From an uncultured Desulfosarcina sp. (lineage in GTDB: Bacteria > Desulfobacterota > Desulfobacteria > Desulfobacterales > Desulfosarcinaceae), in NCBI GenBank assembly GCA_963674945.2, contig CAXXWQ010000003.1:1280001-1344000 (forward strand): a DNA stretch of 64,000 bases, written 5' to 3'. The position numbers and the translations under genes were made by a program. Shown here one piece after another: positions 1 through 64,000 of the stretch (positions are counted from its first letter, which is position 1; each line of letters begins with the position of its first letter). Under the pieces are notes generated by a model. It searched no databases. It saw nothing but the letters and a program-made list of their open reading frames with translations, and was not told where the DNA came from.

Positions 1-218
1 CCCCGCAGGATCTGGCGTTCGATGGCTTCGGCGAGAATTTTCAATCGTTCGAGGGAAGGCGGCATTCCCCTTTCTCCCATGGCGACCAGATCCTTGAGCA
101 ATCCGGCATTTTCGTTGACGATGGCAAGAACGTTTTTTATTTCGTGGGACACCGAAGCGGACATTTCGCCGAAAAACCGAATTCCCTCGATAGCCAGCTC
201 CCGGGATGGATCTGTCAT
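1..218 (-). CDS. HisKA-containing protein, N-terminal part (truncated by window edge); paralog of 5859..6518
   Basis: Manual translation from ATG at 218: MTDPSRELAIEGIRFFGEMSASVSHEIKNVLAIVNENAGLLKDL. It has an H-box (SHEIKN) similar to FFGKVNASISHELKNVMAIISETAGLLKDL in 5859..6518. Absent from the ORF track because it runs off the edge. Confidence 0.8.
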   Translation of the reverse strand, partial: MTDPSRELAIEGIRFFGEMSASVSHEIKNVLAIVNENAGLLKDLVAMGERGMPPSLERLKILAEAIERQILR

Positions 219-440
219 AATCTTTTTCCTAATCAATATGGGGGTCGTGTTCCTATGGTCAGAAAAATCATCTATCGATCCAACCTCTCGTTCGCGTCTA
301 TCCAGAAATAGGAAAATTTGGTCGAGATCAAGGCGTGTGAAAAATTTTACCGCAGGTGCCCCGAAGGAAATGCCCTTGGGGTGCATGTGGTTGATATTCC
401 GAGGATAAAATTTTTCGCGCAACGCCAGATATCGGGCAAA

Positions 441-2186
441 TTAGCCATTTCTGGATGGGCACTCGTTTGCGGATGATCCTCCGGGCCGTTTCAGTGGCAG
501 GGTGATGGTGAATGCACTGCCCTGATTCACCTTGCTTTGGACCTTGATTTTCCCGCCCATCTGAGAAACCATGCCATAGGTGACGGGCAGTCCCAAGCCG
601 GCACCACCGGCACCGCTGCTCGTGGAAAAGAACGGTTCGAAGACCCGTTTGAGATCCTCCTGTGGGATGCCGAGCCCTGTGTCGGCAACGGTCACGAAAA
701 TCTCAGATGATCCACGCATCCCCATGGCAACATTCAGACGTCCGCCGTCTTCCATGGCTGCCATGGCGTTGTTAACCAGATTGAGAATGCTCTGCTGGAG
801 ATTGCCCCGGTCACACTCGATTGTGGGAATTTCACCTTTTATGGCAACGGTAACGGCGATGGATCGCTGCTTCGCCTCTTTTTCCATAAACGCCAGCACT
901 TCTCTGACGACATCCTCCACGTTCACCGCCTCAATGGACGACTCCATGTGCCGGGCAAAGCTCAACATCCGCTGGGTTACGGCACCGCATCGCTGCACCG
1001 AGGAAAGCACATCGTCCACGAGGCCGGATATTCGCTCGGTATCGAGGCGATCTCGCTGCAGCAAGATGAGATCTTTCATCAACCCGGCCTTCTGACTGAT
1101 GATCGCCAAAGGATTGTTGACCTCGTGGGCCACACCCGATGCCAGTCGCCCGATGGAGGCCAACTTGTTGGCGTAAGCCACCTGATGAAGGGCGCGCACC
1201 CGACGCCGGTCGGCCAGGTGAATGCGGTTGACCATATATGTGGCGGCAATCAGGATCGTGATGAGAATCACGACGATATTGATAAACAGAAAACCGACAA
1301 GCTGCATGCGAGGCATGCGCCAGAGATCCAGGATCCCGATTTGCCGCTGCACCGTGATGAGGGAAAACGGGCTGTCGGAGATGGGGGCGAGACCCAAAAT
1401 CAACCGTCCTTCCTCCGGGTCGGTTATCTCGAATACTGTAGTACCGGCCGCGGCTTCAGGAATGGGCAGGGAAAGTCTGTCGAAACGGTTTCCATGATAC
1501 CGGCTACGGGTCTGCAGGACGCCCCGATGATCCACGATGAAAACGTCCTCTCCCTCGTCGATGAGAAGTTGTGAGAAGAGATCGTCGAAAATACTCACAG
1601 CCAGCGTGGATCGCAGGACGAAGAATCCTCCTTCATCCCGGTCCTGTCGAAGGGCCATGATCAGTCGCCCTTCCTGTTTTGAATCGGACGACACCGCTTC
1701 GCTGATGGCAAACCCGTTAACAGTGACTTGGCGAAACCCATTGTCGTCCATTGCCGGATTCATGGTGGCATCTCCCGGACCGGCGTAAGCCTGGACTCTT
1801 TTATGATCGACGACCACGGCCAGGTCCACGAAGCCGTCCATCACACCCTTGAGGTGGATGAGAACGGCGTCCAGCCGTCCGGGTGCCAACAGTTGAGAAT
1901 AGGTGTTGTCCTGCAGGATAAAGGCCAGGGCCGAACGACGCTGTGACAACGCATGGGAAACACTTCGCCATGTATTGGTAACGATGCGTTCGACTTCCAG
2001 CTTTGCCTCTGTTTCGAAGGAGTGACGGGTCAACCGGTAATCGATCAGGGTAACGATAAGAAGTGGCACCAGTGTGAAGATCGTCATGAAGGCAACGAGC
2101 ATCAGCCATCTGCGTCGATAGCCAAAATGCCGTCTCGTTGGATCCGAGCCAGGCTCTTCGTAATCCCAGAATCGGGGTTTGAACAT
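441..2186 (-). CDS. Membrane sensor histidine kinase (two TM segments, extracytoplasmic Cache-like domain, HisKA, HATPase)
   Basis: H-box GVAHEVNNPL, N-box NLVNNA, G1 DTGLGI, F-box FEPFFST, G2 GAGLGL. The ORF track starts at 2270; ATG 2186 is preferred because it has an upstream GGAG and avoids overlap. Confidence 0.92.
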   Translation of the reverse strand: MFKPRFWDYEEPGSDPTRRHFGYRRRWLMLVAFMTIFTLVPLLIVTLIDYRLTRHSFETEAKLEVERIVTNTWRSVSHALSQRRSALAFILQDNTYSQLLAPGRLDAVLIHLKGVMDGFVDLAVVVDHKRVQAYAGPGDATMNPAMDDNGFRQVTVNGFAISEAVSSDSKQEGRLIMALRQDRDEGGFFVLRSTLAVSIFDDLFSQLLIDEGEDVFIVDHRGVLQTRSRYHGNRFDRLSLPIPEAAAGTTVFEITDPEEGRLILGLAPISDSPFSLITVQRQIGILDLWRMPRMQLVGFLFINIVVILITILIAATYMVNRIHLADRRRVRALHQVAYANKLASIGRLASGVAHEVNNPLAIISQKAGLMKDLILLQRDRLDTERISGLVDDVLSSVQRCGAVTQRMLSFARHMESSIEAVNVEDVVREVLAFMEKEAKQRSIAVTVAIKGEIPTIECDRGNLQQSILNLVNNAMAAMEDGGRLNVAMGMRGSSEIFVTVADTGLGIPQEDLKRVFEPFFSTSSGAGGAGLGLPVTYGMVSQMGGKIKVQSKVNQGSAFTITLPLKRPGGSSANECPSRNG

Positions 2187-2241
2187 ATATGATCTCCAAC
2201 GGTCAATACCGGATCGTGGGTATGTTCGTGGTGAAACGGAG

Positions 2242-3459
2242 TCAGGGGTCATCCGTTCGATTCTTTTCATGGGCCTTTTTTATCGTATCACTCAATATTT
2301 CCATGTCCACGGGTTTTTGCAGGTAGGCGAATGCCCCTTGCGCCATGCATCGTTTTCGATCCGACTCGTCTCCATGGCCGGTCAGGATGATGACCTCGAT
2401 CGCAGGTCGCATCTCCTTTGTCAACGCGAGTACCGACATGCCATCCATTTTTGGCATCTTGAGGTCCAGAACCATCACTTCGGGTGGATCTTCCCGCACC
2501 ATTTCCAAGGCGGTCTCTCCGTCAAAGGCCACGGCAGAGCCCATGTCACGAAGTTGAAGCCGCTCTGAAAGCGTCTTGACGAATTCTTGTTCATCGTCCA
2601 CCAACAATACCCGGGAGGGATGTTCCATACTGAATCTGTAATAGATCTGCGGTGATGGATTCATCCTTTCCTGTATTACGGCGACCGATTGAACGCCGGT
2701 TACGGCCCCGGCAAGATCGCAAAGATCCTTTTCTAGTAGAGATCGATTCAACACCTGCTTGCCGATGGTCAACACGACCTGACCCCTATCGGCCGAAACA
2801 GAGACGTCGTGACCGGCCCGGTACAATGTCATTTCGACGGTGGCCGAAAGCGCGAAATCATCCAACGCCTGATACAGGGTGTCACCAGACGATTCAGCTC
2901 CGTTTTCATTATGGGCCTTGATCAAGGCAGCCGCCTTTTCCCGATCTGTCTGGTGCATGGAAAGGACGATGTCGTACAGGGATGGATCCCATGGATCATT
3001 TATACCATAAAGGAATTCGGCCCAGGCGGCACTGTCGACATCGTCGGCCCGGATTTGCTGCAAGGCCGACTGTTCGTCCGTTGCGGACTTCGTTTGCGCA
3101 TAAATAATGCGGTAAGATGTCGGCGCTGCAATGCACACCCGATGAATGTCACGGATTGACCGGGGAATGAGCAGGCTGCAAAATCCGTGTACCAAAAGCG
3201 GTGCTGTGCTCAATTCCCTTGCCAGCGCTACCCGTAACGAGGCGATGGAAAACTCCTTTTCGTGGGTAAATGGGTTGAAAACCGAAGTATTGGCAGAGAA
3301 TGCGCACCGAATTTTCTTTACCGGAATACCGGACACGTCTGCTGCTTTTTCGATGAGTTCCTGGTCGGTGATCAGACGGATTCCGGAAGCGGCGACAAGG
3401 TCGTCGACGATTTTGTCTGCGCCACAGTACACCCCACCGAATATGGCAATCCCAGGCAT
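2242..3459 (-). CDS. Response regulator with N-terminal cytidylate-kinase-like domain and C-terminal receiver domain
   Basis: C-terminal REC (VLLVDDEQEF, LDLKMP, ILTGHG, YLQKP). The N-terminus resembles Cytidylate_kin2-like proteins (degenerate P-loop FGGVYCGAD, LYGINDPWDPSLYDIVL). Confidence 0.8.
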   Translation of the reverse strand: MPGIAIFGGVYCGADKIVDDLVAASGIRLITDQELIEKAADVSGIPVKKIRCAFSANTSVFNPFTHEKEFSIASLRVALARELSTAPLLVHGFCSLLIPRSIRDIHRVCIAAPTSYRIIYAQTKSATDEQSALQQIRADDVDSAAWAEFLYGINDPWDPSLYDIVLSMHQTDREKAAALIKAHNENGAESSGDTLYQALDDFALSATVEMTLYRAGHDVSVSADRGQVVLTIGKQVLNRSLLEKDLCDLAGAVTGVQSVAVIQERMNPSPQIYYRFSMEHPSRVLLVDDEQEFVKTLSERLQLRDMGSAVAFDGETALEMVREDPPEVMVLDLKMPKMDGMSVLALTKEMRPAIEVIILTGHGDESDRKRCMAQGAFAYLQKPVDMEILSDTIKKAHEKNRTDDP

Positions 3460-3740
3460 GGTTACGTTCCTGTGGCGCGATCCTTCAATACAGGATCCTT
3501 GTCCTTGAATTGATGCAAAATCATTGTCGTGGCAACAAAGGCAACACTGAAAAACCGGGCCGTGGCGGCTGCCTGGAACCAGTTTCGTGAAAAGGGCCGC
3601 GTCGCTGCGTCAAAGATTGCATTTGGTAAGGACATGTGTTACCGGTTTGTCAATTCTCGACCAAATAATTGAAAAAGCCGTCCATGATTGGTCGGGAATT
3701 TTTAAATGACTGTTAGGGTATTGTCAATAGGAGACACGAA

Positions 3741-4976
3741 ATGTCCCCCATACCGGAAAAGGCGGAACTGCTCAACACGCTCAGGCAAGGTCAATTTGCC
3801 GTACCGGACTTCATTTATGTGTCCGCACAGGATTTTGAAAATGAGAATTTCTCCCAGCTGGAGTCTTTTTTGCAGAGTCGCCGGGAGAGTTTCAAGGTAA
3901 TCGCCAGAAGCGCCCACCCCCAGGAGCATCGATTCAAGGGGGGCACATTCGATTCCCTGGAGACATACGCGGATGTTGCCGGTATCCGCTATGCTAGAAA
4001 CAAGATGATCAAACTGGCAAAAACCAGCAGGCATCTCTCCATCGCCCGGCAGCAACGGTTCAATCATGCCCCGAAGATCGATCTGGAACAAATGGGGGTA
4101 ATCGTCATGCCATTTATCGACGGATCCAGCGTGATGGCGAAGATGATCGGCGGACATTGGGAATTCGGATATTGCCGGGACCGTATTCACAAAATACAAA
4201 GCGAGCCCTACATTACCCGAACCCCCCACGACCGACGCCTGGTCCAGTTGTCCAAAGATATGCAGCACTATTTGGGGTTTCGGTGTGAAATCGAGTATAT
4301 CATCGCCGCCGATGGCGAGATTCACGTGGTGCAGGCCAAGGACATCTCAGACATCGATACCCTGGAAGAGAAAGAAAGTCGGCGTTCCATCGGCTTAGAT
4401 GGCATCCGACGGATCCGGAAGTGGCGAAGCTACCGGGAACGGCCCTTGTATGTAATGGACAACAAGGCCTTTTACATCGACATCATTTCCCAGTGCGAAG
4501 AGGTGTTTCATTCCAAAAAGAAACCGAGCAGACAGGACATCGTTCCCATTGTCGACTTCGTTTCGGCCTACCAGGCCGATCTCGAGGCCTTTGCATTACG
4601 CCACCAGCGCTATGCCGTATTGGGGATGGCCATCCAGGACCCGGTGGAGTTGTATCAGATTGCCAGCCATTATTTGGACGACACCCCGGAACTGCAAAAG
4701 GAACTGTCCAAGGCTCTCCACAACAACCTTTACCAGATCGACATCTTTCTGTCGGAAGCCGACACGCTTATCGTCAAGGATCGATTCCGGATAAACTTGT
4801 GCAGCCACGACGCCTACGGCATCGATACGGTGAGAAACCCGCTTTGGACGGTCTATTGGCAGGCTGACCGGCATTCGAAGGTGGTCACAGAATTCAAGCG
4901 GGTGGGATTCAAGACCGGCGACACCGTGGGGATCCACATTGACGCGGAAGACAAACCGACTGTTTATCGACTCTGA
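3741..4976 (+). CDS. PPDK/PEP-synthase N-terminal (ATP-grasp)-like protein with unknown C-terminal domain
   Basis: PPDK_N-like motifs KAELLNTL..FAVPDF, VIARSA, MGVIVMPFI, CEIEYII..IHVVQAKDI. GGAG RBS upstream. No phospho-His swivel motif seen. Confidence 0.6.
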   Translation: MSPIPEKAELLNTLRQGQFAVPDFIYVSAQDFENENFSQLESFLQSRRESFKVIARSAHPQEHRFKGGTFDSLETYADVAGIRYARNKMIKLAKTSRHLSIARQQRFNHAPKIDLEQMGVIVMPFIDGSSVMAKMIGGHWEFGYCRDRIHKIQSEPYITRTPHDRRLVQLSKDMQHYLGFRCEIEYIIAADGEIHVVQAKDISDIDTLEEKESRRSIGLDGIRRIRKWRSYRERPLYVMDNKAFYIDIISQCEEVFHSKKKPSRQDIVPIVDFVSAYQADLEAFALRHQRYAVLGMAIQDPVELYQIASHYLDDTPELQKELSKALHNNLYQIDIFLSEADTLIVKDRFRINLCSHDAYGIDTVRNPLWTVYWQADRHSKVVTEFKRVGFKTGDTVGIHIDAEDKPTVYRL

Positions 4977-5038
4977 TTGCCGTTAAATAAACTTTGGGCT
5001 ATGCCCGATCGAGCCGAAAAGGGTAGGATCGATTTTGC

Positions 5039-5208
5039 GAACTTCGAACATTGAACGTCGAACGTTGAATGATGCAATCGCTTCGCTCCGTCGTCTGATA
5101 AAACGATCTTGTTTTTTTGTTGCCGTCAGTGAAGCAGGGCGGCAAGATTTGGGAACGACAGAATTCCTTATTCGATGTTCGAAGTTGGACGTTCAGTGTT
5201 CGAAGTTC
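5039..5208. repeat. Inverted pair of tandem heptamer arrays (GAACNTY / reverse complement) around a TCGCTTCGCTC core
   Basis: Left arm gaacttc-gaacatt-gaacgtc-gaacgtt (5039-5066); right arm gatgttc-gaagttg-gacgttc-agtgttc-gaagttc (5174-5208); core at 5078-5088. Lies between convergent genes. Confidence 0.8.
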
Positions 5209-5283
5209 ATGGATCGGTTTTCAGTCCCCTTCGAGAAGGCTTCATCAAACCACCTGCTCTTCGGGAGGTCGGTGACTTGGAAG

Positions 5284-5790
5284 CTACTTCACATCATCGT
5301 CGATTTTCGACAGTGCCTTTAAAAGTCCAAGGGGTGAATGCTGCAACGAAAGTTTGCTGATCGCGGCCATCCGTTTTTCATTGCTCTCGAATTTCTTTTT
5401 CAGTCTTGCCTGATAGGCATCCTTGAGCGATTCCACAAGCTTATCGAAATCGTAGGGTTTCTCCAGGTATTTAAAGGCACCGAGTTTTGTGCACTCAACT
5501 GCCGAATCGACGGTGGCGTGACCGGTGAGCATAATAATCTCGATGAATTTGTGGGTCTGTTTTAGGATGCGCAGCACCTGTTCCCCATCAGTACCCGGCA
5601 TCTGAAGATCCAATACCGCCACGTCAAAGCCGCCTTTTTTTGCCGCCTCGATGGCATCCTCACCATTGGTGGCTGTCTCAACCGTAAAGCCCTTCATCCG
5701 AAGTCGATTCGAAACCGCATCGAGGAATTTGACTTCGTCATCCACCAAAAGAAGTTTAATTTGGTTTTCCGTTTCCATGGTGTCCTCCAC
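5284..5790 (-). CDS. Single-domain response regulator with short C-terminal extension
   Basis: LLLVDDE, VLDLQMP, MLTGHA, YLEKP. Confidence 0.92.
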   Translation of the reverse strand: MEDTMETENQIKLLLVDDEVKFLDAVSNRLRMKGFTVETATNGEDAIEAAKKGGFDVAVLDLQMPGTDGEQVLRILKQTHKFIEIIMLTGHATVDSAVECTKLGAFKYLEKPYDFDKLVESLKDAYQARLKKKFESNEKRMAAISKLSLQHSPLGLLKALSKIDDDVK

Positions 5791-5858
5791 ATGTATGAAG
5801 TGAAATGGTGTTGTCGTCGTATTATGCGGTTTTTATCAGAAACCGATGGTGATTTGTC

Positions 5859-6518
5859 TTATACTATTTTTGTCGGAACATCAATCTCGAGGCGGTCCGA
5901 AGACCGGTCCCAAAGGATGGAAACACCGATGGATGCGGCCATTTTTTTTAAGTCTTCCTCGGGAAAGACCTGGTATTCTTCGGCACTGAAGCCATAAACG
6001 AAAATGCACCAGGTCGAATCGTCTTTGGTCTGGACGAAAATTTCCAACTCGCCCTGGGGACCGGTATGTTGAAATGCCTGAACCACGACCTGGTAAACGA
6101 TGGAGTGCAAAATAAAGGGACAGGTCTCCACGGTGGGCGCTGCATCACCGCTGGAATTCAAACGCGTTTTGCCCGCATAGCTGAGATAACCGGAAAGATT
6201 GCATACCAGGTCCAACACTTCCATCAGATTGACAGTACCAACGGGATGATCGACGCTGTGGGCGAACCGATTCATCTGTCGTATGGTGGAAAATCCCCGC
6301 TGGATTTCTTCGACGATGCTGTCGACGCTGCTGGTAAGCATATCGGTTGGAACGGATTGACCTTCTCCTGCCATTTCGGCCAGATCTTTGAGCAAACCGG
6401 CTGTTTCCGAAATAATGGCCATGACGTTTTTCAATTCATGGGAAATGGAAGCGTTGACCTTTCCGAAAAACCCCAGGCTTGCATAGCCAAACAGGTCGTC
6501 TTGGTTTACCATAATCAC
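5859..6518 (-). CDS. Soluble HisKA protein with degenerate ATPase domain (putative phosphotransferase/pseudokinase)
   Basis: H-box SISHELKN present; no recognisable N, G1 or G2 boxes in the C-terminal half. Confidence 0.75.
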   Translation of the reverse strand: MIMVNQDDLFGYASLGFFGKVNASISHELKNVMAIISETAGLLKDLAEMAGEGQSVPTDMLTSSVDSIVEEIQRGFSTIRQMNRFAHSVDHPVGTVNLMEVLDLVCNLSGYLSYAGKTRLNSSGDAAPTVETCPFILHSIVYQVVVQAFQHTGPQGELEIFVQTKDDSTWCIFVYGFSAEEYQVFPEEDLKKMAASIGVSILWDRSSDRLEIDVPTKIV

Positions 6519-6611
6519 CTTCTTCGATTTTACGTATGGACCTCATCTGGTATTCCTCATCCGGGCAACGATGAATCGGTACCAGTGAATGACGCAGACC
6601 GTCGTCTCCCC

Positions 6612-6962
6612 TTACTTCAATTGGTTCAAGGTTTCAATCAGATCTTCGATCTTCAGCGGCTTGGGCAGATATTCGTCGGCCTCAATGATACCGGCGTGGT
6701 AATCGGCATCCGAGCCATGACCGGTAAGAAAGACGAATTTCATTTTCGGATTCAATACGGCCAGTTGCCGTCGTAATTCGATGCCACCGATTCCCGGCAT
6801 TTTGACATCCAGAAGTGCCGCGTCGAAAGGTGGTTCCGACTTGACAATTTCCAGGGCATCATTGCCGGTAAAGGCTACCGCTACGGTGAATCCTCTCAAT
6901 TCTAACCGTTTGGCCAGCATAAGTGCAAACTTTTGTTCATCGTCGACAAGCAAGACCTTCAT
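6612..6962 (-). CDS. Single-domain response regulator
   Basis: VLLVDDE, LLDVKMP, FLTGHG, YLPKP; start overlaps the upstream kinase stop (ATGA). Confidence 0.92.
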   Translation of the reverse strand: MKVLLVDDEQKFALMLAKRLELRGFTVAVAFTGNDALEIVKSEPPFDAALLDVKMPGIGGIELRRQLAVLNPKMKFVFLTGHGSDADYHAGIIEADEYLPKPLKIEDLIETLNQLK

Positions 6963-8719
6963 GGTAGATTATCTCTCTCCAGTTGGACGGGAAGGGTGAT
7001 CACGAACGTCGTTCCCTTGCCCGTTTGACTTTGAACCTCTATGTCGCCGTGGAGTTTTTTCACCAGTCCATAGGTAATGGAGAGGCCCAAACCGGTTCCC
7101 TTTCCCTCGGGTTTCGTGGTGAAAAACGGCTCAAACACTTTATTGAGGTGATCTTCCGAAATGCCACATCCATTGTCCTGAATCACGAGGCGAACGCGAT
7201 CGGGAGATGCAATCTCGGCACGAATGGCCACACTGCACCCGTTGCCAATGGCCTGAAAAGCGTTGTTTACCAAATTGAGGATAATCTGCTGCAGTTTCCC
7301 CCGGTCGGTTTCGATAATGGGTACGGTATCGGGGATGTCCATATGAATGGAAATGTTGCGATATTCAGCCTCCTTTTTGTGGAAATTGAGTACATCGGAG
7401 ACGATTTCCTTCAGGTCTGTGGACTGGGTCTTTACGTCGAAACGCCGGGCAAATCCCAGCAATTGGCGTGTGATGATGCCGCAACGATCAACGGCATCGA
7501 TGATCGAATCGATATGCTCCAACAGCTCGGGATCATCCTTATACTGATCCTTTAACTGAAACAGATCGCGCACATAGCCGGCGGTCTCGTTGATCAGGGC
7601 CAGCGGATTGTTGATTTCATGGGCAACCCCGGCAGCCAGTTGTCCAACGGAGGCCAACTGGCAGTTCTGTTCGGCAGCGACCATGGTCTTTGCCTTTTCC
7701 CGATCCGCTTTAAAAATCTTATTGACCATGATCGTGGATGTAAGGGTGATCACCGCAACGACGATCAACGTGCTGACGCCGAGGAACCAATTGATGTTGG
7801 ATCGCATGTCCATCCACACCTTCATCAGTCCCGCTTTTTGTTTGACCACCATGAGGATAAAAGGTGTATCGACAACTTTGGTGTTGATGAATGCATAACC
7901 GACGACGATCTGCTGTCCTTTGGAATCCGTGGACAAAACGGCTTGGGTACGCTCGGAATAGACCGGCGGCATGATCTTCATCCGGTGGTCTTCCCGCTCG
8001 TAGAACGGCGAGGGCGTCTGAAGCAGACCGTTGCGGTTGACGAGAAAGATGTCCACGTGCTGGCCGGTCTCATAGGAGGAAAGGGTCTGGAACAGCTTTT
8101 CCGTCTCCAGGGTGGCGCGAAGAAAGAAATGTCGACCATCCGGCCGGTTGGATTTCACCGCCAGGACAATATGGGGGATGTCACGGTATCCGGAAAAGAT
8201 TTCACTTACACAGGCATCGTGCTGTTGGCATGCCATGAACCAGTCTTGCTCGCCGTAGTATTTTCCTTCCAGGTTGTAAGGGCCGGCGTAGGCGACCTGT
8301 GTCCCACCATCATCGATGACGCTCAGATCGGTCAGCCCTCCGAAACCCAGTTTCAGATTTCGCAATATCTGGGAGAGTGTTTCGGGATGGTTCAACTGTT
8401 CGTATACCATCTCATTGGCGGTAAAGGTCAACGCATCCAGTCGTTCCTCCAGCAGGAAGGTTACCGCTCTCCTTGCATTGGACGTCAGTCGTTCCGTTCG
8501 CAAAATGGATTCGGTATCCATGGAGCGTTCGATCAGCTGGTAGTAGATCATCGTCATGAAGAGCAACGGCAACAACGATGTGGCCATCAGGATAAAAATG
8601 GTCATGACCCAGGTTTCCCGATAGTCCTGAAATGTATAGTATGGATGCAGGTGTTCATCTTCGTCACGATGAAACCGTGGCCACACCGTTCTTCCCAAAT
8701 TGCGGAGAAAACCCATCAT
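6959..8719 (-). CDS. Membrane sensor histidine kinase with Cache-like domain
   Basis: Two TM segments, GVAHEINNPL, NLVNNA, DNGCGI, FEPFFTTK, GTGLGL; paralog of 441..2186. Confidence 0.93.
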   Translation of the reverse strand: MMGFLRNLGRTVWPRFHRDEDEHLHPYYTFQDYRETWVMTIFILMATSLLPLLFMTMIYYQLIERSMDTESILRTERLTSNARRAVTFLLEERLDALTFTANEMVYEQLNHPETLSQILRNLKLGFGGLTDLSVIDDGGTQVAYAGPYNLEGKYYGEQDWFMACQQHDACVSEIFSGYRDIPHIVLAVKSNRPDGRHFFLRATLETEKLFQTLSSYETGQHVDIFLVNRNGLLQTPSPFYEREDHRMKIMPPVYSERTQAVLSTDSKGQQIVVGYAFINTKVVDTPFILMVVKQKAGLMKVWMDMRSNINWFLGVSTLIVVAVITLTSTIMVNKIFKADREKAKTMVAAEQNCQLASVGQLAAGVAHEINNPLALINETAGYVRDLFQLKDQYKDDPELLEHIDSIIDAVDRCGIITRQLLGFARRFDVKTQSTDLKEIVSDVLNFHKKEAEYRNISIHMDIPDTVPIIETDRGKLQQIILNLVNNAFQAIGNGCSVAIRAEIASPDRVRLVIQDNGCGISEDHLNKVFEPFFTTKPEGKGTGLGLSITYGLVKKLHGDIEVQSQTGKGTTFVITLPVQLERDNLP

Positions 8720-9120
8720 TCCGATTTCTCTTTGATCTGATTCGCGATCTGAACCAGGCGATCGATGTCCGCCGGTTTATTGAAAAAGGCCAGTGCCCCT
8801 TCGGCCATGCAACGCTCTCTGTCCAGATCCGTTCCGTGACCGGTAAGGATGACGACTTCGGCCGAAGGCCAACGTTTTTTAATCTGAATAAGAACATCCG
8901 TACCATACATGTCAGGCAGTCTCAAATCCAGTATGGTCAGGGGGAAAAATTTCTCGGCAACGGTGTCGACAGCTGTTTGGCCGTCATATCGGACCGTGCA
9001 TTCAATTCCCCGTAATCCAAGCCTTCTGGCCAGCATGTCGGCGTATCGTTGTTCGTCATCGACGATCAGAGTTTCACTTTGTTTCATTATGCAACTATCA
9101 TTTGGGTTGACTCTTCGCAA
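8716..9120 (-). CDS. Single-domain response regulator
   Basis: LIVDDE, ILDLRLP, ILTGHG, FFNKP; the true start may be the ATG near 9087. Confidence 0.88.
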   Translation of the reverse strand: MRRVNPNDSCIMKQSETLIVDDEQRYADMLARRLGLRGIECTVRYDGQTAVDTVAEKFFPLTILDLRLPDMYGTDVLIQIKKRWPSAEVVILTGHGTDLDRERCMAEGALAFFNKPADIDRLVQIANQIKEKSE

Positions 9121-9192
9121 AACTTAATCTATATGAAACATATAGTCGCTTTTGTTTTATTTGTAAACACTTTAATTTGGAGAGTTGGTTAA

Positions 9193-10170
9193 ATGTTAAA
9201 CATTCGAAATGTTCTATCCGGTCGATGGCTGCTTTATCTAATGGTTTCCATCATGAGTTGTCCGGCCATGGCGTTTGCAACGGAAGCCATGACAAGTGGG
9301 GCCGCAGCCAAACCCTGGTGGTTTTGGCCCATTATCCTGTTTTTCTTCTGCCTGGTACTCGGCGTTCTGGCGGTCATGGCGGGCGTCGGTGGCGGGGTAT
9401 TGTATGTACCGCTGGTCAGTGGCTTTTTTCCCTTTCACATCGATTTTGTCAGGGGCATCGGACTCATGGTCGCACTGGCCGGCGCACTGGCGGCCGGCCC
9501 GGGATTGTTGCGACGGAACCTGGCCAACCTCCGCCTGGCCCTTCCCGTGGCACTCATCGCATCGGCCTGTTCCATCGCCGGTGCCATGCTCGGCCTCTAC
9601 CTGTCCCAGTTGAATCCCAACATCATTCAGGCCTGCCTGGGTGGCACCATCGTCGGCATCGCCCTTTTGCTTCTGTTTTCCAAAAATACCGAAAAACCGG
9701 TTGTGACGAAACAGGATGCCATCGGATTGGCACTGGGACTCAATGGGGTGTACTGGGATGAAGGATCACGGGAGAGTGTGGAGTGGAAGACCCACCGAAC
9801 CCTTTTGGGCCTTTTCCTGTTCATTCTGATCGGCCTGCTGGCCGGCATGTTCGGTTTGGGGGCCGGATGGGCAAACGTACCGGTACTCAACCTGCTCATG
9901 GGGGCGCCTCTCAAAATCTCCGTGGCCACCAGCAAGTTCCTTCTTTCCATCACCGATACCTCGGCAGCGTGGATCTATCTGAACCGGGGATGCGTGATTC
10001 CGCTGATCGCCGTGCCATCCATCGTCGGTCTCATGCTCGGTTCCATTCTGGGCGTACGGATACTGGCCTTTGCCAAACCCAAGGCGATCCGGTACATGGT
10101 GATCGGTGTACTTTTCTTTGCCGGATTCAAGGCCCTTGACAAAGGGTTGGGACTGGGAATTTTAGGATAA
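9193..10170 (+). CDS. TauE/SafE (TSUP) family permease
   Basis: Highly hydrophobic with two repeats, MAGVGGGVLYVP and GMFGLGAGWANVP, and SVATSKF. Confidence 0.88.
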   Translation: MLNIRNVLSGRWLLYLMVSIMSCPAMAFATEAMTSGAAAKPWWFWPIILFFFCLVLGVLAVMAGVGGGVLYVPLVSGFFPFHIDFVRGIGLMVALAGALAAGPGLLRRNLANLRLALPVALIASACSIAGAMLGLYLSQLNPNIIQACLGGTIVGIALLLLFSKNTEKPVVTKQDAIGLALGLNGVYWDEGSRESVEWKTHRTLLGLFLFILIGLLAGMFGLGAGWANVPVLNLLMGAPLKISVATSKFLLSITDTSAAWIYLNRGCVIPLIAVPSIVGLMLGSILGVRILAFAKPKAIRYMVIGVLFFAGFKALDKGLGLGILG

Positions 10171-10194
10171 CGACTTCGATAGGGAGAAATAAAT

Positions 10195-10623
10195 ATGCAA
10201 GGCATGGACAATCCATCACTCAAACCTTCAAAGGAACAGATCATCTACGCCAACTTGTTGTCCATGGGGATGATCGCTGGTATCATTATCATGGTCGCCA
10301 CGTATATCGTATACCTGACGGGGCTCTTGCCGTCCCATGTCGATCTGGCTACGATTTGTGCCAACTGGGGCAAGGGTATCCATGAATATCTGGAAATCAC
10401 CCACTCTCCCACGGGATGGGGCTGGACCGCCCTGCTGGGCAAAGGGGATTTTCTCAACTATATCGGTTTCGTGCTGTTGGCTTTGATGACGATCTTTTGT
10501 TACATAGTTCTGGTCAGGGGATATTCTCGCAAGAAGGACTGGATCTACGCAGTCATCGCCGTATTGGAGATCATCGTCCTGACCGTGGCGGCCTCGGGTT
10601 TGCTGGGCAGCGGCGGCCATTAA
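10195..10623 (+). CDS. DUF1634-like membrane protein
   Basis: Three TM segments, small size, directly after TauE (the usual pairing). Confidence 0.75.
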   Translation: MQGMDNPSLKPSKEQIIYANLLSMGMIAGIIIMVATYIVYLTGLLPSHVDLATICANWGKGIHEYLEITHSPTGWGWTALLGKGDFLNYIGFVLLALMTIFCYIVLVRGYSRKKDWIYAVIAVLEIIVLTVAASGLLGSGGH

Positions 10624-10683
10624 AATGGCGTTCGGGGGAAAAAGCGAATTTATCACTTCATCACAAGTAAAAGGTAGGTAAAA

Positions 10684-11490
10684 ATGACAAAGAAACAGAT
10701 CAACATCCTGCTGGTGGATGACAACCCCAAATTTCTTGCCTCCGCCGCCGAACGTGCCAAATTGAAGGGGTTTACGGTCTTCACGGCCGAAAATGGCAAG
10801 ACCGCCCTTGAAATCGCCGAGGCCAATCCGATCCATATCGCCGTCGTAGATCAGCAGATGCCGGAGATGGAAGGCCTTGTCGTCATCACGAAACTCAAGG
10901 CCATGAAGCCGGACATCCGCACGGTCCTGTTGACCGGCCATGGTGATGACAAACTCAAGGAAGCGACCCAGGCGCTCAACTCCACCTATTTCGACAAGGA
11001 GGAGATGGGAAGCTTCTGGGATTTTCTTTCCAACCTTCCCCTTGGCAGCATCAACATCCTGCTGGTCGACGACAATGAGAAATTCGTCACGGCGCTGGCC
11101 GAGCGCATTCGACTGAAAGGGTATGACCCCTTGATTGCGTTAAACGGACGGGAGGCCCTGGAAATCGCCCGAAGCAACACGATACAGTTGGCCGTCGTGG
11201 ACCACGAGATGCCGGACATGGACGGATTGGTGGTCATCACCAAACTCAAAGAGATCGACCCCTCCTTGCGAACCTTGCTGCTCACGGGCCATGGCGACGA
11301 AAAACTCAGGGAAGCGACCCGGGCGCTCAATTCCCATTATTTCGAAAAAGAGGAGATGAACAAGTTCTGGAGTTTCATCCGCAGAAATCTCCAACGCTTA
11401 GAGAGACACATGGCTGCGGCGGGGATGGCCACAGGCGGGGATATCGAAGATGCGCTGGAGATTGAACGGCAGCATGATAAAAAACGCTGA
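10684..11490 (+). CDS. Tandem double receiver-domain protein
   Basis: Two near-duplicate REC domains (INILLVDDN...VVITKLK...LLTGHGD.KL.EAT.ALNS.YF.KEEM); no output domain. Confidence 0.9.
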   Translation: MTKKQINILLVDDNPKFLASAAERAKLKGFTVFTAENGKTALEIAEANPIHIAVVDQQMPEMEGLVVITKLKAMKPDIRTVLLTGHGDDKLKEATQALNSTYFDKEEMGSFWDFLSNLPLGSINILLVDDNEKFVTALAERIRLKGYDPLIALNGREALEIARSNTIQLAVVDHEMPDMDGLVVITKLKEIDPSLRTLLLTGHGDEKLREATRALNSHYFEKEEMNKFWSFIRRNLQRLERHMAAAGMATGGDIEDALEIERQHDKKR

Positions 11491-11956
11491 TCATGGTTTG
11501 GGGAAGTTTATCATAAACGTGTAATGCCTTATCGTCAGATACGCCGTGATTCGTTGTGTTCAAACCGGATGCCGTGCACCCGGAACCAACCCGAACGATG
11601 AAAGCACGAATGTGCTTTCGGATATCCGGCCGATGGCCGAATATCCGAGCCCCCCCCCCCCTTGCGGGTGGTCGTTGGCACAACTGAATATACGGCATGC
11701 TGATCGCGGGCATGGCCGAAATCCTCCTTATGGGAAATTGAAGTTTGGAAACGCCACCCATCCTTTATTTTATTTCGGTCATGCCCGCGAAAACCAACCG
11801 CGTCAGTTTTTGCGGAACCGATATACATACATTTGATTTCCGCTGTTGCGCATTGACCTCGTAACAAACGTATCATCGTTATAGAAATTTTTCAGGTCTG
11901 AGATTCGAGTACCGGGCAGCTAAGCGAATGCCTTTGACAAGAAAGAAACATTTCTC

Positions 11957-13408
11957 ATGACAAAAACGGCAAAACAGGTTCTTCTGGTCGACGACGAAGA
12001 AAAATTGCTCAAATCCATTGCACAACGAATGACCGTCTTGGGTTTTGTTCCCCATACCGCCACCAGTGGCATGGAAGCCCTTACGATCGCAACCCAGCAC
12101 GCCATCGACGTGGCGATCGTCGACCTGCAGATGCCGGACATGGACGGCCTGGTAACCATCACCAAACTCAAGGAGATCAAACCCGATTTAAAGACGATTC
12201 TGCTCACCGGTCATGGGAACGAAAAGGTCAAACAGGCGACCGAATCCCTCAACACCGTCTATTTTGAAAAGGAGGAAATGGGGACTTTCTGGCAGTTTGT
12301 CCGAGGTCTCAGTACCGATGGCAATGTGGTCGTCATTCGTCCGGCTTCATCGTCGGACAGTCAAAAAGGGCAGCGCGTTGGCGTGGTGCAAAGTGAAATC
12401 GAAATCCATTCCGGTCGCGACTTTTCAGAAACCCATATCCACAAGGATGCGATTCCTGCTTCTGTTCAAACCGCCGGACTCCGCAAGCAACCGAGAATCA
12501 TCGGTGAAACCCCCGCCATGCAACGATTGCGTAACAACCTCGAACGCATGGCGCTCCTGGACTGTCCCGTTACCCTTCGTGGCGAACCGGGCACCGGCAG
12601 GGAACTGGCCGCCAGGGTGATCCATGGTGCGAGTGGACGCGGCCATCTGCGGTTTTTGGCCATCAACTGCTCCGTCTTCAGCAACAAACAAACCGCCAAA
12701 CAGTTTCTCGGCCACGTTGCCGGCAGTCTCTACGAGGCCATCCTGTCCAGAAGCGGCATTTTTGGTGGTGATCCGGTGGGAACGTTGCTTTTGGATCAAA
12801 TCGAGGCGCTGCCCGACGGCTTGCAGGTTCAACTTCTCCACATCCTCGATGCTGCAAACACGAAACAATATGCCAACACCATGAACATCCGGATCATGGT
12901 TTCCACGGCAACGGATCTCATGCAACGGGTCCGGGCAAAATCCTTTCGAGGGGATCTGTACGATCGCCTTTCCATGTTCGAACTGGTGGTTCCCCCTTTG
13001 CGCGAGCGAAAGGATGACATTCCCACCTTGTGCCAGTATTTTTTCGATCATTTCCAAAAGGAATTCGGCAAGGCGGTAGACTCGGTTTCACCGGAGGTAA
13101 TCGACCTTTTGATCTCATACGACTTTCCCGGAAATGTTCGCGAACTGGAGTATATCATGGAGCGGGCCGTCACCATTGCCGATGGCAGCGTCATCGGCCG
13201 GGAGCATTTGCCCCCACGTTTTCAAAAGGAAACGAAGTCCCAACCATCTTCGGATCCCATGCAGTTTGAGCCTCTGGCACAGATGGAAAACCGGTATATC
13301 CTCAAAGTGCTGGACGCCACCAACGGAAACAAATCCAAGACGGCTGAAATTTTAGGGATCAGTCGCGCGGCCTTGTGGCGAAAACTGAAGCAGATGAACG
13401 CAGAGTAA
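11957..13408 (+). CDS. NtrC-like response regulator (REC, AAA+, Fis-type HTH) with degenerate sigma54 activation motifs
   Basis: REC, GEPGTGRE, FRGDLYDRL, PPLRER, FPGNVREL, HTH GNKSKTAEILGISRAALWRKLK; GAFTGA absent. Confidence 0.9.
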   Translation: MTKTAKQVLLVDDEEKLLKSIAQRMTVLGFVPHTATSGMEALTIATQHAIDVAIVDLQMPDMDGLVTITKLKEIKPDLKTILLTGHGNEKVKQATESLNTVYFEKEEMGTFWQFVRGLSTDGNVVVIRPASSSDSQKGQRVGVVQSEIEIHSGRDFSETHIHKDAIPASVQTAGLRKQPRIIGETPAMQRLRNNLERMALLDCPVTLRGEPGTGRELAARVIHGASGRGHLRFLAINCSVFSNKQTAKQFLGHVAGSLYEAILSRSGIFGGDPVGTLLLDQIEALPDGLQVQLLHILDAANTKQYANTMNIRIMVSTATDLMQRVRAKSFRGDLYDRLSMFELVVPPLRERKDDIPTLCQYFFDHFQKEFGKAVDSVSPEVIDLLISYDFPGNVRELEYIMERAVTIADGSVIGREHLPPRFQKETKSQPSSDPMQFEPLAQMENRYILKVLDATNGNKSKTAEILGISRAALWRKLKQMNAE

Positions 13409-13819
13409 GAAGCCATCCCCAACGACGTTGCCTGGCCGGCACGACGCCCCCCGGACAACATCTTTTCACAAATCCAAAAACAATTTTGTTGCGGCGCCAT
13501 GTAAAGCGTTGATGATTTCGCTGCGCTGGCATACCCGACCGATAATGCCTCGATAAACGACTGGAACCGGGTATTTCCCTGACCGGATGATCGTCCGTCG
13601 TAAATCATTGGAGACTCACCCCAAAGGACCATCTCCCTTCATTCTACTATCTGAAAGTCAGTATTTGAAAGCATCCTGCTTTTTTTATTTGAGACTTGCC
13701 GCACCTCCATTGTTGACAACCCAGTTGTCGGCAAGGTATCCAAGGCTCGTTTGTCCGACCGTCAAGCCGATTGTTGGTTTGCATTTGCACTGCGATAGAA
13801 ACTTCAGGAGGATCGTTAC

Positions 13820-14833
13820 ATGAAAAAGTACACGCTCGTGTTCGCGATGGTTTTGTCTGTTTTGGGTGTCGGTACCGTTTTCCCCCATTCGACTTTGGCC
13901 GATACAGTCAGACTGACGTACAGCAATTTCTTTCCGCCTACCCATATTCAAAGCCAGTTGGCGGAAAGTTGGTGCCAGGAGGTGGAAAAGCGCACCGATG
14001 GCCGCGTCAAAGTACAATATTTTGCCGGCCAGACCCTGACAAAAGCCAAACAGACCTATGACGGCGTCGTGGATGGTATCGCCGATATCGGTTTTTCGGC
14101 CTTTGCCTATACCCGTGGACGCTTCCCCGTGATGGGAGCCGTCGATCTGCCCATGGGCTATCCGGACGGGGTTACCGCAACGGCGGTGGCCAATACGGTA
14201 TTCGAACGGTTTACCCCAAAGGAACTTGCCGATACGCAAATGATGTACATTCATGCCCATGGTCCCGGCCTGATTCACACCCGTGAAAAGGCCGTGCGCA
14301 AGCTGGAGGATTTGAAGGGGCTGAAGATCCGCTCCACCGGCATCAGTGCGCAGATGGTCAAGGCGCTGGGGGGAACACCGGTCCCCATGCCCATGCCCGA
14401 ATCGTATCAGAGCCTGCAAAAGGGCGTGGTCGACGGATGCGCAAATCCCATCGAAACCAACAAGGGCTGGAAGCTGGGAGAGGTGGTCGACTATGTGAGT
14501 CTGGCCTATCCGGTTGCATACACCACTTCGTTTTTTATCGTCATGAACAAGGACAAGTGGAACGCCATCGATGAAAAGGACCAAAAGGTGATCGAGGCCA
14601 TCAATAAACAGTGGGCAGTCAAGCACGGCCAAGCGTGGGACAGTAGCGATAAAGAGGGATTGGACTTTTTTCTCGCCCAAGGCAATAAAACCATCGAAAT
14701 CGATGCCGACGAGGCGGCCCGATGGGAGGCGGCCGTGGCACCCATGATCGAGGAATATACCGCCGATCTGGACGAGAAGGGCCTGGACGGCAAGGGTGTA
14801 ATCGCGACGATACGTGAAACGCTGAAAAAATAG
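13820..14833 (+). CDS. dctP: TRAP transporter substrate-binding protein
   Basis: Signal peptide, DLKGLKIRS, PMPESYQSLQKGVVDG; AGGAGG RBS. Confidence 0.93.
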   Translation: MKKYTLVFAMVLSVLGVGTVFPHSTLADTVRLTYSNFFPPTHIQSQLAESWCQEVEKRTDGRVKVQYFAGQTLTKAKQTYDGVVDGIADIGFSAFAYTRGRFPVMGAVDLPMGYPDGVTATAVANTVFERFTPKELADTQMMYIHAHGPGLIHTREKAVRKLEDLKGLKIRSTGISAQMVKALGGTPVPMPMPESYQSLQKGVVDGCANPIETNKGWKLGEVVDYVSLAYPVAYTTSFFIVMNKDKWNAIDEKDQKVIEAINKQWAVKHGQAWDSSDKEGLDFFLAQGNKTIEIDADEAARWEAAVAPMIEEYTADLDEKGLDGKGVIATIRETLKK

Positions 14834-14910
14834 CGCAACGGAAGAAGAGACGGCAACGGTCCGAAAAAATGTAAGGCCCGATGCCGTATTTTTCGGCCAG
14901 GAACTTTCTG

Positions 14911-15396
14911 ATGGCCAGCATATCGAAATTTATCCAATATTTGTCCAATAAATTGAAACAGGGTGGTGCCGTCTGCCTGACGGGAATGAGCCTGCTCACC
15001 TGTGCCGATGTCGTCGGACGCTTTTTTAAACATCCCATCTTCGGATCGGTGGAGCTGGTCACTTTCTTGGGGGTGCTGGCGGCGGCCATGGCCCTGCCGT
15101 TCACCCACGAGACCCGAGGTCACATCGGTGTGGAGTTCTTCGTGGTCCGGATGTCGGGAAAGCGGCGGCAGATCATCGATGTCTGCACCGGCATCATCAG
15201 CTTCGCCCTGTTCGTCGTGGTGGCCTGGCGAATGGTCCTGTACGGGATCAGCCTGAAGCAATCGGGCGAGGTCTCCATGAATCTGGAACTTCCTGAATAT
15301 CTGATCATCTTTGCCGTGGCCGGCTGTTTTCTGGTGCTCTCCGCCGTAATCGCCAAGGGTGTTGTCGAAGGGTTGAGGCGGCTGAGAAACAAATGA
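14911..15396 (+). CDS. dctQ: TRAP transporter small permease
   Basis: Four TM segments, DVVGRFFKHPIFGSVEL, GHIGVE; start uncertain (14881 or 14911). Confidence 0.9.
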   Translation: MASISKFIQYLSNKLKQGGAVCLTGMSLLTCADVVGRFFKHPIFGSVELVTFLGVLAAAMALPFTHETRGHIGVEFFVVRMSGKRRQIIDVCTGIISFALFVVVAWRMVLYGISLKQSGEVSMNLELPEYLIIFAVAGCFLVLSAVIAKGVVEGLRRLRNK

Positions 15397-16706
15397 GTCC
15401 TACAATCATTGGTGTTGTCGGTATTGTGGTGATGGTGCTGGTCTTTTTGACAAGCATGCCGGTCTCTTACGTCATGGCACTGGTCGGGTTCGCCGGATTC
15501 AGCATCGTGGTTTCGGTCCAGGGGGCGCTCAACCTGCTGGCCAAGGACTTCTATTCGGTCTTTTCCTCCTACGGATTGACCACGGTTCCCCTCTTCATCC
15601 TCATGGGACAGCTGGCCTTCAACAGCGGCATCAGCCGTCGTCTCTACAATACGGCCTACGCTTTTCTGGGCGGCACCCGAGGAGGCCTGGCCATTGCCAC
15701 GGTATCGGCCTGTACCGCCTTCGGTTCTGTCTGCGGGTCCAGTCCGGCCACCGCGGCCACCATGGCCACTGTTGGGTTGCCGGAAATGAAACGCTTCGGA
15801 TATGCCGACGAGTTGGCTGCCGGCGCGGTCGCCTCGGGCGGTGGCCTGGGCATGATCATGCCACCCAGCGTCGTATTGATCGTTTACGGCGTGTTGACCG
15901 AACAGTCCATCGGAAAACTGTTCGTGGCCGGTATCGTACCGGCCATATTGATCACGGTTCTCTTTAGCATCGCCATTTTGATCTGGTGTACCATCGCCCC
16001 CGACCAAGGCCCCCGGGGAGAATCTTTTTCGTGGACGACACGGCTCAAATCGATAAAAGACCTGGGCGAAACCGCCGCGGTGTTTGCCCTCGTGATGGGT
16101 GGACTGTTTTTCGGCTGGTTTACCCCCACCGAGGCTGCAGCGGTGGGCGTGTTGGGTGTCGTTGTGGTTTCGACGGCGCGCCGGCAGTTGAGCTGGCAAC
16201 GTTTTGTGGACGCTCTCGGCGATACGCTCAAAACATCGTGCATGGTGATGATGCTCATTGCCGGTGCCGTGGTGTTTGGCAAATTCATGGCCGTGACACG
16301 CATCCCCTTCAATATCGCCGACTGGATCCAGCAGCTCAACCTCCCCCCTCTCATGATTCTCTTTTTGGTGGTAATGGTCTATTTCTTAGGCGGCTGCTTC
16401 ATGGATTCGTTGGCACTGGTGATGCTCACCGTTCCAATCTTCTTCCCGCTCATCACTCAATTGGGCTATGACCCCATCTGGTTCGGCATCGTCATCGTCA
16501 TGGTAACCGAGATGGGGGTGATCACGCCGCCCGTGGGCATCAATGTCTATGTGGTGTACGGAGTGGCCATGGGTATGAAGGACGCCATTGCACTGGAGTC
16601 CATTTTCAAGGGCATCCTGCCTTTCATGCTGGCAATATTATTGGGGATCGCCATCATCGCGTTCTTTCCCCATCTGGTTCTCTTTCTGCCTGACCTGATG
16701 TATTGA
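15393..16706 (+). CDS. dctM: TRAP transporter large permease
   Basis: VPLFILMG, LGMIMPPS, GVITPPVGINVYV; translationally coupled to dctQ. Confidence 0.94.
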   Translation: MSPTIIGVVGIVVMVLVFLTSMPVSYVMALVGFAGFSIVVSVQGALNLLAKDFYSVFSSYGLTTVPLFILMGQLAFNSGISRRLYNTAYAFLGGTRGGLAIATVSACTAFGSVCGSSPATAATMATVGLPEMKRFGYADELAAGAVASGGGLGMIMPPSVVLIVYGVLTEQSIGKLFVAGIVPAILITVLFSIAILIWCTIAPDQGPRGESFSWTTRLKSIKDLGETAAVFALVMGGLFFGWFTPTEAAAVGVLGVVVVSTARRQLSWQRFVDALGDTLKTSCMVMMLIAGAVVFGKFMAVTRIPFNIADWIQQLNLPPLMILFLVVMVYFLGGCFMDSLALVMLTVPIFFPLITQLGYDPIWFGIVIVMVTEMGVITPPVGINVYVVYGVAMGMKDAIALESIFKGILPFMLAILLGIAIIAFFPHLVLFLPDLMY

Positions 16707-16944
16707 GTTTCCCGATTATAAATGTCATAAAAAGAACGACAAGCGGCACCCCACCTATCTTCTCACAACAAAGCAAATCAAAATAAAATTTCGCTTGATG
16801 AGTTCTCATTGATATGATATGGGTCATATCTCTTATATTGATATTGGTGTTTTCAATATCGGCTCTGGCCAGGATTGAAATATCAAATATCATTTTCAGC
16901 ACAGAATATATAGCTCCTTCAGCGCATTGACGGCAATCTGTTTC

Positions 16945-17013
16945 TAAGTTCTCTCGATCTGCTGTTAAGTTCTCTCGATCTGTTGTTAAGCTCTTGCGGA
17001 CCGTTGATAAGCT
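16945..17013 (+). promoter_or_regulatory. 21-bp direct repeat array upstream of the decaheme cytochrome gene (candidate regulator binding sites)
   Basis: TAAGTTCTCTCGATCTGCTGT / TAAGTTCTCTCGATCTGTTGT / TAAGCTCTTGCGGACCGTTGA / TAAGCT. The repeat is seen directly; the regulatory role is inference. Confidence 0.55.
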
Positions 17014-17116
17014 ATGACTTCTCTAAAAAAGAAAACTGCATCAATTTATACCTCTTTTTTTCATTCAATCCTTTATATCTTAGATAATTTTCATTCAAAT
17101 CCAAGGAGTGTTTGTT

Positions 17117-18034
17117 ATGGACAGCAGAAATAGTTGTCTATTTTGCAGACCCATTATCCTGATGGCCGGGATCTGGGCGATGTTGTGCCTTCCCGGGCCG
17201 ATAATGGCTTCTGATGGATATATCGGGGCTGAGACCTGCCTTAGGTGCCACGACACGATGGTGGATAGATTCACCCATACTCTTCATGGAAGGGTCTTTT
17301 GCCAAAACACTCCTTATTACGAAAACCGGTGCGAATGTTGCCATGGACCGGGAAAGGCGCATAAAGAAAATCCAAGCAGCGAGGCCATTGTCACCTTTGG
17401 CAAACGCGCCCTTTCAACTGTCAAGGAGAGAAACGGCCGCTGCCTGGACTGCCACGAAACCGGCAGGGAAATCGCCATGTGGCAGGGCGGCCGGCATGCC
17501 AAACAGGACCTCGCCTGCGACAGTTGCCACAGCGCTCACAAGGGATATGACCCGGTGGACCGATCCCCCGAGGCCTGCTACAAATGCCACCTCAATATCA
17601 AAATCGATGCCCAGAAGCAGTCCCGCCATCCCATCCGGGAGGGAAAGGTAAGATGCGGCAACTGCCACAATCCCCACGGCAGCTTGAGCGACCACATGCT
17701 CTCGGCAGACCATGCCAACGATCTGTGCTTCAAATGCCACGCGGAAAAGCGGGGCCCCTTCATGTTCGAACACGCCCCCGTTGAAGAGAACTGCGGGACC
17801 TGTCATACCCCGCACGGCAGTCGGCATAAAAAGCTTTTAATCCAACGGGCTCCGAGCCTCTGCCAGAACTGTCACATGGACGTCCATACCAGCACCAGGG
17901 CCTGGGACCAGACCGCAGGTTTCAAAGGAACCCGGCCCTCCAGCCATTATTATGGCAGAAGCTGCATCACCTGCCATCCCAATGTCCACGGTAGCCAGGC
18001 CCCCACCACCAGCGGCAGGCTGTTCATGAATTAA
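17117..18034 (+). CDS. mtrA: Periplasmic decaheme cytochrome c, MtrA/DmsE/PioA family
   Basis: Ten CxxCH motifs (CLRCH, CECCH, CLDCH, CDSCH, CYKCH, CGNCH, CFKCH, CGTCH, CQNCH, CITCH), family motifs EKRGPF.FEHAPV and VHGS, signal peptide. AAGGAG RBS favours ATG 17117. Confidence 0.93.
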   Translation: MDSRNSCLFCRPIILMAGIWAMLCLPGPIMASDGYIGAETCLRCHDTMVDRFTHTLHGRVFCQNTPYYENRCECCHGPGKAHKENPSSEAIVTFGKRALSTVKERNGRCLDCHETGREIAMWQGGRHAKQDLACDSCHSAHKGYDPVDRSPEACYKCHLNIKIDAQKQSRHPIREGKVRCGNCHNPHGSLSDHMLSADHANDLCFKCHAEKRGPFMFEHAPVEENCGTCHTPHGSRHKKLLIQRAPSLCQNCHMDVHTSTRAWDQTAGFKGTRPSSHYYGRSCITCHPNVHGSQAPTTSGRLFMN

Positions 18035-18067
18035 CCCGGGACATTTACGACGCAAGGGGAGAGTATA

Positions 18068-19954
18068 ATGAGACATTTTAGTATGGTTTTTTTGATTCTG
18101 GCCATCTGCTGCTTTGCCTTCCAGTCTGGAGCAGATGAGGGGGAAATCATGTACTCGTGGCAGGTTGAACTGGGTCTGCGGACTGTTGATCAAAACGGTG
18201 ATGAGACAAAGTTCGAGGAATACCGAGATATGGGAGACGGTCTTTGCGGCAGTGCCCGTGTTCAGGCCGACAAGGAGAATCTTTACTATAAACTGGATGC
18301 CGACCGCATCGGACGGGAGGACCAGCAGTATGAATTCATGGGCGGAAAGTATGGGAAGTTCAAAATTCAAATGTTCTACGACGAGATCCCCCACGCCTAT
18401 GCCCGCGATGCCAAGAGCTATTTCAACGGTGTCGGGTCTGCCGCCCTCGTTGATTCAGGAAACCATGCGGACCCCACGCCCTGGCAGGGATTTGACTATG
18501 ACAAGCAGCAAAAAAACGCCGGGTTCAAGGGGGAGTATAATTTTGATACGCCCTACTACCTGGAATTCGGTGCCAACCGGAAGGATTCCGAGGGAATCTA
18601 TCCCCTGGGCGGACCGGCAGGGACCGAACTTCCGGCGCCTGTGGACTGGAATGAACAGAACTGGTTTTTCGGTGGTGGATACCAAAGCAGGACCATAGTG
18701 GCCTCCCTCAGGGCAGATATCAGCTATTTCGACAATAAAAATGAGTGGATGACATGGGACTCACAAACCACCTCCCTTGCCCCGGATTCGGAGTTCTATA
18801 AGTATTCGGGGAAATTTATCTACAGAAATCCCTTTCTTTCATCCCAGTACAGCGTAAGGGCAAGCCATTCAAGGAAAGAGAATTCCTTTGATTTGACACG
18901 TTTTTATTCCAGCACTCTCGGCACCTTTCGCGGGGAAGTGGTCAATACACGGGTGGATGCATCCTGGGACTTTGTGCCGATATCTTACATGGACATGAAG
19001 CTTTTTGCCGGGTACGCGGATACGGACGATGAGTCAGACATGCTGACTGTCAGCACAGTGGCCACAGTTCCCTATGACCATGAAAAAAGGCGTGCTGGAT
19101 TTGATACCACCCTCCGCTTGCCTTCGGCAAATTTCTTGGATATCGGCTACCGATATGTCGATGCATGCCGCTCCTACAGGACAGACAACGACGAAACCTT
19201 AGATAACCTGACCTTTTTCCAGTACCGTAACCGCTCCTTTGACCGGTTTTCATTCAAGGCCAGATATGAGTACTTGAACCGGGAAGGGGATTACAACGGT
19301 ACCGAAGTCGGGACCCGGCGCTATGATGTGGCCAACCAGGTTAAAAACGAGCTGGCCATGGAAGCAGAATACTTCTTTACGGATCAGCTCTTCGGAGCGA
19401 TTGAATATGCCTGGTGGAACCGGGACTACGGGGATACCATCTACGGTCTGAATGGAACCGAACACCACGAGGCTTATGTTTCGTCAGGGTTCAGCGTTTC
19501 GGATTCACTCTCCGCCACCGTCTACATTGGCTATGAGTATGATGAGAACGAAATGGCTACGAATCAAAACTGGTCCCAGGCGGAAGAGTTCGATACAATC
19601 GCCTACGGGGCGGCCTTGGAATTCCCCGTCATGGACGACCGACTCGAATTCATCCTGTCCTGGGACCATTCCAAAGTGGACGGGAGTGCCGACTTCAAAC
19701 CTTCCACTAACAATTATCTCAACCTGATGTATGTAGATGATTGCACCATTCAGCGCCTTGAGGCCAAGAGCATTTACAACCTGAATAGTGACTGGGACAT
19801 TACGATGGGTTACCTGTTTGAGAAGTTTGACCTCCACGATGGCCAGTACGACGGATATGCCTACCTGCCTCCTGGTGCTACCCTGACCGGTGCCTATGCA
19901 GAGCAGGACTACGATGCCCACGTGGTTTACCTGAGCGCTGTATTCCGGTTTTAG
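18068..19954 (+). CDS. mtrB: Outer-membrane beta-barrel of the MtrB/PioB/DmsF family
   Basis: Signal peptide, KFEEYRD motif, YDEIPH, aromatic-rich alternating strands, C-terminal Phe (SAVFRF); directly follows the decaheme gene. Confidence 0.88.
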   Translation: MRHFSMVFLILAICCFAFQSGADEGEIMYSWQVELGLRTVDQNGDETKFEEYRDMGDGLCGSARVQADKENLYYKLDADRIGREDQQYEFMGGKYGKFKIQMFYDEIPHAYARDAKSYFNGVGSAALVDSGNHADPTPWQGFDYDKQQKNAGFKGEYNFDTPYYLEFGANRKDSEGIYPLGGPAGTELPAPVDWNEQNWFFGGGYQSRTIVASLRADISYFDNKNEWMTWDSQTTSLAPDSEFYKYSGKFIYRNPFLSSQYSVRASHSRKENSFDLTRFYSSTLGTFRGEVVNTRVDASWDFVPISYMDMKLFAGYADTDDESDMLTVSTVATVPYDHEKRRAGFDTTLRLPSANFLDIGYRYVDACRSYRTDNDETLDNLTFFQYRNRSFDRFSFKARYEYLNREGDYNGTEVGTRRYDVANQVKNELAMEAEYFFTDQLFGAIEYAWWNRDYGDTIYGLNGTEHHEAYVSSGFSVSDSLSATVYIGYEYDENEMATNQNWSQAEEFDTIAYGAALEFPVMDDRLEFILSWDHSKVDGSADFKPSTNNYLNLMYVDDCTIQRLEAKSIYNLNSDWDITMGYLFEKFDLHDGQYDGYAYLPPGATLTGAYAEQDYDAHVVYLSAVFRF

Positions 19955-20006
19955 GCCGTACTTCTTTATATAGTAATAAAAATAAATACCAGAAAGAGGG
20001 TAACGA

Positions 20007-20636
20007 ATGAAACCAAATAAAATTCTCGTTTTTCTATTTTTTTCATTTTTCTTGTTATCGATGTTCGGGTGCGGTTCAGATGAAACCAAAATGGTCTATA
20101 TCGATATGGGATCGGGTGCTGACAGCGACAACGGTGAGACGGATGATACCGATCCGGAACTTGACCCCGGCGAAATGACAGGTGAAGAACTTTACGACAA
20201 CTACTGCGCGGCCTGCCACGGGTCCAAAGAGAACACGAATATTATAGTAAAGACAGCCGAAGAGTTTAAAAAGCATATAGACCTGGGAACAGGCGGCATG
20301 GATACCGATGCGCTTGCGGCGCTTACGCAAGAGCAGCTTGAATCGATTGCCGACTATCTTACAGACGCAACTGAGACAGACGCCTTTGCCGTAACAACCG
20401 ACTATTATGGTAAAGTCTCTTATAATGCCTACTGCAGCACCTGCCATGGCAGCGGTGAATCAACAACTGCGGACCCTGTGAGTGTTGAGGCAATCACAAC
20501 AGCGATAGATTCAGGCATGGGAGGAACGGATATCTCATCTCTGGATGCTCTCACTGATGATGATCTGCGGGAAATAGCCGATTACCTGAACCAACTCATC
20601 GAGTGCGCCGACGGTTCCAACTTTTCTTTCGAATAA
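20007..20636 (+). CDS. Diheme class I c-type cytochrome lipoprotein
   Basis: Lipobox LSMFG-C, acidic linker, two similar domains (YCAACHG..GM..IADYL and YCSTCHG..GM..IADYL). Confidence 0.85.
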   Translation: MKPNKILVFLFFSFFLLSMFGCGSDETKMVYIDMGSGADSDNGETDDTDPELDPGEMTGEELYDNYCAACHGSKENTNIIVKTAEEFKKHIDLGTGGMDTDALAALTQEQLESIADYLTDATETDAFAVTTDYYGKVSYNAYCSTCHGSGESTTADPVSVEAITTAIDSGMGGTDISSLDALTDDDLREIADYLNQLIECADGSNFSFE

Positions 20637-20748
20637 TGCAAGATGTGAAAAAGGAAAGAGATATTTCATTGTGAATACCCTTATCGGTACATTGGACAAG
20701 TACATTTTGATTTGAACAAAGCGGTTTCAATCATTAGGAGAATCTACA

Positions 20749-22365
20749 ATGAGCAAAAGAAAAAAAGAAGCGCGTAATACCGATCTTTCCCGCCGTAATT
20801 TCATGAAAAAACTGAGCAGCCTTGCCATTGGAACCGCCGCAGTAGGGATGATTCCAGGTTGCGAAGGCGACACCAATGTTGAAATTCGCCCATACAGCAG
20901 CGCAGACAACGGTGCCATATCGAACGTTCCCGATGCATGGAATGATTCCGCGGATATCATTATCGTTGGATTCGGCGGAGCGGCTGCCATGGCTGCGATT
21001 CACGCCACACAGACAGCTCCCGGAACAACCGTTCTCATTGTCGAAGCGCAGGGGTCCGGCGGTGGATGCACAGCCATGTGCGGTGGCGGTACGCACCTCG
21101 GTGGAGGCACACAACTTCAGACAGACAGCGGATTCAGTGAAACCGCTGAGGAGTTCTACAACTATGCTCTCGCCACAGCAGGAGAAGGTGCGGATTCTGA
21201 TCTGATCAAAGCATATGCGGACAATGCCAAAGACACGTATGACGCTCTGGTATCCATCGGCATCAGCTATGACGGGTATGATTCCGGCTACCTGTTTTTG
21301 CCCCCCGATGGCAAAAGCCTAATCTACGACAACGCCAGACGCCCTGAAATCCTCGAAGCCGCAGGCCTTTCTCAGGCAGTTCCGCATATGCACTTCGGTC
21401 TGGCGCAAGGCGGCGCAGGCCGTGCGGCAACGATGTGGAATGCTCTTGAAACGGCCACACTGGGCATCAGCACTGTAAACGCTTGCTACAACACGGAAGT
21501 GAAACAGCTTATCGTTGACGGCAACGGCAGAGTTGTCGGCGTTGCTGCCGAAAGAGACGGCGAAACACTGTACTTCAAAGGCAGCCAAGCGGTCCTTCTG
21601 GCCAATGGCGGCTTTATCAAAAACGATGAAATGGTCGAACAGTTTATCCCCCATGCCATGGAATGCGTCCGCCTCGGAAACGCCATGGATCTGGGCACAG
21701 GAATTCAGATGGGCCAGGCCATCGGAGCCGACGTTAAACTCATGGACGCCGCCGAAGACTGGGGGCCGGCATGGAGATCCTCCCCCGCTCTCGTGAAAGC
21801 CATTGCCGTGAACAACCACGGGGAAAGGTTCGCCCCGGAAGATCTGGGCGGACCCGAAATGGGAAGATGGATTGCAAGGATCTATCCGTTGTCCTATATC
21901 GTTTTCGACCAGACCATCATGGACGAAATCGACGCGACAATACAACCCTACTTAAATGCTGATTCTGCAGACGCGATCGAGGAACTGGCCGCACTCATTG
22001 ACGTTCCTGCGGCATATCTCAGGAACACCATAGACATGTACAACGCTTCTGCGGCCACAGGCGTGGACGATCAGTTCCGCAAAGATCCGAACATGGTGCA
22101 GGAGATCAATACTTCCCCGTTTTATGCCCTCACACGAAGGCCGACCGATGTTTACACACTTTCATGCGGCGGGCTCCGCATAAACACGAAAACCCAGGTG
22201 CTACGGCCCGATGGAACCGTTATCCCCGGTCTCTACGCCGCAGGAGCCACCACCGCTCATATCAACGCACAGTACTATCTCGCCGGTGGCGGTACGGCAG
22301 GCGCCTTTGTATTCGGGCGCATCGCAGGACTGGAAATGGTGAATGAAGCGTCCTGGGATGTGTAA
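20749..22365 (+). CDS. Tat-exported FAD-dependent oxidoreductase lipoprotein (FAD_binding_2; ketosteroid-dehydrogenase/flavocytochrome-like)
   Basis: Tat motif SRRNFMK, lipobox-like IPG-C, IIVGFGGAA, GGGCTAMCGGGTHLGGGT, LLANGGF, GGLRIN, IPGLYAAG, FVFGRIAG. Confidence 0.85.
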   Translation: MSKRKKEARNTDLSRRNFMKKLSSLAIGTAAVGMIPGCEGDTNVEIRPYSSADNGAISNVPDAWNDSADIIIVGFGGAAAMAAIHATQTAPGTTVLIVEAQGSGGGCTAMCGGGTHLGGGTQLQTDSGFSETAEEFYNYALATAGEGADSDLIKAYADNAKDTYDALVSIGISYDGYDSGYLFLPPDGKSLIYDNARRPEILEAAGLSQAVPHMHFGLAQGGAGRAATMWNALETATLGISTVNACYNTEVKQLIVDGNGRVVGVAAERDGETLYFKGSQAVLLANGGFIKNDEMVEQFIPHAMECVRLGNAMDLGTGIQMGQAIGADVKLMDAAEDWGPAWRSSPALVKAIAVNNHGERFAPEDLGGPEMGRWIARIYPLSYIVFDQTIMDEIDATIQPYLNADSADAIEELAALIDVPAAYLRNTIDMYNASAATGVDDQFRKDPNMVQEINTSPFYALTRRPTDVYTLSCGGLRINTKTQVLRPDGTVIPGLYAAGATTAHINAQYYLAGGGTAGAFVFGRIAGLEMVNEASWDV

Positions 22366-22469
22366 ATTGAGCGATCAGCCCTTGGCTGTTAGCGTTTAGC
22401 AGAATGATATCAAGAAGTTGCTGAAGTTTTTGATTGCAACCCGATGAGTGGTCATTGAAATACTGATAA

Positions 22470-25400
22470 ATGCCCTATATGATGTTACCGGCAAAAAGCG
22501 AACTGCTCAATCGGGTTTCAATGATTACACAAATAAAATCATTCTCTCCGGCGGTCATCCCGTCAGGTCTTTCCATCGTCCATGGCAGTCACATGGAGGA
22601 TCTGCGACAGGTGGCCATTGGCTGGATCGCGCGTCATCCGCTTGCCCCCCTGGAAAACGAATGTTTCGTGGTCCAGAGCAACGGCATGGCCCAGTGGCTG
22701 AAACTGGCCATGGCCGACGATGAAGGATGCGGCATCAGCGCAGCCGTCGATTTTCAACTGCCGGCCCGTTTTCTGTGGAACGCCTACCGGGCCGTTCTCG
22801 GCGACGATGAAATTCCCGACCACTCTCCTTTCGACAAGGATCGATTGATCTGGCGCCTCATGCGTCTGTTGCCCACCTGGATAGGATCGGACTGGTTCAC
22901 CCCTTTGGCCAATTACCTTTCCGATGATCCGGACCATCGCAAGCGTTACCAATTGTCCCGTCATTTGGCCGACCTGTATGATCAATACCAGGTCTACCGC
23001 GCCGACTGGCTCTCAGAATGGATCCATGGATCGGACCGTTTGTACGACGCCGGCGGCATTCCCATTGACCTGCCGCCGGAGCAGCGCTGGCAGGCGGAAT
23101 TGTGGCGGTACATCCATGCCGATGTGCCGGAAAACGCACGGGATACCAGCCGTTTTCGACTCCACCGGCGCTTTCTCGATGAAATCGGCAACTGCAAGAC
23201 GCGCCCGCCCCTTTTGCCACGAAGGGTGATTGTCTTTGGCATCAGCAGCCTTCCCCAACAGGCCATAGCGGCCATCCATGCCCTCTCCCGGCACAGTCAG
23301 ATACTCCTTTTCGTCCACAATCCCTGCCGGCACTTCTGGGCCGATATCGTGGAGGATCGGCAGCTGCTTCGAATCCACCAGACCCGACACCGGCAAAAGG
23401 CGGGCCTTCCACCGTCGCTGAACCTGGAACGACTTCACCAGCACGTCAATCCGCTTTTGGCCGCCTGGGGGAAACAGGGGCGGGACTACATCGGTCTCCT
23501 CTACGGGTACGACCGACCGGAAAAATACCGGGGACAATTCGGACAGATCGACCTGTTCAGCGACTTTATCCGGATTGATGCGCCCCATCTCCTGCTCCAT
23601 CAGGTACAGCAGGCCATCCTGGATCTGACACCCTTGCCAGGATCCGAGGGAAAAAGGGATGTCATTTCCCCCGACGACCGGTCCATCACCTTTCAGGTGG
23701 CCCACAGCCGCCAGCGGGAGGTGGAGATCCTTCGCGATCAGCTTTTGGCCCTGTTCGACGACGACGCAAAGCTGTCGCCCCAGGACGTGATTGTCATGAC
23801 GCCGGATATCGATCTTTACACATCCCACGTGGAGGCGGTTTTCGGTAACGTGGATGTCGAGGATGCAAGGCATATCCCCTATACCATCGCCGATAGTCCC
23901 GAACGTGCCGGTGCCGCCTTGTTCAAGGCCCTGGACAAGCTCTTTCACCTGCCCACACTGCGGCTTTCCGCCGGCGACCTGTTGGACCTTCTCATGATTC
24001 CCGCCGTTCGCCATCGATTCGGCTGGGAGGAAGGGGACCTGCCCCAACTGCACGACTGGATCTTCGGCTCCGGCATCCGATGGGGCCTTTGTGCCGAACA
24101 TCGAAGATCTCTGGGTCTACCGGAAGGCATCGAACAGAATACCTGGTGGTTTGGCGTAAAGCGCATGCTCCTTGGATATGCGGTGGGGAAAGGCGAATGC
24201 TGGCGGGAAATCGTTCCTTTCGATGAAATCGGTGGATTGGATGCGGCCTTGATAGGCCCCCTGGTCCAGATGATCCAGCGGCTGGAGGCCTACCGGCAAA
24301 CCTTGGCCCGCCCTTCCCCACCCGAGGATTGGGCCCGGCGTCTTGGCCGGTTGCTCCACGATTTCTTTCTGCCTGCCGACGCCTTTGAACAACTGGCCGT
24401 AACCAGGATGGAGACAGTTATCGACGAATGGCTTGAGGCATGTGCCGATGCCGATCTGCGCCAGGCAATCCCCCTGGCCGTGGTACGGGAGGCACTCATG
24501 GGAGCCATGGAAAGGACCAGCGTCAGCCAGCGGTTTCTGGCCGGTCGGGTCAATTTCTGCACACTGATGCCCATGCGTGCGATCCCCTTCAAGGTGGTAT
24601 GCCTGTTGGGCATGGACGATGGGGCCTATCCCCGCAGTCGACCACCCATGGATTTCGACCTGATGGCCGGTGCCGGGCGATACCGACCCGGTGATCGCTC
24701 CCGCCGGGAGGATGATCGGTATATTTTCCTCGAGGCCCTGCTCTCTGCGAGAGAAAAGCTTTACATCAGCTATGTGGGCCGCAACATCCGGGACAACAGC
24801 CGTCTGATGCCATCGGTTCTGGTGGGCCAGCTCAAAGACTACCTGGCCGCCGGCTGGCAGGTGGCAAAAGATCGCAACGGCAGGCAGAAAAATCTGTTGG
24901 ACCAATTGACCTGCGAACACCCCCTGCAGCCCTTCAGCCAGACCTATTTCCAACCCGAACGGTGGCCCGAACGATTTACTTACGCACGAAAGTGGCAGGG
25001 GATTCATGGAGGTAAGGCCGATAAGCCTTCGATCCCGGTGCTGAAGCCGGCCATGGTCGAAGGCAAGCTGAAACTCGCCCCGCTGATTCAGTTTCTTAAG
25101 AACCCCGTCAGGGCCTTTTTCAATCAGCGATTGAAGGTGAACCTCTCGCCCGTGGACGTGATCACCGAAGACACGGAGCCCTTCTTTCTCGATGCCCTTG
25201 CACCGTTCGACATGGGAACACAGCTTCTTGCTGCCGGCTTTTCCGCCAGGCCGGAAGCGCGCATCGATACCGTGCACCGGACCGTGGAGATCCTGAAACG
25301 AAGCGGCCGGCTGCCCATCAATGGCTTCGGTAAAATCTGGGCGGACAGCCTGGCCGAACCGGTGCTGCGGATCCTCGACATGCAAGCCGACCTTTCTTCC

Positions 25401-26027
25401 AAATGGAAGGGAGAACCCGAAACCGTCGAATTGCGGCTTTTCCTGCCTCTGGGCGGTGGCGAACAAATCGAGCTGGAAGACTGGCTGGATGGCTTGCAGA
25501 CCGAGGAGGCCGGCCAGCCGGAATCGAAACGATTCGCCCGTTGGGAATTCTATCCCCTTGCCATCATGGACGCGAAGGGAGAGGTCAGCCGGCTGCACCC
25601 CCTGATCGGCCCCTGGCTCAAGCACCTTTCCGCCTGTGCCGCGGGCTTAGACCTGACCAGTTGTCTGATCGCCCCTGACGGCGTGGCCACCCTGGCACCC
25701 CTGCCACCGGTGAAAGCGCGAAGATGGCTGAGCGAGATCGCCATCCACTGGTTTGTCGGCCTGGCCACCCCCTTGCCCGTAACGGCGAGATCTGCCCTGG
25801 CCTATCTTACGGTCGTAAAAGGGGAAGACGGGCAAAGGGCAAGACATGCGGCGCAGTTGGCCTTTCAGGGAGACGGATTCAACAGACCGGGAGAGTTGGG
25901 GTACGGTGACGGCGTCTATTTGCGAAGATGCTATCCGGACTTCGATGCCCTGTGGCAGGCCGACGACAACCGGTTCGACGATCTGGCCAGGCGACTTTAC
26001 GGGCCAATAGTGGAACACATCGGATAG
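22470..26027 (+). CDS. recC: Exodeoxyribonuclease V gamma subunit
   Basis: VVQSNGMAQWLK, LYDQYQVYR, NPCRHFW, HSRQREVEILRD, TLMPMRAIPF, DRYIFLEALLSAR; exact start uncertain. Confidence 0.95.
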   Translation: MPYMMLPAKSELLNRVSMITQIKSFSPAVIPSGLSIVHGSHMEDLRQVAIGWIARHPLAPLENECFVVQSNGMAQWLKLAMADDEGCGISAAVDFQLPARFLWNAYRAVLGDDEIPDHSPFDKDRLIWRLMRLLPTWIGSDWFTPLANYLSDDPDHRKRYQLSRHLADLYDQYQVYRADWLSEWIHGSDRLYDAGGIPIDLPPEQRWQAELWRYIHADVPENARDTSRFRLHRRFLDEIGNCKTRPPLLPRRVIVFGISSLPQQAIAAIHALSRHSQILLFVHNPCRHFWADIVEDRQLLRIHQTRHRQKAGLPPSLNLERLHQHVNPLLAAWGKQGRDYIGLLYGYDRPEKYRGQFGQIDLFSDFIRIDAPHLLLHQVQQAILDLTPLPGSEGKRDVISPDDRSITFQVAHSRQREVEILRDQLLALFDDDAKLSPQDVIVMTPDIDLYTSHVEAVFGNVDVEDARHIPYTIADSPERAGAALFKALDKLFHLPTLRLSAGDLLDLLMIPAVRHRFGWEEGDLPQLHDWIFGSGIRWGLCAEHRRSLGLPEGIEQNTWWFGVKRMLLGYAVGKGECWREIVPFDEIGGLDAALIGPLVQMIQRLEAYRQTLARPSPPEDWARRLGRLLHDFFLPADAFEQLAVTRMETVIDEWLEACADADLRQAIPLAVVREALMGAMERTSVSQRFLAGRVNFCTLMPMRAIPFKVVCLLGMDDGAYPRSRPPMDFDLMAGAGRYRPGDRSRREDDRYIFLEALLSAREKLYISYVGRNIRDNSRLMPSVLVGQLKDYLAAGWQVAKDRNGRQKNLLDQLTCEHPLQPFSQTYFQPERWPERFTYARKWQGIHGGKADKPSIPVLKPAMVEGKLKLAPLIQFLKNPVRAFFNQRLKVNLSPVDVITEDTEPFFLDALAPFDMGTQLLAAGFSARPEARIDTVHRTVEILKRSGRLPINGFGKIWADSLAEPVLRILDMQADLSSKWKGEPETVELRLFLPLGGGEQIELEDWLDGLQTEEAGQPESKRFARWEFYPLAIMDAKGEVSRLHPLIGPWLKHLSACAAGLDLTSCLIAPDGVATLAPLPPVKARRWLSEIAIHWFVGLATPLPVTARSALAYLTVVKGEDGQRARHAAQLAFQGDGFNRPGELGYGDGVYLRRCYPDFDALWQADDNRFDDLARRLYGPIVEHIG

Positions 26028-26106
26028 TAAAAGAAATCATCAGAGGTGATTTCCCTGGAAAGAGGGGATTGCCATGTTTGGGTCAGCTCATAGGAGACAG
26101 AAACTG

Positions 26107-26236
26107 CAGAAGTCAGAATCCAGGAGTCAGAAGTCAGAATGGCAATGTTGTCGCTTCGCTCTGTCGATTAATTAAGATGGATCGAGCCGAAGGCGAGTAC
26201 CTCATTCTGAATTCTGAATTCTGACTCCTGAATTCT
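26107..26236. repeat. Inverted pair of tandem heptamer arrays (CAGAAKY / ATTCTGA) around a TCGCTTCGCTC core
   Basis: Left arm cagaagt-cagaatc-caggagt-cagaagt-cagaat; core 26151-26161 with partly complementary gagccgaaggcga; right arm attctga x3-ctcctga-attct. Lies between recC and recB. Confidence 0.8.
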
Positions 26237-26313
26237 TATAAAAATCATACGGCAGAACCATTTTTTTAACACGGTGTAGAAAACCAGATTCCCTTGATTG
26301 AATAGAGACCACC

Positions 26314-29300
26314 ATGCCAAATCCGCTGAATCCGCTGACCTTTCCCCTACACGGCGACCGGCTGATCGAGGCCAGTGCCGGTACCGGAAAGACCTATACC
26401 ATTGCAGCCCTCTACCTGCGGCTCGTGTTGGGGCACGGCGATGGAAACGGTTTCGGCCGCCCCCTGACGCCTCCCGAAATTCTGGTGGTGACCTTTACCA
26501 ACGCGGCCACGGGTGAACTCAGAGACCGTATTCGGGGGCGGCTCACCCAGGCCGCCGCCTTCTTTCGCGATGATACCGACGGGGACGATCTTTTAGATAG
26601 CCTGCGAGACGCCTATCCGTCCGACACCTGGCTGGACCAGGCCCGGCTCCTGGACCAGGCAGCCCAATGGATGGATGAGGCCGCCATTCATACCATCCAC
26701 GGATGGTCCCAGCGCATGCTGCAGCAACACGCCTTCGACAGTAACAGCCCCTTCGACCTGACATTGGAGCCCAACGACCAGGGGCTTTTGGAAGAGGCAG
26801 CCCGGGACTACTGGCGCACCTTCTTCTATCCGCTGGCACCGGATCGTCTCCGTCAAGCCCTGAATATCGTCGAATGCGATACGCCGGAACAGTGGCTGGC
26901 AAAACTGCGGCCCCTTCTCAAGGAGTCCTTCGGTCAACCCGAACAAGATCCCTTTGCCATGCTCGACGAAATGTCACGGGCCATGGATACGGCCCGGAAA
27001 CGATGGGCCCCGGATCTGGACGAGGCCGTGGACCGATTGTGGGAAGCCAGACACCAAAAGCGGCTGAATGGCAATCAATACCGGGAAAAATCCTTCACCG
27101 ACTGGCTCCATCAGCTGACACAGTGGGTGCGGATGGACGGCCCCCTGCCGGACGACACGGCACGGTTCAAACTTTCCGCGTCGGGACTCGCGGCCGGAAC
27201 CAATAAGAACGCGTCCCCGCCCCTGCACCGGGCGTATGAGATTTTCGATGATCTCAATGACGAATTGGAACGGCTCGATGTGAAAACGGCCTTTCACCTT
27301 CACGGGGCAGTAGAGATCGCCCGGCGATACGAGCAGGAAAAAGCACGCAGGGGCCAGATGAATTACGACGATCTGTTGACCCGCCTGGCCCAGGGACTCG
27401 TACAATCGGACGGTGACCGCCTGGCCCGATCGATCCGCCGTCAATTTCCCGTAGCCCTCATCGACGAATTCCAGGATACCGACCCGGTCCAGTTCGACAC
27501 GTTCCATCACATCTACATGGGCCGGCCGGATACCTGCCTCGTCATGATCGGTGACCCCAAGCAGGCCATCTACCGGTTTCGGGGCGCGGACATCTACACC
27601 TACCTCAGGGCGCGACGGGCCACCAACGGTCGCCACTACACCCTTTCCACCAACTATCGGTCCACTGCCGGCTTGGTGGCTTCGGTAAACCAGATGTTCC
27701 AGTCCCCCGCCACTTCGGACCAGGGGCCTTTTCTGTTCAAATCACAGATTCCCTTCGAACCCGTCGATGCCCATGAAGTAAAAGCGCGGGTCGTCATCCA
27801 TGGACGGCCGGCCGAGAGCATGACCTGGTGGACGCTGTCCCAGACCGAACCCGTTGCCAAGACCACGCAAGAAGGCTACCTGCCGCTGATGGCCGAAGCA
27901 TTTGCCACCCGGATCGCGAATTTGCTGTGTCTGGCCGATCACGATCCGCCCGAAGCCGGCATCCGGGATCCGGACGGACGTATCGTAGCCCTTCGACCGG
28001 AAGACATTGCCGTTTTGGTCAGGGACGGATACGAGGCCGATGCCATCACACGGGCCTTGAATCGACGGGGTGTAAGCAGCGTCTATCTCTCAGACAGGGA
28101 GTCGATATTTCAAACCGAGGAGGCCGCGGATACGCTCTTTTTACTCACTGCTTGCGCCGAACCCTCCCGGGACGGTGCCATACGCGCGGCATTGGTCACA
28201 TCGGTGATCGGCCTGCCCCTGGACCTTCTGGATCGGCTCTTTGAGGATGACATCGCCTGGGAGAACCAGGTGGAGAACTTCCGCCGATACCGGCTGATCT
28301 GGCAACAGCGGGGCGTGCTTCCCATGCTGCGGACCCTGCTGCACGACTTTGGCGTATTTAAACGACTGCTTGCAAGCGAAGATGGAGAGCGCTCCGTGAC
28401 CAATCTGCTCCACCTGGCCGAACTGCTGCAAGGTGCGAGTACAGGACTTACCGGACACCAGGCGCTGATCCGATGGCTGTGTCAACAGATGAAGGAAGCA
28501 GATGGCACCCCCGATGACCAGATCCTGCGGCTGGAAAGCGATGCAGATCGGGTTCGGGTGGTCACTATCCACAAATCCAAAGGGTTGGAATATCCCCTCG
28601 TGTTTCTGCCATTTGTCTGCAGTTTCCGTAAGGTTTCGCCGCGCAACCATTCCATGGTGCAGGTCCACGACGACCAGAACCGGCAAAGGCTCGTCATGGC
28701 ACCCACGGAGGCCGATTATGAAGAGGCGGACCGGGAACGGCTGGCCGAAGACCTGCGGCTGCTTTACGTGGCAGTCACCCGGGCAAAATTGGCCTGCTGG
28801 CTTGGCATCGCCGTGATGGGCAGGTCTACCAAACGTGGCGAAACCACCCAACTTCACCTCTCTGGTCTGGGCTACCTGCTATCCGGGCCGAATCCCATCG
28901 CCACCGGTGACCTTTCCACTCGATTAGAGGCCCTCAAAGGCGATTGCGGAGAAATCACCATCGAATCCCTTCCCGAGGCCGACGACCGGACTTACACACC
29001 CCGGCCGGAAACGATCCCGTTGTCCCCTGCCCGATCCTTTCGGGGCCACATTTCCAAGGACTGGTGGATCGCCAGCTATTCGGGTATCGTCTCCGACGCG
29101 GGACGCACCCTTGCCCCGGACCAGGAAATCGTCCCGGCCTACCCCCTTTCCACCGCAGCCCATTCGGCGACGGAAGATCAGCTGCAGGAGACGAAGGTGG
29201 AATCCTTCGTCCCGTCTCCGCCTGTGGCGCCCGGCCGCTCCATCCACCAGTTTCCCAAGGGCCCCCAGCCGGGCACCTTCCTGCACGACCTTTTGGAATG

Positions 29301-29991
29301 GGCGGCGATACAGGGGTTCGGCGCCCTGGCCCAGAATCGCCAACGGATCATCGACAGGCTCGCGCCATTGTGCCGGCGATATGAATGGGAGCCATGGCTT
29401 GACACCCTGGCCGACTGGTTGCAGCGCCTGCTTACGACCCCGTTCCCCCTCCCGGAGGAGGCACCCCCGGTTTCGCTGAACCGATTGAAGACCGAAGCGT
29501 ATCAGCCTGAACTGGAATTTCTCTTCGCCGCCCATGGTTTGGAAACCGCCATGCTGGATCATCGGGTCACCACCCATACTTTCGGGGGGGCGCCGCGGCC
29601 GCAACTGCAGCCGGCCACGGTCAACGGCATGCTAAAGGGCTTCATCGATCTGGCCTTCTGCCACGACGGCCGCTACTACGTGCTGGACTACAAATCCAAC
29701 CACCTGGGAGAAGACGAACAGGCCTACGTGCAGGATGCCATCGCCCGGGCCATGATGGAACATCGCTACGACCTGCAGTACGTACTCTACACCCTGGCCA
29801 TGCATCGGCTTCTCAAGGCACGGCTGCCGGGCTATGATTATGGGCGCCACATGGGTGGCGGGGTTTATCTTTTTCTGCGGGGCGTCAACGACCAGGGCAG
29901 GGGCGTTTTTGTGGACAAGCCCCCATGGCCGCTGATTCAAACCCTGGACGCCTGGTTTTCCGGTCGAAAGGACCCTACCCATGATGCATAA
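26314..29991 (+). CDS. recB: Exodeoxyribonuclease V beta subunit
   Basis: IEASAGTGKT, IDEFQDT, GDPKQAIYRFRGAD, TIHKSKGLEY, nuclease GFIDL..VLDYKSN. Confidence 0.97.
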   Translation: MPNPLNPLTFPLHGDRLIEASAGTGKTYTIAALYLRLVLGHGDGNGFGRPLTPPEILVVTFTNAATGELRDRIRGRLTQAAAFFRDDTDGDDLLDSLRDAYPSDTWLDQARLLDQAAQWMDEAAIHTIHGWSQRMLQQHAFDSNSPFDLTLEPNDQGLLEEAARDYWRTFFYPLAPDRLRQALNIVECDTPEQWLAKLRPLLKESFGQPEQDPFAMLDEMSRAMDTARKRWAPDLDEAVDRLWEARHQKRLNGNQYREKSFTDWLHQLTQWVRMDGPLPDDTARFKLSASGLAAGTNKNASPPLHRAYEIFDDLNDELERLDVKTAFHLHGAVEIARRYEQEKARRGQMNYDDLLTRLAQGLVQSDGDRLARSIRRQFPVALIDEFQDTDPVQFDTFHHIYMGRPDTCLVMIGDPKQAIYRFRGADIYTYLRARRATNGRHYTLSTNYRSTAGLVASVNQMFQSPATSDQGPFLFKSQIPFEPVDAHEVKARVVIHGRPAESMTWWTLSQTEPVAKTTQEGYLPLMAEAFATRIANLLCLADHDPPEAGIRDPDGRIVALRPEDIAVLVRDGYEADAITRALNRRGVSSVYLSDRESIFQTEEAADTLFLLTACAEPSRDGAIRAALVTSVIGLPLDLLDRLFEDDIAWENQVENFRRYRLIWQQRGVLPMLRTLLHDFGVFKRLLASEDGERSVTNLLHLAELLQGASTGLTGHQALIRWLCQQMKEADGTPDDQILRLESDADRVRVVTIHKSKGLEYPLVFLPFVCSFRKVSPRNHSMVQVHDDQNRQRLVMAPTEADYEEADRERLAEDLRLLYVAVTRAKLACWLGIAVMGRSTKRGETTQLHLSGLGYLLSGPNPIATGDLSTRLEALKGDCGEITIESLPEADDRTYTPRPETIPLSPARSFRGHISKDWWIASYSGIVSDAGRTLAPDQEIVPAYPLSTAAHSATEDQLQETKVESFVPSPPVAPGRSIHQFPKGPQPGTFLHDLLEWAAIQGFGALAQNRQRIIDRLAPLCRRYEWEPWLDTLADWLQRLLTTPFPLPEEAPPVSLNRLKTEAYQPELEFLFAAHGLETAMLDHRVTTHTFGGAPRPQLQPATVNGMLKGFIDLAFCHDGRYYVLDYKSNHLGEDEQAYVQDAIARAMMEHRYDLQYVLYTLAMHRLLKARLPGYDYGRHMGGGVYLFLRGVNDQGRGVFVDKPPWPLIQTLDAWFSGRKDPTHDA

Positions 29992-32020
29992 TGGCAAGAA
30001 TCAGGCCGCGGATCTGTGGCAAGCGTTGGACCGATGGCTGGAACACGGCTGGATACGCCCCCTGGACCGTGCATTCGTGGATTTTCTTCGATCCCAGGAA
30101 CCCGATAGCCCCATGCCGGTCCTGCTTGCGGCGGTGCTGGTCAGCCATCAATTGGGCCGGGGACATGTTTGCTTAGACCTCGACGCCTGCCTGGCCCGAA
30201 CCGATGAAACCCTCTCTTTGCCTCCGGAAGGAGTGGTGCCGGACAATCGCTGTCCGGGACCGGAAACACTTTTCCGGGGATTGACCCTCGCGTCGTGGAC
30301 CCAATGTATCGACGAGACCCCCCTGGTGGAAACAAGCCACGGCACCGCCCCCCTGGTCCTGGACGGCAACCGATTGTACATGCGCCGCTTCTGGGTATAC
30401 ACCCGGTATGTGGCCGAAACGATCCTGCACCGGACCCGATTTACCTTACCGGTACCGGCGGATCTGGCGGTTCGCCTGGACAGGCGATTCGAGGCACTGC
30501 GCAGTGCCCCCGAGCGAGAAAAATCCGAAGTGCACTGGCAGAGCGTGGCCGCAGCCCTTGCCGTGAAAAGCGCATTTTGCGTGATTTCCGGAGGCCCCGG
30601 CACGGGAAAGACCACTACCGTGGTTCACCTGCTGGCACTGCTGCAGGAACTGGCCCTGGAGCAGGGAGAAAAACTGCGTATCGCCCTGGCCGCACCCACC
30701 GGGAAGGCCGCGGCCCGGCTCACCGAGTCCATCGGAACGGCCGCGGGTAGCCTTCCCGAGGCCCTGAGAGAGACGATCCCTTTGGAAGCGTCCACTTTGC
30801 ACCGGCTTTTGGGCGGCCGCCCCGGTACCCGGCATTTTTCCCACAACGGGGAAAACCCCCTCCATCTGGATCTATTGGCCGTAGACGAGGCCTCCATGAT
30901 CGACCTGGAGATGATGGCCTCCCTGCTTTCAGCCTTGCCCGAAAAGGCCCGCCTCATTCTCTTGGGGGACAAGGACCAGCTGGCCTCTGTGGAGGCGGGT
31001 TCGGTGCTGGGAGACCTGTGCCGCCATGTAGCGGCAACAGATCATCCGGCCCCTATCGCGCAATGGATCTTTGAAAACACCGGCTATACGTTGCCGGTCT
31101 CAGGTGTTGCACAATCGCCGCTGGCCGCCCATGTTGCCGTGCTGCACAAGAGTCATCGGTTCGACCACAAAAGCGGCATCGGTGAATTGGCCTGCGCGGT
31201 AAACAGCGGAATGCCCGACCAGGTGGCCTCCGTCTGGAATCGAAATTTCGAAGACATTGATACAATCATTTTATCCGGCCCAGATGACCGTAGATTGGAA
31301 AGGCTGGTACTGGATGGTCGCTCTTCGGCATCTGCCGGGGAAGAAAAAATCGAGAAATCGAAAGGCTACCGCCGCTACCTGGAACGGCTGGCTGCCGGCA
31401 TCCCCGACGGCGTGACCGAGGATCGATGGCTGAAACAGATTCTGGATGACTTCGGCCGATTCCAATTGCTCACCCCCTTGCACAAGGGGCCGTGGGGGAG
31501 AGAACGCCTCAACCAAAAAATCGCCGAGGCACTTTTTCGTCACGGGCTTATTGGAGACACCAAAGGATGGTACCCCGGCCGGCCGGTCATGCTCACATGC
31601 AACGACTATAGTCTGGGGCTTATGAACGGAGACACGGGGATTGCGATTCTCGTTGGAAAAGAAAAGACACGGGAAGAAAAAATTCTTAAGGTGGTCTTTC
31701 CCATGGCGGACGGCACCTTGAAAAAGGTGCTGCCGTCCCGTCTCGGTCATGTGGAAACAGTGTACGCCATGACCGTTCACAAATCCCAGGGTTCGGAATT
31801 CGACCACACGGTCCTGGTCCTTCCCGATAGAAGCACCCCCCTGGTGACACGGGAGCTGATCTATACGGCTGTCACACGGTCGAAAACACTGTTCACCCTG
31901 GCCTGCCCCGATGAACGCCTGATGGAAGACACGGTGAGAAGAAGGATCCACCGGGCGTCTGGATTGGGGGATCTGTTGCAATCCTTTGAGAGTGTGGATC
32001 ACCCGCAAAAACAAGTTTAA
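29981..32020 (+). CDS. recD: Exodeoxyribonuclease V alpha subunit
   Basis: ISGGPGTGKTT, AAPTGKAAARL, VDEASMID, AMTVHKSQGSEF, ELIYTAVTR. Confidence 0.97.
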   Translation: MMHNGKNQAADLWQALDRWLEHGWIRPLDRAFVDFLRSQEPDSPMPVLLAAVLVSHQLGRGHVCLDLDACLARTDETLSLPPEGVVPDNRCPGPETLFRGLTLASWTQCIDETPLVETSHGTAPLVLDGNRLYMRRFWVYTRYVAETILHRTRFTLPVPADLAVRLDRRFEALRSAPEREKSEVHWQSVAAALAVKSAFCVISGGPGTGKTTTVVHLLALLQELALEQGEKLRIALAAPTGKAAARLTESIGTAAGSLPEALRETIPLEASTLHRLLGGRPGTRHFSHNGENPLHLDLLAVDEASMIDLEMMASLLSALPEKARLILLGDKDQLASVEAGSVLGDLCRHVAATDHPAPIAQWIFENTGYTLPVSGVAQSPLAAHVAVLHKSHRFDHKSGIGELACAVNSGMPDQVASVWNRNFEDIDTIILSGPDDRRLERLVLDGRSSASAGEEKIEKSKGYRRYLERLAAGIPDGVTEDRWLKQILDDFGRFQLLTPLHKGPWGRERLNQKIAEALFRHGLIGDTKGWYPGRPVMLTCNDYSLGLMNGDTGIAILVGKEKTREEKILKVVFPMADGTLKKVLPSRLGHVETVYAMTVHKSQGSEFDHTVLVLPDRSTPLVTRELIYTAVTRSKTLFTLACPDERLMEDTVRRRIHRASGLGDLLQSFESVDHPQKQV

Positions 32021-32057
32021 GTGAAACCCATAACGTAAAAATGATCGAGTCACAAAC

Positions 32058-34601
32058 ATGGACAAATCGTCACCGATCGTATCACTGATTTCAAAGCTGT
32101 TGGCGGGTCCGGCGAGGCCGGGGCAGGCCTTCACCATGCCCGGCGCCAATTATGACGAAGTCTACCGGATGGGCCGGCGCTTCAGAGCCTATTTCGAAAA
32201 CCATGACCGGGGCGAAGCCCCGGTCTGCCTCCTTTCGAACGACCGGGCCGTCATGGCATCGGCACTGTTGGCATCGTTGGCCGGCGGTCCGGAGTTGCTG
32301 GTTCCCTACGCGTTGTCGGATGGGGCCATTTCGACACTGAAACGACTGACCGGATTCACCGTGGCCATCGGGAAAACCATGGACAGGGTCATAAGCGGAA
32401 TTACCATCGTCGACGGGGATTCTCTCGAAGAAGAGGCCGAGTCCCTGGCAATCGATGAGCCGGCGCCGGATCGCACCTGGATTCATCTTTTCACCGGTGG
32501 CTCCACGGGAAAGCCGAAACTGTGGACCAAGACCCCGGCCAATCTGCTGGGTGAGGCGGACTTTCTGGTCCAACGTTTCGAAATCAAAAGCGTTGACCGC
32601 ATTCTGGCTACCGTGAGCCCGCTTCATATTTACGGACTTCTTTACTCTCTTCTCGCCCCCATGGTGGCCACGGCACGCGTCGTGGCAGAAACTCCCTTTC
32701 TCCCTGAAGAGATCAAGCAGAAGATGGCCGAAGCGATGCCGACCATCTTCGTCAGCGTTCCGCCCCACTATCGCGCCCTTGGTGCAAACCCGCCGGAAAA
32801 GGGTGCCATGCGCCTGGCCTTCTCATCCGCCGGCCCCCTGCCCGAAGAGGACGGCGTCGCCTTTTCCAAGGCAACGGAAACAGACATCGTGGAAATTTAC
32901 GGAAGCACGGAGACAGGAGGCGTCGCAACCCGCTGCCGAAATAAAAAAGAAGAAGGATTCACACCATATGACTGCATCCGATGGCGTATTGCCGGTGAGC
33001 AGCTGGATATCGACTCCCCGTTTCTCTCCCGTGAACTACCGATACGGGAAAGCGGCTGGTTTACCGTGTCCGACCGGGTCAAATCCCATGGAAGCAATGC
33101 TTTTCTCGTCACCGGCCGTGTGGATCACATCGTCAAGGTGGGGGGGAACCGGGTAGACCTGCAGCGGGTCCGTCAGGTGCTGTTGGAATCCGAAGACATC
33201 GCCGATGCCCTGGTACTGGCATATCCCGTGGACAGTTCCCGGGAAAACGAGATCGTCGCACTGCTGGTGGGCGACGCATCCGAACCCCATATCAAAGTGG
33301 CGCTGGAAGAGATTCTAGAGCCCTATGAGCTGCCCAGGAAAATTCGATGGATCGACGCCATTCCCAGAACGGCCATGGGCAAGATCGACGGGCAGGCCGC
33401 ACGGCGAATTGCAAGCGAACAATCCGTTCCATCTCAGTCCTTCAAAAAAGAGGAAACACCCGGAGACAAAGATGAGGATCGTGACGATTCCAGGCACATA
33501 GAATCGCCGCACCCTTTGGGTGGCAAGCCGCCGGCACCGATGGTTCGGCGATGGGTCCATTCCGCCCCTTCGTACGACCTCGATCCGAAGTATGCAGCCC
33601 CGAGTCTTTTGGCATGGTTAACCCCGGATATGAAAACGCCCCTTGCCGCCGATGCGGCATCCTTGCGAAAACTGGTCGATTGGGACAAGACGCCTTGCTC
33701 ATTCACGCTGGTAGTCCACGAAGACACCGAAATTCGGCGAATCCTGCAGGGGTCCCGTCCCGCCAGCCTCGGGATTGCCGTGGTACTTGGAACACGGTAT
33801 GCCACCGGCTATCTGTGTAACCTGAAAGATGGAACGCCGATGGCAGCAGCAACCGAGGATTTGTTCGATCAAGGAGCGGATGAAAAAAAACATTTTTCCG
33901 GCAAGGAATCAGGGGAGATTGCCCGAGTGATCGACCTTGTCCTGGGCCGTTGCCTCAAAGCCGTTGACGCTTCGCCCGAGGCGGTGGACGATATCGTGGT
34001 ATGCGCCGGATCTGCCATGACCTATGCCCTCTGCAGTCTTCCCGAGCGTGCCCTGCGGGTTCTGTCCCATCTTCCCGTGACACTGACGCCACCGGTTTTA
34101 CGTGCAGGTGATCTCGGCCTTGCCGTTCATCCGACGGTGACCGTTTTCCCCATGCCCATCGTCTCGGATCATATCGGCGGTGACACGCTGTCCGCCGTCC
34201 TGGCGGACCGGACCTTCGAAAGAGAAGAAACCACGCTGCTGGCAAATTTCGGAGAACAGCCGGCCGTGGTATTGGGAAGCAGCGCAAGGTTGTGGAGCAC
34301 CGGTTGCGGTGCAAAAACATTTATGAAAGGTGAATTTGCCGAAGAAGTCAAAGGGTTGATGGAAAAAGCGGGCATCCAAAGAATTGACCGGCTCATCGTC
34401 ACCGGAACAGCTTCCGATCATTCATGGAAAGAAAAGATAATTTCGACAAAGACGTTCCTGCCATCTGTTTTCGACGGAAAATTCGAACTCGATGAGGACC
34501 TGATCGCCAAAGGGACGATGATGGTCTTGCTGGACGGGAAATGGAGAAAAGAGGCGATTTCGCTTTGCCACCGAATTTCAAATCTAAAATTTGGAATTTG
34601 A
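32058..34601 (+). CDS. AMP-binding acyl-CoA ligase-like domain fused to a degenerate ASKHA/RACo-like domain
   Basis: N-terminal adenylation motifs FTGGSTGKPK, IYGSTETGG, GRVDHIVKVGGNRV, PRTAMGK; C-terminal part aligns by eye to 42692..44248. Confidence 0.75.
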   Translation: MDKSSPIVSLISKLLAGPARPGQAFTMPGANYDEVYRMGRRFRAYFENHDRGEAPVCLLSNDRAVMASALLASLAGGPELLVPYALSDGAISTLKRLTGFTVAIGKTMDRVISGITIVDGDSLEEEAESLAIDEPAPDRTWIHLFTGGSTGKPKLWTKTPANLLGEADFLVQRFEIKSVDRILATVSPLHIYGLLYSLLAPMVATARVVAETPFLPEEIKQKMAEAMPTIFVSVPPHYRALGANPPEKGAMRLAFSSAGPLPEEDGVAFSKATETDIVEIYGSTETGGVATRCRNKKEEGFTPYDCIRWRIAGEQLDIDSPFLSRELPIRESGWFTVSDRVKSHGSNAFLVTGRVDHIVKVGGNRVDLQRVRQVLLESEDIADALVLAYPVDSSRENEIVALLVGDASEPHIKVALEEILEPYELPRKIRWIDAIPRTAMGKIDGQAARRIASEQSVPSQSFKKEETPGDKDEDRDDSRHIESPHPLGGKPPAPMVRRWVHSAPSYDLDPKYAAPSLLAWLTPDMKTPLAADAASLRKLVDWDKTPCSFTLVVHEDTEIRRILQGSRPASLGIAVVLGTRYATGYLCNLKDGTPMAAATEDLFDQGADEKKHFSGKESGEIARVIDLVLGRCLKAVDASPEAVDDIVVCAGSAMTYALCSLPERALRVLSHLPVTLTPPVLRAGDLGLAVHPTVTVFPMPIVSDHIGGDTLSAVLADRTFEREETTLLANFGEQPAVVLGSSARLWSTGCGAKTFMKGEFAEEVKGLMEKAGIQRIDRLIVTGTASDHSWKEKIISTKTFLPSVFDGKFELDEDLIAKGTMMVLLDGKWRKEAISLCHRISNLKFGI

Positions 34602-34605
34602 AATT
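34574..34605. terminator. AT-rich hairpin at the junction of convergent genes
   Basis: aatttcaaat ... atttgaaatt inverted repeat spanning the ligase stop codon and abutting the ridA stop. Confidence 0.35.
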
Positions 34606-34985
34606 TATACCAGGGCCGTGCATTTAATCTCTACAAATGCCCCCTTGGGAAGGGCACTCACCTCGATGACGGCACGTGCCGGCCGGTGACTCGAAAAGTA
34701 CTCGGTGTAGACTGCGTTAAAATCCATGAACCGGCTCATATCCGTGAGAAAGACATCCACGGCAGCCACCCGATCCAAGTCGCTTCCTGCTGCGATGAGA
34801 ATCTGTTTCATATTCTCGAGGGCCTGCCGGGCCTGGGGTTCCAACTTTTTATCCACCAGTTCACCGGTATCCGGGTCCATTCCCAACTGGCCGCTGATAA
34901 ATACGAATGGCGGGGCGACCACGGCCTGGGAATACGGACCGATGGCCGCCGGTGCGTTGTCGGTTTCAACCGTTCTCATGGTCAT
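34605..34985 (-). CDS. ridA: RidA/YjgF family imine deaminase
   Basis: APAAIGPYSQAV, FISGQL, RPARAVIEVSALPKG, VEI. Confidence 0.93.
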   Translation of the reverse strand: MTMRTVETDNAPAAIGPYSQAVVAPPFVFISGQLGMDPDTGELVDKKLEPQARQALENMKQILIAAGSDLDRVAAVDVFLTDMSRFMDFNAVYTEYFSSHRPARAVIEVSALPKGAFVEIKCTALV

Positions 34986-35169
34986 CGAAAAACTCCTTCC
35001 GCTTCATTTTTTTCGGAGATCGAAATGTTTTTTTACCCATCATAGCGGTTGAAAAAAAGATCACCTTACCCCCTCGATGGCATAGGTTTTTCGATAGTGT
35101 TTTCGGCGAGGCCAGAGGGAGGAAGCTGTATGCCGAATACCGCGACGACCGATAACGCTGTCGGGAAAC

Positions 35170-36867
35170 CTATAGTTTTCCTTTTTTGATGATTGCGACA
35201 AGCAGCCAAAACCCCATCACCGCCGCGGCAACGAAACCGATGATACCAATCAGGGAGATTCCGTAAATCAAAGGAGGTGTTTTCGAGATGACGATGAGCG
35301 CCGATCCCACGATCAACGCGGCAATAATAATGGAAAAGCTGATGCGGTTGCTGATCTGGTCATGGGTGGAAAGCATCTCCTCCAGCCCCTTCATCTCCAG
35401 TTGAAAGGTGAGATTCTTTTTCCGGATGGTCCGTGTGATCTCCAATAGATCCTTGGGAAATGCCTGGATGAAGTCCATATACTGGGTGACGATGCCCAAC
35501 AGGTCTCTGGTCATGCGTCCGGGAGAAAAACGGGCGAGCTTAACCCGCTTGATGAAGGGCTCGGCATGAACAATCATGTCGAAATCGGGATCCAGGGCCA
35601 TCCCCACCCCTTCCACGGTACTCAACGCTTTCATCATCAAGAAAATCTCCGGTGGGAGGCGGAGCCGATGTTCGGCGCACAGTTCCAGGATGTGATTGAG
35701 CAGCTTGCCGATCTGGATATCCTTGAGGGGTTTGAACATGTGCTCACCCAAAAAATCGGCCACGTCCTTCCCTAAAAGGCGCATATCCGGAGTTTCCTCC
35801 CACAGGGTCAGATTGAGCAGCACCCGAGCGATACGCTGCTCGTCCCGATGGACCACGGCATCCACCAACTCCACGAAGCCCTCACGGGTTTTGCGGTCAA
35901 TGGTCCCCATCATTCCGAAATCCAGAAGGCAGATCACGTTATTGGGCAAGACAAACAGGTTGCCCGGATGGGGATCGGCATGAAAGAAGCCGTGCTCGAA
36001 AACCTGGGTCAGAAGGATGTCGGCGCCACGTCGGGTGATGAGGCCGCGATCGTAACCCCTTGCATCCAGTTGTTCGAGATTAGAGACCTTGATGCCGTTC
36101 ACGAACTCGGTCGTGAGTACGCGTTGGGTGGTAATCTCCCTGTAAACCTTTGGGATGTATACGGAATCGTCGTGAAGAAAGGATCGGGCCACCCGCTCCA
36201 TACTGGTGGCTTCGAGGGTGTAATCCAACTCTTTTTCGATGGTCCGGGCGAATTCCTCGACGATGTTCACCGGTTGGTGCAGCGCCAATTCCTCGATGTG
36301 GCGCTCTGCCAACGTGGCCAGGTGGAGCATGATCTCCAGGTCCACCTCGATGGTTTTTCGGATGCCCGGACGCTGCACCTTGACGGCCACCTCGTCTCCA
36401 TCGGCAAGACACGCCCGATGGACCTGGCCGATGGATGCCGAGGCCAGAGGTTCCGGGTCAAGTTCGTCGAACCACGCGTCAACGGATCGTCCCGTCTCCG
36501 TTTCGATGATTCGCCGGATGTCCGAAAAGGGAAAGGAAGGAATCTTGTCCTGAAGTTTTGCCAATTCCCGGATAAAATCCACGGGGATCAGGTCCGTACG
36601 GGTGGAAAGGATCTGGCCCATTTTAATATAGGTGGGTCCCAGTTCCTCGATGGCCATGCGGACACGAACCGCCCGAGACAGGCGCTCCACCCGTTCCCGG
36701 CGATTTCGGGAGATCATCTGCAGACCGATCTCGATATACTGATCGATCTTGAGCAGGTCCACGATATCGTCGAAACCGTACTTGAACAGCACCGCCAAAA
36801 TTTGTCGGTACCGGGCCAAATTCCTATAGGTACGGCCGATAACGCCGATTTTTCGAATACTGATCAT
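35170..36867 (-). CDS. ubiB: ABC1/AarF/UbiB family atypical kinase
   Basis: [43 protein letters not shown], two C-terminal TM segments. Confidence 0.9.
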
Positions 36868-36876
36868 GGGCGGGGC

Positions 36877-37194
36877 TTACGCGTCTTCCCCGGCATCTTT
36901 AGAACTGATCAGACTTTTCAGCTCCCGAATCTCCTTTTTGAGCCCCTTTAAGTCCTCCTGGGTGACCACATCCGCCCTTTTTAAAAGCTTCTTGACGCTT
37001 TCTTCCACCCGTTCCTCCAGTTTCTGCTGTGCATCCTCATAGCGGTCTTGCATGTCCCTGACGAACTTGCGACCTTCGGCCTCGGTCGTCTTGCCCTGCT
37101 TGGCGATATCATCCACAATGTCCTCCACCTCGTCCCACGCCTTCAGTGCGAGTCCGACACCAGCGAGCATGCTCTTTCGAACCAGATCAAACAT
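36877..37194 (-). CDS. Phasin-like coiled-coil protein
   Basis: MFDLVRKSMLAGVGL..KQGKTTEAEGRKFV; AGGAG RBS before ATG 37194; commonly paired with ABC1 kinase. Confidence 0.75.
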   Translation of the reverse strand: MFDLVRKSMLAGVGLALKAWDEVEDIVDDIAKQGKTTEAEGRKFVRDMQDRYEDAQQKLEERVEESVKKLLKRADVVTQEDLKGLKKEIRELKSLISSKDAGEDA

Positions 37195-37572
37195 GATATT
37201 CTCCTTATGTTGGAATTCTTCGGATATAAGGGCGGACGAAGGACGGCGAAATGTCCGCGCCATGGCCACCGTAACCGTGATGGGTGTATGAATATCGAAT
37301 GGGAAAAACTTAGCACAAGGGTATCACCATGGCAAGGTGTTGCTGCGGTATGCACAGGGTAACCGCATTTGTATGCTGGTGCAACCGTATTGGCAATGAT
37401 GCGTTGAAATCATGGGATAATAGGCAAAAATGCAAATGGGTCAACCCAGTTTCGTGCGCCATAAGCCTTGACTGTTCGATCCAACTGACTTAATCATCTG
37501 TGGATCGAACAGCGGCACGAATGCCGCCTGCAACTGTAATTTGATCCTATTAGGGAAAAGGAGTTAAGCACC

Positions 37573-38322
37573 ATGCCCGTATCCATTGCCATGGCCGGGA
37601 AAGGGGGTACCGGAAAGACCACCGTTGCCGGCATGCTGATCAAATACCTGATGAGCAAGGACAAAGCCCCGGTACTGGCCGTCGACGCAGATGCAAATGC
37701 CAACTTGAACGAGGTCCTGGGGCTCGAAGTCACCGACACGTTGGGAAACGCAAGGGAGGAGATGAAAAAAGGCGATGTGCCCCCGGGCATGACCAAGGAT
37801 GTTTTCATGTCCATGCGGCTGGAGCAGGCCGTGATTGAGCAAAAAGGGTTCGATCTGGTGGTCATGGGACAGCCCGAAGGTGCGGGATGCTATTGTGCCG
37901 CCAACACCCTGCTGACCGGTTTTCTTGATCGGCTCGGCGATAACTACCCCTACATCGTCATGGACAACGAGGCCGGCATGGAGCACCTGAGCCGGCTTAC
38001 CACCAAAAACGTGGATGTGCTGCTCATCGTCACCGACACATCCCGACGGGGGCTTCAGGCAGGACTTCGCATCCACAAACTGGCCCAGGACTTGAAGATT
38101 GGCGTGAAAAAAAGCTACATTCTGATCAATCAGGCCAAGGCCGATCCAACGGATGAAGTAATATCCATCTTACAGGAAAGCGGCCTGGAACTGGCCGGGG
38201 TGATTCCCGATGACGAAAAGGTCTACGAATTCGATATGGAAGGTATGCCAACCGTGAACCTCGATGCGGACAACCCCGCAATGAAGGCGGCATTTTCCAT
38301 TTTCGATGAAATCATTCCGTAA
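37573..38322 (+). CDS. cooC: CooC/AcsF nickel-insertion ATPase
   Basis: GKGGTGKTT, VDADAN, GCYC, DNEAGMEHLSR. Confidence 0.9.
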   Translation: MPVSIAMAGKGGTGKTTVAGMLIKYLMSKDKAPVLAVDADANANLNEVLGLEVTDTLGNAREEMKKGDVPPGMTKDVFMSMRLEQAVIEQKGFDLVVMGQPEGAGCYCAANTLLTGFLDRLGDNYPYIVMDNEAGMEHLSRLTTKNVDVLLIVTDTSRRGLQAGLRIHKLAQDLKIGVKKSYILINQAKADPTDEVISILQESGLELAGVIPDDEKVYEFDMEGMPTVNLDADNPAMKAAFSIFDEIIP

Positions 38323-38337
38323 AGGACGATACTACCC

Positions 38338-39288
<951 letters not shown>

Positions 39289-39358
39289 GACGGACCTCCA
39301 GGTCCAACCGAAACCGAACCGCTACAAACAACAATTTACAGCATACGAGGAAAATATC

Positions 39359-40036
39359 ATGTTTGTCAGTCGATCCATGGTCTCAGAAGTGATCACCATC
39401 GACAAGGAAGCGACCGTATTTACGGCCCAGGAAAAGATGACGGACAATGGTATCCGTCACCTCCCCGTGGTGGACGCACAAAATCACCTTATCGGCATCG
39501 TCACCGATCGGGACATCCGAAGTGCCCTGCCCTACCGCCTTATCAAGGAAAAACCGAACGCCGCGGAGAGGGAGGAACTGGCGAAGTTGAAGGTGGAAGA
39601 TATTATGACGCGCGACCCCAAAACCATTCCTTTGATGTACACCATTCAAGATGCCCTACTGATGTTTCAAAAGGAAAAGATAGGTGCCTTTCCGGTGGTG
39701 GACGATGAAGGCAAACTCAAGGGAATCCTCTCCGTGCGGGATCTTCTTCGGGCGTTCATCAATGTCCTGGGCATCGGTCGTCCCGGCACCCTCATATGCA
39801 TCGAAGCCGAGGAAAAGATCGGGCAAATGAAAAGGATCGTCGATGCCATAACCGAAGAGAACATATCATTCGGCAGTATTCTGGTGGCCCCCACCTGGGA
39901 AGAAAACAAGCGGGCCGTTTTCCCCTACCTGCTCACCAATACCGTATCCAAGGTGAAGAAGAAACTCACCGGCATGGGGTTCAAACTCATCGACCCCATG
40001 AAATGGTATATCGAGAAGGGTCCCGACAAATCATAG
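39359..40036 (+). CDS. CBS-pair protein with C-terminal ACT-like domain (AcuB-like)
   Basis: IRHLPVVD..LIGIVTDRDIR and FPVVDD.GKLKGILSVRDLL; start taken at MFVSRSM. Confidence 0.85.
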   Translation: MFVSRSMVSEVITIDKEATVFTAQEKMTDNGIRHLPVVDAQNHLIGIVTDRDIRSALPYRLIKEKPNAAEREELAKLKVEDIMTRDPKTIPLMYTIQDALLMFQKEKIGAFPVVDDEGKLKGILSVRDLLRAFINVLGIGRPGTLICIEAEEKIGQMKRIVDAITEENISFGSILVAPTWEENKRAVFPYLLTNTVSKVKKKLTGMGFKLIDPMKWYIEKGPDKS

Positions 40037-40049
40037 CGCATCTGAAACA

Positions 40050-40895
40050 ATGACAACTGCAATCGTTACGGAAAATCCTTACAAGGATCTTTATATCTAC
40101 TACTTTTCAGGGCGATTTCGTCCGGACCATCGCTTTCAACCCGCCGATTACCTCGGTTGCTGGGAGGAGGGGGAATTCTCATTCCTCTTTTTTCACCGTC
40201 CCAACCCGGGAGCGGTAGCGAGGGCAATCGGCCTTTGGCCGGATCTTGTGTTGCTGGACCAATACCAAATGTCCTACGAACAGTGGCATGGTGATGAAAT
40301 CAAACCCTGCCGTATCGGTGGATTCACTGTCACCCCCCCGTGGATTGACGACCAAAGGACTTTTTCAGAGCCGACCATCATCCTCGACCCCGGCGTGGTG
40401 TTCGGTACGGGAACCCATCCCACCACCCGAGACTGTATGGAGGCGCTGGAGCTGGCCATGGCGGACCAATCCGTCACGACCGCCCTGGACTTGGGAACGG
40501 GCACCGGTCTGCTTTCCCTTGCGGCGGCTCGGCTGGGGTGCCGTAAGGTACTCGCCATGGATCTCAATCTATTGGCCGCCCGGACCACAAAAAGGAATGT
40601 GCAATTGAATCGATTGTCGGATCGGATATTGGTGGCACAAGGGGATGCCGAGAAATTTATGGACTTTACGAGCGATCTTGTGATATCGAATATCCACTAT
40701 GATGTCATGAAGAACCTGATTCGTAGGAAGGGGTTTTTACTAAAAAGGCACTTTATTCTATCGGGATTGATGCGAAGTGAGGCTGCACAAATCGAATCGA
40801 CACTTGCCGATCTTCCAGTGAGAATTGTTCATCGTTGGCACAGCGAAGGCACCTGGGAAGGAACCTGGCATACCATATACGGTGTTGCCGCTTGA
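40050..40895 (+). CDS. prmA: PrmA-like ribosomal protein L11 methyltransferase
   Basis: LDPGVVFGTGTHPTT, LDLGTGTGLL, ILSGL. Confidence 0.8.
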   Translation: MTTAIVTENPYKDLYIYYFSGRFRPDHRFQPADYLGCWEEGEFSFLFFHRPNPGAVARAIGLWPDLVLLDQYQMSYEQWHGDEIKPCRIGGFTVTPPWIDDQRTFSEPTIILDPGVVFGTGTHPTTRDCMEALELAMADQSVTTALDLGTGTGLLSLAAARLGCRKVLAMDLNLLAARTTKRNVQLNRLSDRILVAQGDAEKFMDFTSDLVISNIHYDVMKNLIRRKGFLLKRHFILSGLMRSEAAQIESTLADLPVRIVHRWHSEGTWEGTWHTIYGVAA

Positions 40896-40916
40896 CATTT
40901 GAATCGAGGACTGACC

Positions 40917-41756
40917 ATGGACATCACCTGTTGGGGCTCCAGAGGTTCCATTCCTGTTTCCGGGAGGGAGTACAACAAATACGGCGGTGATACCACCTGT
41001 ATGGAGGTCCGTACCGACAGCGACGACATTATCATCGTCGATGCAGGTACAGGGATCCGACGACTGGGAAACCATCTGATCGAACAGGATCGATTTCGCT
41101 ATAATTTTCTCCTCACCCACGGTCACTGGGACCATCTGATGGGATTTCCCTTTTTCAAACCTCTCTTTCTCAGTCGTACCGAAATTCACATGCACCGGGC
41201 TCCTTTCCACAAAAAATTCATGGAGACCATGTTCTCCAAGGTGATGGCACCGCCCAACTTTCCCGTTCGTTACTCGGATCTGAAGGCAAAAATCATCTGG
41301 GAAGAGGGTCATCCGGCGGAATTTCGCATCGGATCAACCACCGTGGTTCCCATTCCCATCAGCCATCCCAATACGGGGAAAGGTTACAAGTTTATCGAAA
41401 ACGGCAGGACCTTCGTTTTCATCACCGACAACGAGCTGGGATTCGTCCATCCAGGTGGACTCCCCTTTTCAGACTATGTCGAATTTTGTAAAGGGGCCGA
41501 CCTTCTGATTCATGACGGCGAGTACACCGAGAGTGAGTATCAAAAACTCATCGAATGGGGCCACTCCTCCTTCACCGACGTATTGAAACTGTCGTTTGAA
41601 GCCGGTGTCAAACGACTGGGCTTGTTCCACCTCAATCAGGAAAGAACGGACGATCAGGTGGACGAAATCGTGGATCGGTGCAAGGAAATCATTGGGAAGA
41701 AAGGCGAGACACTGGACTGCTTTGCTGTGGGCCGTGATATGAAGTTCACACTATAA
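40917..41756 (+). CDS. Metallo-beta-lactamase fold hydrolase
   Basis: WGSRGSIP, YGGDTTC, DAGTG, THGHWDH, LIHDGEY, WGHS, LFH. Confidence 0.88.
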   Translation: MDITCWGSRGSIPVSGREYNKYGGDTTCMEVRTDSDDIIIVDAGTGIRRLGNHLIEQDRFRYNFLLTHGHWDHLMGFPFFKPLFLSRTEIHMHRAPFHKKFMETMFSKVMAPPNFPVRYSDLKAKIIWEEGHPAEFRIGSTTVVPIPISHPNTGKGYKFIENGRTFVFITDNELGFVHPGGLPFSDYVEFCKGADLLIHDGEYTESEYQKLIEWGHSSFTDVLKLSFEAGVKRLGLFHLNQERTDDQVDEIVDRCKEIIGKKGETLDCFAVGRDMKFTL

Positions 41757-41892
41757 AGCGTTAAGTTTTAAGTGGTTAAGTTAATGTATTCTGTCTAATT
41801 TATTTGGAATCGACTTCAATTCCTCGCCAACAAATTTATACAAATCGATCCTGATCCTTCCCTTAACACGTAAAACCTTACACCTAACGCTT
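41756..41892. repeat. Degenerate inverted heptamer-array element
   Basis: Ends aagcgtta ... taacgctt; left arm aagcgtt-aagtttt-aagtggtt-aagtt and complementary right arm; AT-rich intergenic region. Confidence 0.55.
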
Positions 41893-41905
41893 CTTTTTGA
41901 TTACC

Positions 41906-42661
41906 ATGTCCGACCAGATTGAACGAGCTGCCACCATATTAGCCAAATCCAAATTCACCGTAGCTTTGACCGGTGCCGGCATTTCCGTGGAGAGTGGTAT
42001 TCCGCCCTTTCGGGGAAAAGGCGGCCTGTGGGAAAGAATCGATCCCATGAAATACGCCCATATCAACGCCTTGCGGGAAGATCCGGGGACGGTGTGGCGG
42101 ATGTTGATCAAAGAGATGAACATGACGCTGGGAAAAGCCCGTCCCAATCCGGCCCACATCGGCCTGATGGACCTGGAAGAGTTAGGCATCCTGCGGTCCA
42201 TCATCACCCAAAACGTGGATGGCCTGCATCAAATGGCCGGAAGCACCGACGTCATCGAGTTTCATGGAACCTTTTCCTGGGTTCGCTGTTTTGCGTGTGA
42301 TCGCCGGACGAGGATTACCGACATCGACCTGACCGAAATTCCACCCCGGTGCCGATGTGGCGGTATATACCGGCCCGATGCCGTCTTCTTCGGTGAAATG
42401 ATCCCGCAAGAGGCGTTGTTTCGCTCCCAACGGGCATCGGGCAACTGTGATGTGATGCTGGTCATCGGCACATCGGCACTGGTCCAGCCTTCGGCCAGCA
42501 TACCGTTCATCGCCAAGGACAATGGCGCCGCCATCATCGAAATCAATCCGGAACCAACACAACTCACCGACGAAATCAGCGATATATCCCTTATGGGTCC
42601 TGCCGGAAGTGTCATGCCCCGCCTGGTACGGTCCGTTCGAAGCCGAATGGCCAGCCGCTGA
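41906..42661 (+). CDS. cobB: NAD-dependent deacylase (sirtuin)
   Basis: LTGAGISVESGIP.FRG, ITQNVDGLHQ, HG, CxxC..CxC, RPDAVFFGE, IGTS. Confidence 0.92.
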   Translation: MSDQIERAATILAKSKFTVALTGAGISVESGIPPFRGKGGLWERIDPMKYAHINALREDPGTVWRMLIKEMNMTLGKARPNPAHIGLMDLEELGILRSIITQNVDGLHQMAGSTDVIEFHGTFSWVRCFACDRRTRITDIDLTEIPPRCRCGGIYRPDAVFFGEMIPQEALFRSQRASGNCDVMLVIGTSALVQPSASIPFIAKDNGAAIIEINPEPTQLTDEISDISLMGPAGSVMPRLVRSVRSRMASR

Positions 42662-42691
42662 CGACAATTCCCCTATGAGAAGACTGCTGCC

Positions 42692-44248
42692 ATGACACCA
42701 AAAGATCAAAACCGTTGGGTCGTACCAATCACCCTGCCCCCCCCCGCCTTGGGCGACAACATCGCCGACGCCGACCGCATCGAAACGGCATTGAAAAGGA
42801 TCCTCGGCACCGAAACCGTGCATATGGACATGGATCTGCTCGCGCATCTTCCTGCGCTTTTACGAAAGTGGAACTTTCAGGCCACTGCCGTCGTTTTCAA
42901 AGAAAATCCGAGTACCGGTGTTCTCATCCACCTGGCCGAACCGGGTACCAGCGTGGCCATGTGCGGCCTGGCCGTGGATCTGGGTACCACCCGTGTGGTG
43001 CTTCGCATCGTCGACCTCGCTTCAGGCGAGCACTGGGACGAGCTGGTGTTCGACAATCCACAGATTGCCGTCGGGCCGGATATATTGGCACGCATCCACC
43101 ACGTGGAAAATCCGGGCGGACTGGAACGGCTCAACGAACTGATCGTTACCGGCATCAACGATCAATTGGGTGTCATGTTCGACAGATGCGGCCTTTCCGC
43201 CGATAATATCCACCTGGTCGCCGTGGCCGGAAACACGGCAATGACCCACCTTCTGCTGGGATTAAATCCCCGTTGGATGATCCGGGAGCCCTATATCCCG
43301 GTGGTGAATCGGCCGGGTTTGATCCGCGCCTCCCGACTGGGATTGTCAGTTCACGCCCATTCCCGGGTCCAGGTGTTTCCCAATGTGGGAAGCTACTTCG
43401 GCGGTGATCTGATCGCCGGCATCCTGTACTGCGACATGGACAATCGGGAGGATACGGCCATTCTGGTGGATGTCGGCACCAATGCGGAAGTGGTACTGGG
43501 AAACAGCAGTTGGATGATGGCCTGCGCCGGCGCCGCAGGACCGGCTCTGGAGGGAGGCGTCACCCGTATGGGGACCACCGCAGGCCCCGGTGTCATCGAC
43601 CGCGTCGGGATCCATCCTGCAACGCGTGCGTTCATGATCCACACCATCGACGACCGGCCCGCCAGGGGTATCTGCGGGTCCGGCGTCATCGACCTGGCCG
43701 CCGCCCTGTTCCAGCTGTCCATGATCGATATCCGGGGAAAGCTCATCCCCGAACACTGCGGCGAACGCTATCGCAAAGAAAACGGCTTGGGGAAGGTGGT
43801 CATCGTTCCCGCAGATCAATCCGCCAGCGGCCGGGATCTCTGCATCACCCAGGCAGACCTGGACAGCCTGATCCGGTCCAAGGCGGCCATGTACACGATT
43901 CTGGAGACCATCACCGACAGCGTCGGAATGACGCCCAACCAGATCGAAACTTTCTTCGTCGCCGGCACCTTCGGCGCCTATATCGATCCTGCTTCGGCCA
44001 TTACCATCGGCATGATCCCCGATCTTCCCCGTTCCCGCTACCGGAGTTTGGGAAACAGCAGCCTGGGCGGTGCCACGCGTGTGCTGGTGGACAGAACAAG
44101 CTACGATCGAATCGATACCATCCGCAACGGCATTACGTATATGGAATTAAATGTCAATCAGGAGTTCATGAACCGCTTCTCCGCGGCCAAGTTCCTTCCC
44201 CATACGGACACGACCCGGTTCCCTTCCGTGACGGTCCCGTCACTGTGA
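42692..44248 (+). CDS. ASKHA-domain corrinoid reactivation protein (RACo/DUF4445 family) lacking the N-terminal 2Fe-2S domain
   Basis: AVDLGTT, NPQ..GPDILARI, FGGDLIAG, VDVGTNAE, AAGPALEG, GICGSG, AGTFG, LGNSSL. Confidence 0.88.
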   Translation: MTPKDQNRWVVPITLPPPALGDNIADADRIETALKRILGTETVHMDMDLLAHLPALLRKWNFQATAVVFKENPSTGVLIHLAEPGTSVAMCGLAVDLGTTRVVLRIVDLASGEHWDELVFDNPQIAVGPDILARIHHVENPGGLERLNELIVTGINDQLGVMFDRCGLSADNIHLVAVAGNTAMTHLLLGLNPRWMIREPYIPVVNRPGLIRASRLGLSVHAHSRVQVFPNVGSYFGGDLIAGILYCDMDNREDTAILVDVGTNAEVVLGNSSWMMACAGAAGPALEGGVTRMGTTAGPGVIDRVGIHPATRAFMIHTIDDRPARGICGSGVIDLAAALFQLSMIDIRGKLIPEHCGERYRKENGLGKVVIVPADQSASGRDLCITQADLDSLIRSKAAMYTILETITDSVGMTPNQIETFFVAGTFGAYIDPASAITIGMIPDLPRSRYRSLGNSSLGGATRVLVDRTSYDRIDTIRNGITYMELNVNQEFMNRFSAAKFLPHTDTTRFPSVTVPSL

Positions 44249-44431
44249 TGGCAGCGCCTTGATCGCGTCATCCGGACAATTCCTCTTTTTCTCTTTTCTT
44301 TTTATTTCTTTTCAACGGGTTATCCCATGATTAAATAAAACCTTGAAAGCTTTTGTGCATTATGATAGTCGAAGTTCTGTTTTTTTCACCTACATATCTA
44401 TCAACCCAACTCCAAGAAGGATCGAGACCAC

Positions 44432-44878
44432 ATGACGTCGAAAAGACAGTTGCTGTTTGCATACGGTCTGGCAATCCACCTGTTGCTTGTCGGTATCATC
44501 TGCTATGCGGCCTTCCCTGTCCAGGCACCCGACGAACCTTTACGGATCATGTATCAGACCAATGCCGGAAAAGTCCTTTTTGACCACCACACACACACTG
44601 CTGCATCCGGGTATGGCGTGAGTTGCTTCGACTGCCACCATCACCCCAGCGATGACGACAGCGCATTAATCGGATGTGGGGAGTGTCACCAGGCGCCGGC
44701 TGAAGAAGGGTCCCAACCAGAAGTATGCCTGGACTGCCACGATGAAACGGATATTGAAGATACCGAAATGTCATCGCGGGCAGACGCATTCCACTCCCAG
44801 TGTACGGAGTGCCATGAGCAGTTCGAGAAAGGACCGCAGTCCGGATCCGATAACTGTTCCAAATGTCACGTGCTGTAA
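44432..44878 (+). CDS. Cytochrome c3-family multiheme protein with N-terminal membrane anchor/signal
   Basis: VLFDH..H and five CxxCH motifs (CFDCH, CGECH, CLDCH, CTECH, CSKCH); first gene of the rnf cluster. Confidence 0.88.
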   Translation: MTSKRQLLFAYGLAIHLLLVGIICYAAFPVQAPDEPLRIMYQTNAGKVLFDHHTHTAASGYGVSCFDCHHHPSDDDSALIGCGECHQAPAEEGSQPEVCLDCHDETDIEDTEMSSRADAFHSQCTECHEQFEKGPQSGSDNCSKCHVL

Positions 44879-44952
44879 TCGAAGCGGCTTTCGTCTGGGT
44901 TCTGCTTCGGCGTTTTCAATTTTTACCGCGGCCCTAATAATAAGGTTGAGCT

Positions 44953-46236
44953 ATGCGAAAACGATCATTCTTCGGTCTGTCCAAACCAAGTTTTCATTAC
45001 GAACTGGCAACGGATACCGCCGGCACACCGGTGGCCATTGCCACTCCGAAAACCGTCACCCTTTACATCAAGAAGGAATTGAAGCGATCCAGCAGCAGCC
45101 TGAAGGTGGGTACACCGGTAAAAACCGGGCAACGACTGGTACTCGAAGATGGTGACGCCATCTATGCGATCTCATCGGTAACCGGCACCGTAACTTCCGT
45201 TTCTCCGTTTATGGCTGACTATGGGAAAAAATGGACGGCCGTCACCATCGAAACGGAAAGTGATGAGACAACGGATTCCGAGTTCTCATCTTTCTCGGAA
45301 GACCCAACGCTGGAGACCCTGAATCGTTTTCTGGTTGCCTGCCCCGGTGAACCGGAAATCAAGCCTCTCTTGGACGAACGCAATCCAGTGCAAACCATCG
45401 TCATCTATGGCGGCAATGGGGATCTTCTCATAGATACCGGTTTACATGTTCTCAAGACCAATGCAGAGAACGTCAACAAGGGTATCGAAATATTGAGAAA
45501 TGCGACGGGAATCGAAGACATCGTCATCGCCGTCCCGGAAGAGAGCGTTCAGAATTACTCGGGACATTTGGACGCCCGGCTCCAGCCGTTTTCTTCTCAG
45601 TATCCATACGCCCAGCCGCTTATGGTCCTGTTCAATCTGACGGGCCGGCTACCCAGCGAACGGGGAATGGCCGCCATGGGAACTCATTTTATCCGTGTCG
45701 AAGCGGTGGCCACCATCGGCAAGGCGTTTTCCACAAAAACACTGCCAGTGGAAAAAAGCATCGCCGTCATCGACAAGAAGGGAGACAAACACCTGGCCTG
45801 TGCCCGCATCGGAACACCGGTGGGAACGTTGCTCAAAACCTTCGGCATCGAGGTCAACGATCAGGACAAGATCATCTTCGGCGGCCCCATGACCGGCAGT
45901 GCCATCTACAGTGAAGAACTGCCCATCTGTGCGGACACCGATGCCATCATGGTTCAGGACAGGAGTGTTATCCCGCTTTACAGTGATTATCCGTGCATCA
46001 ACTGCGGCGACTGCGTGCAAATCTGTCCTGCCAACGTGCCGGTAAACTTGCTTGTTCGCTTCCTCGAAGCCGGCCAATATGCAGAAGGCGCGGATCTGTA
46101 TGACCTTTACTCATGCATCGAGTGCGGACTGTGCAGTTACGTCTGTGTATCGCGCATCCCCATTTTTCAGTATATCAAGCTGGCAAAATACGAATTGGGT
46201 CGGATCTCATCAGCGGAGGAGATGAATGAAGAGTAA
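44953..46236 (+). CDS. rnfC: RnfC-like subunit with degenerate flavin/NADH-binding region
   Basis: ISSVTGTV, SLBB RIGTPV..GGPMTG, two 4Fe-4S motifs CINCGDCVQICP and CIECGLCSYVC; operon position. Confidence 0.82.
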   Translation: MRKRSFFGLSKPSFHYELATDTAGTPVAIATPKTVTLYIKKELKRSSSSLKVGTPVKTGQRLVLEDGDAIYAISSVTGTVTSVSPFMADYGKKWTAVTIETESDETTDSEFSSFSEDPTLETLNRFLVACPGEPEIKPLLDERNPVQTIVIYGGNGDLLIDTGLHVLKTNAENVNKGIEILRNATGIEDIVIAVPEESVQNYSGHLDARLQPFSSQYPYAQPLMVLFNLTGRLPSERGMAAMGTHFIRVEAVATIGKAFSTKTLPVEKSIAVIDKKGDKHLACARIGTPVGTLLKTFGIEVNDQDKIIFGGPMTGSAIYSEELPICADTDAIMVQDRSVIPLYSDYPCINCGDCVQICPANVPVNLLVRFLEAGQYAEGADLYDLYSCIECGLCSYVCVSRIPIFQYIKLAKYELGRISSAEEMNEE

Positions 46237-47188
46237 GAAAACGCTAATCGTATCCCACGCACCGTTTTGGCATGACGGCAGCGGGATTCCCGAGCGAAGT
46301 TATCACACCATCATCGCCGCCCTTCCCGCTGCGATCGTGGGAATTGCCCATTACGGCGCACCGGCTTTGGGTGTCATCAGTCTGGCCATGGCGTCGGCAA
46401 TCGGGTGGGAGCTTTTGTTCAACTACGTCAGCAAACAACCTTACACCGTGGGCAACGGCAACGCCGCCATGATCGGGTTGCTGCTCGCCATGGTGCTGCC
46501 CGCATCGGCACCCTGGTGGTTGGTCATCCTGGGTACATTCTTGGCCATCGTCATCGGCATGCAGATCTTCGGCGGCATCGGCGCCAATCCGTTCAACCCG
46601 GTGGTACTTGCCGTCGCCATCCTCATGGTCTCCTACGAGACGCATCTCGACTTCGATGCCGGTCTGGTCAATTTCTCCCTCGACTTTCCCATGTCAACCT
46701 ATCCATTAGGGGCTCTGAAAGCCTTCGGCCCCGGCGCCATCGAACATCTTCGGTCTACAGATCTGCTCATGGGTCTCCAGGTAGGTGGACTGGGCAGCGG
46801 TTGCGGCCTGGCCATTGTCATCGGTGGCATCTACCTGATTCTTCGGGGGATCATTCGGTGGGAAATCAGCGTCTCCTTCATCGTGGGCATCTTCGTCAGT
46901 GCCATGCTTTTCAACCTTGCCGATCCGATCCGGTATGCATCTCCGATGTTTCATCTTTTATCCGGTTACACGCTGATCGGTGCCTTTTTTCTGGCCACCG
47001 AGTCCTCATCTTCGCCGGTCAACGTCATCCCCATGTTCCTGTACGGCGCCCTGGGCGGCATCATGACCGTCCTGATCCGCAACATCGGCGTATGGGTGGA
47101 CGGCGTGATCTTCGCAATTCTTCTGATCAATCTGATAAATCCGCTGGTCGACAAGATCAGACCCAAGGCGATTGGAAAGGTAGCGTAA
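46226..47188 (+). CDS. rnfD: RnfD-like membrane subunit
   Basis: QIFGGIGANPFNP, GAFFLATE..SSP, DGVIFAILLIN..PLVD. Confidence 0.88.
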   Translation: MKSKKTLIVSHAPFWHDGSGIPERSYHTIIAALPAAIVGIAHYGAPALGVISLAMASAIGWELLFNYVSKQPYTVGNGNAAMIGLLLAMVLPASAPWWLVILGTFLAIVIGMQIFGGIGANPFNPVVLAVAILMVSYETHLDFDAGLVNFSLDFPMSTYPLGALKAFGPGAIEHLRSTDLLMGLQVGGLGSGCGLAIVIGGIYLILRGIIRWEISVSFIVGIFVSAMLFNLADPIRYASPMFHLLSGYTLIGAFFLATESSSSPVNVIPMFLYGALGGIMTVLIRNIGVWVDGVIFAILLINLINPLVDKIRPKAIGKVA

Positions 47189-47189
47189 A

Positions 47190-47783
47190 ATGGGTGAAAT
47201 GATCAAAATGGTCCTCGTTCTGACCGTCCTGAGCGTTGTATCGGGCGGCAGTCTCTCCTGGTTGAAAGACTTTACTGAACCCAAAATCGAAAATCAGGTA
47301 ATGAATCTGGTCAAAGGACCCGCGATCCGAAACATGCTCTCAGAAGCGGATAACGATCCAGTGGAAGACAGATTCAAGGTCACCGACGGTGACGTGGAGC
47401 GCAACGTCTTCGTGGGCGTGTTCGGTGGCAACGCCGACACGGTGGTGATGGAGTCAGAAGCCAATGGATTTGCCGACAAGGTGGGGCTGGTTGTGGCCAT
47501 CAACACGTCCAATGACACCCTGCGCGGCGTCGCTGTGACGACGAGCAAGGAGACCCCCGGTCTTGGCGCCAGGGCCAAGGACGACCCAAGCTTCGCCGCC
47601 CAGTTTGCGGGGAAAGAGATCGCCACCCCCTTCGGCGTCACCAAGGACGGCGGCCAGATCAGTGCCTTGAGCGGCGCCACGATCACCTCTCGGGCCGTCT
47701 GCACCGGAGTCAACGCGGCCATCAAGTCGTACAATCGGTTAAAACCGCAACTGGAAGAACAAATCAAAGGCATGGGCAAATAG
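47190..47783 (+). CDS. rnfG: RnfG subunit
   Basis: N-terminal TM segment, ETPGLG, FMN-attachment motif SGATITS. Confidence 0.92.
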   Translation: MGEMIKMVLVLTVLSVVSGGSLSWLKDFTEPKIENQVMNLVKGPAIRNMLSEADNDPVEDRFKVTDGDVERNVFVGVFGGNADTVVMESEANGFADKVGLVVAINTSNDTLRGVAVTTSKETPGLGARAKDDPSFAAQFAGKEIATPFGVTKDGGQISALSGATITSRAVCTGVNAAIKSYNRLKPQLEEQIKGMGK

Positions 47784-47796
47784 AGGAGTTACCGCA

Positions 47797-48420
47797 ATGG
47801 CAAAATCGTTCGTTCAGGAATTTACCAAGGGACTCTGGAAAGAGGTACCGCCGTTTCGGCTGGTCCTCGGTCTCTGTCCGACACTGGGTGTGACAACATC
47901 ACTAAAAAATGGCATCGGCATGGGCCTGGCCACGACTTTCGTCTTGCTCTGTTCTAACATTCTGGTCAGCCTTTTGCGGAAGGTGATTCCCGCCAAGGTA
48001 CGCATCGCCTGCTACATCATTATCATCGCCACCTTCGTCATCGTGGTCGAACAGGTGATGGCGGCCTTCGCCTATACCCTCTTTTTGGATTTGGGCGTGT
48101 TCATCCCGCTGATCGTGGTCAACTGTATCGTTTTGGGTCGCGCCGAGGCATTTGCCTCCAAAAACGGTATTTTCAAGTCTACCGCCGATGGTCTGGGCAT
48201 CGGACTTGGATTCACCTGGGCCCTGGGGCTGCTGGGCGCCGTACGTGAACTCATCGGCACCGGTTCCCTCAAGGGCGACGTCTTCGGTCTGATCCACTGG
48301 AATATTCAGGACATCTTCGGCGCCGGATTCGAGCCTTTTGCATTTGCCGTGCAGGCGCCGGGTGCCTTCGTTCTTCTTGGATTGCTGCTTTGTGCCATGA
48401 ACATGATCCCCAGTAAATAG
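47797..48420 (+). CDS. rnfE: RnfE subunit
   Basis: LGLCPTL, FIPLIVVNCIVLGRAEAFA, PGAF. Confidence 0.93.
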   Translation: MAKSFVQEFTKGLWKEVPPFRLVLGLCPTLGVTTSLKNGIGMGLATTFVLLCSNILVSLLRKVIPAKVRIACYIIIIATFVIVVEQVMAAFAYTLFLDLGVFIPLIVVNCIVLGRAEAFASKNGIFKSTADGLGIGLGFTWALGLLGAVRELIGTGSLKGDVFGLIHWNIQDIFGAGFEPFAFAVQAPGAFVLLGLLLCAMNMIPSK

Positions 48421-48439
48421 CGGAAGGGAAGCAATACAC

Positions 48440-49012
48440 ATGGAATATATCGAAATCATCATCGCTACCATTTTCGTTAATAACATACTGCTGGCACAGT
48501 TTCTGGGGAACTGCCCTTTTCTGGGAACTTCCAAAAAGATGGAAACTGCGGTGGGCATGGCCATGGCCGTCATCTTCGTTCTGGTCATGGCCGGCGCGAT
48601 CACCTGGCTCATCTACGCCTATCTGCTGGTACCGTTTAAACTTGTCTACCTGCGCACCATTGCCTTCATCCTGGTCATCGCAGCCCTGGTACAGTTCGTG
48701 GAGATGTTCCTGAAAAAAAGCATACCGGCCCTCTATGCCGGCCTTGGCATCTTCCTCCCCTTGATCACCACCAACTGTGCGGTCTTTGGCGTGTGTGTGC
48801 TTAACATCGACAAGGAACTCGATTTCATGCCGGCCCTGGTGACTTCCTTCGGATATGCCGCCGGTTTCGGTCTCGCCCTGATTTTCTTCGCCGGACTGCG
48901 GGAACGAATCCTCTTGGCACGGGTTCCCAAGCCGCTGCAGGACACTTCCATCGCCCTGATCACAGCCGGTATGGTGTCACTGAGTTTCTATGCCTTCCGG
49001 GGAATGGTATAA
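48440..49012 (+). CDS. rnfA: RnfA subunit
   Basis: VNNILLAQFLGNCPFLG, LGIFLPLITTNCAV, GLRER. Confidence 0.93.
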   Translation: MEYIEIIIATIFVNNILLAQFLGNCPFLGTSKKMETAVGMAMAVIFVLVMAGAITWLIYAYLLVPFKLVYLRTIAFILVIAALVQFVEMFLKKSIPALYAGLGIFLPLITTNCAVFGVCVLNIDKELDFMPALVTSFGYAAGFGLALIFFAGLRERILLARVPKPLQDTSIALITAGMVSLSFYAFRGMV

Positions 49013-49051
49013 ACGGGTGTCCTGGCGCCTATCGGGAGAGACGATAAACAC

Positions 49052-49097
49052 CGAAAAAAACCGTTTGGAGCGCTTGGGTTCCAAGCGGTTTTTTTCG
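49052..49097. terminator. Intrinsic-terminator-like hairpin between rnfA and rnfB
   Basis: cgcttgg-gtt-ccaagcg followed by g and T7; the right arm can alternatively pair with upstream cgaaaaaaaccgtttgga. Confidence 0.65.
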
Positions 49098-49125
49098 TTT
49101 TGATTTTGATTCAAGGAGGTTTTCC

Positions 49126-51201
49126 GTGACCATCGCGATTCTTGTCATGCTAGGCATCGGCGCAACCTGCGGCATCATCCTCAGCGTTGCCTCCAAGATC
49201 TTTTATGTCTATGAAGACCCGCGTATTGCCGAGGTGGAGTACTTTCTGGCCGGCGCCAATTGCGGAGGCTGCGGCTTCGCCGGATGCAGTGCAGCCGCCG
49301 TGGCCATCGTCGAGGGCAAGGCGGCCCCAAACATCTGCGTGGCCGCCGATTCCGATGCGGCCATCAACATCGCCGGCGTTATGGGTGTGGACCCGGGAAC
49401 GGCCGAACCCAATAAATCCCTTAACTCCTGCTCCGGCGGCGACCGCGCCGAAGACAAATTCATCTACAACGGCGCCATGACTTGCGCCGCCATGGCCACC
49501 TTGTACGGTGGCAAGCGGGTCTGTTCCATCGGCTGCATGGGTATGGGAGATTGCATCGCGTCTTGTCAATTCGACGCCATTCACATGGGACCCCACGGAT
49601 TTCCCGTGGTGGACGAGTTCAAATGCGTGGGCTGCGGTGCCTGTGAAGCGGCTTGCCCCAAGGGACTCATCTCCGTCAAAACCATGAGCCAACGGCTTCT
49701 GGTCTTCAACGAGGAAGACCAGGCCCTGGCCCCCTGCCAGCAGACATGTCCTGCGGAAATCGACATTCCCAAGTATATCCGTCTGATTAAAGAAGGCGAC
49801 TATGAAGGAGCCGTGAATACGATCCGTGAACGCAATCCGCTCCTGCTCAGTTGTGGCCGGGTCTGCCCCCACCCCTGCGAGGACTACTGCCGGCGTGGAA
49901 TCGAAGACGAACCGGTCTCCATCAACCAGTTAAAACGGTTCGTCGCCGACTATGAAATGAACAGCGGAAGGCGGTTTCCCATCGCCTGCGCACCGGACAC
50001 GGGCAAACGGGTGGCCGTTATCGGCGGTGGTCCTGCCGGTGTGAGCTGCGCCTACTTTTTGCGCCGTCTGGGACACCATCCCACCATCTACGAAAATATG
50101 TCCAAACTCGGTGGCATCACCCGCTACGGTATCCCCGAGTATCGCCTGCCGGACAAAGTGCTGGACTGGGAAATCGAGGGTATCTTGAACCTGGGCATCG
50201 ACGTTCACTACAACACCCAACTGGGAAGGGATTTTACCATTCAATCCCTCCGCGACGAGGGGTATGAGGCCATCTTCATGGGAATAGGTGCATGGAAAGA
50301 CTATACCCTGGGCATCGAAGGCGAGGAACTGGACGGGGTCACACAGGGGATCAAGTTTCTCTCTTCCGTCGCCGACTCTCCCGACAAAAGGGTCCCCATC
50401 GGAAAAAGGGCGGCGGTTGTCGGCGGTGGAAACTCGGCCATCGACTGCGTTCGCACCCTCTTGCGCCTCGGCTGTGAAGAGGTCTGGATCGTCTATCGAC
50501 GGACCCGTAAGGAGATGCCTGCCAACGAAGTGGAAATCGTCGCCGCCGAGCACGAAGGCATCAAGTTTCAGTTCCTGGCCGCCCCCACAAAGGTTATCGG
50601 AGACGAGAACGGAAAGGTCATCGGACTGGAATACCTGCAGATGGAGCTGGGTGAACCCGATGCCAGCGGCAGGCGCCGGCCGGTTCCCATCGAAGGCTCG
50701 GAGACGGTCCTTGACGTGGACATGGTGATCTCGGCCATCAGCCAGCAAGCAAATCTATCCTTCATGGAAAAGGAGCCGGAAAAAGAGAATATCGCCATCA
50801 CCCGCTGGAACACCTTCGACAACGACCCCGAGGTTCTCCAATGCAGTGTCCCCTACCTGTTCACCGGCGGTGACGTGGCAACCGGTCCTTCCCTGGTGGT
50901 GTCAGCCATCGGCGCAGGGCGTCGGGCGGCCCGCAGCATTCACCAGTATATCGCCGGCGAGGAGGTCAAGGGTTCTCCCAAATCGCTTCACAAGCGACAC
51001 ATTTTCGAGTCCTTGTTCGATTCCGTCCCCGGTGTGGTCAAATCCAAGCGGACGCCCATGCCCGAACTTCCCGTAAAGGATCGCATCCACAGCATGGTCG
51101 AGGTGGACCAGGTGATCAGCGAATCCGACGCCAAACACGAGTCCGGTCGTTGTCTCAACTGCTGCCGGGTCTGTTATAACCCCGATCAAAAGGTCGCGTA
51201 A
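49126..51201 (+). CDS. rnfB: RnfB fused to a GltD/NfnB-like FAD- and NAD(P)-binding Fe-S oxidoreductase
   Basis: N-terminal LAGANCGGCGFAGC and ferredoxin motifs; then APCQQTCP, NPL..CGRVCPHPCE..C, IGGGPAG, RYGIPEYRLP, VVGGGNSAIDC, YRRTRKEMPA. Confidence 0.9.
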   Translation: MTIAILVMLGIGATCGIILSVASKIFYVYEDPRIAEVEYFLAGANCGGCGFAGCSAAAVAIVEGKAAPNICVAADSDAAINIAGVMGVDPGTAEPNKSLNSCSGGDRAEDKFIYNGAMTCAAMATLYGGKRVCSIGCMGMGDCIASCQFDAIHMGPHGFPVVDEFKCVGCGACEAACPKGLISVKTMSQRLLVFNEEDQALAPCQQTCPAEIDIPKYIRLIKEGDYEGAVNTIRERNPLLLSCGRVCPHPCEDYCRRGIEDEPVSINQLKRFVADYEMNSGRRFPIACAPDTGKRVAVIGGGPAGVSCAYFLRRLGHHPTIYENMSKLGGITRYGIPEYRLPDKVLDWEIEGILNLGIDVHYNTQLGRDFTIQSLRDEGYEAIFMGIGAWKDYTLGIEGEELDGVTQGIKFLSSVADSPDKRVPIGKRAAVVGGGNSAIDCVRTLLRLGCEEVWIVYRRTRKEMPANEVEIVAAEHEGIKFQFLAAPTKVIGDENGKVIGLEYLQMELGEPDASGRRRPVPIEGSETVLDVDMVISAISQQANLSFMEKEPEKENIAITRWNTFDNDPEVLQCSVPYLFTGGDVATGPSLVVSAIGAGRRAARSIHQYIAGEEVKGSPKSLHKRHIFESLFDSVPGVVKSKRTPMPELPVKDRIHSMVEVDQVISESDAKHESGRCLNCCRVCYNPDQKVA

Positions 51202-51243
51202 AAATCACCGGCCACACGCTCTGCGTGTGGCCGGTGATTTTTA
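51199..51243. terminator. Bidirectional intrinsic terminator between convergent rnfB and helicase
   Basis: Perfect stem taaaaatcaccggccacacgc-tct-gcgtgtggccggtgattttta with A/T tails on both sides. Confidence 0.88.
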
Positions 51244-52959
51244 AAAAAGAGACATCTGCCCCTTTACATCCAGCGCCATACCAAACTCGTCCTCGAAATC
51301 GTCCTGCAACTCCTGGATCTCACCGGGTGTGAGGCCGGCGATGTTGGCGGTAATCATATTGTCTTTTCCATCGGCTTCCAGGTTGTGGATACGACAGCCA
51401 TCGGGCAACATGGAGCGCAGCAGCGTTCGTGGTCCGGAGGGACGCCCCCTCTTTTTTGGCGCTTCGTATATCACCGTCCGGCAGGAGACCCGCTGGATGT
51501 GCCACTTCAGATAGGCGAAGCGTTCGTTCTCCGTCTCGGGGGATCGAAAGGTGACCCTGAGCGTCGTATCATCCAAATGCAACCGGGAACCCGCCACACC
51601 CGCCTGCTTGAGGATTTTCCGAGTCTCGTCTCGGGCCTCCTTGACGCTGCATTCTCCCTCCCGCGCCTCGTAATGGAGCACCGGTTCGCCGTCCAGCCCG
51701 GCGGTCACGACCTCCGGCGGCAGGCTCATCAGAATGGATTGTACCTCTTCCAGGCAAACGGCGTCACGAATGCGCAAGAACGCATCGGGACAGGTCACCT
51801 TGATTCCGGAGAGAGACTGGGCCTGACGGAAGGGATCCGAACCACGACTCCTCCACTGTTTGGAAAGTCCTGCCATCTGGGCCGCCCCGTATTGCAGTGG
51901 ATGGACGCTTCTGTCGACGATGTCGATGACGGTGCAGGCATTCTTTCCAGGGGCCGTTCGCAGCCCCCGTCCGATACACTGGGTGTAAACCAGGGGCGAA
52001 GTAGTGGGCCTTGCCATGAGGATGCACGCAACGGTGGGGTCGTCGAATCCCTCGGTGAGCACCCCGTAGTTGGTCAACACCTGGATCTCACCCTTTGTAA
52101 AACGCTTCAGGATCTCTTCCCGATTCTTGCTCTTGCCGTCGATCTTCTCGGCCCGCACCCCCAAGGTGCAGAAGTCGGCGGCAAGATCCTGGGCGTGGTC
52201 GATACCGGCACAAAAGGCGATGGTCTTCCCTCCTTCACCCCGTTCCATCCACGCCTGTAAGGTCAACGCCCGGGTCTTAGGGGTGTTCATCACCCGTGAG
52301 AGGGCGCCCACCTGGAAATCGCCGGCCGACATCTTGACCCTATCCAGCTTGAGGTTCCCACGAATTGTGAAATACCGCATGGGCACCAGATAACCGAGAT
52401 CCTCCAGGTCCGGGCGGGAGATTTCGAATGCCGTTCGACCGAAGACGTCCAGGGCGGACTTGCCGTCCGTCCGCTGGGGGGTGGCCGTCATTCCGAGCAG
52501 TAACGTATCTCGATCTGCCTGGGTGTGAAAGTAGTCGATCACCTCCCCCCAACTCGGCGCCAGTGCCCGGTGGCATTCATCGCAGATGATCAAGGCGTAG
52601 GCTTTGGGATCGTAATTCTCTTTCCTGCGCACCAGAGATTGGACCGATGCCAGGACAATGGCGCCGTTGCCATGGGCCGTCCTCGTACCCTGCTCGATCT
52701 GCACCTTGATTCCCGGCAGATGCCGCCGGATGGTACGGGCGGTCTGGTCGATGATCTCCTTTCGATGGGCCACGAAGAGAACCTTGCCGAACCCTTTCGT
52801 GGTTCTAAGGGCCTTGATGATGTGGGTGGCGATCACGGTTTTCCCGGCACCGGTGGGAAGATAGAGAAGCATGCGCCGCTGGTTCTTTTCCTGGTACCGT
52901 GAAACGACGGCGGCAACTGCCTTTTTCTGATAGGGTCGAAGCCGAAATGGTTTGGTCAT
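51241..52959 (-). CDS. SF2 DEAD/DEAH-like (ResIII-type) helicase with uncharacterised C-terminal region
   Basis: LRPYQ, LPTGAGKT, DECHR, GMTATP, LTEGFD, YTQCIGRGLR; C-terminus QMSLF. Confidence 0.9.
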   Translation of the reverse strand: MTKPFRLRPYQKKAVAAVVSRYQEKNQRRMLLYLPTGAGKTVIATHIIKALRTTKGFGKVLFVAHRKEIIDQTARTIRRHLPGIKVQIEQGTRTAHGNGAIVLASVQSLVRRKENYDPKAYALIICDECHRALAPSWGEVIDYFHTQADRDTLLLGMTATPQRTDGKSALDVFGRTAFEISRPDLEDLGYLVPMRYFTIRGNLKLDRVKMSAGDFQVGALSRVMNTPKTRALTLQAWMERGEGGKTIAFCAGIDHAQDLAADFCTLGVRAEKIDGKSKNREEILKRFTKGEIQVLTNYGVLTEGFDDPTVACILMARPTTSPLVYTQCIGRGLRTAPGKNACTVIDIVDRSVHPLQYGAAQMAGLSKQWRSRGSDPFRQAQSLSGIKVTCPDAFLRIRDAVCLEEVQSILMSLPPEVVTAGLDGEPVLHYEAREGECSVKEARDETRKILKQAGVAGSRLHLDDTTLRVTFRSPETENERFAYLKWHIQRVSCRTVIYEAPKKRGRPSGPRTLLRSMLPDGCRIHNLEADGKDNMITANIAGLTPGEIQELQDDFEDEFGMALDVKGQMSLF

Positions 52960-52969
52960 GGCTGTTCAA

Positions 52970-54040
52970 TTATCGCAATGCGGCCAGTATGTCCGCGGTG
53001 GTCAGCCCCTCCTGGGGCCATCGCTCATCGTCGGCTTTTTCCAGGTACCTCTCTGCCAGTTCGTCGCCGAGCCAATGCTTTGCCAGGATCGGGTCGCGGT
53101 CTCTTTCCTGGGATCGGGCGTAGGAAACCGATAAATCCTTTTCCAAAAGCGCCCGGTAAAGGCCCTTTTCCGCTTCCATGGGCTGCATCTTTCTCTCCTC
53201 CCGGTATCCGTTGATGCGGCACGGGATGGCGATACCGGCAGGATCCAAGTCCCCGAAGTAACGGATGCCGTCTGCGGCCACCTGGAGTCGGATCTCCTCC
53301 AGGCCGTCGCTGGCGCGTTCGGCGGCACATGCCGTAAAGCCCTGACCGTAGACGACGGCGGCGTACCGATGAAGGTCATCGTTGGCCCGGAAGCAGCTCC
53401 AGTAGGTATTGGCGTTTTCCACCACCAGCAATGGTTTGCCTTGGGTCTGCCGTACATCCAGGGAGAAGGATCGAAAGGGAAGCGGTTCGGGACAATAGAA
53501 ACAGTCCAGGTCTTCCAGGGTGATGCGGCCGCCGAACATGCCGGTGCGCACGTATCGATCCAGGGCCTTTTCGTCGCCGAATATCTCCAGGGCGCGTTCC
53601 CGATGGGGCACACGTATCTGCCGCTGCGGACGGTGGAGAAGGTACCGGTTTATCCGTCTGGCACGTTTCAGTTCCCGCCTGGTGCGCAGGCTATGGGCAA
53701 AGGCCACCATTCGCGTGGGTTCCCATGCCGTTTCGTTGCGAAGGTCGGCCAGTGTCTTCTGTCTTGCCTGCTGAGTTTGATCCTCGGCGGTTCTTACGGC
53801 TGTGACGTACCCGGGCAGGCCGGTCCGTCGATCCCAGATATGCCTCGCCTTGGGAAGACGAAGACGGCCCTCTTTTGCCAACGCCGTAAGGGTCTCTTTG
53901 AGCCTGTCCTGGATTTCGAAATCGGTTCGAGGGCCGACGATGAGGCGACGAACGGCGGCTTCGATCTCGCCGATGGCCACCTGTTTTTTGCGGCTGGCAC
54001 CAAGCACCTGTAACACGGCATCACGCCATAACCGTTCCAT
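52970..54040 (-). CDS. jetD: Wadjet JetD-like TOPRIM nuclease
   Basis: RERALEIFGDEKAL, LLVVENANTY, VVYGQG, YFGDLDPAGI, WPQE. Confidence 0.85.
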   Translation of the reverse strand: MERLWRDAVLQVLGASRKKQVAIGEIEAAVRRLIVGPRTDFEIQDRLKETLTALAKEGRLRLPKARHIWDRRTGLPGYVTAVRTAEDQTQQARQKTLADLRNETAWEPTRMVAFAHSLRTRRELKRARRINRYLLHRPQRQIRVPHRERALEIFGDEKALDRYVRTGMFGGRITLEDLDCFYCPEPLPFRSFSLDVRQTQGKPLLVVENANTYWSCFRANDDLHRYAAVVYGQGFTACAAERASDGLEEIRLQVAADGIRYFGDLDPAGIAIPCRINGYREERKMQPMEAEKGLYRALLEKDLSVSYARSQERDRDPILAKHWLGDELAERYLEKADDERWPQEGLTTADILAALR

Positions 54041-57000
54041 CGCGCTTCTCCACGTTCAGCTCGGTAATCTCCAGCAGGTCATAGGCGACGCCGTCGATCT
54101 TTATTTTCCTCTCCCCTTTTCGGATGGCAACGCGAAGTTCGAACAGGTCCAGGGATTCGCGGTCATTGATGCCGGTAAGATAGACACACTGGATGCCCAT
54201 GGCCCTGGCCACTTTCAACTGCGCATCGAGAAAGTCCGATCGATTGCAGACCCCTAATGGGTTGTCCAGCACGAGGAAGGCGGGAATTCGCCCATCGGGC
54301 TGACTGTGTCGCCTTTTTCTCATGGAAATCAGCAGCGTATAGAGCAGTACCGCCGTTGTCAAGGCTTCCCCACCCGATCCCAGATCCTTTCCCACCGGCT
54401 CGTAGTTACGACCGGTATCGTCACATTTGATCAGCCGGATACCGAAAGTTTTCTTGCCGGTGGAAGCCCCCAGCAGCTGGTAGAGCAACTCCGATCCCAG
54501 GCAGTTTCCCGCCCTGGGATTCACCTCGGGCAGGCGGTCCTGCTGGATGAGTTCGTGAAGCCAATTCTCAACCGATCTCTTGAAATCCTCTTTGTACCGG
54601 ACAAAATCCAGCCTGGTTCCGGCGCGGAGGATGCTTCGGCCACCGTAGATGAACACGTCTTCGGGGATGGTGTGCTGGGCCGCCCCATGCAGCTTCTGAT
54701 GATACTCCTTGGCACGGGAAAGAAGCATATCCACGAGATTGTCGACGATCTGTTGAGAAATGGCAAGATCGCTCTCGATGTTTTGGGCGATGTCCTCGCA
54801 TCGCCGGATCAGTTCTTCCGCCTGGGCCCCGAGGGATTCGGGATCATGGCGCCGCAATTCATCGGTCACCGCAGGCAGGTGGCTTCGGAAGTGGTCCCCC
54901 TGAAGATCGGCCTGAAGGCGTTCGAAACCACCACCCAACCGCCGGCGGGCTGCATCCACGGCCTTTTTCTCCTCCTCCTGGGTCGTTTTCCGAAGGCGTA
55001 CCTGCTCCCGCAGGGCTCTTACCGCAGCCACCGTCTCCTCCGTGTCGGATGGCGCCAACGGATCCGTCCACGGGAATCTGGGGGAGTCGCCGTCCCAGAC
55101 GGGTGCAAAGGTCTCCGTCTGGACCAGACCGAGTTGCGTCTCCCGCTGCCACTTCTCGTGGACGGTGATCTGGTCCGATAGTTCCCTGCACCGCTTTGCC
55201 AGTCGCGCGCAGTTCTGTTCGTGGCGCAACGATTCACGCTGGAGGCGATGGATCATGGCGCTCGCATCCTGGCCGGCAAGTGTCTTCTCCACGATATCCG
55301 GCTGGATGCCTTTCTTTGCCAGTTCAAAAACCTGTTCTCTCAGCTTCTGGCTGTCCCGCCCTAGGTATTCGATCTCAGACTGCAGGCTGCCGGTTGCCCT
55401 CGTGCGTTTCTCAATTTCGCCGGCCAGCCACTGGCTTCGCACCTCCCGGTCGGCAGAACTCCGGGACGCCCAGCTGTCGGCCTGCTTCTCGTCGTACGCC
55501 CGTTCCCGGCGCAACGTCTCGAGCCGGGCCTCCCGTTCTGCGAGGACGATCTGCAGCTCGTCCAGCTCCTTTTGCAAAACGTCCTTTCCCAACTCGTCCG
55601 CCTTATGGCGCTGGCGCCGTAAGGCGTCCTCGAAGAGTCCCTTCAGGGTCGGAAGGTCCATGGCCATTGCCTCTTCGGCTTCCTCTTGGGAAAGTGCGGC
55701 TACTTCCGGCTTTACAACGTCGCCGGCCCGTTCATCCAGCCCTTTGAGCAGGATGGACCGCTCGCGGATGTCCCCATGAAGATCGGCAATCTCTCCTTGG
55801 ATTCGTTGGCGTGTATCGCTTTCGGCGTCAATGCCATCCGCCAGCGTTTTTCTGTCGCCGATCATCTTTTCCGCTTCCTGCTGCCAGGTGGTAAGCCGGC
55901 CGTATTGTCGGAGCCAGGATTCGATCTGTTTCAACCGCTCCTCCAGGCGGGCCTCATCGGCAGTCATGGATTGGATGGCGTGATCCTGATCGGCTTTTCG
56001 CTGTCGAAAGTCTGAAAAATGCGCCTCCGTATCGGCGATTTCCGATGCCAGTTCGGTAAGAGTCCGTTCCAACTCCCTGACACGGTCGGAAAGGCCATCC
56101 ACCGCGGATCTATCCGGGAACGTCTCCCGGTACACGTGAAGATCCCGGCTGTCCGCCTCCATCTCCCGCAAAGAAGCGGTTTCCTCGCCGATCTTTTGGA
56201 AAAGGGCTTTCGTCTTCTCTCGCATTCGGCCCAGCGTCTCCTCCAAATGGCGTTTGGCGTACACATCCGGATCGGCAGGATGGATCACCACCTGCTTGAT
56301 GTCGGTCAACGAATCAGGCGTACACGGAGTGGAGAGAACGACGGGCCGGTGGAGCCATCGGGGTACGGGCAGTTCCATAACGGCCTCGATCACCTTTTCG
56401 GTGGCGGCCATGATTCCGGTGAACCGGCCGGGATCACTTTCCAGGAAACGGGCGATCTCCTCGGGCGCTTCATACAGCCCGGCCAGGTACTCGGGAAAGG
56501 ATTTCAACTCCCCGGGAGATATTCCGCTCTCATGGTAATGGGTGATGAGTTTTCTCGTCTGGGCATCGCCGGTCAACGATTTGGCATCGGTCAATTGTTT
56601 CAGTTCCATCGAAAGGTCGGCATGCCGCTTTTCCATTTTTGCCAGGCGGTCCCGCCCGCGAACGATGGTGTCGTCCAGCTTGGATACCAGCTCCGCGGCC
56701 GTGGGTTCGAGTACCGGATTGCCGGCCACCCGCTGGAGGTGGGGGGATGCCAGAAGCCGGTTTCGCTGCCGGGCCTCGGCATTCACGCGCTCTGTTGCCC
56801 GATCCTGTTGTGCCTGAACCTCCAGCCGCTTCTTATGAAGCATTCGCCACCGCTCCTCGCCGATCTTGATCTTCTCGTCCAGGTCGACCAACCGGCCTCT
56901 CGCGATGGTGATTCGCTCCTCCACGGAACGAATCTCTTCTTTCAGGCGATTTCTAGCGTCTTCCACAGATTCGCCCGACTGCATGCAAAGGGCCGAGCGG

Positions 57001-58424
57001 CTCTCTTCGGCCGCACGGATGCGGGCCAGGGTTTCGGAGATCTTCTCTTCGAGCGCCTCTTTTTGTGATTCGCGTTCGATCAGACATTTTGTTGACGATG
57101 CCAGGGAGGCATCGAGGTCCGATATCCGCTTTTTTCGTTCATCGATCTCGCGTATCACACGCCGTCGTTCCCCATCGAGGCGTGCATGATATTGAAGGGC
57201 AAGCCCATCCACCCGTCGAAACATGGGTTCAAGTTCTTCGTTGGCCTGGGACAGGGCCTCCCGCTTCGTCTTCGCCTCGGCACGGCGGCGCAGGACTTGG
57301 GAAAGGACATCTGCGGCTTTCAGGGCATTTTCCTCTCTCCTGAATCCCTGGATCTCCTCTCTTGCCCGGGCGATCTCTTGTTCGGCCCGTGCAATCTGAT
57401 CTTTGAGCTGAAAACCTTTCACCACCGACAAGTTGGCCTGGACGACTTCTCGCTGTGAGGATGCATCGTGGCGTTGACGCTCCGCCTCTTTCAAGCCCGG
57501 GTTGAGGATGTTCAGTTTCCTTGCCACCGTCTGATCCGCATTTTTCATCAAATGGGTCGCCTCCCCCAGGGTAACCTGGGAGGATTCCACCGCATCCTGC
57601 GCTTGTCGCCACTCCTTGGCCAGGGTCTCGAAGTCGACGATTCGCTCCTTCAGTTCTCGAATTGTGTTCAGCTGTGCGATTTTCCTGGGACGGTCCTCCA
57701 TCTTTCGCAGGGACTTGCCGATGGTGTCGCGCAGGGTGACGGCCGCATCCATGTCGGCCACGCACCCGAGAAAAAAATCTAAGAAATCGTCCTCGGACCG
57801 AAATTTGAATGCATCCTTGATCCCCCCTTCGCTACGGGCGAAATCGATCTGTCGCTCCATGAGCCAGGGGTCCAGACCCAACCGCTGCAAGGTATCGGTC
57901 CACTCCTTCTGGCTGGTGGTCTGTTGAACATGGGTCCCGATGAAGTCCCGCACGGTCCGCCAGGGTTGCTCCTCGTCGAGAAGTTGTTCCCACCTGTCGC
58001 GAAACAGGTCGAAAAGGTCAAGGGCATGAGCAATGAAAAAGATGCGCTCCACCTTGTCCGCCGCGCTACGGTGACGATAGAGAAGCTGGCCGAGGACAAG
58101 GTGTTCCTCGGGCTGTGTCTCGAACAAAGTGGGCTGGCCCAAATTGGCCATGTCCAGCATCACCACGGCGGGTCGACCCGGAATCAGATATTGGTCCAGG
58201 GTTTTGTCCCCGCTGGACTGAAGGTGCTGAACAAAGCGTCGCTGGTCCGGACAAAAAACGTTGAGAAGAAAAGAGAGGACGGTGGTTTTGCAGGTACCGT
58301 TGGCGGCGAACAATACGCCGTGGTCGGCATGGCCGCTCTCTCGAACGACGGGCACGAAGGCGTTTTGCAAAAGGTTCTCCCCGGCCGTAACGTCGCTGAT
58401 GAAAAATCTACAGAGTCGATACAT
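54021..58424 (-). CDS. jetC: SMC-like ATPase, Wadjet JetC/MksB-like
   Basis: 1467 aa; N-terminal P-loop AANGTCKTT, long coiled coils, signature SGGE, Walker B/D-loop LVLDNPLG. Confidence 0.85.
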   Translation of the reverse strand: MYRLCRFFISDVTAGENLLQNAFVPVVRESGHADHGVLFAANGTCKTTVLSFLLNVFCPDQRRFVQHLQSSGDKTLDQYLIPGRPAVVMLDMANLGQPTLFETQPEEHLVLGQLLYRHRSAADKVERIFFIAHALDLFDLFRDRWEQLLDEEQPWRTVRDFIGTHVQQTTSQKEWTDTLQRLGLDPWLMERQIDFARSEGGIKDAFKFRSEDDFLDFFLGCVADMDAAVTLRDTIGKSLRKMEDRPRKIAQLNTIRELKERIVDFETLAKEWRQAQDAVESSQVTLGEATHLMKNADQTVARKLNILNPGLKEAERQRHDASSQREVVQANLSVVKGFQLKDQIARAEQEIARAREEIQGFRREENALKAADVLSQVLRRRAEAKTKREALSQANEELEPMFRRVDGLALQYHARLDGERRRVIREIDERKKRISDLDASLASSTKCLIERESQKEALEEKISETLARIRAAEESRSALCMQSGESVEDARNRLKEEIRSVEERITIARGRLVDLDEKIKIGEERWRMLHKKRLEVQAQQDRATERVNAEARQRNRLLASPHLQRVAGNPVLEPTAAELVSKLDDTIVRGRDRLAKMEKRHADLSMELKQLTDAKSLTGDAQTRKLITHYHESGISPGELKSFPEYLAGLYEAPEEIARFLESDPGRFTGIMAATEKVIEAVMELPVPRWLHRPVVLSTPCTPDSLTDIKQVVIHPADPDVYAKRHLEETLGRMREKTKALFQKIGEETASLREMEADSRDLHVYRETFPDRSAVDGLSDRVRELERTLTELASEIADTEAHFSDFRQRKADQDHAIQSMTADEARLEERLKQIESWLRQYGRLTTWQQEAEKMIGDRKTLADGIDAESDTRQRIQGEIADLHGDIRERSILLKGLDERAGDVVKPEVAALSQEEAEEAMAMDLPTLKGLFEDALRRQRHKADELGKDVLQKELDELQIVLAEREARLETLRRERAYDEKQADSWASRSSADREVRSQWLAGEIEKRTRATGSLQSEIEYLGRDSQKLREQVFELAKKGIQPDIVEKTLAGQDASAMIHRLQRESLRHEQNCARLAKRCRELSDQITVHEKWQRETQLGLVQTETFAPVWDGDSPRFPWTDPLAPSDTEETVAAVRALREQVRLRKTTQEEEKKAVDAARRRLGGGFERLQADLQGDHFRSHLPAVTDELRRHDPESLGAQAEELIRRCEDIAQNIESDLAISQQIVDNLVDMLLSRAKEYHQKLHGAAQHTIPEDVFIYGGRSILRAGTRLDFVRYKEDFKRSVENWLHELIQQDRLPEVNPRAGNCLGSELLYQLLGASTGKKTFGIRLIKCDDTGRNYEPVGKDLGSGGEALTTAVLLYTLLISMRKRRHSQPDGRIPAFLVLDNPLGVCNRSDFLDAQLKVARAMGIQCVYLTGINDRESLDLFELRVAIRKGERKIKIDGVAYDLLEITELNVEKRDGTVMA

Positions 58425-59196
58425 CTTCTTCTCCCGATTCCACTACCGGTTCTTTCTCTTCCTCTTCATATTCCACCAGAATGTCCCGAAAGGCGTGAAA
58501 GGAATAAACGATCCCCTCCCGCATGGCGGTCTGATAAGCCGGTGTGGGGCGGTACTCCATGTCGCCGGGAGTCTCTTCGAAAAGGAGAAGGTAGCCAGTT
58601 TCCACCAAATGCTCCAGTACCTGACGCACCAGGTCTACCCAACTATTGCCGGCGCCGGCACGCAGACGGTCGGGGTTGTCCTCGGGCAGCTCCCGCAGGC
58701 GCCGGGCCACGGTACGAACCTGGGGATGCAGCCGATCCTCCTCTTCGGAAAGGGCGGCCTCGGCGTGTGCAAAACGGCGTAGAATATCGATCACATCCCT
58801 CAAGACGATGGCGCCCAGGTCTTCCACGGGCATGTCCAGGTCCGCCTCGGTGGGAAAAAGCGCGGTGGCGATGGCGCAGTGAACCGGAAGGACATCCGCG
58901 GCCCTCAGGTCGCTTCGGGCCAGCAGGCGGCCATAGTCGGTAAGGGTTGTGGCAAAAAATCCGTCTGCGTTTCGGGCCGACAGGCGCAGGCCGCCCTCTT
59001 CCAGGGCAAGCAGCCGAAGTTCCATGGCCCGCAGGGCCGCAATCACGGCCTGGCGAAAGGCCTCTTCCGCCTGAAACCGCTGCACCAGCTCGGTCATCTC
59101 CGTGCTGTTCTGGGTCACGATGCGCTTTCTTCCACTGCTGTAGGCCAGGCTCAAGTAGACGAGTCGACCGGCATCGTATATCGTCTCCGCGTTCAT
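58408..59196 (-). CDS. jetB: Wadjet JetB-like (KITE) subunit
   Basis: 262 aa, between the putative kleisin and SMC, winged-helix-like end LVETGYL..YRPTPAY; assigned mainly by synteny. Confidence 0.65.
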   Translation of the reverse strand: MNAETIYDAGRLVYLSLAYSSGRKRIVTQNSTEMTELVQRFQAEEAFRQAVIAALRAMELRLLALEEGGLRLSARNADGFFATTLTDYGRLLARSDLRAADVLPVHCAIATALFPTEADLDMPVEDLGAIVLRDVIDILRRFAHAEAALSEEEDRLHPQVRTVARRLRELPEDNPDRLRAGAGNSWVDLVRQVLEHLVETGYLLLFEETPGDMEYRPTPAYQTAMREGIVYSFHAFRDILVEYEEEEKEPVVESGEEDVSTL

Positions 59197-60807
59197 TTAG
59201 CGCTCCTGTTGGGGTCGGGATGGGACCTTACGAATCAATCGGAGTTCATGCCCCCGATACCGCCGGCCTTTGCAAAGGTCCACGGCAATCCGAGTTCCGG
59301 GGTCGGGCAATTCCACCCGAATTCGGTTCCGGACGGCCAGGCGTCGCTCCACGGTGCACTGGAACACGGCCATGGCAACGGCCACGGGAAGGAGGTCGTC
59401 GTCATCCGAGCCGGCGGATTTGCGTGACGACGCCGCCAGCAACCGGCTGAGCAGAATTTCGCCATCTTTTTGCACCGTATCGTGAAGGAGTTCGAAAGCC
59501 GTGTGCATGAGCGATTCCGTGAGATCCGACGCGAAGTGCTGGACCGGAATCGTGTCGATCTCGTGAATGGTCTGTTTTCGGTCGCCGGGAACGTTTTTGC
59601 GTTCCAGTGCCCGGTCGCATGCCTCGATCACCGAGGCCGGATCGAACAAGGTTCGCTGGGCCGGCGGGTCGATGCGGGCAATGAACTGGGTCCCCACATC
59701 CGCCGCCTCGTCCTCGCCCAGTCGGCACAAACGGCGCATCACCTCTTCCATGGGGGGAAACACGCCGAGACTTCGCCTGCGAAAAAGTTTGAAGCTGTGG
59801 TAATGGTAGTCGTCCGGAAGCTGCTGAAGCTCGCCGGAGAGCTTCAGCAATTGGTCGTTGAGTCGTTCGAGCGTCTCGGCCAGCCGGTGAAGTTTGGCAT
59901 TGCGTTGCCCTTTGCCGGAGGCCATCAGGTTCTCGATGACCATATTATGCAGCCGCCGTCCCTCTTTCTGAATGGCCGTTGCCTGATGGACGCCCTCTTG
60001 TGCCAGCGCGCGCACATGTTCGAAGGCCACGGCGTGGATGTTTCGCCGGATCTGGCGGCGGGTGTTGTGAACTTCCAACGCTTTTCGGGAACACTGCTTT
60101 CGGTTCCCATCGGCAACGGAAAGGGCGTCATCCACATTTCCCCGCTCGATGAGCAGTTTGATCCGAAGATTGCCGATGGCCGCCGCGTCCAGTGCGCTGG
60201 TCTCGTGGAGCCCGAAATAGGCGGCGTATCCTTCGTCGGTTAGGGTGAAGAGGGCTTCGCGGCCTTCGCCGGTGTAAACCGTCTTGATCAGCCAGAACCG
60301 GCGAGTTTGGAAGCGGCCGATGGAACCGTCGAACCATGAGTATTGAAAGGGTAGATAGCGGTTGTTGCGGTTGACCAGATGATCGAACACCTTGTTGAGT
60401 ATGTCTGTCAACCCCTCAGTGGTTGCTTCGACACCGCAGGCGGAGACTTGCGCCCGGGCCAGAGGCAGGATTTTTTCCAGAACCTCGCCGCGGGTGGCAC
60501 CGGACTGATACTCGGTAAGCTCCGAAATGACATCTAAAATAGCAAAAGCGATCCACAAGGCATCCACCCCATCCCAGATGGCACCGGTGTCGTCCGGTTC
60601 GCTCTGTCCAAACCGGCGGGCCTCCAGTTCGAAGATGGGCCGCATAATGGAGGCGGAGTAAACCGCCCGGCTCACATCGGTCGTAAAACCCGGATCCGAA
60701 ACGCCTCCCGGATGGATGGAACGTGTCGACGCCTGGTTGTCTTCGTCGGGTGGCGTTGGTTTTTTCAGTTTCCTGGCAAAATCGATGAGGTCGAGTTGAA
60801 TGGGCAT
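59197..60807 (-). CDS. jetA: Wadjet JetA-like (kleisin) subunit
   Basis: First gene of the tightly coupled operon, about 536 aa, helical, FTLTDEG..IERGNVDDAL; assigned by size and synteny; start 60807 or 60867. Confidence 0.65.
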   Translation of the reverse strand: MPIQLDLIDFARKLKKPTPPDEDNQASTRSIHPGGVSDPGFTTDVSRAVYSASIMRPIFELEARRFGQSEPDDTGAIWDGVDALWIAFAILDVISELTEYQSGATRGEVLEKILPLARAQVSACGVEATTEGLTDILNKVFDHLVNRNNRYLPFQYSWFDGSIGRFQTRRFWLIKTVYTGEGREALFTLTDEGYAAYFGLHETSALDAAAIGNLRIKLLIERGNVDDALSVADGNRKQCSRKALEVHNTRRQIRRNIHAVAFEHVRALAQEGVHQATAIQKEGRRLHNMVIENLMASGKGQRNAKLHRLAETLERLNDQLLKLSGELQQLPDDYHYHSFKLFRRRSLGVFPPMEEVMRRLCRLGEDEAADVGTQFIARIDPPAQRTLFDPASVIEACDRALERKNVPGDRKQTIHEIDTIPVQHFASDLTESLMHTAFELLHDTVQKDGEILLSRLLAASSRKSAGSDDDDLLPVAVAMAVFQCTVERRLAVRNRIRVELPDPGTRIAVDLCKGRRYRGHELRLIRKVPSRPQQER

Positions 60808-61644
60808 TTGTTTTTCGTCGTCTGTGCGTCGTGGCGATTTCAATGGTATGACAATGATATAGCCCAATGCCTGTTGGTTTTCAATACGAACCGCGACGGA
60901 ATCGATGGTTGTGAAAATCCCGTCCAGAAAGCAGGATACGATTATCCTTGACTTTGATTGTGGCTATATTACATTGAAACAAGATTAAGATAAACGATGA
61001 AGCTTTATTCCTGCCGCGCATTTCACCTGTAACCACCGCCAACTGCAATGTGATACTGGTCCGCGTCCCGAACGAATCTGCTGTTGATGGGTGGCACATT
61101 GAAGTTTTCCGGCCTTCGGTCTTTCTGTCCGTATGCTCTCTTTCTGAATGACCGTCGCGTGTCGGACCAATACAAATTATCTTATCCCAAGCCGGCATCC
61201 TGGCCCCGGTTTGTCTTATCGAACATCGAAGTCGACGCGTCAGGTTGATCCCCGTATGTCGAGCCCGGTTGTTTCGTCAAAACTGCCATGTCAGGATACC
61301 GGCGGGATATTCCAATAGGAGCATGAACGGCGATCCAACAGTCAGTGAGGCAGCAAGACATTGGGGCTGGCCCTGTGGCGACCGGCCCGACCATAACCGG
61401 AAACGGAAACGATCCCACCTGCGATTTCCTCCCCGCGATTCAACATCAATACGAACACCACCGCACCTTTCCCTATAAGAGATGACATCTTTAATGGTGT
61501 TGTCAGTACCAAGACGTATATGGTAATCGTCTTAAAAGGTTTCTCATATTCCTGTTGGCCGATGCCGTCGGTGATGGCGTAACTTGTTGGCCGCCTCGCC
61601 CAAACGGGAATGGTTAAAAAAATCTGAAAGAAGGAGAGTATTCC

Positions 61645-62241
61645 ATGGTCAGCAACTGGAAACGGGTGCGTTTGATGATATTGTTTGTCCTCCTGGTGGG
61701 ATGTGCAACCGGGATGAAGACCGAAAGGGTCCGCCCCGATTATGAGGATAAGGTATACACAACCTTCAGCGCAACGGATTTGATCATCATCGCCCAAGAG
61801 ATGACCCAATCTTTGGTGGATCATTTCAAATTTGGCGAGGAAAAACCATTGGTGCGAGTGGATGTGGTAAAAAACAAAACCGATGAGCATATCGATACAA
61901 AATCCATCACCGATTCCATCGTGACCAAACTGGTAAACAGCGGAAAAATAAGATTTTCCGTCGATTATGCGGAACGGGAAGAGTACGAGAAAAGGGCCGC
62001 AGAAGAGGCATTCGAAACCAGGATCAGTGAAGAGGACAGGCAAATGTTTCTTTCCGATCAGCAAGCACCCAAGTATCGAATATATGGTGAGTTGACAAAT
62101 ATGAAAACCATCACCGAAGACACCAAGGACGTCTTTTTCAAATTCACATTGAAAATGGTGGATTTCAGGACGGGTGCCCTGGAGTGGGCGGATGAAACCC
62201 AATTACGAAAGGTGGGGAAAAAAAGGATGTTTGGCTGGTAA
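61645..62241 (+). CDS. lpoB: LpoB-like lipoprotein (penicillin-binding protein activator family)
   Basis: Lipobox LVG-C, VKNKTDEHIDTKSITDSI..LVNSGK, TLKMVDFRTGALEW. Confidence 0.8.
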   Translation: MVSNWKRVRLMILFVLLVGCATGMKTERVRPDYEDKVYTTFSATDLIIIAQEMTQSLVDHFKFGEEKPLVRVDVVKNKTDEHIDTKSITDSIVTKLVNSGKIRFSVDYAEREEYEKRAAEEAFETRISEEDRQMFLSDQQAPKYRIYGELTNMKTITEDTKDVFFKFTLKMVDFRTGALEWADETQLRKVGKKRMFGW

Positions 62242-62267
62242 ACGACAATATTTATGGAGGCACGAGA

Positions 62268-63453
62268 ATGTCCCGTAATATAGGAAACATACCTTTCCTG
62301 ATCTTTATTTCTCTTCTTTCGGGATTCCTGTTGTTCCCCCCCCCATGTTCAATCCAACCAGAAATTCATTCACGCGTGCGGCATGGCTCCGGTGATCGAC
62401 AAAAATGTTGGCAGAGCAAGGACGCAGGCCCTTTCGGAGGCCAAAAGAAATGCCGTGGAGATCGGCATCGGCACCCTCGTCAGTTCACAGACACTGGTAA
62501 ACAACGCCGTTCTGGTCAGTGACCGCATCTACTCCCAGGCAGCCGGATATGTGACCGACTACAAAATCGTATCGGAGGGTGTCACGCCCAACGGCAGCAC
62601 GTTTGAGCTGTGCATGAATACAACAGTTGATATCGGGAATATCGAAGATGATCTCAGGGCCATCGGGATACTCAAACGGCAAGTGGGCAATCCCAGGTTT
62701 ATGACCTTGTACATTCCGGAAATCGAGGGGGGATCCGGAAATGTTGCACCTGTCGTTCAATCGATACGACGCGTCATCGATGATCTATTTATTGATAAAG
62801 GATTTATCGTTCTCGACAAGATGTTCGTCCGTGATTTTGTCAATAAGGTAAATCAAAAGAGTGCCGGTGACTTGAAAAATGTGTCCTCGATGGCGTTGAA
62901 GTATCAGGCAGACCTGATTCTGCTCTTCGATATCGACGCTACCGAACGGACCGATATTTCAAACAAGTATTTCAAGGAGGTCCATCTCGCCGTGGATATC
63001 CGTTCCGTTTCCCCTTCCACTTCCGATATCATCGCTGCCGGAGGGGAGTCAAAAACGGTGAGAACGTCAAGGAAAATGGACGGCGACTACCTCGAGAGTT
63101 CGGCGATCACGAGCGCCGCGACGAATCTTGCCGAACAGGTCGCCGAAAGCTTGTTGGGAGAAGTACTGGCCTACTTTGAAAGGCAAAGTCATGAAGGTAC
63201 CCGCTACAAGTGCCGTTTCTCAGGATTCACACAGATGGAACGGTTTGCCATCGTCGAAGTCATCGAAAACATGAATGGCGTCATGGATAAAAACATGAGG
63301 CGCCAGTCCACAGATTCCATTGAACTGGACATCGACTATTTCGGAAAGCGTTTCGATTTCCAGCGGGAACTGATATCAGGTCTTACCAAAAAGGGAATTG
63401 ACGTCGAAATAAAAGAATCGGAAGGCAATTCGTTTGTATTTACCAAACCATGA
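62268..63453 (+). pseudogene. Exported FlgT-N/LPP20-like protein, frameshifted at a C9 tract (or sequencing error)
   Basis: A signal-peptide ORF from 62268 (GGAGG RBS) joins the 62383..63453 frame (ARTQALSEAKRNAVE..G) if one C is removed from 62336-62344. Confidence 0.6.
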
Positions 63454-63518
63454 CGGTTAACGGCTGAAATCGTCGTGGAGCACCTTCGTCGTCGAAACCG
63501 GATTGAATAAAACAATAT

Positions 63519-64000
63519 ATGTTATTTTTTCAATATTTTAGGATAGAAGCGCCCTCAAAGATAGCATTCCGGCCAGAGATCAAGGCGGAGCCACGTTTCA
63601 AGCCGCAAGCATATATTGAATATGTTGAGGATTTGAAATGTGGCCCAACAAAGATATTGGGTTGGAAGAAATTTTGGAGATCACTTCTAATTATTATACT
63701 CTTTTGGGTCATTAGTTGCGCAGCCCAGATGCATACCGAACAAATGGCCGATATCAGGGGATCTCTTGCCGAAGGGCATAACCGATTGGACTTGCTTGAA
63801 GAAAGGGTTTGCACCAATAAGGGAGAATTTCGAAGCAACGCGGATCTTATCAATCTCCTGGAATTGGGTGCCCTTTACGCAATTGTCTCCGAATTTGTGA
63901 AAAGTAATGAAGTGCTCGAAATTGCCTACCGGAAATACACGAACCGGGAGGAACGAGCAAGGATCAGCGCGCGGGATACGACGAAAAATGCCCTGGATGT
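63519..64000 (+). CDS. Lipoprotein, COG3014-like, truncated by window edge
   Basis: Manual translation is open from ATG 63519 to the window end; lipobox VIS-C; LINLLELGALY..SNEVLEIAY. Family call from motif recall and lpoB context. Confidence 0.6.
   Translation, partial: MLFFQYFRIEAPSKIAFRPEIKAEPRFKPQAYIEYVEDLKCGPTKILGWKKFWRSLLIIILFWVISCAAQMHTEQMADIRGSLAEGHNRLDLLEERVCTNKGEFRSNADLINLLELGALYAIVSEFVKSNEVLEIAYRKYTNREERARISARDTTKNALD
63544..63689. mobile_element. MITE-like non-autonomous element with TA ends
   Basis: Terminal inverted repeats TAGAAGCG / CACTTCTA, internal inverted repeat gccacgtttcaa / ttgaaatgtggc; removing it restores a compact signal peptide. Confidence 0.7.

Follow-up and report, generated by a model that had tools for sequence, protein, structure and literature searches.

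The minus strand of the analysed window, i.e. the whole stretch of 64,000 nucleotides from an uncultured Desulfosarcina sp., carries five co-oriented open reading frames in a row (59197-60867, 58408-59196, 54021-58424, 52970-54040 and 51241-52959 in the ORF list), and no internal stop was found in any of them. They correspond to jetA for a type III kleisin-like subunit (59197..60807), a presumed jetB for a KITE-like subunit (58408..59196), jetC for a type III SMC-like ATPase of 1467 amino acids (54021..58424), jetD for a type III Toprim nuclease subunit of 356 amino acids (52970..54040), and a gene for an SF2 helicase of 572 amino acids (51241..52959). jetA and jetB abut, with the jetA stop at 59197-59199 and the jetB start at 59196, whereas the jetB frame runs 17 bp into jetC and the jetC frame 20 bp into jetD. 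Between the jetD TAA and the helicase ATG there is a spacer of 10 bp (52960..52969). Two start codons come into question for jetA, a TTG at 60867 or the ATG at 60807 chosen in the initial annotation, and the start was left between the two because the alignments with related proteins begin at residues 4 to 21 of the longer frame.

Beginning at the helicase stop codon, a hairpin with a perfect 21-bp stem and a 3-nt loop (51199-51243) faces a convergent plus-strand gene of an rnf cluster (691 aa), which ends at 51201. An A-run and a T-run border the hairpin, whose dG of -37.6 kcal/mol (z -9.46) was reached by 0 of 200 shuffles, so that it resembles a bidirectional intrinsic terminator common to both genes. 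A consensus scan for terminators did not list it and returned 11 terminator-like sites versus 11.8 expected, which is no excess. Promoter-like sites numbered 7 versus 3.5 expected, and the scan is uninformative in that it missed the obvious hairpin; that it placed no sigma-70-like site within 300 bp before the helicase start is weak evidence. The jetD-helicase junction contains no Shine-Dalgarno-like sequence, and expression of the helicase is therefore probably operon-dependent here. In the linked loci with a clear start (G000, G015, G021 and L008), the helicase ATG is found within about 25 nt of the jetD end. Co-transcription of the helicase with jetABCD is likely, and translational coupling to jetD is plausible.

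The first, third and fourth gene products were recognised by the PADLOC models for type III Wadjet, one of the types in a classification that reportedly goes back to Doron et al. in 2018. JetA matched JetA3 (PDLC00569, E 1.2e-29) over residues 64-480 and no family in Pfam or NCBIfam, and its orthologs, 47-74% identical, are placed before jetB in related loci. JetC matched JetC3 (PDLC00578, E 4.5e-63) over residues 40-1440 of 1467, and JetD matched JetD3 (PDLC00594, E 8.7e-63) over residues 11-348, while Pfam JetD_C scored 20.8 bits, just below its cut-off of 22. The PADLOC models thus cover nearly the full length of JetC and JetD and most of JetA. JetD carries VVENANT (206-212) and GDLDPAG (263-269), which we take to be the catalytic residues, i.e. 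the Toprim Glu and DxD. The protein at the JetB position (262 aa) was assigned mainly by position, as every complete related operon has a gene for a counterpart (52-89% identical) between jetA and jetC. It differs from a typical type III Wadjet in that it matches no JetB model: no hit was obtained in PADLOC (13 members, E up to 10), in Pfam or in a PDB profile search, and the nearest ESM Atlas clusters, DUF6063 (0.95-0.97) and MksE/MukE (0.84), are leads only.

JetC has a Walker A motif (NGTCKTT, 42-48) and an ABC signature (GSGGE, 1349-1353), whereas the Asp-Glu of the canonical SMC/ABC Walker B, with its catalytic glutamate, is absent and replaced by LVLDNP (1384-1389). The same Asp-Asn occurs in 25 of 25 related JetC heads that were aligned, including those of distant loci from Paraburkholderia, Rhodoferax and Actinoallomurus. 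Judged from this alignment, the Asp-Asn characterises the type III family in general and does not mark the present jetC as defective. With its JetA3, JetC3 and JetD3 matches, a gene at the JetB position and overlapping genes in a four-gene operon, the locus is, by the PADLOC models, an ordinary and intact type III Wadjet and no new SMC system. The initial annotation had assigned the operon to Wadjet, which holds, and had called it divergent and Wadjet-like, which does not, since the models place it in type III. Its layout of five genes, with abutting or overlapping jet genes, a 10-bp gap and a terminator after the helicase, agrees with the ORF coordinates and the hairpin, and its gene identities agree with PADLOC and, for the fifth gene, with Pfam. 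What distinguishes the cassette from other type III operons is the helicase as a fifth cistron after jetD, seen in the present cassette lineage only, within a single small group of sulfate reducers.

The helicase matched Pfam ResIII (3.6e-36) and Helicase_C (7e-15) and contains PTGAGKT (35-41), DECH (127-130), TATP (158-161) and QCIGRGLR (327-334), with Walker A, DExH and motif VI of the SF2 core all present. Its RadD-like core spans residues 5-349, two small alpha/beta modules follow at about 438-572, and a motif of the clamp-binding type stands at the C-terminus. For the core, the best match by both sequence and fold is E. coli RadD (YejH; PDB 6jde, 7r7j and 8h5y), with E-values against 6jde of 8e-33 by sequence and 7e-24 by Foldseek, and RadD chains took the eight best Foldseek ranks. 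The NCBIfam RadD profile (NF053632) aligned with positions 1-356 of 573 and scored 155.5 bits, which is below the equivalog cut-off of 720. RadD is of similar length (586 aa), but the C-terminal 220 residues of the present helicase are unmatched by the RadD profile or by the PDB sequences. The core also matched PADLOC models for type IV and type I restriction helicases (mREase_IV, 2.1e-42), and these matches are confined to the generic helicase core; the protein showed no effector domain such as a nuclease. In fold searches with the C-terminal domain, VIA ranked the KH domain of NusA2 first (Z 8.6, 61 residues, rmsd 2.1) and Foldseek gave KH-domain proteins at a TM of about 0.25. Both likenesses are at the level of a common arrangement and support no family, and the modules belong to no recognised family.

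At its very end, the helicase reads QMSLF (residues 568-572, codons at 51244..51258 of the minus strand), within a tail that is of low confidence (disordered) in the structure models. The consensus for binding to the beta clamp is given in the literature as QL[S/D]LF or QxxLF, with QLSLF as the C-terminal clamp-binding motif of B. subtilis PolC (PMC12309361). The helicase pentapeptide fits these patterns and, like the C-terminal beta-clamp motifs of replication and repair proteins, is conserved at the extreme C-terminus. In one listing, all 22 orthologs have GQ[ML]SLF or a one-residue variant that is terminal or no more than 7 residues away from the C-terminus, and GQ[ML]SLF was terminal in 18 of 21 orthologs in a second set, the other three reading GQLAF, cut one residue short. 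The DnaN gene was located in the present genome, and docking of the helicase on the beta sliding clamp via QMSLF is predicted. RadD is instead listed with SSB, namely among the SSB partners in a review (PMC11253446) and as an SSB interactor in an abstract (PMC10238739). The RadD match and the conserved terminal motif are common to family members with and without linkage to jet genes. We know of no RadD-like helicase with a clamp-binding motif, and our literature searches were not designed to exclude one.

The tight five-gene block recurs in four further related genomes (G015, G017, G021 and G005) with differing flanks, a looser arrangement is found in G016, and L008 has a truncated helicase. 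The block occurs in at least four different flanking contexts and keeps its tight junction across deep divergence (JetC identity 63-66%, helicase dS 0.8-1.4). In a tree of 20 JetC sequences, the six linked to a helicase form one clade (SH-aLRT 100), and the linkage therefore arose once. Among the 18 related JetD loci judged, i.e. those in which the sequence continues for 1.7 kb or more past jetD, a helicase follows in five (one of them truncated), and the other 13 are sister type III operons without it. The helicase is patchily distributed, being present in 10 of 65 Desulfosarcinaceae genomes, of which seven have jet genes or their scars beside it. It was absent from all 400 other genomes sampled from the phylum, and its presence in Desulfosarcinaceae is thus tied to the history of the cassette. 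From metagenomes, 64 helicase orthologs were collected at 49% identity or more, of which 54 had at least 300 bp of upstream sequence. Jet-derived sequence preceded three of the 54, all of them deletion scars and all with at least 75% identity, and none of the 51 orthologs below 75%.

Within the linked clade, the helicase and the Wadjet genes have come apart in both directions. A full-length helicase is kept behind the scar of a deleted Wadjet at four loci (G026/L042, L046, L047 and L049), where fused remnants of JetA (aa 20-108), JetC (aa 1423-1467) and JetD (aa 1-99 plus 302-355, or 1-36 only) are left. In G026, JetD_C had no match anywhere in the assembly (94% complete). These scar loci retain the 5' end of jetA, and the helicase may therefore still use the jet promoter. 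In three further genomes (G034, G043 and G025), the helicase stands alone; outside its ORF there is no nucleotide homology to the cassette, and no jet remnants were detected beside it by blastn or by tblastn with E up to 0.01. The DNA upstream of lone helicases is unrelated. As a further JetD is present elsewhere in G025 and a further Wadjet III in G043, action of the helicase in trans is possible in these two. Conversely, L008 has an intact jetABCD and only residues 1-238 of the helicase. In all 15 pairs compared, helicase dN/dS was 0.09-0.19, including 0.14 for scar versus scar and 0.094 for the lone copy of G043 versus the near-identical L048 (of this pair, G043 is the known lone copy). These ratios indicate that the helicase stays under purifying selection also where the Wadjet is deleted. 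In the helicase tree, lone copies nest inside a clade with a linked basal member, and 12 of 12 outgroup rows are lone; no features separating linked from lone helicases were seen.

The initial annotation had regarded the helicase as a dedicated fifth subunit of the complex. Since its orthologs are mostly unlinked to jet genes, the very outcome that the initial annotation had named as refuting its proposal, the linkage is of single origin and most related type III loci are without a helicase, this view is not supported, and neither does it fit with an intact helicase that persists after loss of Wadjet or a Wadjet that persists in L008 with a truncated one. The related proposal of a five-gene unit stands in part: the helicase is a fifth cistron in the Desulfosarcinaceae lineage, with the 10-bp gap and the single terminator, but there is no regular linkage across the family.

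Across distant lineages, helicase orthologs remain 53-68% identical, and their immediate neighbours are varied and mostly housekeeping-like. The largest cluster of neighbours comprised 9 of 38 loci, and no widely conserved partner gene was found for the family. One subclade of nine loci has a TPR protein upstream. Defence-type genes lie near some lone copies, such as TIR-TPR in L051, AbiEi in L066 and a type I R fragment with RhuM in L042. No ortholog of at least 60% identity was found on 72,556 plasmids or in 50,697 phage records, where relatives were restricted to the core domain with 40% identity or less.

Gene layout, family assignments and comparative pattern are direct observations, and their best explanation, which we hold to be probable with a good measure of doubt, is an intact type III Wadjet plus a likely co-transcribed but probably separable and self-sufficient helicase of the DNA-repair type that is no Wadjet subunit. 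In type I Wadjet, JetABC extrudes DNA loops and JetD cuts small circular DNA, and by analogy the same would apply to the present JetABC and JetD. One lineage of Wadjet-III cassettes within Desulfosarcinaceae would have acquired the helicase gene at its 3' end in a single event, and the gene would likely be expressed there by read-through and translational coupling. As the helicase combines a RadD-like core with a C-terminal QMSLF, it would act on substrates of its own, probably branched or gapped DNA at clamp-marked sites. On the side counted against a passenger are the tight conserved junction, the probably operon-dependent expression, the jetA 5' end retained in scars, the cassette-tied presence and the possible action in trans.

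Another possibility, which we consider unlikely yet worth weighing, is that the helicase is an optional accessory of this Wadjet-III lineage, which keeps a basal function of its own and, recruited by the clamp or by cut ends, unwinds plasmid DNA that is cleaved by JetD or replicating, or widens the range of targets. The tight block in five species-level genomes (G000, G015, G017, G021 and G005) with differing flanks would fit such a role, as would the plausible translational coupling and an entry into Desulfosarcinaceae only with the cassette. However, the linkage has a single evolutionary origin and is absent from all of the more distant orthologs, purifying selection on the helicase is the same after Wadjet loss, a Wadjet is kept in L008 with a truncated helicase, sister operons do without it, and lone copies nest among the linked ones with no distinguishing feature. 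A role of the helicase as an independent single-gene factor for defence or against mobile elements, merely co-located with Wadjet in a defence island, is very improbable, because the restriction-model matches, the patchy spread and the occasional defence-type neighbours in its favour are set against matches limited to the generic core, no effector domain and a C-terminal half of two small modules and a clamp-type motif, a conservation that is high for a defence gene (dN/dS about 0.1), mostly housekeeping-like neighbours and the lack of close orthologs in the plasmid and phage collections.

Among the titles and abstracts listed for Wadjet type III or for JetD with a helicase, none described a helicase-extended Wadjet, which is not proof of absence. 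A description of the present helicase family was not found either. With the helicase read as a separable and self-sufficient protein, the locus illustrates that a single capture can make a defence operon look extended, and it provides a worked example in which deletion scars, lone genes and measures of selection distinguish a passenger from a subunit. The helicase family may merit study in its own right, being strongly conserved, sporadic and RadD-like with a tail predicted to dock on the clamp. As a speculation that we regard as rather doubtful, one type III Wadjet lineage of Desulfosarcinaceae might have captured a clamp-tethered RadD-like helicase as an optional fifth component, so that plasmid cutting guided by the SMC complex would be coupled to DNA that is clamp-marked, replicating or nicked. 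If true, this would naturally connect a loop-extruding defence complex with the hub of the host replisome, and would be relevant to how SMC defence systems distinguish plasmids from chromosomes.

The five-gene block is, on balance, probably an ordinary type III Wadjet operon carrying a lineage-restricted passenger, a RadD-like and probably clamp-tethered helicase that was joined to its 3' end once, is likely co-expressed with it, and works and survives independently. The five-gene layout described in the initial annotation was borne out: co-oriented frames abut or overlap, a 10-bp gap lies between the jetD TAA and the helicase start, and a hairpin follows the helicase. On the minus strand, the order is jetA (59197-60867, with its ATG at 60807), the JetB-position gene (58408-59196), jetC (54021-58424), jetD (52970-54040) and the SF2 helicase (51241-52959), all five translating with zero internal stops. 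The first two genes adjoin, and jetC overlaps its neighbours, by 17 bp on the jetB side and by 20 bp on the jetD side. The perfect 21-bp hairpin starts from the helicase stop codon (51199-51243, dG -37.6 kcal/mol, z -9.46; 0 of 200 shuffles were equally stable) and opposes a convergent gene ending at 51201. A consensus promoter and terminator scan, which is weak evidence either way, did not report this hairpin and placed no promoter-like site just 5' of the helicase.

The convergent side is formed by an rnf cluster (44432-51201, plus strand) with rnfC, D and G, two Rnf-Nqr membrane subunits and, last, a 691-aa Fe-S/flavoprotein that combines RnfB-type Fe-S domains with Fer4_20 and a pyridine-nucleotide-disulfide oxidoreductase module; a cytochrome c3-type gene precedes the cluster. 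Just 5' of jetA lies a block of lower GC content (about 47-50% vs about 59% in the operon; 61342-64000 of the window and 1342-5996 of the scanned locus L131) with four ORFs (286, 356, 529 and 247 aa), none matching Pfam or PADLOC. No integrase was found in the 12 kb beyond it.

The operon had been proposed to be a divergent Wadjet-like system, a view that gave way once PADLOC models placed it within a described type. Because JetA3 (E 1.2e-29), JetC3 (E 4.5e-63, residues 40-1440) and JetD3 (E 8.7e-63, residues 11-348) were assigned to the respective products, it is classified by these profiles as a type III Wadjet and not as a new SMC system. Pfam gave only a near-threshold JetD_C match on the first four genes, and NCBIfam nothing specific. 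The 262-aa JetB-position protein had no match among PADLOC or Pfam models or in a profile search of the PDB; its gene is kept in the same place in all complete related operons, and language-model features related it to DUF6063 clusters (0.95-0.97) and more weakly to MksE/MukE (0.84). Whereas usual SMC heads carry Asp-Glu at Walker B, JetC of the window has Asp-Asn (LVLDNP, residues 1384-1389) and thus lacks the catalytic Glu. As judged from the alignment, this is a trait of the type III family, since all 25 related heads aligned share it, including those of the distant Paraburkholderia, Rhodoferax and Actinoallomurus loci. A helicase-extended Wadjet was not found described in the literature at the level of titles and abstracts.

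The fifth gene encodes an SF2 helicase (Pfam ResIII 3.6e-36, Helicase_C 7e-15) with the motifs PTGAGKT, DECH, TATP and QCIGRGLR. Its nearest named family in NCBIfam is RadD/YejH, matched over the core only (155.5 bits vs a cut-off of 720), and E. coli RadD is also the nearest solved structure, both by sequence (6jde, E 8e-33) and, for the predicted model, by fold (ranks 1-8, E down to 7e-24). Folded alone, the last 213 residues gave two small alpha/beta modules (mean pLDDT 79.7). Their best matches were KH-type domains (Z up to 8.6, Foldseek TM about 0.25), an assignment that was rejected, and no family is claimed for the modules because such scores fall within the range of common arrangements for the tool. 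The helicase terminates in GQMSLF. All 22 orthologs listed have GQ[ML]SLF, or a one-residue variant of it, at or within seven residues of the C-terminus, and in a second set the motif is terminal in 18 of 21, the other three ending in GQLAF, cut one residue short. The beta-clamp-binding consensus is given as QL[S/D]LF or QxxLF in a passage of PMC12309361, which also places such a motif at the C-terminus of B. subtilis PolC, as in the helicase. The terminal GQMSLF fits this consensus, and clamp binding is predicted. Three more SF2 helicase relatives are encoded in the window's own genome (C3:2415079-2416101, C3:2513608-2517579 and C3:913908-914957). They share about 31% identity with the core of the fifth gene, and one of them contains an internal TAA.

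A word-index protein search returned 1677 relatives, of which the best 120 were 60-100% identical over the full length; among the source names are Desulfosarcina, Desulfatitalea, Myxococcota, Polyangiaceae and Anaeromyxobacter. When metagenomes were scanned with 22 aligned orthologs as query, 79 loci were kept, 64 of them with orthologs of at least 49% identity; 54 of these cover the N-terminus and 300 bp or more of upstream DNA. Jet-derived sequence preceded the helicase in three of the 54 (L046, L047 and L049, helicases 82-83% identical to that of the window), in each case as remnants and not as genes. Below 75% identity it preceded none of 51, nor any of the 41 that have 1.1 kb or more of DNA ahead of the gene. 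By the initial annotation's own yardstick, that helicase orthologs be mostly unlinked to jet genes, its reading of a Wadjet variant with a functional fifth gene is contradicted. No other widely conserved neighbour emerged, the largest cluster being a TPR protein in one subclade (9 of 38 loci). In this subclade (L086-L095, about 53% identical to the helicase of the window) a TPR protein of 650-750 aa lies directly upstream at nine loci (for example L086 2324-4426 and L092 178-2430), and the open frame in L092 starts with a UvrD_C-like piece. The 30 immediate neighbours scanned were a mix of metabolic, sensory and unknown genes, a TIR-TPR protein and AbiEi being the only defence-type matches. 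That the helicase is an independent single-gene defence factor is improbable, given that no effector domain was found in it, that its conservation is high, and that close relatives were absent from 72,556 plasmid and 50,697 phage records.

Among 65 Desulfosarcinaceae genomes, ten carry a helicase ortholog of at least 77% identity, the window's own included, and G045 has only a 37%-identity relative; JetD-III sequence occurs in eight, and the two are adjacent in seven. The junction is tight and jetD intact in the window's genome (G000) and in G015, G017, G021 and G005. In the draft contig of G016, jetD is broken across frames and the helicase follows after a spacer of 1.1 kb, and G026 has only a jetD remnant beside the helicase and no JetD-type gene elsewhere. 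Helicase and JetD-III lie about 3 Mb apart in G043, the Wadjet of which belongs to another JetC subclade. JetD-III is absent from G034 and G025, which do have the helicase; the former shows a weak 40-bit JetD-type match and the latter one such gene elsewhere (195 bits).

From the Wadjet side, a JetD scan with one genome per species gave 32 loci, of which the 18 JetD-III loci reaching 1.7 kb or more past the jetD end were judged; L013, L017, L020 and L022 were too short and left out of the helicase count. A helicase ortholog follows jetD in five (L009, L010, L012, L019 with its 1.1-kb spacer, and L008 with helicase residues 1-238 only) and is absent in 13. Twenty JetC sequences were placed in a tree (quick search, LG+G4; L019/G016, without a full JetC, excluded). 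All six operons with a linked helicase fall into a single clade there (SH-aLRT 100), so the linkage goes back to a single event. A sister operon without helicase, L011, has another co-oriented 400-aa ORF overlapping the jetD end (11020-12222, plus strand; no Pfam or PADLOC family), and inserts of about 2.8 kb and 7 kb part jetC from jetD in L024 (7150-9981) and L021 (2940-10001).

A second reading, that the helicase is an optional accessory of Wadjet in the cassette lineage, is considered rather unlikely, although several observations favour it. The block keeps its tight jetD-helicase junction despite JetC identities of 63-66% and a helicase dS of 0.8-1.4, and it occurs in at least four flanking contexts (rnf in G000, aldehyde dehydrogenase in G015 and G021, others in G017, L008 and G005). 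Linked junctions lack a Shine-Dalgarno-like sequence, whereas lone copies are preceded by unrelated DNA of their own, which suggests that helicase expression is coupled to the cassette.

The passenger reading draws on how separable the two parts are. At four loci (L042 of G026, 7827-8637; L047, 199-1009; L046, 1-346; L049, 1370-1832), fused remnants of JetA (aa 20-108), JetC (aa 1423-1467) and JetD (aa 1-99 plus 302-355, or only 1-36) precede the helicase. The JetA N-terminus is joined to the JetC C-terminus, followed by JetD pieces in two states of erosion. Read from these fusions, the scars are in-place deletions of nearly the whole Wadjet with subsequent erosion, and the upstream flank in G026 (aldehyde dehydrogenase and a PtsP-like gene) is that of the intact G015 and G021 cassettes. 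The scars of L047 and G026 are not independent, because their helicases are identical. The helicase frame is complete at three of the four loci, with a possible shift near residue 15-20 in L049. Since the jetA 5' end and the DNA upstream of it are retained, a point also in favour of the accessory reading, the helicase there may still be driven by the jet promoter. Conversely, L008 has four intact jet genes and only the first 238 helicase residues, beyond which lie unrelated DNA and a gene for an MFS transporter.

The lone-copy loci of G034, G043 and G025 resemble the cassettes at the nucleotide level within the helicase ORF only, and no jet remnants were detected beside it (tblastn, E up to 0.01). 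A short copy of the helicase 3' end (44-53 bp, 77-86% identical; L041 14457-14513) lies 3 kb downstream in G043, past two unrelated genes, and may be a duplication left by insertion. Helicase dN/dS was 0.09-0.19 in all 15 pairs computed, including 0.14 between scars (dS 0.06), 0.094 between the lone G043 copy and the near-identical L048, the upstream DNA of which is too short for context, and 0.115 between the lone G034 copy and its linked sister G017. In the helicase tree, the Desulfosarcinaceae copies form one clade (100/100) with the linked G005 as basal member; lone copies nest inside it, G034 as sister to G017 (95/88), and all 12 outgroup rows are lone. From the distribution over the family, together with the lack of any match at E ≤1e-100 among 400 further genomes sampled from the phylum, the helicase is therefore a sporadic gene of the Desulfosarcinaceae, and its history there is tied to that of the cassette.
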